A stretch of 62,371 nucleotides of DNA, counting the filler, from Kipferlia bialata (lineage: Eukaryota): assembly GCA_003568945.1 (NCBI GenBank). It is 3 parts of 3 records of this genome, joined end to end, with 100 filler letters (N's around TTAATTAATTAA, not from the genome) between each part and the next. Parts side by side here need not be neighbours in the genome. Positions count along the whole stretch, not along the records: positions 41,674 to 62,371 come from BDIP01000359.1; 2 more parts are not named here. One strand, given 5' to 3'. Below the pieces are notes generated by a model, which worked only from the letters and a program-made list of their open reading frames with translations, was not told the origin of the DNA and did no database searches. This document shows positions 1 to 62,371 of the stretch, one piece after another; within the stretch, counting starts at the first letter, position 1; each line of letters starts with the position of its first letter. The position numbers were made by a program, and so were the translations under genes.

Positions 1-47
1 TATATTCCCTTCTTCCACCCCCCCCCCCCCCCCCCCCCCCAACCCAG

Positions 48-2115
48 GTCATCATGTACAACAGTGACACCAAGCCCAACCAGTCAGACCTCGAAGAGCT
101 GGACACACTCACACAGCTGGCAGAGTATGTACGGGAGTGTGTGTGTATGCAATTGTGTGTATCAGCTGGGTTCCTCGCCAGTGTATCTATGACACTGTGT
201 TACTTGTATGTGCATATCTTCCCATTGATGCTGACACCAGTATGCAGATGACCCGTCCCTGCGGCCCCCTGCCCTTGCCTGGCTGATCCAGAAGGCAGAC
301 ATCCTGCGGTGGGGCATGACTGCCCAGGACTATATCTCGGAGGCCATCAGACAGGACAAGGGGGGGCACTCCTCCTCCATAGAGCTGTATGACCCGCTGG
401 CTGCCCTGAGGATAGTGGCCCCCACCCTCGATGCGTCGAGGTGGAAGGACCTGCCCAACACATCCTTTGACACACTGCGGCCAGAGTACCGGTCCAACGT
501 GACCAGCGTGCTGGACTATGTGTCCACAGTACAGCAGAGGAGGGAGATCAGCAGGAATGGCCCCCAGACCCTGGCCTATATCAAGGCAGTGCTGGACGTT
601 CTGGCCAAGGCCCCTCTCTCCCACGCCCCCTCCTACCTGTCGGGTCTCCTTCTGCACCAGAGAGACGAGTTCCGGCGTGCCACCTCTGTCCTTCTGTCCG
701 GTCTGTCTGACTCCTTACCTGTGTCGGAGGCTGACCTGGATGTCAGGCTGGAGCAGGCCTGTGCACATGCCTCTGCCTCTGCCTCCCTCTTCCTACTACC
801 CCAGGCAGAGAGGGAGCAGGAGGTCAGACTCTTGTCAGACACGTGGCACAGCAGGAACGTGGAGGCGTCCCACACTGCCTGCTCTGCCTATCTATCAGCT
901 GTGCATGATGCCGTGGCAGACTGGACAAGCAGGGTGACCCAGGGCATGCTGGCCGGGGGGGTGTCCATAGCTGACATTACTGACTTCTCCCTGGATGTGC
1001 CTGCCCGTGCCCTGCGTGATGGCTGTTGGGGTGTGGCCAGGGAGCGCACCCTGGCCAGCCTGGCCCAGGTGTCTGAAGATGTGGCCCAGGCCCAGGACGA
1101 GTTCCTGGCAGACCTCCTCTCCCGCTTCATCAGGCCCCTGGCCTCGGGGGTGGCCGTGGCCCTGTTGCTGCGCTATGTGTTTGGTCCTCTGCTGGGTGAT
1201 GGCCGGGGTGGGGTGTCTGGCGTGGTGCGGTCTGTGCTACGGCTGGCCCTGGGTCTGTCGGTTCTACTCACAGGGTGGCTGCTCACGGCCAAGGCAATGC
1301 CAGAGATTGGTTCCCTCCGCCTGTTAGTGTTTGTGATGAGCAACTCCCGCAACATATCCATCGGTGTGTTTGCCTCTCTAGGGCTGTATGGCCTGGTGTC
1401 TCTGAGAGGCCTAGTGCACAGGGGGTCTGGCAGAGGGCAGACACAGGGCAGTATAGTAAGGTACAAGGCAGGTGGGGCAGAGGCAGGGGACATGGAGGTG
1501 TCAGAGGATGAAGAGCTGGACGACACAGAGCCAGAGTGGTACGGAGAGAGACAGCCAGCCAGGGGGATGAGGCGTCCCTTCCAGAAGGCAGCACGTACAG
1601 AAAACGGGTCTCTCTCGCTGACTGGGTCGATCCCCACCTCTACTGCTGTTATCGAGCCGTCCCCTGCCCGACCTGTGAGACGGGCCCAGATGCGGCACCT
1701 CGGCACAGGGGACATAGGGGGGAGGGAGGGTCACATGCATATGGGCCAGGGGGAGCCCATGGGTGCCTATGGGACTAACAGTGGTGCTTCCAGGGTCTCC
1801 CAGGGATACACGTCCCACCAGGGGGTGAGTCTCATACCTCAGAGTTCTTCCGCCCTTGTCCCCTCTCACCCTATCACTAATGAGGGTGAAGTAGGGTACA
1901 TACCGAGGGGTCAGGGTTCCTCTGGGGAGGTGACGCCCTCCTTCGGGGCAGGTGGCCCCCCCGACCCCCAGGCCATCAGCAACATGATGCAGTCCCTCAA
2001 CGTCACATCCGTGCAGAGGCCTGGATACCCTATACCTGCACCTGGGACAGGGGCTGAGATGAGGAGCCCACCAAAGACACCTGGAGGGGGAAGGGTCGTG
2101 TCCAGAACCCTCTAG
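48..2115 (+). CDS. GBP/atlastin-family large GTPase with C-terminal transmembrane segments (5' part outside window)
   Basis: Exon 48-128 (VIMYNSDTKPNQSDLEELDTLTQLAEY) splices in frame over intron 129-240 to a 1.87-kb terminal exon. The motifs YNS...LxxLT, PALAWLIQKAD, TAQDYI, LRPEYRSNV and NGPQTLAYI parallel the GBP/atlastin G-domain C-terminal half. A helical region, three hydrophobic segments and an S/G/P-rich tail follow. The P-loop is not in the window. Confidence 0.65.
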
Positions 2116-3760
2116 GCAGCAAATATAGATCTATAGCCAATAGAATGTGTTTGGATATTTATGATTCTCTGTAAATGAACCTATCCGAGACGTGTGGAAT
2201 CCTCCCCTCCTACGGAACCTAAGAGTCGTAGCAATCCTACATCTCAGTACACCCACGTGTCTCACTGAATAGTGGATTGGACCACTCAAAACTTAGACTA
2301 CAGCCGACTGACCCATATGGCTGATGGGCACATAGTATGAGGCCGGGTTGGGGAAAGGCATTCTGGAACACCACTATTCATACCATGAGCCGACCACTGA
2401 GAGTCCCTCCTCAGATGTCTTCCCCAATGGGTGCATGGCATATGTATGTGATACCCTTCCTGACGATGTGTGTCCCAGAGGTCTGCCCCACTATAACGGG
2501 TACAACTACCTTTCTGTACCGATCCCAGTCAGTCCATGGACTCCAGGGTCTCCCCCTGCTCTGCCCCCTCTCCCTCTCTGAGCATGGCCTCTAGGACAGC
2601 ACATGCCTCTGCCTCTGCCCCCACCCTCTGGGCCTTGACCCCCCTGGCCACGGTCAGACCATACGTGTCAAGCCTGGGGGTCAGACACACACTACAAACT
2701 GCACAGATGCCGTGGTGCATTGAGGAAGGTGATTGCATACACTAGTCGAATCACATGTCAGGGTCTACAGGGCCTATCAGGATATGGGATATGGGAATGG
2801 GCTCATATCCAGACCCATACGATATATATATCACAACGGAGAGGTCTATACATACACTGCCCGTGCCTGTGGCTGAACCCTGGCCTCACTTGGTCTGCCA
2901 GGCTGTGTAGGGAGGCCACCACCTCTGCGAGGTCCTCTGAGAATGCCAAGGACTGACTGGCAAGGTCGGCCTGCAGCTCGGGGGACGCGTGCTTGAACTC
3001 CCCAAGTGTACGGGATATACACTCCACCTTGGGGAGGAGGGAGAGTATCACCTGGAGTCAGAATGTATATACATACATACGGACACACCTAATCAGCACC
3101 TACTTCTCCCTCTACACACCTGGTGGTTTCTGTTCAGCACCTCAACCGGGGACATGGTCATATCCCCGTCCTCCACATCCTCATCGCCAAACATCAGACA
3201 GCCACTCTCTCCAACCCTGGGTCAATGTATGTGTCACGTAAGTGTCACTGAGTCAGAATAAATGGAAGGAGAGACAGCGGGTACGACTCTATACATGAGT
3301 GAAGTGTTGAAGTCGAAGTATCATCATAAGAGCACATGACGCTTGGAGAGAGAGTGGACATCATTCTGCCTATACAAAACTCCAGACCACAAGGATGTCA
3401 ACTAAAGCAGAATCTCTTTCGTACCTACACTCCTCTGTCCGAAAGCAGACTGTCAAGACATATACAATGTCCGAAAACGTAAAAACGTTCTTGATGAATC
3501 TTAAATCATATATCCAATATATGTGTAATACTGAGTCTTACCTTTAACTACTCTCTATAGCCTTCGTACCTGGGTCAAGTGCTACAAGTAGCCTTTAAAA
3601 GAAACTGACAGGGTAAGAACATGCTGCGTCACTTCTGCTTACATGGGCTCAGTGGGACGCTTTCTCCTTCTTTACAATTCATAAACTTTAAGCACTAACT
3701 TCAACTCTGTCTCCAACCTCTTTCTGATCTCACCAATTGGTGTGGAGAGTACAACGTACT

Positions 3761-6700
3761 ATGGCCCAACCGTCATCTTCCCCGTCCCCTCCTCCCCAGA
3801 GTGTGGTGCCTCGAAGGAAGAGAGATAAGAAGGGGTCGAGGAAGGGGTCCAAGTCACGACTGGCCACTGTCCCAATGGCCCCCAAGCTAGCCAAGGTGCC
3901 CATGGCCCCCAAGACCAAGGACGTCATGGCCCCCCAGCCAGTGGAGCCAGAGGACGGGTGGCAGGTATGGGTGCTGAGATAACATTGGACACCTTGTCAT
4001 ACGAATACAGAGTACGTAGGTGCATATGCATGAGGTACATTGATAGTATGGTGCCTCTGAGCATCAGGTGTTCCCAGAGGCTGGTGCATACAGAAGGAGC
4101 CGCAGGAAGAGAAGGTCACCTGTGGAGGGGTCTTCCCCTGTCACCCACTCAGTGCCCAAGACACCTCCAAGGGCCACAAGAGTGTCCAAGCGTCGTAGCG
4201 GGTCCCCCTCCCCCTCCCCCTCCCCCTCCCCATCTTCGTCCATCTCCCCCTCTTCCTCCCCCTCCTCCTCTCCTTCCTCCTCCCCCCTTCCTTGTGGCAG
4301 GGGTCGGAGCCAGAGAGGACCCTCGGCCAAGAGGGCCAAGGGCAGACGGACAGTCATAGACTGTTCACCAGAGAAACGCGCTAAGATTGTGAAGTGGATA
4401 GTGGAGGATCTCAAGGGCCGGTGGGATGCAGGTGAGACGGTATCTGTGTCATCAAAGGGATTAGTCAGACACAGTTGGAGAGATTGGGTTGGTATCCAGC
4501 ACTCATATGACGGGAGGGGGATGGTCATCGTGTACTCTCCGTATATATCCTCTGTACTGTCAGGATACACGTATATACTTCCTGAGTTCCGTCGAGTAGT
4601 GTTTGGTCCAAACCCTCTGAAACCCCCACTCTGCGTCCCTCCTGACTCACATCTTATATCTTATATCAGTGCAGGAGTTCCTAGATGTTAAACCCGAGGC
4701 GTGGGAGGAGGGCATTGAGGTGCACGACCTACTAGACGACTTCATGGACATCAAGTGGCCGAAGAGGAGGCCCCAGGTGCTGCTGAGGGACTGTGCCTCC
4801 CGACCTGTGTGCCGCAAGGGCCTGTCCAGGAAGGAGGGCATTGCCACGCTGCCCTGTGCCGAGTACGCGCAGTCCCTAGGGGTGGCAGAGGCAGAGTGCG
4901 TGCTGGTGCTGAAGGCACCCCCCAACAGAGAGCCCAGCCTGGTCAAGGACCCCTCCTGCTGCAGGGTGTACCTGTCCCTGCCCCTGGTGTGTGGGGTGCT
5001 GAGCATGTCTCGGTCCAGGTGCCAGAGACAGGCAGACGCAGCCCCAGTCCCCACCTCACACTCGCTCAAGGGAAGGTATGCTGACTGAGAGGATGATGGT
5101 GTCAGATAGTGCGAGAAACACATCTACTTCCTAGTTGTGGGAGTCTTCTTGTCATTCATACTTGTATGCCTTCACCCACCCCAGGTGGGACCGTTCTGCC
5201 CACCCCTTTGGGCTTGTGCAGGTGAGGGCAGGGGGGAAGGCAGGGCAGGCCCTGGGGGCAGAGGGGGACCAGATATACATCCCGGGTGACCAACTGGCCA
5301 GGTGGGCCAAGGACGGGGAGAGGGACCCGGCTGTGTTATATGGACACTCCCTCTGGGACGAGGCCGGGGTGTGGCCCATAGTGTGGAGGGACACGGTCAC
5401 GTTCAGCAGCCTATGCCTGCCACACAAGGACAGGTACGGGTGCTGTATGAGTATAGTGTGCATGTGTGTCTATTCCTAATGACCCGGGGTGGATGTGTAT
5501 ATCGTCCATCCAGCTGCCTCTTCCGACAGTTTTGCTTGGTTACACTCTGCGTAGAAAGTGTCGAGGTTTCAGTACCGTATATTCGGCTCTGCATGCGTGT
5601 ATATGAGAATGGCTACCTGTATGTGTCACATACCTTACCCCCCAACCCCCCAGGGAGCTAGTTGAGCAGGGCCACCTGTACATGTACCGCACCATGACTC
5701 AGGACACATACTGGCACCAGTACCCCACCTGGATGAGCAGCCACCTGCACTGCATGCCCTGCCACAAGGTGAGGGTGTGTGTGTGTACACAATATATATT
5801 CTGTGTGTGACCCTGACCTCTAGGCCTATCTGAGGGACAGTCTGGACACTGCCACAGACACCTTCAGTGCGGCACACGGGTATGTCACTACATACGATGA
5901 GGAGGTGGAGGAGGCGGTGTATGCGTCAGACGCTGTGCCCCCAGGGGTGGAGGGACCCGACATCCCCAGGCAGAACGACATTCTCCAGGAGGGAGAGGGA
6001 GAGGGAGAGGGCGAGGCCTCCTTCAGCGATGCCTTCAGACTTGGGTCCTATGAGAACTGGGTCAGCCAGATCCACTTCATGCAGAGACACTCCTCCCACC
6101 AGTTCATAGCAGACCTGCAGGGGGTGTTCAGACAGCAGTTTGGCCCAGTGCGGTCTGTCCCTGCATTGGGTATGGAGACTGGGGGAGGGGACGACAGGGG
6201 TGTGATTGTGTACAGACTCAAGAGGCTGTGCCTGGAGATGAAGAGACGCTGGCTGGACCAGCCCGACAAGGTGGGTGTACACATACGTCCCACTGGCTTG
6301 TATTATTGTCTTCGTTTACCCCCACCCCCCACCCCAGGCTAGTGCCATTCCCTCCTCCCACCTGGCCCGTCTCACATCTCTGGTGCAGAGAGTGCTAGAC
6401 GCCGCAGAGAAGCACCGCAACCGGGGTCCTGTGCCCCCTAGGGACCAGGCAGACGAGAGAGACAGCACCCGGCCGTACCAGCGGCAGCTCTTCTTCAAGG
6501 ACCTGATTGAGCTAGTCAACACGGCAGCCTTTGCCGAGTACACCCAGGCACCGTACGACCTGTACATCGGGGTGCCTGACGTGCTGTCCATCCTGCAGGG
6601 GCTGAGGATAGAGTACATGGGGGCATTCACTAAGCCGACCAGAGCACACTTCGACAAGGCGGCAAAGGTGGGGTAAACTGGTGGTGCACGTGGTTGCAAA

Positions 6701-8030
6701 GTGTTCTCGTCTACGGAGTTGTGTTGGTGTGTATTCTTTTGCCTATCCATCCACGTATCCATCTCTCTGTCCCTTCCCCCTGACCCTAGGCGAGGGCCCA
6801 GCACTACATCGCCAAGGGTGACACCATCCCGGTCCATGACCACCTTGCCATGCACAACTATGTGGAACAGTACGCACACGAGGTGGGGGTGTATGATATT
6901 TAGAATAGTCGCTAGCTACTTGTGTTCAAGTAGGAATACAGTTATGTGGCTGTACATTGTCCATTCTAGATACACTGTTAAACTACGTGATCGTGTACTA
7001 CTCATGTACTCATGTGCCTCATGTCCAGGTGGAGAGGATGGCCAGTCTCTCTCTGGGTCTCAGGATATCAGCCAACGAGTGGCTCTTCTACGTAGGTGAG
7101 TGATTCGCACAAGAGTACATGTACGGCTAGGCGGGTGTCACAAGTCCTGTCCCTCACCCCAGTCACCCATGTGATATACGCCCTGTCTGGCTGGGGCACA
7201 GCATCCCTACCTGCAGACTGTCTGGCCCCTGAGGTATGTGTTATGTGAGTAGTTGAGCCTAGTACCTGAGGTGGCAGTGGACTGTATGGGTGTGGGTGTT
7301 CGTATATACATCCTTTTCCCCATACCCCCACCTCCAGGTCGAGTTCCTCGAGGGCTTTGTGTGCTACATGCTGGGTCTAGGCAGACTCAACCCCGACATA
7401 GCGGCCGAGACTGCCCTGGCCCTCTCAGTGTTTGAGGGCACCGACCACCAGCTGTTCATCGAGTGGCTCAGGGGGTACATGCGCACCACAGCAGCTGCCA
7501 CGGCTGAGGTTGAGCTGGACGTGCCCACCCAGGTCGAGAAGGGGGGCCCATTCCACAGGTGCGGGGTTGTGTGTTGTGGATGATTGTTGCGGTAGTGCGT
7601 GTTGACATTGGCACTCTTACCAACTGATGGACACAGGGCTGTACATATACCACTCTCTCTGTCTCACCCCAAGTGTGTGCCGTCCCTATGTACCCCGGTC
7701 CATGAAGTTCGAGACCCCAGCTGTGTACCATGCCACGTGTCTGGGCGTGGCATCCCTCCACATACCAATCTTAATGCATAGGTGGGTGTGTATGTATATA
7801 CATGAGTATACATACATGCATTTGGTTTCCGCATACAAATTCATGTGGTGTGGCATGCTCTAATGCGCCCATGCCTCTCTTGCATCTTTCATGTGAATAC
7901 AAATGGCTATATCCACTCACGCAGGTCCCCCTACTACACGATGCTTGTGTCTGAGGCATTGGAGGCTGCACAGGATGACAGGACTACCTCCATCGACATC
8001 AGTGGTCACAGGAGGAAGAGGGTGCGGTGA
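3761..8030 (+). CDS. Multi-exon hypothetical protein with basic/Ser-Pro N-terminus and possible DUF6895/DUF3541-like helical C-terminal domain
   Basis: ATG at 3761. Successive GT-AG introns (e.g. 3965-4067) join ORF-track segments. The C-terminal part reads YVVTHVIYALSGWG...DIAAETALAL...YHATCLGV and ends HRRKRVR-TGA at 8030. Confidence 0.6.
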
Positions 8031-8803
8031 CCCATGTGCCAGAAACATACCTCTGGGACAGGCCCTGGCACGACAATGACGCAATGCGAGACAGCCTAGG
8101 TGCTCTCGGTGTGATCGACAAGTGCCCATCCAGAGCATGTGTTCATTAGTCTATTATGGTATTCCGTGCGGCAGCTGATTCTGGACATTGTACCAGTATG
8201 GGATGTGGAGTGTGGCCACGGTGCTTCTTGGTGTTACGCCGATCTTTCAGTTCTGGGCCAGTTTTCATTATATTATGTATTGCCCTTGAGACCTAGCCAA
8301 CTAGCCACCTAGACACACTGTGCCCCTGGTGTCCTGATGGCATAGTGCATGGTGTATGGTGTATGGTGTGTGGTGTATGGTGTGTGGTGGCAGTGACACA
8401 TCACAGGGAACCACATGGATACTCTGGCACTTGGAATTGTGCAATGGCAACCATACCGTTTGGAGAGTCCATGTGACACTGAGGATATGGGTGATATTCA
8501 GTATAACGTGTAGTGAGAGGCCACTAGATATTGTCGTTGTCTATACTGTTCACATATAGTCTATTTCGATCGCCTTGCCTTGCAGCAGTGTGACACGACC
8601 CGTGACATTGTGTGTCCAAGAATGAGCCAGGGACGTGGCCAAGTATCTGAAGCACAATGTGATCTGACAATGGTGGTATGTACATGCCCAGCTGTCTTTG
8701 GCTATGCAATGGCTTCAAACATTGGTTTGTCTCTTCGGAATCCCGAAAAGACACATCTTGTGGAAAACCACACTATATTACAACACAAAGTAATCGTTCC
8801 ACA

Positions 8804-10837
8804 CTAGACCGTAGCTTGTGCAGGGTCAGCTGACTCAGACTCAATCTGGGTCTGAGCACAGTCATTGGAACCGCTGATGGGATGTGTATCCGTGCTAACT
8901 GATATAGACCCTCCTGCTGGGTTGCCCTCTCCCTTTGATGCCCCAGCACCTGGCCCCCTACATGGACATGTATCCACCCTGGCCTCTGTGTCCTGTTCCA
9001 GTACAGTCAGGATGAGCACAAGTATAAGGGCGTAGGGGAGGGGGCAGAAGATGCCTGGGGGGTAGAGACATGCCATACACATATTTATATATATAGATAC
9101 ATACACCCACCTGGGTTGATGCAGGACATCAAGACCAAGAACCCATATGACCCGAAACAGGCAACGGCAAACAGAGACCCCTTCTCATGCACGCATAGCC
9201 TGGTTCTGACGAATATCTGGTACCCATACACCACCACCCCCACGACACCCATACTACCCACTACCTGGACTGGGGCGGAGTGGTACCTGGCGTATGAGGG
9301 GGAGAACAGGAACAGAATCTACCTCACATATGCATCGAGTATATGAATAACAGACACATAGACATGTGCAGAACACCGTACCAATACATCCCGCCCTTCT
9401 TGGGGTAGTAGTACCCCCCTGTGTACCCTATGCCGTGTCCAAACAGCCAGAAGTCCCCTATGCTCTCGAGCAGCGCCTTGAGCATGAGTGCCCTGGGCTC
9501 TGTGTCTGTGTCGGCGTCCTCTATGGTGGAGAGGGTGCCCTCTATCAGGGACAGGATGGAGTCTCTGGCCAGGACCACCAGCACCAACAGCACTCCTAGC
9601 ACACACAGGTGGTGGTACCGGTGGGGCCTGTCCACATACATAAAGACAAGTGTGCAAGCCGGGAAGATGACACCAGCCAGGGTCATGCCACTTCTGGAGG
9701 AGGATATCAACAGGCCGAAGGACATCAGCAGGCCGGACCCCACGCCCAGTGCGTAGTGGGTGTTGGTGCCCCTGGCACAGAGGTGGAAGGAGAAGGGGAG
9801 GCATATGACCATGATGGTACTGACGTTGTTGGACATCTGGCAGTCAAGCACCCGGTACCCGCTGGACACAAACCTGTCCCAGTTGGGTATGTAGTTCTGG
9901 ACCAGCATGTATACTGCAAACAACCCCCAGAGCAGCAGAGAGGAGACCAGCGACTGCCTCTGGCCCTGAGCGTCCTTGGAGAAGAGCACATAGACACCCA
10001 CCATGGCCAGACCCAGGCCCAGGGAGTAGTAGAGGGTCAGGGGCTTGAGGTAGTCGGACCACGACACCACCCCCACCCCTCCTATCAGTAGGGCAGCAGA
10101 TACGGCCACCGAGGCTGGGAAGGTGGGGCCTAGACGGACGGGGCCCTTCTTCCTCCAGTACACCAGATAGTGGAAGAGAATGGCTGCCACGCCTATGGGG
10201 ACAATCTTCCAGAGAGGGAAGAACAAGTCGAAGGAGTCGTACAGCTTGAGGGGGACGGTGGTGGAGAGGAGGAAGGGCAGGAGGGTAGGGTGGGAGGAGT
10301 CACAGACCACAAAGAGGAGACACACCAACAGGTAGAAGAAGACCACCCCTGCCACGGCTAGGTCCAGCCACACAAAGACAGCTGCCACTAGGAAGCAGAG
10401 GAGTCTGAACACCAGAGTGTCACAGCCAGCCCGGGTGGCATCAAGGAGGGCAGTAGCAGAGAGAGTGCTGTCCTTGGTGCCCATACCCTCAACAGGGGCT
10501 GGCTGGTCGGGCACAGACGTGTCCTGGGGTGATACATCTGTATCCACCGCCTGTGGACCCTCTGTCTCTGGGGCAGTCAGAGACCCATCAGACAGATCTG
10601 GGGTGAGGGCACATCTATCACTCTATATCCTGGGTCACACAGGAGCATGTGTATATATACACTCACAATGGTACCCGTACCCTGTTCCTCTAACACACCC
10701 TCTCCTGGGGGCAGAGACGGGGACACGCTCTCCACATCTCCCTCACTCAGTGACACATGGTCAGCTACCACTGTATCCACTTCCCCTTTACACATCCCAG
10801 CATCATCACATGACACCGCAGTCGGACACCCCCCCAT
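8804..10837 (-). CDS. O-antigen ligase (WaaL/Wzy_C)-like polytopic membrane protein
   Basis: Exons are about 10837-10681, 10597-9382, 9286-9111 and 9054-8804; the last three join in frame. There are many TM segments and the motifs ISSSRSG, RALMLKALLESIGDFWLFGHGIG and WYHSAPVQVVGSMGVVG, the last assembled across an intron. Start codon uncertain. Confidence 0.75.
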
Positions 10838-11342
10838 CAACAGAGGGGCTGCGTCTTGCACACCCACAGTGAGAGAGAGACAACAGATGGACGCCAAGTG
10901 GCCTCATTTTTCGGTGTCAACAACCTGAACCCTTCTGCAGTCCAATACACAATAGTGTAATAGTGAATTTCCAATAAATCTCAGCAGCAGTGAATGCATA
11001 CTGGCTTCTTATGTATCTCAGCTGCATATTGGCCTACGACATTGCCATACAGCCATGAACAAAGCGAGGAGGGGGGAGGTTACTCAGGTGACACAAACGT
11101 GTGACGCGATGTAATACTCATATATAGTAATCTATTATTCTTATTAAACACATTCCCATACTCCATAAACAACCAACATAATAATCACAAAACACACTGC
11201 CACATACATGTGTGCCAACACCCCTCTTCACACTCTGCCCTGTCCGTGTCTGATACCACATCACATCAGGTGACACAAGTACAGCCAGGCATGCCCACTC
11301 ACAGAGAGTATCACACGTATGCACATGATTAGAACCCATGCC

Positions 11343-12829
11343 TCAGAACACGACGTCCCTGGCCCCCTCCAGTATGGAGGAGAGGGGGAGCTGGGGGGAT
11401 GCCTGGGCCCGTATGTGGGTGTCAGCCGGGCTGTCCTCCCCCAGTAGGTCGAGGCCTGTCTCTCTGTCTGCATCCCCCACCGAGAAGCCCTTTCTCTCCA
11501 GGGTATTCTCCAGTGATGCCACAGCCACACTCATCGACGTCATGCCTGGGATAAGGGGGGGGGGGGGGGGGGGGAGCAGAGGGGGAGGCAGGNNNNNNNN
11601 NNNNNNNNNNNNNNNNNNNNNNNNNNNNNNNNNNNNNNNNNNNNNNNNNNNNNNNNNNNNNNNNNNNNNNNNNNNNNNNNNNNNNNNNNNNNNNNNNNNN
11701 NNNNNNNNNNNNNNNNNNNNNNNNNNNNNNNNNNNNNNNNNNNNNNNNNNNNNNNNNNNNNNNNNNNNNNNNNNNNNNNNNNNNNNNNNNNNNNNNNNNN
11801 NNNNNNNNNNNNNNNNNNNNNNNNNNNNNNNNNNNNNNNNNNNNNNNNNNNNNNNNNNNNNNNNNNNNNNNNNNNNNNNNNNNNNNNNNNNNNNNNNNNN
11901 NNNNNNNNNNNNNNNNNNNNNNNNNNNNNNNNNNNNNNNNNNNNNNNNNNNNNNNNNNNNNNNNNNNNNNNNNNNNNNNNNNNNNNNNNNNNNNNNNNNN
12001 NNNNNNNNNNNNNNNNNNNNNNNNNNNNNNNNNNNNNNNNNNNNNNNNNNNNNNNNNNNNNNNNNNNNNNNNNNNNNNNNNNNNNNNNNNNNNNNNNNNN
12101 NNNNNNNNNNNNNNNNNNNNNNNNNNNNNNNNNNNNNNNNNNNNNNNNNNNNNNNNNNNNNNNNNNNNNNNNNNNNNNNNNNNNNNNNNNNNNNNNNNNN
12201 NNNNNNNNNNNNNNNNNNNNNNNNNNNNNNNNNNNNNNNNNNNNNNNNNNNNNNNNNNNNNNNNNNNNNNNNNNNNNNNNNNNNNNNNNNNNNNNNNNNN
12301 NNNNNNNNNNNNNNNNNNNNNNNNNNNNNNNNNNNNNNNNNNNNNNNNNNNNNNNNNNNNNNNNNNNNNNNNNNNNNNNNNNNNNNNNNNNNNNNNNNNN
12401 NNNNNNNNNNNNNNNNNNNNNNNNNNNNNNNNNNNNNNNNNNNNNNNNNNNNNNNNNNNNNNNNNNNNNNNNNNNNNNNNNNNNNNNNNNNNNNNNNNNN
12501 NNNNNNNNNNNNNNNNNNNNNNNNNNNNNNNNNGGGGGTGGGGGGGGGAGGGGGGGCAGTTACTGACGCCCCATTCCAATACTAGATACTAGCGTGGGTC
12601 ATTTGCGGTGGTGGGTGAGTGCAGCTATGAGGCAATACAGCATGGATGATAGAATTGAAGAAAGAAGCCAGAGGGGGGAGGGGGGGGGGGGGGGGGCTAG
12701 CTCTATGCAAGCACTATACATATACACATGCATCTGTGTGTATCTATGTATGTGTAACAGTGTGCCACTCACCGTCAGTGCCTTGAATGGCAGCTTCTTG
12801 GTCCCAACATCACACTGGGACAGGGACAT
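11343..12829 (-). CDS. Hypothetical gene interrupted by assembly gap
   Basis: A putative first exon MSLSQCDVGTKKLPFKALT is followed by a GTGAGT donor (~12771). A terminal exon MTSMSVAVAS...ARDVVF* follows a CCCAG acceptor (~11546). That both belong to one gene is assumed. Confidence 0.35.
11593..12533. other. Assembly gap (941 N)
   Basis: Run of N flanked by G-rich tracts. Confidence 0.99.
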
Positions 12830-13116
12830 CTCTCACTCTCTCTTCTCTCTTTCTCTCTCTCTACCCTTCTCCTGGTATAGGTTCCTACACTAAGTAGCTC
12901 CTCAGCAGAGTGTTCAGACTAGCCTGCGGTTACCCACGCTGTCTCTACACCCCTGTGATGTATAGAGTGGAGGGCAAGTCAGTTCAGCAAACAATTCCAA
13001 ATTTCAAGATTGTTGGGATTTTTGAGTTAAGGGTGTAGATCTAGATCCAGTCTTGGAATCCAAGTCTTGGATGATTCAAAGGATACATCTTTCTCAGTGA
13101 CAGTGAGAGATCACTT

Positions 13117-13570
13117 ATGGACACCGGTACTGTTCCCCAGATGGACAACCATGGTACTGCTTCCGATATCCAACTTGGTGGTTCTGCTGCAGTTGCCGAG
13201 CCTCTGCCAGAGGGTGGGGATTCGTCCAAGCCTCAACCCTTCCGCATCACCGTTGATAACTACACCTACAGCGGGGCAACCCTTGAGGCCGTGGTCAGTG
13301 AGAGTGCGTGCATCTGGGTATATACACACATTGTTATTATATATTCATAGAGGTGTACGTAGGTCTAGAGAAGAGAGAGGAGAGAGAGGTGGCAGAAAGA
13401 GCAACCACCACATTGTATTCAATTCTGATGGAAGTGAGACGTACGTAGTATGTATCCCTCTCTCTCAAGCCTCCGTCAATGGTATCTCTCTGACACCTCC
13501 AGCCTCCGTCGCCGCCCCCTGATACTCAGCTCTGTAACCTTCAAGGGACTGAGAGCTGCGGGTATTCAGG
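13117..13570 (+). CDS. Hypothetical gene, 5' fragment
   Basis: ORF MDTGTVPQMDNHG...FRITVDNYTYSGATLEAV followed by donor-like sites and a probable further exon ending CAG|GTACAC at 13570. It then runs into a poly-G tract. Confidence 0.3.
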
Positions 13571-13746
13571 TACACCCAATGAACTTATTACGCCCATACA
13601 CCTCTATACACTACAGTACATGTATAATGTTTACAAATGTATACATTCAGAATCAATACAATAATTGTTCTCAGGGGGGGGGGGGGGGGGGGGGGGGGGG
13701 CATTTTAATGACTCATCGTTGTCAGTGACAACGTCACCCAGCTCAC

Positions 13747-26100: not shown

Positions 26101-28046
26101 AACAGGTGTGAGGATATAGGTGTCAGGAATCACAGAGTTATGATTTCAATGTATTCTATCCCGCCCATTGGGTATGTATTAGTGCATGTGCTTGGAGTAC
26201 TACGTCTCTAACCCCCCAGGCCGTGCTTCCTACTCCTAGCCACCCCGCAGGGAGAGAGAGAGAGGGAGAAGGAGAGAGAGAGAGAGAGAGCCAAGGGCCG
26301 CACCCCACTCGACACCTCTGTCTCAGTGTCCTCTAGAAGGGGTGACAGACAGCTCATCAATACCATGTACACAGAGACAGCAAGGTCAGTGCATCTCTCT
26401 CTCACACACACACACACACATACACTCTCTCTCTCTCTTGTGCTTTCTCACTCTCCAGACAGGCCTCCCAGGAGCGTCTCTACCTAGCCAGAAAGAGGTG
26501 TTCTCGCATCCCCTACCCCTTACACCGCGTGTTCCTAGCACCCCCGGCCCTGGCCCCTATATGTGCCGCACAGGCACACATGTCGAACTTCCTCGCACCA
26601 GGTACCTGTTACTCCCTCTCTGTGCCCTATCTCTGTCCCTGCTAGATACCCACCCCAGGTGACCTCTCCACCGGTGCCTCCTTCTTTGGGGATGAGACCC
26701 TGTGCACTGCATTCAGACCGGTGGTGGAGGCAGTACCCAGGTATACCCGTCGTGTCCCTCTTTGTACTAAACTGATGTATATGTGTTTCTTCACACTCAC
26801 CCCCAGCCTCCCTGTCAAGACTCTGCTGACTGTGGCCGAGAGGACTAATGTGTTTGGATTCACCCTGCACATCAGTACCAGGAGACTGCCACCCAGGTAT
26901 ATATATAGGGTTACCAACCACATCCCTACAGTACTGTGGAATATCCCTATCCTCCACATTCATTGTGTCATTAACCACCAGGGCAAGGCTCTGGGCTGAG
27001 GTGGCTCTGGCGTGTATTGGGCAGGTAAGCTCAATGCAATTATAATGCATGCCAATACAAATACAAATCACCACTGATTGTTCCTCGCTCTCTCTCTCTC
27101 TCCACCCTCTCTCTCTTTGCATGTGTGTGTTAATACCCTGACCCCCCAGTGTGCCGTGTGCCACCGCCCCAGTGTGGACAGGAGACAGGTGGTGAGACTG
27201 ACACCAGACAGAGTGAGGGCAGAGGTGCTGGCACTCGACTCATTCAGGTATCACGGTCACAGGATGTGAATGTATCACTCTCTGATTGGAGGGAGTTTGT
27301 GTTACTATCGATACCCACCTTCCCCTTACCCCAGAACAGGTCGGGCCAAGGGTCTGACTGATGTACTTGTACTGGAGGCCAGGTAGGATATTATATCATA
27401 GTGTGTTAATCCTTGGGTTAGGAGGTGTCATATTGTTGTGGAACAGTCTTCGGCACAGTGCCTTGCTATGATATTACAAGCCCATCCCCCCTCACCCCTA
27501 GGTCTAGGTCTGTCAATGGCCTTGCTAGGTTCTGGGCTGTCCTACCATCACTGGTCCTGGGGACACAGCCAGACAGAAGGGTGGGGGCAGATGTTCATAA
27601 CATAAGTGTACAGTCAGTACTGGTATACCTATGGTTTCTTCCTGTGTCTGACCTCAGGTCGTGTCCTCCCTCATTGGATCCAGACTGCACTCCCTCTCCC
27701 TCTCCCTCTCCCCTGCCTGTGTCGCTGAGGCTGCCACCATTGCAATGGCAAGGTGCGACTATCGGGAATATATGTTATATATAGTAGTAATATAATATGT
27801 TATATGTACAGATAGTCATATATCACTATAGCAATCGCTAGGTGCGAGTCATGGGTATCTATGCTATACCTACCGATAGTCATATATTACTTGGCTCTGA
27901 CAGTAGGTCCAACGCTGACAGAGAGCGGGAAAGAGAGAGAGAGAGACTTGGAGCATTGGGTCGTGTTGGTTCCCTCGACACCACCACTGGAGTGTTTGGT
28001 GCCTCCACCGCTAGATCAGCCTTTGGGTCACGCTTCAGAAGGTGGG

Positions 28047-28082
<36 letters not shown>

Positions 28083-31000
28083 CTATTCCTAGCTGTGTGC
28101 CTAATAGTCAGGTCCAGCCTATCTGGTAGCTTCACCGGTAGCTATGGAGGGAGGGAGAGAGACAGAGGTGGCAAGGTGTACCCACCTGTACGGGTGCCTG
28201 AGTCAGACGTGGCCAGAAGGTACACTCTTCCACACCCATGTCCAGTCTATACTACTTGGTAGCCTGCTGTGTCCTAACCGCTTAGGTTTGTGCTGTCTGC
28301 TGCCCTCACTGCCCTTGAGAGCACAGGCCCCATCACAAGTGCCATGGCTAGAGCACTCGACGCAGGATCAGGTATGGAAGTGCCCCATCAGTACATCAAG
28401 TGTTTACAAGTAACTGTTCTTCTGACCCTTAGGAGAGGACCTTGTCCAGCACATATCTGACTCCCTGACCGACCTGTTCTGTGACCCCAGTGCCATCATA
28501 GGTGGGGGGCATATATATATATATGTATATGCAGATAGATAATATACAGACACTCTGCGAATCTCTGTCACTGTATATTTGAACGGTTATGTAGTGACCA
28601 TCCTCCTCTTACTCCAGCCCACCTCGTTGTGCCTGCCTCCCGAGTTGCACCTGCCCAGGCAGCAGGGGAGAGAGACAGGGAGAGAGAGAGGGGCCGGGGT
28701 GTTGGCACAGTCAGAAGTGGGGTGCAGAGGAGCGCAACGCTGCTACCTCAGGTGTGTTTCTGTATTTATCCATATGTAATCAGTCATCATGTTGCTGTGT
28801 GCTCACTCTTCAGCTTGTGCGTCATCTACACGGAGTGTGCACGGGAGTGTGGGGAGGAGAGAGAGACCTCTCCAGACAGGACACAGAGAGAGAGCAGGAG
28901 GAGATGTCAATGTCGGGTGGGTATTTCTGTCTCTCTGTATCACTTTTGTCTTGTTTCTACCGCACCAATATATACATGTATTCTTGCTCATTGTAGGATC
29001 TGTGCATGAGAGAGAATCCATCAGACGCAGAGGAGAGAGGGAGAGAGAAAAAGAGAGAGGTCGTGGCGACATGGCGCAGATGAGGCGGACAGCCGTGTCG
29101 CTGTTCCAGCCAGGTACATAGGCACACTACTGTATCTTAGATTCACGTGGCAAAGTATGAATCTTCAAGTTCAGTCTCACCCTAGGCTTCTCCACCAAGG
29201 GCCCCCCCTCCAACCTGCTCCCCTCCTCTCCTACTGTCTCTAGGGCCATGGGTACTATGGGCAGTGTGAGACAGGGGATGACGGCATCAGGTGGGGGGTT
29301 CAGTGAAATTTGATGTAACTACTCGATAACACTGACTGACCATAGGAGCCGGTCGTAAGATCTCCCTTGCCTCCCCCCTGGGTGTCAGCAGACTAGGCCA
29401 GTCCGGGGTCAGGGATGACACTGCTAGGGATGACGGTGATGCAAGTGCAGAGGGTAAGAGGGCGCCCCCTGAGGATACCCCCACCACCCCCACCCCTGGT
29501 CCGATCCATGCTGTGCTGGTGCCCTTCAGAGACACGGTCTGCACAGGCAGCACTATCCAGTTCAGCCTTGACCTGCTGCCACATGTGGCCACAAATGGTA
29601 CGGTCACACACCATAATCAGAGTGTAAGCCGAGATGTAGGGGTTGATTCCTTGTACTCCTGGTTTGTCTCGTACTTACTATCAGGTCGTGTTCTGCTGCG
29701 TGCCTGTGAGCTGGTCTCCATGAGGGGAGGACCAGTGCACTCAGGAGTGCTGTCCAACACGGGCATCACAGGGGTCCAGATGAAGGTGAGGGGGATTTAT
29801 GATTGTGTGTTCTTACGAATCACCCTCTTGTCTCTCACTGCCAGGTCCTTCCTGAGACAAGACAGGTCACTCTCTCCCTGTCTGGTTGTGACAAGCCAGC
29901 TGCAGCAGTGGCAGCTCTAAGGTATTACGTAGTACACATTTTACTCCCTCTAAGCTGCATACCCCATGTGGCTATATATGTCCATGTCTCTGTATGACCT
30001 CACCCCTAGGCAGTGGTGGGAGGCCGAGACCCAGCAGCTGGTCGAGACTGAGCTACAGGACATGGACAGATACAAGCCATTCCTCGATGGAGTCAGGCGC
30101 ATCATATGGACTAGGTACGCGATAAGCTTATCTAGGTCACTTGTCTATATATGTGTATACCTCTCTCACACTCAGGAAGGCCGTAGTTGCCTCTGACCCC
30201 CACTCTGCGGCAGGTTCCTTCCTCTCCGATGCCTTACAGAGCGATGCCTGTGGGGAGGACCCCCTCTCTATTGAGAGTGTACACAGTACACCACTGTCGC
30301 TGTCTAGCCCAGGGGCGGCATCGAGGTACTATATATCTAAATTCATGCCTATCAACTTACACATGAGTACTATGCTCTTGTCCCTTGGATACACTCACAT
30401 TTAGACCTGTCCGTCTAGTAGGCACTGAGCGTGTGGTACTAGCCATGCTGGCACTCCTGGGTCAGTTCCTAGGCAGTGACGCAGATGGAGAGGTATGGTT
30501 CTTATTCACCTTCTACACACTGTACTGTGTCCATATGGTATATATAGTATCTCTCTCTCACCCGCCAGGCCATTGAGGCCGAGTACAGCGCCCAGTCCTT
30601 CTCGTCCCTGTCAGACATAGACGAGAGGGTCCCCCCCAACCCGGGTCTGTCCACCCTGGCCAGACTACTCGCTTTGACCCCGAGGGCTAGGTACGCGTAG
30701 TTAGTTTGTAATCCCTACACGGTGTCTGTTACTCATCCTAGGGAGTACCTCCTTCTCGCCCGTGCCGACCCCTCCGTCGTAGTTGTTGGGGCACGTCTCT
30801 CCTCTCTGACGTCCTCTCTCCCCCTGTCCCTCTCCCCTCCCTTCCTATGTGCCCCCCCTACAGACTCTACCTTCCTAGGGGTGGGGGGCGTCGGGGGGGC
30901 AGACTCCATGCAGGTACAGCCACATTGCTACGTATTCGTGAGGAAGATAGTCTCCTATTTCTACACGATTGTCTCCTCCCACCCCCAGGTCCAGCTGAGG

Positions 31001-32497
31001 TGGGCCAAGGAGGCTGAACTGAGACACATGCTGTGTACAGTCAACCAGAGCAACACGGCCCTGACACAGAGGGTGTCCAGACAGATACAGCGCAACGTAC
31101 TCACACAGGTATAGACACCCTCTCACATCTATTGATTCTCAATCTCTCACTCCTAGCGCCCCACCCGCTCTGCCCTCCGTGCCTCCCTAGCGCAGATGAG
31201 GATGAGGATAGCAGTCACAGACAGCCAGCTCGAGAATGCATACAGATGTGAGTGGTACTGGTATTCCAGTTTCACATGTTGTACAAGAACCTCTTCTGAC
31301 TATCCAGCTCTCCTGCGATCTGAGCGTTCTGTCACTAGACGTACCCGTGTACTGACCACTGCACTAAGAGGTCTATCGGTGCCACAGTACAAGTACGTTG
31401 TAGTGTTACTCTTCCGTACTATATTTTGAGCACTTGTACTCTCATATCTGTAATCATTCTCCCTCAACCCAGGGTCCCTTACTCTGCCTATGCCGCTGCC
31501 TTCCTAGAGAGACTCAAGGCGACAGAGGCGGCATGCTCTATTCTGCTAGACAGACATCTCACTGGGGTCAGGCATAGGGTGGGGGAGATGAGTGCAGACA
31601 ACGAGGAGAGGTGAGTGTGTAGTATTTGTATTACGCGGTCTGTATATCTATTCTTTTCATTCTCTCACCCCAGAGCTGTCACTCTCCGTGACTACCCAGT
31701 GCCTGCCTCCCTGACCACAAGGCCGAAGCAATCAGAGGTATATATCTATATATACATAGTATTTCTCAACAGTTCTCGTTGTGGTCTCACATGTCTTATG
31801 CAATTGATTACCCCCAGGTTCGCCTGTTGGATGACGAGCACATAGCCGTGTACCTCCTTAGTAGGGTGGTACATGCCATGGGGATACTTGTGCAGGGACA
31901 CTCCCCTATACAGCAGGTAGGGGACAACAACGCATGTTTCAGGGAACCTCACGTCACCATATAAATGTATGTGTGTGTACATCATCTACCCCTCCTGTAC
32001 CCCAACCTCCAGGCTGGCATCATGTCGTCTGTCTCCAGGGTCCATGACGTCAGCCCCGTGTGTGCCCCTGTCCTACCCGAGAGTGAGAGGGAGAGGGGGG
32101 CAGAGTGGGGAGGGGAGGGTGTGGAGCGGGTGGGGCCTGTGGTGTGGGGTGGTACGGCCAAGGCAGGACCCAGGGTCTCCCTTCCTATCCTAGAGGTCCC
32201 AGAGGGTGGCGCTATTGATGTCAGGTACGGTGGAGTATAGTAGTAATGCCCCTCTTCAGTTGTCTACATCCTTACCCCAGACATGCCCTGTGTACCGCCC
32301 TGCAGAGCATGGGGGTCCCCCTGGACGACCCCCTCGAGAGGATACTCACGCTGCGCAGTGCTGATCTTCCCACACACTCAGGCAGAGAGGGAGAGGAAGA
32401 GGATGAGGGAGAGGAGGGAGAGAGTGTCTGGTCCAAGGCTGAGGCAGCGCTGATTGACATATCTACGGCATTTAACACACTTAGTACACAGTTTTAG
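22858..32497 (+). CDS. Peptidase M16C-family homolog (yeast YOL098C-like) with degenerate HxxEH motif and long C-terminal extension
   Basis: Spliced sequence reads TPCQDDSGLSYIVQHLITMEG...DHTTYSLTA...FLRHILHPEIQANAFLLEVYHITASGNEGGTVF...LLYPG...REYHRVHYRPSKCLLYVT. This follows the M16C pattern DDSGxPHxLEH...DHTAY...HILxP...EVYHI...GVVY...YRP. Roughly 50 small exons lead to a stop at 32497; single-gene continuity is inferred. Confidence 0.7.
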
Positions 32498-32785
32498 ATA
32501 TAAGTGAACACACTAGATTTGTCACTCATGTTTCTTCAAGAGGAGTGTTTCGTTCCAGCTTGCGTTCCAGCAAACCACTTTGCAAGGGTGTATCATACAT
32601 TCGAGTACATGAGGTCTTGTGGGTACTCTGTTCGGCACACAGTAGATTGATACCCTCCCGAATCAACAGCCAGTGGAGGCTACCGTTGATGGCCTCCAAC
32701 TATACTGTCCACAGTGATAAAGGTTGGTACTACCATCTGGTAGGCTCTATTCAGTCGAGTTCACATTCCAAATCGATACTTTGAT

Positions 32786-33896
32786 ATGCAGAATGTATGC
32801 CATGTCCTGGCTGAGTGTCCCCAACCTATTGATGATATCGATGGCCTTATCTCAGTGGGAAACAACGCAGCTCTAGCCTGGACCTCCGGTCGTACAGTTA
32901 ACAGGTCACTATATGGCTTAAAGTCAGCTCTAGACTCTGTTTAGATCTCCATATTTCCCATACTATACTATGCTACATGTCAGACAAGGAAAACACTGTC
33001 ACTGACCCAGGGTGGACCAAGTCACCCTGCAACCCGACGGGTCTGTTGTCTCCGTGACCCTTCCAACCCCTGACTGGACTGGGGCCTACCTTCAGCTTGT
33101 ACCATCAGACTGGGGTGTTGTGTATGCACTTGTGTCCAGAGCCACAACAGATGGTCCAAGTGGCTACCACATCACATCTCTAGATGTGTGGGTGTTACAC
33201 CTGGATACCTTGGAGTGGCGATGTATACAGCACGATGCCAAAGATGCCTGGCCGTCCCCAAGACAGGACTGTCTGAGTCAGTGTGTATCAGGGGGTCTCT
33301 TGGTAGCTGGGGGTGTTCAGAGATGCAGTACGGGACCATTCACATGTCCTAGGACCGGTGAGATCAGAATGAGGACAACGCGGACATATGCCCAAGATGT
33401 ATGGCTACTTGATGCAGAGACGGAAACATGGGAACCTTTACCCACCAATATCGGTGACACGGATCCACCAGAGATGCAGACTCCTTGGTGTCATCTGGGT
33501 AGTGGTTGCTCTGTGGTGTTTTGTGACACTATATACCAGTTCATAGGAAGGCGTACCATATCGGTGACCAAGGCACACGGCCTAGACATCCATGTAGGCA
33601 TTCATACCTCAGCAGTCTCAACCCTTAGAATTGGTAACTTGACTTGTGGATTCGATGTCTCGCCAAACGGTATGACGATCTCTCTATACGATCCGATATC
33701 GGAGAGGTCTCTCCCTCCCATTGTCTACTTGGAGTATGCAAGCCTTGCAATGCTTGCAAGAGGTGGCAGCACCTGTGTATGGGAGAGTTGCATGCTTAAC
33801 CCATCAACGATGCTACAATCCCTTCTGTGTGACGACGACGAGTTCCTATATGTCACTGTAGATGTGGACCTTGTGTGGCTCCCAGACTTCATCTAG
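32786..33896 (+). CDS. Kelch-like beta-propeller protein
   Basis: Exon 32786-32904 joins in frame (AG|G) to exon 33011-33896. Motifs: VWVLHLDTLEW, WPSPR, LLVAGG, DVWLLDAETETW. Confidence 0.65.
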
Positions 33897-34080
33897 TCAG
33901 TGACAACATGTCACATTGTGACTAAGTCCTATAATAGCCTGTGAGAACTCGTTAGAGTAATAATTCTCCATTTTCAGCCGTCCCTTTTGGTGAATACACC
34001 AATATACATACTAAGAGAGTATATAACCATTCTAGGAAGAATTGACAATCCATTCGGACATCAATGTGAGCAAGGCCATC

Positions 34081-36319
34081 TCATACTCTCTGGGCCACAG
34101 TCTCCTCTGCCACCAGTGCCTCCCACTCTGCCTTGCCCTCCTTGGCCCACCAGGCATCCCAGGGAGGCATCTGGTCTGGGTTAGGGTCTAACTTAGAGTG
34201 TGACAGAGATACAGCCTAGAGTACGACACACAGACAGGGAATGCGGTACAAGTACATATTGGGCAATGATGCTTCTCATTTTCAGCAAAGATTCAACGTA
34301 AGAGAGAATGGCAAACCTGCGTCCAACATGCGCCTGGGATGGTTGATCGTATCCTTGTAAGTACTGGGTCAGGGATTGGTGGGGTGTAACGATACTATTT
34401 GGTAACAGAGAGATCCATATCACTGGATACAAGAGCAGTTCGAAGAGCACATAGAATATAGGTGTGATAGACACAGTTACCCACCTGATCATGGGATAGC
34501 CGGGCACTATCCCCTCTAGGAACCTGATAAGACGGTGGCAGTACTCGCGGTACTCTCTCAGTCTGCGGCACATGGCCAGGCTCTGCGGAGTCAGGGGGTG
34601 CACATGCACATATACACATATACATCGTGACATGTGGAATAGTCTCAAGTTGGGGGTCCGGTTACCATTCGCTATGTAGAGAGAACAAAGACACAAAGAG
34701 AGTAGTCAGCACCACACATGAGTGACATCAAACAGTAATTAGGTGGACACCAATGGTAACACCATAGAGGCCCCTACCTCGAGTATTCTCTTGTGGTCAT
34801 CTTCCACTATATAGTGCTCTGTGGCATAGAGAGCCTCTGCATGTGTGATGGACTGGCGTCAAAGGAAAGGGTACATCATTGTATCAGAGTGGACTCATTA
34901 TGCAACAGACCCATGGGGTGACTTGAATACACACATGGCAGGGAGGATTTGCAGTCTCACCTTCTTGCACACCCTGATGATATCGGTGTACTCCCGCCTC
35001 TCTGTAAGGCGCCCCATCTCTTGCTTGTACTCCTGCTCATCAGAATATTCCCATGTGAATCATCTATGAAAGAACCATCTGTATATGTATCAGGCTACAA
35101 ATATGTGGGTTGCGGAATATATGCATCAACGACTGTCTGATTTGTAAGACAGCAGAGGTTTATCATACGGGTAGAGACACTGTGTGCACTGCTTGCCTCA
35201 CCTGGTATGTGACTGATGCTGCATCGTGTGCCATCTGACCCCACTGGACATGAGGGAGTATACAGAGACAAGTACATAGCGTGAAAGACATGCTGAGCAA
35301 GTCAGGGGTGACACCTATTCATTGCATATGCGACATGGGTATATATATATGTGTGTATGTGTATATGTATGGACCTTGTCCAGCCTGCACAGGGGACATT
35401 GGCACTGGAAGCCATAGCGACTCAGCTTCTCCTAGGAGTGAGAATACAGTCAATCGCAGTACACACGGCATCTAGCATGATGAATAGTACCCATTGTGAC
35501 CCCCTAAGCTGGTCACTTACAGAGGTCTGAAAACACCCTCCCTACTAGGCCGAGTATGCACATGTGATACCTGCCTCTCCGCTCTGTTTGCCTGAATTCC
35601 GCAGTATGACACAAACAGCTGCTCTCCTACTGATATGTCCTGGGAGGCGTGGAAGTACTGTTTATGTCAGTACCAAATGAGAGACAGTTCCAGTCACAGC
35701 GATACTCTGTAACAAACGAGTGGGAGAGGGAGAATACTGCCATACCATAACCCCCTCAGTCGAGTTCCAGTACCGAGTGACATTGGGCATACAGCTAGAG
35801 TGGGAGACAAATAGTGAGACAGAGAGAACAGACAGATATACTACTTGGGGAACACATTGAAAACAGCTTCTGAGGAGTCTGCATAACCTCAACTATTCTG
35901 TTGGAGAGAGAGAGAGAGAGAGTACGTATGTTTGAACCTGACATATATATGGAAAGAACACATATATATATCTAAGTACATATATATAGAGAGACAGGGG
36001 GTAAGGGAGACAGAAAGAGTACCTGTGGTTGAACCTGGATGCGATGAGGCACACACACCCTCCGTCTGGCCTGTCACTGTGCTCTTCACAGGCAAAGGAC
36101 TGGTCGTATCAGCGGGTAGAGAGATACTTTGTGGTTCGGATCAGTAGGTAGAGAGACACACAGTATTGGGACACGAAAAAGTACAGGAGTAAAGAGAAGT
36201 ATTCCAAACAGAGAGAGAGAGTGGGTGTGTGTGAACTCACATTGCCAGACAGCATTCCCCCCAGGGTCTTCCTCTCCCCTGGCTTCCGGTCCCTGTCGTG
36301 CAGGGTCTGGAACTGTTGA
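34081..36319 (-). CDS. Multi-exon hypothetical protein (5' end probably missing)
   Basis: Chain of short exons with canonical signals, e.g. SLAMCRRLREYREYCHRLIRFLEGIVPGYPMIR. The last exon QMPPWDAWWAKEGKAEWEALVAEETVAQRV* ends at 34081. Confidence 0.5.
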
Positions 36320-36500
36320 CTGGGGTGGGAGATGGGGGATTGAGGGGGGGAGCAATGAGGGGAATGAAATGATGACTGGGAGAGACTTGGTGGGAGGGGG
36401 GGGGGGGGGGGGGGGAGAGTGGGCCCGGCCCGGGGGGCCCCCCCCCCACCCCCCCCCCCCCCCCCCCCCCTTCCTCTCTCTCTCCCTCTCTCACTCCCAG

Positions 36501-37632
36501 GGTGTACTCCTCCCCCCCTCTCATTGCCGAGTACCACCGCATCAACTCTCTCAGGGCCGGGGGCATGGGCTGTGCCACCTTTGCAGCTGTCCTGGGCTAC
36601 ATGATCGCATGCACAGGGGCAGTCTGGATCGTACGTGCATACCTCTCTCTCTCTCTCTCTCTCTTAGTTTATCTCTATTCTATGCCTCACCCCCAGTGGT
36701 GGACCTACTACTTCTACTCCATGATGCTGTGCCTCCTGGCCATGATCCTGGGTGCCTTCCTCGCACACTACGGCACAACAAGGCTCAGACTCAGGTGGGG
36801 TACCTACATATAGTCACAGTTTCCTTGATATGGGGCACTTCCTCCTAATTCTCACTCTCTATGTCTCTGACCCCAGCCGCTCTGTGGCCACTCTTGAGAA
36901 CCCCATCTCCTTCTTCACCCCTCTGGATGAGGCCGCCATGGCAATCACAGCCAACTACCAGAGGGGGGGGAAGGTGCGGCACACACTGTATATAGTATAT
37001 GTGATGTATATCACTTATCTCCTCTTCTCACCCCCCAGCCCCTTGCCTTCGTGATTGGAGGCACCCGTAACAGACTGGTGGGAAGCCCAGGTGGGTACAA
37101 CACCTATATACATATATAGTAATGAGTTCCCTTGCAGCAGTGTTGTCTGCTGTTTCTCTACTTCTAACCCCTAGGCTTCATCTGCTGGCTGGAGATCATC
37201 AGGACACCCAGCATGCAGCCCCCTATGCAGCCACAGGGTACGTCTCTCTCTCTCTCTCTCTCTCTGCTTGATACAACCTTCCCTCATCCTACCTGACAAT
37301 AGCCATGCCCCAGCAGCAGCAGTACGCCCCCCAGCCCGTCCCCTCCCAGTACGGAGCACAGCCCATGGGGCAGTACCAGGTATGTATGCATATATATAGA
37401 TATATCTTAGTCTCGTCTTGTGTCTCTCCCATTGGTGTACCGCATGAGATGGATATCTATATACCGGTACTCGTCCCTCCTCGTCCACACACTCACCCTA
37501 GGCCCAGCCCCCTGTGCAGCAGTACCAGGTGCCATGTATATATATACCATATATGTGTGTCTGTATATATAGCATACAGTAGCCTCTCTTCTCTCCAGGC
37601 CCCAACAGTTCCAGGTGCCGTATCCTTCTCTG

Positions 37633-37676
<44 letters not shown>

Positions 37677-38207
37677 CTTACCATAGCCACAGCAGCAGTA
37701 CCAGCCCCAGCCCCAGCAGCAGCAGCAGCAGTACCAGGTATGTGTATATATATATATACTCTATGTAATTACTGCAGGCCTAACCCTCTGTCCCTGTTGT
37801 GCGTAAGTCTCACCCGCTAGGCCCAGCCTCAGCCCCAGTATGGAGTGGCTGCACCTGCCCAGCTCAGCAGCCAGGTAGTGTATATAGCATATGAGTATGT
37901 GTACTCTACATAATGTATCTACAGTGTACTCTTATGATGATTCCGAATACTCACTATATATTCACTATACTCTCCCTTACCCCTAGGCACCCACCGGCAA
38001 TGGATACGGCCCTACACCCGCTGGACCCCAGACACCCTCGGTATGTGACCCTGATACTCAGTTACTATAGTATAGCACTATAGTCCTCACTCTTTTCTTC
38101 TTCCTATTTTTACCTTCTACGAAGTATATAGGGTATTGTTTTGACACATGATGCATGTTTGCTACACATTCTCTGACCATTAGGACTACAACCCATACGT
38201 CCAGTAA
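36501..38207 (+). CDS. Two-TM membrane protein with Gln/Pro/Tyr-rich tail (5' end missing)
   Basis: Exons encode GCATFAAVLGYMIACTGAVWI / WWTYYFYSMMLCLLAMILGAFLAHYG. Many short exons then give PQQQQYAPQP..., ending DYNPYVQ-TAA at 38207. Confidence 0.6.
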
Positions 38208-38225
38208 ACCGGTGGACAGATGACC

Positions 38226-38228
<3 letters not shown>

Positions 38229-38271
<43 letters not shown>
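38229..38271. repeat. (GA)n microsatellite
   Basis: Pure GA run just after the stop codon of the upstream gene. Confidence 0.9.
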
Positions 38272-38274
<3 letters not shown>

Positions 38275-38601
38275 GCCGGCTAGTATTCCATACGGATTGT
38301 GTGGTCAAGATTGCTAGTGATGAGTAAACATGTGATAATATGGAGGAATGTCATCGTCGTAGATATACCGACAATCAGATGATGAGGCAGGACGCCAGTG
38401 CAAGAAGAATCCAAATACCAAAACGCCCAACGGCTTGCCCCTCAATATATATATATGCTTAGTTCTCAGAGGCTCTGAGCGGGCGATGCATATCTTCAGA
38501 ACTAAATGTCACAGTAAGTGGGTTCCTGACACTATATTATATGGAGACAAATAACGTAGATCTATTGAAATGACACCTTAGAGCAATGAACACTCTAGGG
38601 T

Positions 38602-41031
38602 TTAGTCAAGCTTCAAAGTATGACTGTAGGGCATAATCTTCAAGGCCCGGAAGCGGCCACAGTTCTCGAGGTGCTCTGCCTCGACCCTGAACACGGACCA
38701 GACACCCCTTCTGGTGGCCTCTGCCAATGCAAACAACCACTCCCCCACCACCCCCCACTCCCACACGTGCTGGAGTATCCAGAGGTACCTGCCCACCGTG
38801 TTGTAGACGACTGCGCACCAGTACACATAGGCCGGGTACTGCCTCTGCCGTCCCGACGCCCGCTGCACGCCCAGCACCAGACCCCTTCTGGTCAGGGCCT
38901 GCAGGTGCCCTATGTCCTTGAAGAGGACCCAGTCCTGCCTCAGGTCCCAGAACAGGCGGTACGAGTAGTCGAGGAACTTGAGTCCCATGGCCGCCCACCA
39001 CACCGTGTCGCTATGCAGCCACCCTGGGCCCAGGGACACGTCGTCATGCAGGGCGAAGAGCACGGCGGGGGGTACACCCAGCAGGTACTTCATCAGGTTG
39101 TAGCCATGAGGCCAGAACATGCCCTCGGGCACGGGGGTGGAAGCAAACATGGAGGGGTACGCGTGCTCGGCGCTGGTGGGGGGGAGGGGGGGTGGGACGG
39201 GCACGTCCTGCACGGGTTGGTACATCCGGTCCCGAGGGCGGCGGATGCGCAGGGCGGGCGTCTCAGCCTTGCGCTTCGCCCTCGCAAGCCGAGCCCCTAT
39301 CCTGTCGTCCCTCAGCCTCCGGTAGCACTGCAGGAGCCTGATCACATTGGGCAGCTGTCCCATGACACACGACGACCACACCGCAAACACCTCATTCCCC
39401 ACCGTGAAGCCGGTGCCCAGACCCAGGACCGCCGGCACAGACGAGAATAGCCGCACCAGGTCCGCCCCCACCCCACCCATGCTGGTCCAGACATCGGCGA
39501 TGAAGAAGTCGGGGAAGAGCACCTCGGGGAAGGGGGCACATAGGCACCGCAGGAGTGACCTACGCACGAACAACTTGTACCTGCGAGAGGGGGAGTCCCC
39601 ACGCGAGGCAGCCGCTGCAAACATGCGTCTGGCCGGCCACAGCCAGTAGACGGCATACCCCACCGCCACTATACCCACGAGCTGGTCCCCTGCCAGCCAC
39701 TCGTTCTGGAGGGCAACGGGGACGTGTGCGGCGTTAAGGGGTAGGATATACCCGAGCATCTGCGTGAACCAGGGCGTCATGTCGATCACTAGCTGCTCGA
39801 CAGCGGGGTCCTGCCGAGAGAAGGAGAGCAGGTTAACACTGGCTGTGCAGTACACCACACACGCCAGTACAAAGCCATGGATACACGCCACAAGTAGCAT
39901 CTCCAGCGGCAGCAGCACCTTGGAGGGCTGGATGCCGAAGATAAAGCGCCACGACAGCTGCCCCTTGTCCCAGGCCAGCATGTTCAGAAACACATACACC
40001 CGGTACACGGCCAGTAGACCAAAGGACTGCAGGGCGGCGTCCTGTAGAGGGGACGTGAGCTGTATATCGCCCATGACGTCGTCCTCTGTGTCCAGGACGT
40101 CCTTCAGGGACCAGAACATCGACACCGAGGAGTGGATGGAGATCACTAGGCCGAGTATGAGGCCCATCAGCAAGCCAGACAACAGACCCGCAGACGTCGC
40201 GGATCGTGCCGTGTGGTGCTCAGACCTCTGCTGGTAGTGGCTCGAGAGGAAGTGGCGTGTCTTCTCGACCCTCGCGTGGCCGGTGAGACCTGGGAGAAAG
40301 AGGTCTGCCGTGGCTGCAATGAGGCTGTGCTCCAGATGCTCCACAGTCACACCGAGGCTGTCGAACCCTTTCAGTCGCTCGTCACACCACGCACGCATGG
40401 AGCCATCACCTTCGAGTGTCCCGTCTCCGACACTGACACCCACATCAACGTCAAACGACCGAGCCAGAGTGCCCACAATCTGCTGGTTGATGACGCCGAA
40501 GTCGTGAATGATGGACACACCCCGGTGGAACTCAGAGAGCAGGACTCTGAGCTCTACACATCGGTCGGAAGCAACATCCTCCAGAGATAGGGGCAGGGTA
40601 GTGCATATCTCGTCAAACCGAGCCTGCGCAGACACGCACTGCTCTCCCGCAAAGCGTATGCACTTGTCAATCTCCTGCGCCATCTCAGACACGAACCTGT
40701 CTCTCAGGTTGATGAACTCCGTGGAGATAGGGGCGTGGCTGCCCCTTCTTGCCTTAATAAGCCCCTTCAATAGGGGCTCGAAGGACGACGGGTCCACGCA
40801 TTGAGAATGCAGCTCTGCGGGGATGTTGCTAAGAGCAGACATCGACCAGGCCTAACAGCGTAGAGACCAACCCCGGATATATAGACCTACTGTGACTACA
40901 GTGATGATGAATCACACACGGCAAGTACACACAGAGAGAGAGTGCGTACGAGGTGTATATATGCCACAGAAAGAGTAGACACAACACACCTTGATGAACC
41001 CTGAGCGGACAGGGCACTGGTAGGGTCTAGC
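38602..41031 (-). CDS. XPR1: SPX-EXS phosphate exporter family protein (XPR1/SYG1/PHO1-like)
   Basis: A 2.25-kb terminal exon (38602-40851) plus an in-frame 42-nt upstream exon at 40990-41031 (ARPYQCPVRSGFIK). EXS motifs: PFPEVLFPDFFIADVWTSM, RLLQCYRR, NLMKY, WDLRQDW, EATRRGVWSVFRVEAEHLENCGRFRA. The N-terminus is SPX-like (EMAQEIDKCIRF, DFGVIN). Confidence 0.88.
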
Positions 41032-41573
41032 CTAGAGTGAGTGGCGCCATGGAGGGACGAGAGGTGGGGTGAGAGAGTATAGTGCTGAGTGTGAGATATG
41101 GCAGACCACATCTAGGGGGGGGGGGGTTGCGTCAACTCGAGAGGAAATGTAGATATGAAAGGAAATGTATATATGACTATGAGAGGGACTGAACCCTATG
41201 GGGAGAGACTTGAGGGAGTGAAGGTATTGGTTGGGTTCAGTCTGGAATCAGTAGGGATATGTGGTATGGTGGGGTGGGTATAGTACCGAAACAGAGACAT
41301 ACTCAAGACTTATGAAGACCGATGCCCCTAGACGAAAAGATAACACAGCGTTAAATATATATGAAGTGTGTGTCTGCCCCAGGGTGAGAGTGACCTGAGG
41401 TGAGTGACGGCATGGTGGGAGGGGGGGGAGAGAGTGGCCTGGGGGGAGTTCATCAGTGACAGTAGAGAGAATGAGTGGGAGAGATGTTCCTGGGATGGTG
41501 TATATACAGAGGAGATACTGGGAAGTTGATATTGGGGGGGGGGGGGGGGCGAAAAACCCACAACTCTGGTGGG

Positions 41574-41673
41574 NNNNNNNNNNNNNNNNNNNNNNNNNNN
41601 NNNNNNNNNNNNNNNNNTTAATTAATTAANNNNNNNNNNNNNNNNNNNNNNNNNNNNNNNNNNNNNNNNNNNN
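41574..41673. other. Artificial contig linker N44-TTAATTAATTAA-N44
   Basis: Same 100-nt linker as at 20748; 12-mer at 41618-41629. Confidence 0.95.
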
Positions 41674-41691
41674 TGAGTGTCTTACCCCCAG

Positions 41692-42591
41692 GCATGTACG
41701 AGATGAATGATGATGGAGAGTACACCTATGAGGGACTGTACAGTTGGATGCTTCCCTTTAGCGGCAGGTATATCTCTACTCTAGTATTTCTATTACCGGA
41801 CTATCGCTATGCTCTGCAACTCCCTATTCTCTCTCTTCTCGTTCTCCTTCTACCCCCTTATAACGTCAGATCAAGTGCTCTGTGTGTGTCCTTACAGGGT
41901 CATCTGGTGATAGTGGGAGGTGCGGAGATGGATATATGAACACGCATATATGTATGTATGTAAATGTGTGTGTGTGTGATGATCGCTGTAGTAAGTGTTG
42001 ATATGTTTGCATATCTATAGGTGTATGAGAGAACTGACATTTAGGACACGATCAAGTCTGTAACCCTGTGAGGGAATACTCTCTTTCTCTCTTTCTCTCT
42101 CTCTCTCTCTCTTACGCAAGGTCATGACCAAGCCTGTATTCCAGTGCTTGAGCTGTATCTTCAATCACTACAGAGGATATTTATACATATATATGTGTGT
42201 GTGTCTAGTCTAAGAGAGATACTCATCCTAAGGCAATGACCAAGCCTGTAACCCTGTCATGGAGGGTGTGAGTGACTAATAGGAGTCTCTCTCTATCTAT
42301 TCATATCTATTTCTCTCTTATATTAGGTTATGATCAAGCCTGTAACCCTGTCATGGAGGGAGTGAGTGTGTACAACCCAGAGACGGACAAGTGGAGGGTC
42401 GGTGACCCAAGGTATGTACAAACATGTATATGTATACATATATATTTATAGAGTACATATACAGCATACATATCCAGTGTGTATCATAGTCTGATGGACT
42501 GGTCTGTCTTGTTTTTTGTTCTTTCCCTCTCTCTCCCCCTCAATGTAAGTATAGAATATTCCTCAACCCTATCCCCTTGAGTGCTATGATG

Positions 42592-42639
<48 letters not shown>

Positions 42640-44354
42640 ATACCCCAGTCCCCTTGAGTGCTATGATGACACCCACTACACTGTGGTTGATGACACCCTC
42701 TATGTATACCCCACATGGGATACAACAGTTATGAGGTATGGTAGTATGTATATATATAAGTATATATACATGTATTATATGTATATTTATATATATATAT
42801 ATACACCACATGGGATACAACAGACATGAGGTATGGTACACTGTATATATGAGTATATATACACTGTATACCATAGATATGTACACATATATACTGGGTG
42901 TATGCCAAACATGGGATATAACAGACATGAGGTAAGAGACGAGAGAGAGGTTCATATATAGTATTTTACTAGTGTATACAAACATATACCCCACATAGGA
43001 CATAACGGACAGGTAGGGAAGCATTGTGTAGATATAGACACATATATAGGGGAAGCTTTATGTAGATATGAACATATATACATATGTACTTATATGCCCG
43101 ACATGGGTCACAACGGACAAGATGTGAGTCAGTATACACGAGAGTTTGCCGAAAAGGACATGGCTTCAGTATATGGATAAATTCTCTCTAACCTCAGTGT
43201 CTACACCCTTAAGTTGGGCCAGGGTGTTGATCAGGATGACATGGGCACTACGTATATATATGTACTCTGCTACTCTACATCTATATTTAATATGAGTCTG
43301 ATACCAGTGTGTACAAGCTCACTCTTGGTCAAGGTCTTGATAAGGATGACATGGGGACTGATGGGGGTGGTCTATATGGAGACAAGTGGGAGACAGTGGG
43401 GTTGGCTAGTCTGCCATGTGCAATTAGAGAGGAGTTACTCGGCGTGACTCAGGTTAGTATGTATATATACGTGTGTGTGTGTGTCTCAGATTGGTATGTA
43501 TATAGTAGTATATACGATTAGTATATAGATGGATTTATATAGTATACTACTCGGTATGCGCTCAGGTAAGTGTGATAGTAATGATATACTACAGTTAAGT
43601 ATACTGTATCCGTATAATGCTGGTGAATGCTAGATCATCTAAGTATGTATACTTGTTGTATATTGGTTATGATTCCCCATAATACTCACTCCAGTCAGTT
43701 GGCAGGCAGGTTCTCTCCTATGATGGGAATCTGACAGTGCGGGATAAGGTATGTATCTGGTAGAGAATATTTTGTAATACATTCACTCTATGATAATGCG
43801 AGTGTAACCACTATTCAGGCAACGTGATGCTGTCAATATATAGTCTACCATTGTCTAATCAACAGGTCAGTGGAGAGACGACAGTCTACCAGGGACCCGA
43901 GAGAACCCAAGATGTGAGTGGCGAAATGTGTTTTCATACTGTGTAATTAGTGGCTTCTCACTCTTGTTTCTCATTAGTTGTTATGCATACTCAAATTGTC
44001 CTCCAATCACTTCAATGATTATTCTCATATTATACTCTAATTGTCCCCTAATTATGCTCTGTGTATGGTCTGATTATAGGATTATGCTCGATATTCACTC
44101 TGATAATAGGATGAACACACACCCCTGTACGTTCCGATAGCGAGTGGAGAGTCAGGTACAACATATAGTTGTAATTAATGTATAGTATTGAGATTTAGGT
44201 AGGGTCGTGTATGGATATGGTCGGTGTATGGTACTGTGCTAACTCTTCAGGTATGCTATTCAGAGAGAGAGAGGACGAGGGTGAGAGTAGCGATGGTCCT
44301 CTGCTTGTGGCCAGAGCCCTGCCAGAGATGCTGTACCCACAGAGTGTAGAGTGA
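41692..44354 (+). CDS. Divergent kelch-like protein, 3' part (multi-exon)
   Basis: Exons include GHLVIVGG, GYDQACNPVMEGVSVYNPETDKWRVGDP and TVVDDTLYV. The final exon ...LVARALPEMLYPQSVE ends in TGA at 44352-44354. Confidence 0.5.
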
Positions 44355-44577
44355 TTCATAGTATGAATCATACCGTTTAATGGAGTTGATGGACAGTGTA
44401 TCAAAAGTCAGGGGTATTAAGAAAGGGCCCTGCCTGAGATGCTGTATCCACAGAGTGTAGAGTGATTCAAAGTATGAATCATACCGTTTAAAGGAGTTGA
44501 TGGACAGTGTATCAAAAGTCAGGGGTATTAAGAAAGGGTCCTGCCTGAGATGCTGTATCCACAGAGTGTAGAGTGAT
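44316..44577 (+). repeat. 111-bp tandem repeat x ~2.4 spanning the stop codon and 3' UTR
   Basis: Units start at 44316, 44427 and 44538 (G(C/T)CCTGCCwGAGATGCTGTAyCCACAGAGTGTAGAGTGAT...). Confidence 0.92.
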
Positions 44578-44739
44578 ACTCATCCTATTATGGAATCACA
44601 ATAGAGAGTTTGTAACAATATTGACTCTGAGATGCTATCACTTTCTGATTTGAGGTATACAAGAAATGTGGGATTTGAGAGTATGCGGACTGCAATTTGC
44701 GGTTGTGTTATGAAATTTACAATGTGAAAATCTCACCCA

Positions 44740-45828
44740 CCACATTGTGGCACTTGCCTTAATAGTGTTAAGTATTTACTGAGTGCCCTCATGACTTTCT
44801 TTGAGTGAAGGAATCCTTGACGTACGCACTAGAGCTGCACAGCCTCTAACGTCAAGTCTCTCTCCGCTGTCTTCATCTGTTGCAGTGGTAACTAGTGATA
44901 CAAGTCTTGAACTTTGTATCACAAACTGCAAATGTGTCAATACTCTCAACTGTGTCCAGTGGACACTGTCCACTCATGTACTGTGTGTCACGCTTGTACT
45001 CTAACTAGTCCGGACAGTTCAGTCCTCGATGCACACACGGGGGCTTAGCACATCTGAGAGCATCTAGTAGAAGATCTACCATGACCATGTCTCTGTTGTC
45101 AGGAGAATCCCAACCTGAGTCAGACTCAGCTGTTCTCAGGCCCTGAGAACAGTGTTGTCAGATTCTGACTCAGAACAGCATAGTGATTTCATCTCAATGA
45201 TATCACACTAGTAGTGTGATCGCTCCTGATCGCTGCGTAGTCTACGCAGCGAATAGTGTGTACTACGTACTGGATAGCCAAGCCAACTTGGCTCACTAAT
45301 ACCATATTGAATATGTTAAATATGCCACTGCCCTGTATTGTTTTGCGGCTGTGAATAATTGTGACTCATAACGCTATAAGGGTTCGTATATTGCATATAC
45401 TATATACTGTTCTTCGAAACTGGTTCAGTTGCTAAACACTAGTTCTTGGTTGCATTCCAGTGACTGGAGTCTGGTTTCCAGACCAAAGGAAGACAGGACG
45501 GCATAGAGTCACTCTATTAGAGTGAGAGAGAGCACTGTTCCGACACCTTTGCACGAATACGAATACATTTCATACACTATATCTAATACATCAGATAACA
45601 CATGAGACATTGATGAGTATCTTGTTGTTGTACCACTAGTGGTAGTCTACCATGGTAACCAGGATGGTTAAGTCAGTCACTTAGGCTTCCCCCACTGGCC
45701 CAGTGGAATTGGGCCCCCAAACGCTGGAGTTACAATGAAACACCATATCACAGGCAAGGGCAGTTCCAGTGGAACTGTTCCACTAAGACAACGGCTGGTT
45801 AAGTTAACCAGGTTAACACAACTTGTGT
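44740..45828. other. Intergenic array of chained short inverted repeats (palindrome-dense tract)
   Basis: About 20 perfect dyads with 5-11 bp arms, mostly with a 1-nt centre. Examples: CTGTTCTCAGG-C-CCTGAGAACAG (45130-45152), TCGCTGCGTAG-T-CTACGCAGCGA (45230-45252), ATCACACTA-G-TAGTGTGAT (45202-45220). Confidence 0.9.
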
Positions 45829-46034
45829 CAAGCTAGCCCAATAATATAATTTGAGTTTGTTCCTATTCTCTGCCTATAGGTTAGTAAATACATCTCGCCG
45901 CGTCTTGCATCTATCTACCACCATTCGAATGATGCCATCTATTGAGTACCAATTTGATACTACTATAGACTGACTAATAGTAACGCAGCATCATTAATAA
46001 ATCGTCACACACTTCACACAATATACGCGGGGAC

Positions 46035-46038
<4 letters not shown>

Positions 46039-46078
<40 letters not shown>
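46039..46078. repeat. (TC)n microsatellite
   Basis: Pure TC run directly downstream of the stop codon of the minus-strand gene. Confidence 0.9.
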
Positions 46079-46081
<3 letters not shown>

Positions 46082-46085
46082 CACC

Positions 46086-46481
46086 CTATGTGCAGTAGAT
46101 GGGCATGTACTCATTGCGGGTGCCAGTCAGTCTCTTCACAGTGCGTCTGGGGGTAAGGATACGATGAGTATATAGATCTACAAATATATATGTAAAAAAA
46201 TAATACCTGTGCCTGGCTCTAAAAATTATCATGTATATTATGGAAATGGTACATATATATACCTGTGCCTGGCTCTTGAGCAGCAGCACCCACAGGCACA
46301 TGACAGGACACCAGTGGCAATGAGGGCAAGGAGGACAAAGATGATCTGATATAAGGGGCTAGAGGGAGACACACAGAGAGATAGAGCCAGTCCTAGTACC
46401 TTCTTGGGAGAGAGAGAGTAAGAGAGAGATAGAGAAGGAGAGCACCTTTCTAGGAGATGGGAAGCCAGGCAGCACAAGAGC

Positions 46482-46537
<56 letters not shown>

Positions 46538-48075
46538 AAGAGATAGAGATAGAGACTTACATTGACTGAGCTGAGTATGGACTAAGAGAGAGCAAGAGAG
46601 AGAGTACCTTCTTTGGGGATGGGTAGCCAGGCAACATAAGAGCTATATATATGTATAGAGAGAGAGAGAGAGAGTAAGAAAGAGAGGGAGAGTACCTTCT
46701 TTGGGGATGGGAACCCAGGCAGCACAAGGGCAGTCTCCATGCCTGGGGGTGACGAATTAGACAGCTAAAAACGAGTATATACTATATACATATGAATATA
46801 GGGGTAAGGGGACACGGCACTTGACTCCTTATCGACGACAAAATTGAGGGAGGATAGTATTTAGAGTGTATTGATAGTAGTACCTGTTGTCTTTCCCACT
46901 GCCTGCACGTCGTATCCCCCATCGACATAGTGGTTCCTGGTCTCCTGTATCTCGTGGCCAAGGTCTCCACCCAGGTGTCTATAGGTGAGAAAGAGTACAG
47001 TAATTATGACAACTATATATATATATATATATATGCGTAAATTGACATATATGATATTGATGGCCAAGGTCTCCACCCAGGTGTCTATAGGTGAGGGGAT
47101 GGAATGTGTGTGACAATGCTCTATTGTATGCAAATAAACATGGAGTGCTAATTGCTACACATTTCGTACCTGTAGTGGAACAGGTCTGATAGGGTAGAGG
47201 GGTCAACTAATAATGTATACGTGTGTGTGTGAGAGAGTGAGAGTGTAGACACACAATCCTGTAATACTGTATTATGTATATATGTCTATATACCTGTGGC
47301 GGAACAGGTCTGACAGGGTGGAGGGGTCAACACCCATCTTGGCAATGGACTGGGGTGAGACGGGGATATATACATAGAGAGAGAGGGAGAGATAGAGTAT
47401 ATACCTCCTCCTTAGTCATCACTCTGCCAGTCTTCATGTCACTGCTGTAGAACACAGCTAGGGCAGAGTCAATCAGGGGGAACAGACCCGCTCCTGATTG
47501 TGAGCTTCAAGTAAATGAATATACATATATATACATATATATATATATATACATATAGGGCAGAGTCAATCAGGGGGAAGAGACCGGCGCCTGAGAGTGA
47601 GTATCAGTAAATGTATGTATAGCAACATACCAATAGTCCAATATATATATATATATATACTCATGGTTACAGTTGCATCATTACCTAGTGGCATGTACTC
47701 TGCAATGATGGCCTCTACCCACTTGTCACCCTGGGGTAAATAAGGGTCTAGATATATATATATATATATAGTGAGATATATATGTAAAAAGAGCCTTCGG
47801 TTGACTGCAGGTTTAAGGTGGAGAGAGAGAGGGGGGGGGGGGGGATGCAATAGTACCTGCAGGTTTGATGGGCTTCGCGTTGTAAAAGCAGAGATAGTAT
47901 ATAGTGTGGGTAACAAGGAACACACTCAGAGTTTGTTGACAATCAGTACACATCGATATGGCAGTTAGAATATGTAAAGGGAGACGGTACATGTATACAC
48001 TGGCTGGCACCTGTCCTTCACAGCCACCTTGGCCAGAATGGCAGTGACTAGAGCCAGGGCAATGACAAGGCGCAT
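46086..48075 (-). CDS. Type I membrane protein: signal peptide, single TM, Cys cluster, YxxPhi tail
   Basis: Begins MRLVIALALVTAILAK (ATG 48075). The last exons give IIFVLLALIATGVLSCACGCCCSRARHR / RTVKRLTGTRNEYMPIYCT-TAG. The exon structure near 47860-48010 is uncertain. Confidence 0.65.
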
Positions 48076-48551
48076 ATATGGTGATCGAAGAGAGATGAGT
48101 GGAGTAGGGTCTGTCACGCGAGGAGTATATTGAAACGATAAGGGGGCAGTGTTAGTTATGAAGATGTGGTTCACCGCGGTTCAACGTCCAATGAATTGTC
48201 TCTCTCTCTCTCAGTACCCTGTGGTGAGGCATATAGATAGACTCACCTTCTTCCAAGGCAGCTGCGGCAATACATAACCATCCAGCAACTACCGACAAGC
48301 CCCCAAAGATACCGACCCCACTCGAGATAGAGCCAGTACAGTAGAAGACCAAATATCTATTTGGTCAAACCAATACAACAACATAATACACAAAACTAAT
48401 ACAGTGCCAATCTTGAGGTGGAATTGGCATCTCTCTATCAATCACTCCCGCTCCAATATGTTGGGTAGACGCGAGTAATGCCTATTGTCTCTCTCCCTTC
48501 ATTCGTGTCACCCTGACCCGTGTCACTCATCTGTGGCCTGACAGTACCAAA

Positions 48552-50902
48552 CTAGCAGGTCTTGGAGAAGTCCTGGGGTGAGGGTGGGGAAGAGCAACAC
48601 CTTATATATATATAAACTATGTGTCTCTATATATCAGGGTCTCTCTCTCACTTACTCTCTATCCATATACATACCTGATGAGTGACCAGTGTGACATCTG
48701 CCGCTGCTGCCATGGCTAGATCTGCCATATATCATACATATACTATATATACATATACTATACATATATATATATATACTGTACCTGATGAGTAACCAGT
48801 GTGACATCAGCAGCTGCTGCTGCCATGGCTAGATCAGCCAAATAATATCATACACACATACATGTACTCTATATACTATATCTCCCATATATACTAATAC
48901 ATATATATATACATATATACCTGATGTGTCACTAATGTGACATCAGCTGCTGCTGCTGCCATTGCTAGATCAGCCACAGTGCAGTTCATACGGGAGGGGG
49001 AGGGGGTGGCCCTGGGAGTATGAGAAGATAGAACATACATCAGTGTAGTATAAGGGGTGTATACATAATAGAGAGGGAGAGAGAGATAGCAAGAGTGCAG
49101 TTCATACGGGAGGGGGAGGGGGTGGCCCTGGGGGTGAGGCATCTGAAATACATGTCTATAGTCTATGGAGTATACACAATAGAGGGAGAGAGAGATATAT
49201 AGTAAGAGGGTCAGTTCATACGGGAGGGGGAGGGGGTGGCCCTGGGGGTGAGGCGTCTAGAATACATCAGTGTAGTATAAGGGGTATACACAATAGAGAG
49301 AGAGAGAGAGATATAGTAAGAGTGCAGTTCATACGAGAGGGGGTGGCCCTGGGGGTGAGGTGTATTACATACATCACTGTACACTACATATGGAGATGTA
49401 CATACCTGATAGAGACTGTGGGCTGATCTGTGCTCAGGGGCACTCCCTCCATGCTGTCGGTGCCCCTGGACACCTCAGACATTCTGGGGGGTTGGATATG
49501 GTGTAATAGACTATAAGAGTATATGTGAGTATGTATAAACAAGATGCTGTCGGTGCCCCTGGACACCTCAGACATTCTGGGGGGTTGGATATGGAGTAAT
49601 AGACTATAAGTATATATATGACATCCTGGGGGTTGAATTAGCCACAGTGACTGGTGCTATATTGCATAGTTCACATGAATAGTGTATATACAATAGTACT
49701 TCCATCCGCATATCCATACCTCTCTGCCACCGTGACCGGTGCTGTGTGTGTGTATGCCATCAATGCATTATATCTATATATATATATATATATGCATACA
49801 TCACTTGATACCTCTCTGCCACAGTGACTGGTGCTGTGTGCTGGGCATGTCATCAATGCATTATGTATATACACTATATATATATATACTATCCACCATA
49901 CCTCTCTGCCACTGTGACTGGTGCTGTGTGTCTGTTGTGCCTGGCCTCCATACATTATATATATACTATGTATATATATATATATACATACATACCTCTC
50001 TGCCACCGTGACTGGTGCTGTATGGGGTATGTGCCTGGCCTCACCGGATATAGGTAGAGACAGACGGGCAGGGGCTGGGGGTTAGACTATTCAAGGAATC
50101 ACACATACAGTAGGCGCACCATATATACCCACAGTTTACCTCCGGTCCACATCCAATGTCAGTGTAATGGAGCATATACAGTGTATATAGAAACTACACA
50201 CCTTCTGGATCCGGTCCACACCCCATGTCTATGTATAGAGTCTTGTATATATATACATACGCACACACACATATATATACATATATATATCACACATCAC
50301 ACACCTTCTGGATCCGGTCCACACCCCATGTCTGTACCGGTGGATGTGGAGGTGCCTACTGGGGGTCAGTGTGATAGAGAATATTGGATCATCTGTAACA
50401 ACTAGCGACTAGAAACCGAACACAATCCACACCTGACGACGGCCTAGTGGTGATTGGCTCCATGACACTCCCCCTCTCTCTCTCTCCCCTACTGCCACTG
50501 AATGAATATAGGTCATTCCACTCCCGAGAGGTGCTACGGTGCGCAGAGGCTGGGGTCAAAGATACATTTACATCCTCATAAACACGATATACAAGATCTA
50601 AGACAGAGAAAGAGAGTGCATCAGATGCTGCGGTGCGCAGAGGCTGGGATCAGGGGAAAAGGATCGTGATGCATACACATATATACTATAGTGATACGTG
50701 GAAAATGAAATAGAGAGATTATTACAAGTGGAGGTGCTACGGTGCGCAGAGGCTGGGGGGTGAGGATACGGTCAATGACTATACTCTACAATATATCATA
50801 AGTATCATCCCCCTCCCTACCTGCCTCCCTCATCCTGTGCCTGTCACTGTCTCTGACTGTGCCCCCTGCCATGACACGGTCAATCTCAGCCCTGATAGTG
50901 TT

Positions 50903-50939
<37 letters not shown>

Positions 50940-51930
50940 TCCATTAAAATAGTCACGGTCAATCTCAGCCCTGGGGTGAGAGAGAGAGAGAGAAAGAGAC
51001 TGGATACGTAACAGAGAGAGTGTATATATCTGACTGTGTCATGACTCGGTCAATCTCGGCCCTAGGAGGGTGAGACACATACAAATACAAGCATAATTCC
51101 CATAGCGACGCCATGAGGAAGTATCAATGCACACCTTAGCACATTGGTGAGCCCTAGCTCCCTCTGTCCCCCCTCCAATCTGTGGGATGCAATACCTGAG
51201 GGGGTGGCACCCAGACCAACCTTGAGGCCCATGCCTAAGGGGTTAGATGGTTATATACACAGTGTATTACACAATAGTAACTACTCTATATACACCTATG
51301 CCCACCTTGAGGCCCATGCCTGGGGGGTTAGATGGTGTATATATACGGTTACGAATACAGGGGGAAAGACCTGATATATACTCATTCCCACCTGGCTGTC
51401 CGTCAATACCACCCAGCATATCGACAGTATAGATACACTGACTGTATGTATACATATATACACACAATACTATACACACATACCTGGCTGTCCGGCTGTC
51501 GTTGCATGTATAGTATATGATTAATGACTGTATATATACATATATACACACCACCCTATACTGATTCCTACCTGGCTGTCCGTCTATGCCCCCCAGCATG
51601 TCGTTGTAGGCATCCAGCTTGGCACCCTGGGGGTGAGGGTGTGTATAGATACACATATGCATATATATACCCTACCTGAATGGGTGCTGTCCACTGGTTG
51701 TGTCTCATGTGCTCCTCTGTGAAGCCGGCACCCTTCATCTCGTACCAGCCCTAGGATGAGTGCAATGTATATATGGAAACTCTCTTTGTATGTATGTTTA
51801 TATGTATATAATAATATATACATATGCAAATACACTCATACCTGCACTGGCCTCCTAGTCCTGTCTCTCTCAATGTCTCTCATGCATGTCTGCAGGTGGT
51901 TCTCATCCATCCTGGGGTTACTTCAATATC

Positions 51931-51970
<40 letters not shown>

Positions 51971-54012
51971 ATATATATGTTATCATCCATCCTGGGGGGT
52001 TATATAGAGGTGTATACAAATANNNNNNTATATGTTATCATCCATCCTGGGGGGTTATATAGAGGTGTATACAAATACATGATACTATTATATACATGTA
52101 TATACATATGTGAATATATACATGTCTGCAGGTGGTTCTCATCCATTCTGGGGGGTTAGGGATTCAAGTATACAATGATAATACACATATATATACACCT
52201 CAACTGACTCGGCGTTCTGGGACCACTTGCAACTATCACATAGAATGTGTGTCCGCTGTGTACAACATATAATATATACTATATATAATAACACATATGC
52301 GCATGAATATATATACCTGAGTTGGCTGAGGATGCTTGTTGTGTTGGCCAGCATCTTGCCAGAGGCACCGTCCTTGAGGTTGACCTGGGGGGTCAGTGTC
52401 AGTATAAGTATCAGGGAAAGTGTCAATAACAAAACACTCTTATATATGAGGACATAGGCTGTCTGTATATATATAACACATATTTATACACGTGTATCAA
52501 TACCTCCAGACTAGGCACCCCAGGTGCAGTTGCATTCATGCCAGAGGGACGGCGGCTGGGGGGTGAGAGGGGGAAATACAAATAGCATCCTTAAAGAACT
52601 ATGCCCATCGTGTATTACATATACTGTATACATACACATATGTATATATCACACCCACCTTGCTAGTGTCTCCAACAGGTCTCTATGCCTCTGCACAGGG
52701 ACTGAGGTGACAGGACGCTGGGGGGTGGCTGGGGGGTTAGAGAGGAACATCATCTATAGTAGGACGCATAATATCCAGATCCATCCATACATCCCCTTGT
52801 CAGTCTCCTTGTCCCCTCTCTCTCTCCATCTCTCTCTCTCTTCACATATACTACACTACTACTATGCATACCTCCCCCCTTGTCTGCCTCCTTGTCCTCT
52901 GTCTGTCTACTACGCATGGCACCCCTAGATGGTGAGATATGTAGGTACACATACACACACACACATAGGTGAGATAAACAACAAATACATATATATACAC
53001 CATTGATGTACATATACATTCATATTTATACATATACTACGCATGGCACCCCTGGGAGGTGAGATATGCAAACACATTCAGATAACACCACTATGGTATC
53101 AATAATCACTGGTTATACACATAGAGAAATGGGTGGCGCTGGGGGAGGGAGGGATGGGGGGTGGGCAGATATGGACACAATACAATACATGTGGTACATC
53201 TATATACACTGATACTACATATCTATATACAACACACCTACTGAGTGACCGTGTGAGTGGGCTGATCCCTGGGCCAGTCGAGTAGTAGCTCCTGGGGGTC
53301 AGTGATGTATGGATGTAGTATATATACACACATACATACCTATATGTACATATGTATACATATATCATACCTGGGTGTCCTCTCCCTTATCCTGCCGGCC
53401 TTGATGGGGGCCCTGTTGGTGCGGCTGGGGTAAGAAGACACGCATATATATATATATATATATGTATAGGGGTATATATGAAATCTCACTCTGTGTCTGA
53501 TACTACCTGATGGGTTGGTGCGGCTGGGGAAAGGTACAGAAGTACAGACATAAACTCAAGGTACATATGTATACAATCTCATACATATATATATATATAT
53601 ATATGTATGTATTAACATCCACCACTTGATGTGACTTGTCCGGGGTCCCATCGTGTCCCTACACATACTCCATGCATATATATGTATATATTATTAGACT
53701 AATAAACACACTCACTTTATGTGCACTGTCCTGGGTCCCATCGTGTCTCTCACTCCTCTGACCACAGGCTTTCCCCTGATTAAGGGGATCTCCCTGGGGG
53801 CCTGGGCTAGGGCCTAGGATGGTGAGATGATCATATCGAAAAGAAATCTATCATGAATATAACATGTAATATATACTTGTAGATAGACACAAAGGGTTGT
53901 AACATACCGTATATAATATATACGGTATATACTATATATGTAATATACAGTATATACCTTAGCGATCTCTGCCTTTCTGGCCTTGTGGGGGTCAGGGGGG
54001 GCACGTCTTCGT
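48552..54012 (-). CDS. Multi-exon hypothetical protein (5' end missing), introns crowded with partial exon copies
   Basis: Traceable exons include VNLKDGASGKMLANTTSILSQLR, GAKLDAYNDMLGGIDGQP, HTAPVTVAER, MSEVSRGTDSMEGVPLSTDQPTVSIR, ATPSPSRMNCTVADLAMAAAAADVTLVTHQ and DFSKTC*. Confidence 0.55.
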
Positions 54013-54214
54013 CTGGGGTGAGAGGGTAATAGAGAGAGAGAGAGAGAGAGAGAGAGTAAGAGATACAAATAGGAGGGGGGGGGGGGGGGGGGGGGTTACG
54101 GGGGGGGGGGGGGTTTCTCCCCCCCCCCCCCCCCCCCCCCCTCCATACTGAAATATACATCACCGTTTCCACACTTGTCTTCTGCCACTCATATACCCTA
54201 TATGTCCCTTCATC

Positions 54215-57200
54215 ATGATGCTTCGGTGCTCACAGAGTATATGTGCTGTGCACTTCCTTACCAGTTACTCTCCATTACCCTAACCACAGTGACTAGGGAG
54301 CACTATATCCCTGTCCCCGGTGTCCCTTCCACTGCCCCCTCCGTCTCTAGACAGCCCCCCTCCACGGTCACCCTGTTTGGAGAGGTGTCCAACATTCCCA
54401 TTGCCAGTAAGGGTGTAGGTGTAGCGGGAGGTGCAGCCTCCCAGGCCCAACAGCTAGTCCACATGGCCCAGACTGATATGGCCATGTCTGATGTGAGTAT
54501 GGCCAGGGTGGTGGAGGCATCAACATCCCTCTCTCCCCCATCGGTCGCTGCATCTAACGCAGTGTCCCCAGCTGACTCTGTGTCCACCAAACACCCAACC
54601 CCGCCCTCCCAGGTGTCTGATAGTGGTGTGTCAACCACCCTGAACCTACACACTGTGTCACAGGGAGAGACTGCAGCAGTGACAGGGACAGAGACTAAGG
54701 TGAAGGTGAAGGGGAGAGGGAGAGGGAGACCCAGGAAGGCCAAGGGGGCTGGTGCTGAGTCTGCCCCCAAGCCCCGAGGCAGGCCCAGGGGGACACCCTC
54801 CCACACCACAATGTCGCTCAACAAGAGACTGGTGGTGCTGGAGGAGCAGGTGAGTATGAATATAGGTATATATTTATAGGTATATATTTGTGTAGTACTA
54901 TGTATATGTAAATGGTAATGTAGTAAGAGACTGGTGGTGCTGGAGGAGCAGGTGAGGAGGAGTGGTATATATGTATGTTCGTGTATAGTAATAGTGTGTT
55001 ATGTTTCTCTCACCCCCAGACCACCACCGCTGCCCCTCTCTCCATGGTGACTGAACTGACACGGAGGGTACAGCAGCTTGAGGCACAGGTGGGTAGTGGC
55101 CGTGTGCATCATTATGTCTAAGTATATATGCACTTATCTATTGTTCTAATGCCCCCTCACCCCAGTTCCAGTCCCTGAGTCAGACCGGTGCCACACAGAG
55201 ACAGGGGGGCATGGCATCTACCCCTGCTTCCATGGCCACAGCACCTATAGCCCCTGTGGCCCCACCTGTCCCTGTCCAGATACCCACTGGCAATGGACAC
55301 ACAAGACCAGCAGGTGGGGATGGAGGAGTGTAGTGTGGTAATAGCTAATGTCTAAGTTGGTCACACTTTTGGATGTCGGGCGTATGTATATTCCATGTGC
55401 ATTCCATCCATTGATACAGTATACTAACCCTGCCTCTGACCCCAGGTACCACCATGTCCTATGGACCATCGGAAGGTATGTGTGCCATTGCTATTCTGGA
55501 TGTTATCATATATGATGTATATGGTGTATATGGTGTATATGGTGTATATGATGTATATGCTGTATTCTTGGCAATTATACCTTGTGCATAGTGTGACTCC
55601 TTCATGTACTCAATCCCCTGCCCACCCCTTAGGCTCAGCTGCATTCACCAGAACCAAGGTGGAGATGACTCACCCGGTGGTCAGGTGGTTTCCTATGCAT
55701 ATATCCGAATACTCCGAGTGCCTTTGTTACTGTTGCAGTAGGGGTTCTCACAGATAACCAACTCACTCTCAGGCTGAACGGATCTGTCGCCCCCGTTCCT
55801 ACCCCGGCGCCACAAATGCAGTACCAAGGTATACATGAGACATGATTATATATATCTGAATCTATATGAGTATGAATTCATCTTCTACCACACCATGTCC
55901 CGCCAACCCCAGTACGTCATGGGGCCTGGACTGCCCAGGAGGCACAGAGGGCCACGGTGCTGCTGAAGTAAGGATACTAGTAAGGATATACTAGTATATG
56001 AAGCTGCAGGAGTCGTCTCAGTTCATCAGTCGCTACAGTGATTGTTGAGGGTTTCTCTCCCCCTTGGGTTTCTCTGACTACCCTGTCGTCCATCATGATA
56101 CTCTCTATACCCTGTTGTATGTATTGATCTAGTCCCTCACACACAAGTCAGAGGAAGGAGGAGATTGCAGCCTTGAAGAGAGAGCTCCAGACATACAGGG
56201 GACAGGGTGCACAAGGCGGAATGGTACGTCATTACACCTTGGAATTTGTGCCTCCCCCTCCCACTAGTCTCATCCTCACTCTCAGGCCCCTGACGCTATG
56301 CTGAGGGAGCAGCAGAGACAGGTGGGTGTGAGTCTGATAGTTATGGCACTCTATGTTTGGCAATGTCTGTCTACCTTCCCTCCCCTCACCCCTCAGATGA
56401 CCAAGGCCCTGAGGGACAAGGACAGGGAGAGAGAGAGGATGGTCAGGTCAGCTGTTGCTGCAGCAGAGAAGGAGGTGGGGCGTCTTCTATTCTCATACTG
56501 TATTCAGTTTCAATTTGTTTTGCTTACTGTCTCTTTCTACATGTGTGATATTGTTTCTCTCTATAGTGTCAATTGACTGTGTGGTCTGAATATAACATAT
56601 CCACTCTAACGTCCCAGGCTGCTGTGGTGATTGAGAGTGGCGAGGCTGAGATTGCCCGGCTCAAGAACGAGGTGCTGGAGGAGGTGTGTGCCTTGGTTCC
56701 ATCTTGAAATTTGTGTCATATATATATATATATATGCTTAGTCTGACTCCTGTCCTAAACCCCCCAGGCCAAGTACGCATGGCGCAGAGAGGCCGACCTG
56801 ACCATCACCCAGGGCACCCTGCGTGCATTGTGTGCCACCCTGGTACCCTCAGATACTAAGGGGGCAGAGGAGGCACCCCCACCCACTGGGCCTGTGCAGG
56901 GTCCATCTGCCAAGAGGCCACCCTCCGTGGAGCATGTACCTGGGATGCCCGTGCCCTCCCTCAGTGCCGTGCCCAGTAACCATTTGGCCAGTCTCATCGA
57001 GGGCATGGAGGAGAGGGCAGAGTGGGGTATGGGGTGTATGTATATATGTATACTATGTATTGTCCACACATATATATGTATATATATATTGAATGAGGGC
57101 ATGGAGGAGAGGGCAGAATGGGGTGAGGACTCTGTTGTATTTATATCGATACACGTACATGTAAGTTTGGAATGGCTATGCCGAATCTTTCTCTCACCCT

Positions 57201-59511
57201 CAGCTGCTGCTGACAAGTCTGCATACATCATCGCTGACCTGTATCACCTCCCAACGGGGGACCTGTACTTCCCATCCAAGACAATTGAGGTGAGAGGCAT
57301 AGTTCTACTTACTGTAGCACGTAATGTGAACACTATATCCCCCTTACCCCAGGCCACCCTGAAGTGCTCTGCCCAGTTGGTGTCCTCGTGTCTATCTGAG
57401 GCCAGGATCAGACACCTGGATGAAGTGAGGTGGGGGGTGCTACTACACAACACGTGTCTTCATGGTATCTGACAGTTTCCTTGTAATCCCGTCCCACCGT
57501 GTATAAGTAAGCCTCTCACCCCAGTGCCCCTGGCGTGACTGCCTTTGTACACAGGATGCTGCCTGCCCTGAGTGCAGAGGCCTCACAGTACATAGACACA
57601 TACTTTGGGGGTGCCCGGAAGGATGACATACTAGGCCACCAGAGGGTCATGCTCAGACAGAGGATGCGGCAGATCACACCGACAGAGGTGGGGAGAGGCT
57701 CTGTTTCCCCTATATGCCTATGTATATGCAGCGACTCTATACCTCTCTCACCCCTCAGGCCTATGAGATGGAGCCTGACCTCTCCGACCTCTACCTCCAC
57801 TACACTGGGCCTCTCAAGCCGGTGGTGCAGGTACGTGTATATGTGTTTCTGCCCACACTAGTTGGTAATCTACTGTTGCTTCCTGTTCCCCTCACCCCCA
57901 GTACAAGTACAAGCCTGCTGTGCGTGACCCTACTGTCAAGAGTGCCCGGACCAGTATGAGGGGGGACGTGGCGAGGTGGGGGTTGTGTGGTATATGAGTC
58001 AAAGGGACATCACCCTATGATGCTATTGTTACATCTGTTATGTCAATGATACTGTACTGACCTACAGAGAGGGCTACCCCTCCGTTGATGACTATGTGAT
58101 TGAGGGTCTAGACGAGGAGGAACTGGCCGAGAGGGCAGAGGAGATACACGGGTGGGGGGAGTGCTGCAGCTACCTCGCGTTCTGATCCACAATACTCTTG
58201 TGATATTTCGCCATTTGATTTCTATATATATACGATATATACCCCACTGTGCATATCACCTACTCCAGGTCTGTCTACTCCCACGAGGAGGGACAGCGGA
58301 CACCCAAGTCCCCGGCCACACCAACCGACCCATCACAGAGGTTCGGCATGTAGCATCTTATGTCAATGAGTATCAGTTTCTATTACTGCTGAACTTACAA
58401 CCACTCACCCTCAGGAAGGGCATCCCTACAGCTGCAGGGGAGGGCGGATGGATGCACAGGGTATGTCAGACATATACTTGTGTGTAGTGTCCCAATCCAT
58501 ATGGGTTTGACTTTGAATTGGCATCCGGGATCCGTAGTAATTCCCTGTTAAGACAGTCGATCCTACTGACACTACACCTCCTTCGTATACCTCGCTTTCT
58601 CACCTCTCAGGATGTGGGCAAGTATGCAGGAACCAAGAGCACCTCAGGTACCTACATTTATTTGTTGCAGTGAAGAGTTTTATGATGATGAAATCTCTGC
58701 TATTGTACCATCACCATTATTTCTCTTCACCTATATTCACCCAACAGGCTCCACTAGGAGACAAAAGGGTACCGCTAGGACAGGTGGGTGCAACCCTTCC
58801 ATTATCATCACACCTTAACTCTCACTGTTCTCTCTTTCGGAACCTCATTCCACTGACCCTTCAGCTCGCAAGAGAACTCCAAAGAAGACCACACCCACTC
58901 GTGGCAGACGACCAGTCGACGCAGAGACGGTATGTTCTCATGTTCCAATTATGATCTGTATTATGGTTGTTGCATATACCCTCACCCCCAGGCCTCCAAG
59001 AAGCAGGGCGCTAGAGAGCACTGGCTGGGGCTACTAGCCATCCTGCGTAAGGAGGTTGATGCCATAGGTGCGTGTTCTCCTACTGACTCTCTCTATGTGA
59101 ATCCATCTATTAGTGTATTATGCCTCCTGCCAACCCCAGACCCCCGTCTTGACGACATTGCCCAGATTGTGCCCCCTGGCTACCCTGCACCCCTATTGGG
59201 CCCTTTAAGAGAGGGGTACACAGCTGCTACGCTAAGATGGAATGGAGGCAGATGGAGGGTATGTGCATGTACTCACACGGTCATAAGTAGCATCACACAT
59301 AGACATGCAGATACCACCCTCACCCCAGAGCAAGTTGTCTGTGTATAGGCTAAGGGGTGCCCTGTTGGAGTGGGTTCTCAAGTCTCTGCTGGGTGTGCCC
59401 TTGCCGGTGTGGGAGGCACCCAGTAAGGCAGGCACCCTGTCACAGGTGGTCAGTGTAGACATGGACAGTATGGAGGCAGAGGGGACACTGGACCAGGGGG
59501 AAGGGTCGTGA
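54215..59511 (+). CDS. AT-hook and coiled-coil nuclear protein (multi-exon)
   Basis: A probable first exon 54215-54236 joins in phase to an exon from 54290. AT-hook cores are RGRPRK (54721-54738) and PRGRPRG (54772-54792). Coiled-coil exons follow (EEIAALKRELQ, EAEIARLKNEVLEE), and the last exon ends DQGEGS-TGA at 59511. Confidence 0.6.
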
Positions 59512-59658
59512 TGGGTCGTAAATAGACACCCCAATGTAGATTCATATCCAGCGTCGACAATGAATTGTAATGGAATGTCGACACGCATAATCTCAGCTGG
59601 TTCCATAAGATCTATTGGGGTTCTCTCTCTACTCTACAACTGATTACACTACACACGG

Positions 59659-62307
59659 CTACCGATCCAGCTCCCCCAGGTCCCTAAGCTTCTTCTTCAG
59701 CTGGTCGACCTGGCATGAGACTACTGTCATATTATATATACCGATTGTCTTACACATCGAGCACACCCACCTGCTGCTGTGACTCTTCCAGCTTCTTCTG
59801 GGTGAACCTCCTCTTCAGAATGTCCTGTCTACGCCGGACAGGGGCCTGGTGGTCAGAGGGCGAGTACCACAATAGCTACAGGTACCATACATTCAAGCAT
59901 CAATAAGGAGTGAGAGGTTGGATCTCAAATATCCTAAACACTGCCCACCTCCTCCAGCCTCCTGAGCTCATCGTTGTACTGCAGGATACCCCTGTTGGCA
60001 CTGGGGTTAAGAGGGGAAAGAGTGGTGAGGGAACAACACGGAGTAATTATACAATAGGAGTGCAACAGAGCAGATCAAAAACACACCTGGCCAGGTCCGA
60101 CTCCAGTCTCGCCACCATCTGTGCCCTGGGACCAGACCCCAGACGAGAGGCACCAGCACCAGACGGGCCTGGGGGGTCAGTATAATCATTATTCTATAAT
60201 CAGGATATTGACATAGAGATATCACTACATATATCACTACTATACTCACTCTGGTCCCCTATGATGCCTAGCCCCCCCTTGGACTCCCTGCCTGCATTCC
60301 CCCTGGACCCAGGCACGTGCTGCCTCTCCTGCTCCCACTCGGCATCGGCAGCAGACACCCTGGGGTCAGGAAGTGGAGGGAGATATACATATGAGTGATA
60401 TGAAACCCACCTAGCGAGGGCCTCTGCCTGTGCACTGCGGGTGGTCCTGGTGGAGGGGGGTCTGGGTCAGAGGGGGTGGACACATACACAACACTCACAA
60501 CGACTGTCTATATGATCACTATACATCACCCATGGTCCCTATCTATACCCTGTACCTATAGTCATTGGGGTCTGATGCACCCACTGCAAAGGGGGCTGGC
60601 TTGCGTCTGGCCTGGGCAGCCTCCATACGGGCCTGGGGGTAAGTGGGGGATATACACACGATATAGTACCATACCATAGTCAGGTCCATATCATACGCAT
60701 ATACCTTCTCCTCATTCTCCTTGGCCTGCCTCATTCTCTCCAGCTGGGCGTTGCGGTCTGGGGGTGAGGGTATCGGAAGAGGGGATATGTGGTCGACATC
60801 CATCTATACTACAAAGGACGGTTCAAGTCCCCATGACTTGTGTCAACCAGTATACCCACCTTGCCTAGCCTGCTCATATGGGTCTAGGGGCTCAGCCACA
60901 GCAGAGGCAGCGGCAGGGGCCTGACGTGAGTAAGGCAGCCAGAGCAAAACTCAATGCCAGTACAACACTTGATGTGTCACTGCCCACTCATACCTGGTAG
61001 GAAGGGGGAGCTGCCTCTGCTGGGCCTGGTCCACCCATGCCACCCATACCTGCCATCTTGGCGTTGATGGCCTAGGGGGTGAGGAGCATGGTGGGGTATG
61101 TGGGTAGGGTAATTTATGTATAAAATCCATACGGCATATATACATCACTCTCTGCCACGTCAACCCATGTATCATACCTCAATCTGTGCATCCAGGGCAG
61201 CCTGTCTCTCAGACTGGGCTGTCCTAGACACCTGGTGGGTAAGTGAGGGGGTAGAGGGCAGGAATGCGTGGGGGAGATGTTGCGATGAGTTCATGTATAT
61301 ATACATCTGTCATACCGGCTGTGGCTTGGGTGGGGCATGCTTCATCATGGCAGCCTTCCTGGCCTCCATGAACTCCTGGGGTAAGGGAAGGGTATAAATA
61401 CATACATATACAGACTAGAACATACATATACAGACTAGAACATATATACATATCCCACCTCGAATGACATTGGCCTGTCCACGCCGGGCTCCCCAGCATC
61501 CCCCGTGGCAGGCTCTGCCCTAGGGGGAGAGGCCTGTCTCTCTCTCTCTCTGTCCCTAGGTGGGGTTGGAGACCTAGGGGTGTCTCTGCGGTACGACTGG
61601 GAGGTGACTCTCTCCCTCTCCCTCTCCTTCTCCAGGTCTCTCTCTCTGGCCTTCTCCCTGTCGACCTCTCTCCTCCTCTCTCTCTCCCTCGCATTCTCCT
61701 CTGGGGGTCAGACAAAACGCAACAGAAGACAGGTAAGTAGAATTGCCTATACATACATACCCTCCTCTCTCTCCTTGCGGCGCTGGAGCTCCCTCTCCCT
61801 CTCTCGCTGGAGGTCCTCGAGTCTCTCTCTCTCCCGCTGCTTCTCTCTCTCCCTCTCTCTCTCCCTGTCATTCCCTCTGTCCCTCTCATCAGCACCTCCA
61901 TAGTTGAAGGACATGTCGTGGTTGCCCCTAGGCCCCCCTCTCCTTACAGGCTCAGGGGGTGCATACCTACCAGAGTCTCTCTCTCTGTCTCCACCCCGAC
62001 CCCTACTGTCTCTGTCTCTGTCTCTGACCCCACTGCCACTCCCTCCGTAGTTGAACCCCACCCCCCCACTCTCTGCATTGTGGTTCTGGTGGGTGTGTCT
62101 GTCGGAGGGTCTGTCTCTGTCCCTGCTCATACCGGGGGAGTCAGCGCCACCTGGGCGTGAGGGGGTGGGGGGAGGACGGCATGGAGTTGTGTATCCACAA
62201 TATACATGACCAACCTATGATATTACATCCTTGTACCCACCTGTCCGCCTAAGCGTGTCCTTGAGTTCTCTGATCTGGGTCTCAGCTGACTGCAGCTTCA
62301 TGTTCAG
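59659..62307 (-). CDS. RD/RE-rich coiled-coil protein, 3' part (5' end outside window)
   Basis: Exons LNMKLQSAETQIRELKDTLRRT / ...RDRDR...ERERE... / ...LESDLAR / ANRGILQYNDELRRLEE / APVRRRQDILKRRFTQKKLEESQQQ / VDQLKKKLRDLGELDR-TAG. Confidence 0.6.
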
Positions 62308-62371
62308 CTGGGGGTGAGGGGTGGAGCACGAGTAGGGGGGGGGGGGGGGGACTGAACCGGTATTGAAAACA

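Follow-up and report, generated by a model that had tools for sequence, protein, structure and literature searches.

What process could have chained overlapping palindromes with single-base centres in one gene-free gap of the Kipferlia bialata genome, and what would have confined it there? The window, that is, the whole stretch of 62,371 nucleotides analysed, is eukaryotic in character, with many short GT-AG introns and microsatellites. It consists of three separate contigs (1-20747, 20848-41573 and 41674-62371, of 20,747, 20,726 and 20,698 bases), between which stand N-padded 12-base AT linkers (20748-20847 and 41574-41673); since the contigs so joined are unrelated, adjacency across the linkers is artificial. 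The palindromic tract sits on the third contig, and we consider it likely that a hAT-type cut-and-paste transposon repeatedly entered and left a single gene-free gap, the tract being the set of footprints so produced.

The initial annotation had placed the tract at 44740..45828, between two convergent genes. The tract is real, but the feature begins earlier, with an exact scar at 44355-44373, and the scar-bearing part of the gap extends over 44355-45828 (~1.5 kb). Convergence is borne out by spliced joins at 44151>44247 (GT..AG) and 46146>46263 (CT..AC) in run X2, which is guessed to be RNA and comes from the same sample in another study. The gap, the genes that border it and a local duplication are as follows:

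44355..46085, no strand assigned: convergent intergenic gap of ~1.73 kb with the scar hotspot, delimited by RNA-contig joints, translation (frames inferred) and palindrome density per 200 bp
44251..44354, plus strand: final exon of the gene on the left, stop at ~44350-44354, frame inferred
46086..46146, minus strand: probable final coding exon of the gene on the right, stop at ~46086-46088, frame inferred
44313..44577, plus strand: tandem duplication with a 111-bp unit, ~2.4 copies, 95% alike, including the copied 44355 scar

The tract is single-copy and non-coding, with an ordinary G+C content of 0.45, and shares with the rest of the window only short, scattered 11-mer matches. As previously claimed, a long ORF is absent, no stop-to-stop frame of at least 70 aa being present in 44580-46088. 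The earlier argument against a folded RNA also holds, with no Rfam match at E<=1 in 43500-47000 and no tRNA gene called by ARAGORN in the window; RNA folding of the tract gave strings of short hairpins, a result that is uninformative for want of a shuffle control at tract length. One X2 contig covers 45653-46030 at depth 28, with a depth of ~3 in the middle of the tract and ~400 for the right gene's spliced contig; the coverage of 45653-46030 is possibly 3' read-through, contig depth being unable to rank expression. In the neighbouring regions 41676-43100 and 46400-53600, near-copies of the ends of neighbouring short exons lie within or beside many introns, which suggests intron gain or growth by tandem duplication.

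The density of dyads in 44740-45828 was compared with 400 dinucleotide shuffles. One-base-centred palindromes with arms of at least 6 bases number 20, against a shuffle mean of 0.43 and a maximum of 3, and those with arms of at least 7 bases number 13 (mean 0.12, maximum 2), so the claimed excess over dinucleotide-shuffled sequence is confirmed. All dyads listed in the initial annotation were recovered at their positions, and most have the single-base centre ascribed to them; those at 45631-45644 and 45648-45657 lack one. Palindromes with loops of 0, 2 and 4-7 bases occur at background (for loop 0, 1 palindrome against 0.32 expected), the loop-3 class is slightly elevated (6 vs 0.95 at arms of at least 5), and spaced inverted repeats are mildly raised (12 vs 4.9, maximum 11 in 40 shuffles). 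The longest palindromes have arms of 11 bases and occur twice (45130-45152 and 45230-45252), while ~10 further odd palindromes, with arms of 6-11 bases, stand alone. Recognisable palindromes with arms of at least 6 occupy 270 of the 1089 tract bases, and about three quarters of the tract is not recognisably palindromic. The remaining 55,799 unmasked bases of the window hold 21 odd palindromes against 20.0 +/- 4.5 in 20 local shuffles, which makes the enrichment local. Fifteen other hand-set intergenic stretches (5,483 bases) likewise show no clear excess, with 5 odd palindromes of arm at least 6, and 4, 3 and 4 palindromes with loops of 0, 2 and 3.

Beyond its density, the tract obeys a precise grammar. 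For an n-base word S, the chains read S[1..n-1], then the reverse complement of S, then S[2..n]. In 44300-45900 this rule is matched exactly four times at n=8 (44952, 45503, 45762, 45796; uniform-base expectation 6e-6) and twice at n=7 (44355, 45157; expectation 1e-4), and never at n=5, 6 or 9-12; outside that interval the window contains no exact scar of n=7-12. In all six tract-region triplets both centre bases are the complement of the word's outer base, with a centre spacing of 6 or 7. When up to two mismatches are allowed, n=8 gives 7 matches against 0.03 and n=7 gives 6 against 0.25 (60 shuffles), some of these overlapping single palindromes and one being a tandem copy. Direct repeats of at least 5 bases peak at period 14 (9 vs 1.2), the spacing expected from the 22-base scar form, and no even-centred triplet occurs in the tract. 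Collapsing the exact scars exposed no hidden older scar, and so no sign of nesting, in any of the six. The inferred target words all differ from one another; they agree with the Hermes word nTnnnnAn at 5/8 positions (p=0.046), a weak match drawn from only four sites, and an A-N-T context surrounds 12/22 palindrome centres (p=0.016), also weak given the small numbers. The individual scars and palindromes are listed below, with no strand assigned:

44952..44973: exact 22-base scar, chain-rule match, inferred 8-bp target GTGTCCAC
45503..45524: exact 22-base scar, chain-rule match, inferred 8-bp target ATAGAGTG
45762..45783: exact 22-base scar, chain-rule match, inferred 8-bp target AGTTCCAC
45796..45817: exact 22-base scar, chain-rule match, inferred 8-bp target TGGTTAAC
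44355..44373: exact 19-base scar (7-bp word), immediately after the left gene's inferred stop
44466-44484: one-substitution copy of the 44355 scar
45157..45175: exact 19-base scar (7-bp word)
45061..45079: 19-base scar carrying a single mismatch, which falls beside the second centre within the inverted copy
45651..45669: 19-base scar with one mismatch, positioned as in 45061-45079
45386..45407: candidate decayed 22-base scar with two mismatches, both adjoining the first centre
45115..45152: a pair of lone odd palindromes that abut each other, with arms of 7 and 11
45202..45315: four odd palindromes standing alone, with arms of 9, 11, 6 and 6
45456..45468: single odd palindrome, arm 6
45631..45706: mixed chain of an even palindrome (arm 7), an odd one (6), an even one (5), the 45651 scar and an odd one (7)
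45816..45828: lone odd palindrome with 6-base arms, directly adjoining the final 22-base scar
44880..44931: spaced inverted repeats in a nest, 7-bp repeats enclosing 9-bp repeats that in turn enclose an odd palindrome with 4-bp arms

The abutting palindromes at 45115..45152 are likely one-sided hairpin products, and the nested repeats at 44880..44931 are possibly an older palindrome that was hit again. In the decayed scars at 45061-45079, 45651-45669 and 45386-45407, three cases only, the mismatches directly adjoin a centre. This explains part of the loop-3 excess, and the tips of hairpins may be mutable or prone to error. At 45115-45136, a 10-base and an 8-base piece are the reverse complements of adjacent pieces in 45164-45179, in swapped order, an arrangement across 45115-45179 that suggests either repeated hits or a repair event of greater complexity. 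The 7-bp scars could stem from 7-bp duplications that arise now and then, from 8-bp sites where the cut fell further out by one base, or from a second family. Elsewhere in the window, on another contig, a near-exact 22-base scar lies at 13051-13072, just upstream of a small ORF and with its second centre not complemented, and one-mismatch 7-bp forms lie at 13195-13213 and 13717-13737, close to a 941-base N gap (11593-12533); the 13051-13737 group is a possible second, weaker cluster.

The 111-bp tandem duplication copied the 44355 scar, which must therefore predate it. One of the copies has since changed and decayed scars lie beside exact ones, so the events were probably spread over time. This history bears on the chimera warned of in the initial annotation, here taken as fold-back artefacts of amplification or end repair, a reading that we regard as extremely improbable: a scar copied by tandem duplication and since diverged, and the existence of decayed scars, both speak against it, as does the assembly evidence. 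In run X1 the tract forms one unbranched contig of 1513 bases at depth 452, with the flanks at 417 and 408, and shows no variant, joint or loose end inside 44578-46030, while three X2 contigs match parts of the tract without difference. In favour of an artefact, X1 is the sole DNA run with the tract and may be the source of the assembly itself, so its contig does not constitute independent support, and the tract was matched in no second isolate. Runs X3 and X4 contained nothing matching the region, and a 28-base tract word went unmatched in metagenome scans.

The fixed 7-base centre spacing, together with the complemented centre bases, points to an 8-bp duplication and to hairpins offset by one base, from which the following sequence of events may be proposed. 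Insertion would duplicate an 8-bp target S, after which the excising transposase would nick one base into each flank and seal each flank as a hairpin. A nick so placed would give a palindrome with, at its centre, the complement of the base that bordered the element; the left flank would yield S1-S7 and then the reverse complement from S8, and the right flank would be the mirror case. A host nuclease would open the hairpins away from the tip, leaving 3' overhangs that would be complementary because both flanks carry S. These overhangs could anneal via S and, after fill-in, would produce S[1-7] + revcomp(S) + S[2-8], leaving the site 14 bases longer regardless of where exactly the hairpins were opened. 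If one end were trimmed first, a single odd palindrome with arms of 6-11 bases would result. In a host that its lineage suggests to be Ku-less, the microhomology route would dominate, hence the uniform product. The full 22-base product is a deduction from this hairpin model, and the literature search found no published display of it.

The tract carries both sequence marks of a hAT excision footprint, the one-base complemented centre and the 8-bp duplication; membership in that class is incomplete, since no element was found. The weak points of the hAT model are that a third of the exact scars have a 7-bp word, above the strict 8-bp expectation, and that the two even palindromes and the loop-3 class would require extra steps. 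A toy simulation of the hAT rule yielded the observed spectrum by construction and is informative only against two rivals as parameterised.

Published hAT systems provide the closest parallels. Target duplications of the superfamily are reported as mainly 8 bp (PMC5499845), and one Ds insertion with a 7-bp duplication is recorded (PMC1978519). The Ac/Ds footprints described in plants, S. cerevisiae and C. albicans resemble the tract in their 8-bp (rarely 7-bp) duplication, their microhomology joining and their complemented centre, each palindrome having at its centre the complement of the base that adjoined the element, and arms of a few to ~20 bases (up to 20 nt in budding yeast, mostly with microhomology; PMC5873905), and they are explained by a flank hairpin that is opened and then rejoined (PMC5873905, PMC1978519). 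As presented in those reports, Ac/Ds footprints are heterogeneous, mostly short and derived from one engineered donor site, whereas in the tract the full double-hairpin product dominates and the scars are natural and fixed in contigs, with ~20 in 1.5 kb and the element gone. Hermes and TcBuster also share 8-bp targets and flank-hairpin footprints with the tract, and the Hermes preference, given as nTnnnnAn (PMC10368747, PMC2803484), is weakly matched. Repair in their hosts is attributed to Ku-dependent end joining (PMC10368747, PMC2803484, PMC3499496), and, unlike these systems, the tract is accompanied by no element, inverted end or transposase found in the window. K. bialata is listed without Ku70 or Artemis and with PolQ, Mre11 and FEN1 (PMC8516963 and its Supplementary Data 2). 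With such a repair set, overhangs would tend to be longer and joining would tend to use microhomology.

V(D)J coding joints, with their P nucleotides, and Transib footprints likewise arise from flanks that are sealed as hairpins and opened away from the tip. The hairpins of the RAG/Transib type are flush, however, and yield palindromes that lack a central base, along with 5-bp duplications, neither of which is enriched in the tract: loop-0 palindromes are at background, and neither an even triplet nor an exact n=5 scar is present. A toy simulation of flush hairpins, run with our own parameters, failed to give the observed spectrum. The idea of hairpin-intermediate footprints, as first put forward, thus survives in its hAT form, with an 8-bp duplication and a one-base offset, and not in its RAG form, for which the even-centre enrichment is lacking.

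A transposon would be unnecessary if the scars had arisen by template switching or fold-back at a fragile site, through PolQ snap-back or small inverted triplications, and the missing element would then be of no consequence; we regard this origin as rather unlikely. Local template copying in yeast does generate the same direct-inverted-direct layout (PMC13334657), breaks are reported to yield short inverted insertions (PMC11724301), and K. bialata is listed with PolQ (PMC8516963). The yeast products differ from the tract in their larger and variable pieces, their spacers of tens of bases and their need for pre-existing inverted microhomology (PMC13334657, PMC11724301). Inverted triplications have a median spacer of 30 bp and an inverted piece of 20 bp to kilobases (PMC13334657), fold-back spacers are set by pre-existing repeats, with a 41-nt loop in one report (PMC11724301), and the products shown in these accounts have no one-base spacer or fixed 8-bp word. 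The initial suggestion of iterative fold-back synthesis fits less well on account of its spacers, which are varied and larger than the one-base centres of the tract. In the tract, loops of 4-7 bases do not exceed background, and words of 7-8 bases predominate. A toy simulation of fold-back (2-4-bp microhomology, own parameters) scattered its palindromes across loops 3-7 without producing a single exact scar. Finally, FEN1, whose loss promotes inverted triplications, is listed as present in K. bialata (PMC8516963).

Another enzyme that seals flank hairpins with the same one-base offset, whether a MULE, an uncharacterised 7-8-bp family (Merlin or other) or a domesticated Kat1-like transposase, is a distinctly unlikely author of the scars. 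MULEs such as Muta1 place the hairpin on flanking DNA, and their duplications (8-9 bp for Muta1, 8-10 bp for MULEs) include the size seen here, but Muta1 excision is mostly precise, in >90% of events in yeast (PMC5499845), and exact 9- or 10-bp scars are absent from the tract. Merlin elements duplicate 8-9 bp; among 24 metamonad genomes they are reported only in Preaxostyla, and the main text of that report does not mention a hairpin step (PMC8101967). Kat1 is a domesticated hAT enzyme able to cut one locus (PMC4763223), and the tight local confinement of the scars would suit a targeted enzyme of this kind; a site-specific enzyme would, however, reuse one target word, and the inferred targets all differ.

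The agent itself was sought throughout the window. A Pfam scan detected no hAT, BED, MULE or Transib transposase domain in any of the 334/334 stop-to-stop frames of at least 70 aa, a search that a transposase split over short exons could escape, and the same domains were absent from 23 window ORFs; the nearby hAT/Transib-like transposases for which the initial annotation proposed a search were not encountered. A CxC2 match (E=0.009) was dismissed, being below the cut-off and antisense to an EXS gene. The window yielded 18 candidate pairs of inverted ends with 7-9-bp duplications, mostly AT-repeat or intron-end sequence, and none had an end in the tract. With no transposase or element end in the 62-kb window, we infer the transposon and its enzymes from the scars. 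Neither an occupied nor an empty allele appeared in the X1 and X2 contigs, which represent one sample and in which rare variants are dropped. The literature search turned up no report of such footprints densely clustered in nature and no description of hAT elements in metamonads, absences that are unproven because most subscription journals lay outside its coverage; in its available text, the K. bialata genome paper does not discuss transposons, the sole mention concerning Trichomonas (PMC5874029).

The protein scans also drew attention to genes outside the tract. A long open frame at 9324-10547 on the minus strand matches an O-antigen ligase (Wzy_C, E=5e-10), which is unusual for a eukaryote and possibly reflects lateral transfer. 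The EXS-family gene at 38602-40842 (minus strand; 746 aa) is intronless amid an otherwise intron-rich genome; the search for relatives returned EXS itself only, with none among the scored candidates, and metagenome scans were empty. For a kelch ORF of the window, the only relative found was a Kipferlia bialata protein, at 31% identity, which is in keeping with Kipferlia or a near fornicate relative as the likely host.

The chemistry of hairpin footprints is already known, and what distinguishes this locus is their concentration in one convergent intergenic gap. Selection of the dyads as a cruciform-forming centromere or replication origin is very improbable. Short dyads are enriched at many centromeres (PMC5889037), the tract is single-copy and non-coding, and the gap is ~3x the mean intergenic length of K. 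bialata, 596.5 bp (PMC5874029). The dyads counted in the centromere study, however, allow spacers of up to 20 bases (PMC5889037), and cruciform selection would impose neither a one-base centre nor an 8-bp word nor complemented centres; the overlapping dyads are mutually exclusive, G+C is ordinary, and the genes on both sides of the gap are spliced. At most, a centromere or origin could account for where the scars are, and not for their grammar.

For the hAT footprints, candidate causes of the hotspot are short-range re-insertion, growth of the target with each scar and chromatin-guided targeting. Short-range re-insertion is a behaviour of Ac. The most probable account is that insertions are tolerated in the gap and that every scar makes it a larger target, with short-range re-insertion helping; as the 15 other intergenic stretches have no clear excess, tolerance alone may not suffice. 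A bolder and unlikely proposal is that of a landing pad, in which a locus-targeted hAT-like transposon or a domesticated hairpin-forming enzyme would revisit one site, perhaps a centromere or origin, each visit adding 14 bases in a Ku-less cell, until a functional chromosome element had been built from scars.

If the hAT reading is correct, the history of DNA transposons could be read from scars alone after the elements have gone, each 22-base scar recording a target word, a cutting offset and a repair route. One spot would then log many past jumps and the manner in which this cell mended hairpin-sealed breaks. It would also predict that protists lacking Ku and Artemis channel hairpin repair into a single microhomology product, and would indicate past hAT-type activity in the fornicate lineage. 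The local pile-up of scars raises the question of what attracts or tolerates repeated insertion at such a site.

Follow-up and report, generated by a model that had tools for sequence, protein, structure and literature searches.

Among the closest described relatives of the repeats reported here is the 37-bp minisatellite in intron 7 of the human F7 gene, the first unit of which spans the exon–intron boundary, as in the donor-side arrays of Kipferlia bialata, and the downstream copies of which are silent pseudo-donors, with the most upstream donor being used, as is likewise the case here (PMC1557585; this source and those cited below are drawn on in part). The F7 pseudo-sites are, however, identical and belong to one locus, whereas the Kipferlia units, here called echoes, are about 95 nt long, are found in many genes both before and after exons, and carry silent differences (PMC1557585). 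Head-to-tail units spanning the boundary are present in Kipferlia as well, and extra splice sites that stay silent were found for array 1 of the locus described below and for the arrays of the next gene (gene B) in RNA contigs, which lack rare forms. In the potato RdRp duplication, which follows the Rogers intron-gain model, the intron end and the exon start were duplicated together and the branch site and AG were inherited, as here, and a cryptic donor makes the copy an exon and yields a new intron (PMC4974935). In contrast to potato, the Kipferlia copies are skipped, no intron was gained, and the divergence is of the coding type (PMC4974935); both copies were not found together in mRNA via a new intron.

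With respect to the origin of such copies, failed SDSA combined with PolQ gives tandem duplications of approximately 100 bp to 10 kb in C. elegans helq-1 (PMC8654963), and aborted SDSA in Drosophila finishes in alternative end joining (PMC8951532). The product is a direct tandem copy of the over-synthesised stretch, and K. bialata has PolQ without Ku (PMC8654963, PMC8516963); however, those duplications are sister-templated with a median of about 1 kb, whereas the Kipferlia units measure 54-138 nt and their template would be a diverged allele (PMC8654963). Crossovers in Schizophyllum commune, with parents diverged by 14%, favour exons (PMC4209137). The likeness to Kipferlia would lie in the recombination of diverged genomes being concentrated in conserved exons, and the difference in the crossovers being in register, with intronic copies unmentioned in the portions of that text covered (PMC4209137). 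Kipferlia itself is intron-rich and has a reduced spliceosome (PMC6679479, PMC5874029); echo arrays are not mentioned in the covered portions of these two texts, and the main text of the K. bialata genome paper (PMC5874029), as far as it was covered, gives 0 matches for “duplicat”, “heterozyg” and “ploid”. In the literature searched, which was largely open-access, no description of arrays like these was found for Kipferlia or for any other organism. The layout of the duplication is known (F7, potato RdRp), and the signature of silent divergence appears to be new and unexplained.

The finding lies on the minus strand of the last part (positions 41,674-62,371; 20,698 nt) of the window, that is, of the whole 62,371-nt, intron-rich stretch of K. 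bialata DNA analysed, which joins three contigs and in which the spacers at 20748-20847 and 41574-41673 consist of N44, a 12-nt all-frame-stop linker and N44. The intervals concerned (48675-50074) are free of Ns, and upon re-reading of the sequence, all copies reported there in an earlier note were found at their positions on the minus strand. The arrays occupy the 3' end of KIPB_002249 (P0001, minus strand), the model of which was assembled manually between 54012 and 48552, with GT for the donors and a branch point plus AG for the acceptors. The 19-exon model was identical to the public protein at 437/437 residues with 0 internal stops, and a 42-residue query over exon 49011-48921 gave a single protein match, K. 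bialata KIPB_002249. The Pfam search with this protein returned no family, and no other homologue was present among 7995 scored candidates of 245-783 aa. The first (exon-side) copies of the arrays are those contained in the public protein. Two further features of this gene are absent from that protein, namely an acceptor-side echo at 53523-53507 (minus) that has a GT of its own 17 nt further on and recalls the intron gain in potato, and, at 53138-53121 (minus), a candidate microexon of 18 nt in frame. The features of the locus are as follows.

48552..54012, minus strand: host gene KIPB_002249; 19 modelled exons, no Pfam family, paralog search blank
49996..50074, minus strand: working exon ending APVTVAE-R,GT; gene model and public protein match
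49900..49948, minus strand: donor-side echo 1 of exon 50074-49996; length 47 nt, core with silent changes only, IP replaced by NR upstream
49810..49850, minus strand: donor-side echo 2 of the same exon; silent 29-nt core, out of frame upstream
49718..49756, minus strand: donor-side echo 3 of the same exon; silent core, CCA/CCG
49641..49662, minus strand: donor-side echo 4 of the same exon; truncated, GT lost
49544..49578, minus strand: acceptor-side echo (array 3) of exon 49483-49406; same as the exon, with a nearly identical flank, and the sole copy that looks fresh
49406..49483, minus strand: working exon MSEVSRG...VSI-R; gene model and public protein match
49321..49350, minus strand: farthest acceptor-side echo of exon 49011-48921; two-codon deletion
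49212..49243, minus strand: middle acceptor-side echo of the same exon; 30 nt identical
49094..49129, minus strand: nearest acceptor-side echo of the same exon; 34 nt identical, breakpoint common to the other two
48921..49011, minus strand: working exon ATPSP...VTHQ,GT; the RNA contig carries this version of the exon end
48783..48840, minus strand: donor-side echo 1 of exon 49011-48921; 6 silent and 0 replacement differences
48673..48727, minus strand: donor-side echo 2 of the same exon; 7 silent and 0 replacement differences, one codon absent
48552..48572, minus strand: last exon, DFSKTC-stop; gene model, RNA contig and public protein

These echoes form four arrays with units of about 95 nt, each composed of an exon edge, a splice site and a piece of intron. 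In array 1 (minus strand), the exon end 48974-48921 (ADLAMAAAAADVTLVTHQ,GT) is followed by copies at 48838-48785 and 48725-48675. The earlier note had described these repeats (as 48785-48840 and 48675-48727) as carrying silent variants and one whole-codon indel, which was borne out with 6 and 7 silent nucleotides, respectively: the first copy differs from the exon in 5 of 18 codons (6 nt), including TTA/CTG, and the second in 6 codons (7 nt) with one Ala codon missing, all of these differences being silent. The two copies compared with the exon thus give 13 silent against 0 replacement differences, and compared with each other 4 silent and 0 replacement. Array 2 consists of three copies of the start of the same exon (acceptors 49127, 49241 and 49348), as had been proposed for ~49094-49360; these are the same as the exon, except for a two-codon deletion with TCC/TCT in the farthest one, and because of this near-identity, array 2 says little about silent bias. 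The acceptor copy of array 3 at 49576, with 33 identical exon nucleotides, had been overlooked.

In array 4, HTAPVTVAE plus AG,GT occurs at 49996, 49902, 49812 and 49720, and the differences within this core are silent only. Both variant sets given previously (ACG/ACA/ACT and CCA/CCG) are present, and a third, CAT/CAC, had escaped attention. The silent-only pattern holds for the last 29 nt, with decay further upstream: the copy at 49902 reaches 18 nt further upstream, with Ile-Pro replaced by Asn-Arg, and those at 49812 and 49720 are out of frame upstream of the core. In a fifth copy (49662-49641), the donor is gone. The proposal that even copy-versus-copy differences are all silent is therefore correct for the array 1 copies and the 29-nt cores of array 4, and fails in the upstream parts of array 4 (Asn-Arg at 49902, frame lost at 49812 and 49720). 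Taken over these 10 echoes, 17/24 unique differences are at third codon positions (P 2e-4), and 14/20 changed codons are silent. The copies within each array have a common far breakpoint and common spacers, which indicates that each array arose from one founding event; their junctions are novel sequence common to the copies, and microhomology was not evident at the junctions of the 10 echoes inspected by eye, these junctions being eroded.

The copies had also been said to lack an evident in-phase acceptor. This is true for array 1, where the lone branch-point AG, 48828, is in phase 1 (2 or 0 being needed), whereas array 4 has bare in-phase AGs at 49923, 49833 and 49741, and also at 49931/49940, none with a branch-point motif. 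So, no copy in arrays 1 and 4 combines an in-phase acceptor, a branch point and a donor as a cassette exon would, and ordinary alternative splicing is inadequate as an explanation of the constraint, in agreement with the earlier note. GTATGA is present inside the array 2 copies and AG,GC inside the copy at 49902, with no use seen; neither an AG,GT proto-splice site nor a cryptic donor is present inside the array 1 copies. Recursive splicing at the AG,GT ends of echoes was considered and rejected by reasoning, as it would leave the third-position bias unexplained.

The echoes were then counted in this window only, with 58 exons of 8 genes modelled; outside genes A and B, the exons were chosen near visible repeats, and the echo rate is therefore not unbiased. 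Self-BLAST of the window gave 59 near-tandem pairs, none of which, at the threshold used, were in 1-15173, 25924-35906 or 57125-62371; the density is very uneven, with dense arrays in 42000-54000. A codon-blind local aligner found 54 echoes flanking 30/58 modelled exons, all of them being counted, including two on either side of an N gap (51979-52048) that may be one. A 55-nt duplicate at 51971-52077, flanking a 6-N gap, is probably a gap-overlap artefact doubling one echo. Cognate intron flanks contained a copy in 35/116 cases against 9/892 non-cognate pairs. Downstream copies consist of the exon end and donor and upstream copies of the acceptor and exon start, an arrangement that matches tandem duplication spanning a junction. 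For the 35 nearest copies, the period ranges over 54-138 nt with a median of 96, and spacers are never <37 nt. Frameshifted, stop-bearing and site-less echoes are present, which means that echoes can die, and 12/54 are identical to their own exon. Silent divergence is lower in the nearest than in the farther copies (pS 0.20 vs 0.32), with 50754 vs 50645 as an exception, so that a polarity with the youngest copy nearest to the exon holds as a tendency only. Long-range repeats were absent from the window (0 pairs at E<=1e-4), which leaves no paralog donor within it.

Across the window, the unique differences fall at codon positions 1/2/3 in numbers of 25/32/85, and 81/142 are silent against 37-42 expected, with a maximum of 57 in 3000 shuffles. 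These shuffles were context-matched (base change and neighbours kept), and context-dependent mutation as the source of the silent bias is thereby ruled out. The pN/pS ratio is 0.25 (exon bootstrap 0.17-0.35) at an overall pS of 0.24. A copy decaying beside a silently changing exon is expected to give a pN/pS of at least 0.5, and simulated copy-then-decay processed by the same detector gave 0.58-0.68, with 0/480 runs at or below 0.25. The silent excess over both shuffles and simulated decay bears out the claim that the copies diverged under coding constraint. At the same time, a harsher count, in which every change in an altered codon was taken as a replacement and 50 junction-touching echoes were used, gave 0.37 (interval 0.22-0.64), with 14% of bootstraps reaching 0.5. 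The echoes of gene C are replacement-rich (24 silent, 29 replacement), a BLOSUM test showed no significant excess of conservative amino-acid changes over random (P 0.15), and pN shows no steady rise window-wide with distance from the splice site (0.05, 0.05, 0.10, 0.03).

These figures bear directly on plain sister-templated tandem duplication followed by neutral decay, in which conversion or pop-out in cis would add indirect selection and the silent excess would partly be a detection or counting bias. The 12/54 echoes identical to the exon fit this account, the harsher count overlaps 0.5, and a tandem repeat of the same size class, away from modelled exons, exists at 44316-44577. However, the simulation with the same detector never reached the observed ratio (0/480), and by an algebraic argument, heritable conversion or pop-out is unable to bring pN/pS below 0.5, because the selecting event also homogenises or removes the copy; the 13 silent vs 0 replacement differences of array 1 and the re-worded but intact branch points described below are left unexplained as well. 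Plain duplication is considered improbable and is already disfavoured. The repeat at 44316-44577 is a 111-nt unit present 2.4 times with 96% matches, located between genes and away from modelled splice junctions, and it represents a young tandem duplication in the same size class.

The branch motif and AG, signals that played no part in the echo search, were kept in 20/26 echo acceptors vs 22/26 real acceptors and 75/410 background intronic AGs (echoes included), whereas retention in about 13 would be expected at 10% decay (P 0.004) and in about 10 at 15%. Positions -14..-3 were identical in only 1/26 echo acceptors. GT was kept in 23/24 echo donors, GT being included in the query. Only 1/50 flanks was near-identical (fresh-looking), 40/50 scored no better than unrelated introns, and flank similarity was uncorrelated with pS or pN; together with the pS of 0.24, this differs from the near-identity of a minisatellite. 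The flank pattern fits copies that were born diverged or refreshed. Silent bias, kept splice signals and diverged flanks, taken together, suggest that the echoes diverged as working junctions and coding edges.

Two runs from one sample contain 44500-54400, with 0.94 (X1) and 0.25 (X2) of the sampled words. X1 was provisionally taken as DNA and may be the source data of this window, and X2, with no listed run being recorded as RNA, was taken as RNA, since its contig is spliced. Contig placement covered 45900-48730 (gene B); contigs drop rare forms, and the filter omits some records. The X1 contigs 46091-46404, 46960-47090 and 47066-47508 traverse echo junctions with 0 other letters, at a depth of 376-408 at the junctions against 421-452 in unique DNA, and a 319-nt X1 contig would fit 47529-47847 by its offsets. 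No allelic letters were listed in the X1 or X2 contigs on 45900-48730. X2 contig 9 follows six gene B exons with 0 other letters, and skips the echoes in the introns, its loose end leading on to the modelled exon that comes next. X2 contig 10 extends to 48575; beyond this point its loose end is identical to 48924-48953, part of the first copy of array 1, and comparison by eye sets this copy apart from copies 2 and 3 by several letters. Where RNA was compared, the first donor or last acceptor was the site used. Thus, where tested, the echoes are in cis, single-copy and absent from the dominant mRNA, rare forms dropping out of contigs; for 48785-50074, location in cis and skipping are deduced from the word share, from the loose end at 48575 and from what the neighbouring gene shows.

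These contigs make it very unlikely that the arrays are an assembly artefact in which alleles or strains of a mixed culture were set in tandem. One echo pair does flank an N gap (51979-52048), probably through gap overlap, and X1 may be the source data of the window, but the X1 contigs cross echo junctions with 0 other letters at a depth (301-452) like that of unique DNA, X1 holds 0.94 of the sampled words of 44500-54400, and the junctions are novel sequence common within arrays, with no Ns in the finding. Unsupported junctions, gaps and half depth, as expected for haplotigs, were not found in gene B. The earlier note had regarded separate haplotypes as the refuting case; as an assembly story this does not hold, since the gene B DNA contigs (45900-48730) place the echoes in cis with the exons at single-copy depth with no second allele, and as history it is likely, the variants having probably arisen in other haplotypes before they were moved into cis.

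The same RNA contigs yielded several observations on gene B. X2 contig 10 leaves donor 48011, in the signal-peptide exon of this gene, into 738 nt absent from the compared stretch, and in X2 contig 9, exon 47730-47685 is preceded by about 890 nt; 16 nt taken as a probe from the RNA contig loose end (47730-48011, minus) matched nothing in the window. For the approximately 1.6 kb of mRNA missing at 47730-48011, the likely causes are a split gene or an erroneous join in the G/(GA) run around 47821-47846. Without any splicing, one RNA contig spans 48011-48575, from the last exon of KIPB_002249 through intergenic DNA into the first exon of gene B, which may represent overlapping UTRs or read-through, a single transcript being only a candidate.

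Observation therefore stands as follows: the echoes are real, they are under coding-type constraint beyond simple decay, and the main transcript is free of them where tested. Coding constraint on both diverging copies implies that an echo either came from another working allele or was used without being inherited as an exon; of these, origin from another working allele is favoured. Under non-heritable use, a repeat-guided jump during transcription or RNA processing would join the 5' half of an exon to a copy at a low level, the copies would be under weak coding and splicing selection, and silent sites and flanks would drift. Such use accounts for the silent bias, the kept GT, AG and branch points, the old common breakpoints and the decay of far parts, as well as for the farthest array 1 copy, still at 7 silent and 0 replacement differences; rare forms drop out of contigs, and the bare in-phase AGs of array 4 could yield 22-nt microexons. 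It fits the sequence pattern as well as origin from another allele does, but without RNA support: echo letters are absent from the RNA contigs compared, and the joining of the exon 5' half to a downstream copy implied by the earlier note found no support in the RNA contigs or the public protein, both of which carry the first copies. Frameshifted, stop-bearing and site-less echoes occur, no branch motif precedes the in-phase AGs of array 4, and we know of no mechanism for low-level echo use. We regard it as distinctly unlikely. Slightly more doubtful is its specific form, a non-spliceosomal repeat-guided jump in a small share of transcripts that would keep thousands of interchangeable exon edges under purifying selection; if true, it would be a kind of RNA maturation undescribed in eukaryotes.

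The preferred reading, to which we assign a probability of roughly 55%, is that the echoes, tandem duplicates of exon edges that splicing removes, started out as working splice junctions on other, strongly diverged alleles and were moved into cis by out-of-register recombination. All three steps envisaged for this process are inferred. First, a break in a fragile (TA/GA-rich) intron would lead to strand invasion into the exon of a diverged homologue; synthesis would overshoot into the neighbouring exon, annealing would fail, and polymerase-theta end joining would leave a tandem copy. Second, unequal exchange or conversion would pair an echo with the working exon of the other haplotype, because exons would be the only well-matched stretches between lineages, with the outcome being a longer array with one common old breakpoint, a refreshed splice-proximal part and a decaying far part. 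Third, the donors would be alleles that differ by about 0.2-0.5 at silent sites and are brought together in rare mating or hybrid cells, in an organism that otherwise looks homozygous. Lopsided Dmc1/Pol-theta repair and unequal exchange would have captured and refreshed the echoes, which would now be without function.

The genes of this pathway (PolQ and a recombinase, without Ku) are present in K. bialata according to a literature table covered in part, which lists Spo11, four Dmc1 entries, Msh2 and PolQ for this species, with Ku and DNA-PKcs absent from metamonads and Rad51A from fornicates (PMC8516963). Sex is unobserved in metamonads, meiotic genes are retained, and Carpediemonas looks haploid, according to the covered parts of the same source (PMC8516963). 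Mismatched triplets are stabilised by Dmc1 (PMC6719624), and few species exceed a diversity of 0.1 (PMC9187340), both as given in portions of these texts. No donor allele was seen: the contigs on 45900-48730 contain no second allele, and searches for other strains were blank. Of the pattern matches in the metagenome scans, 92 with the KIPB_002249 protein as query and 46 with a gene of the window that lacks introns, 0 were confirmed in either case, and protein searches for another strain returned K. bialata records only. These blank outcomes are uninformative on diversity. Against the preferred reading stand the required silent divergence (up to 0.5 uncorrected, with three-state sites and near-saturated introns), which exceeds the 14% cross, along with the harsher pN/pS count, the gene C replacements, the absence of a significant conservative bias, the absence of a steady rise in pN and junctions at which microhomology is not evident.

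A related possibility keeps the same repair route without outcrossing, the donors being diverged homologues within one lineage (an old hybrid, a polyploid or a long-asexual diploid) or duplicate genes, with later loss of heterozygosity. Homologues of this kind would explain very large silent divergence under coding constraint, and the second copy of gene C, with its identical protein, could be a separately assembled homologue. On the other hand, gene B has silent-diverged echoes, yet no second allele appears in its DNA or RNA contigs, no paralog of KIPB_002249 was found, and three states at silent sites (ACG/ACA/ACT, GTG/GTT/GTC) need three or more donors, so that donors within one lineage appear unlikely. 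Gene C (41690-43750, plus strand) encodes a Kelch-repeat protein, and in its echo at 43196-43249, 7 codons are changed silently and 4 residues are replaced. A second record with an identical protein (P0002 vs P0003, 227/227), the two loci being listed as GIQ86393.1 and GIQ81305.1, lies on a 6197-nt contig and is a redundant contig, a recent duplicate or a separately assembled allele.

If origin from other working alleles is correct, the arrays would document hidden sex among strongly dissimilar lineages of a free-living protist, with one genome preserving, next to its exons, sequences from many alleles that are former or foreign. They would provide direct, countable evidence of genetic exchange in metamonads, imply a diversity of record level for a protist of this kind, and show the effect on a genome of Dmc1 and Pol-theta repair without Rad51A and Ku. 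Moreover, echo units, adding about 95 nt each, would account for many long Kipferlia introns, and the arrays offer hundreds of natural tests of how a reduced spliceosome, with intact decoys around, settles on the first donor and on the last acceptor. Additionally, a GC-AG intron with the donor gcatgt is predicted in the model of gene E at 25578/25579 (plus strand).
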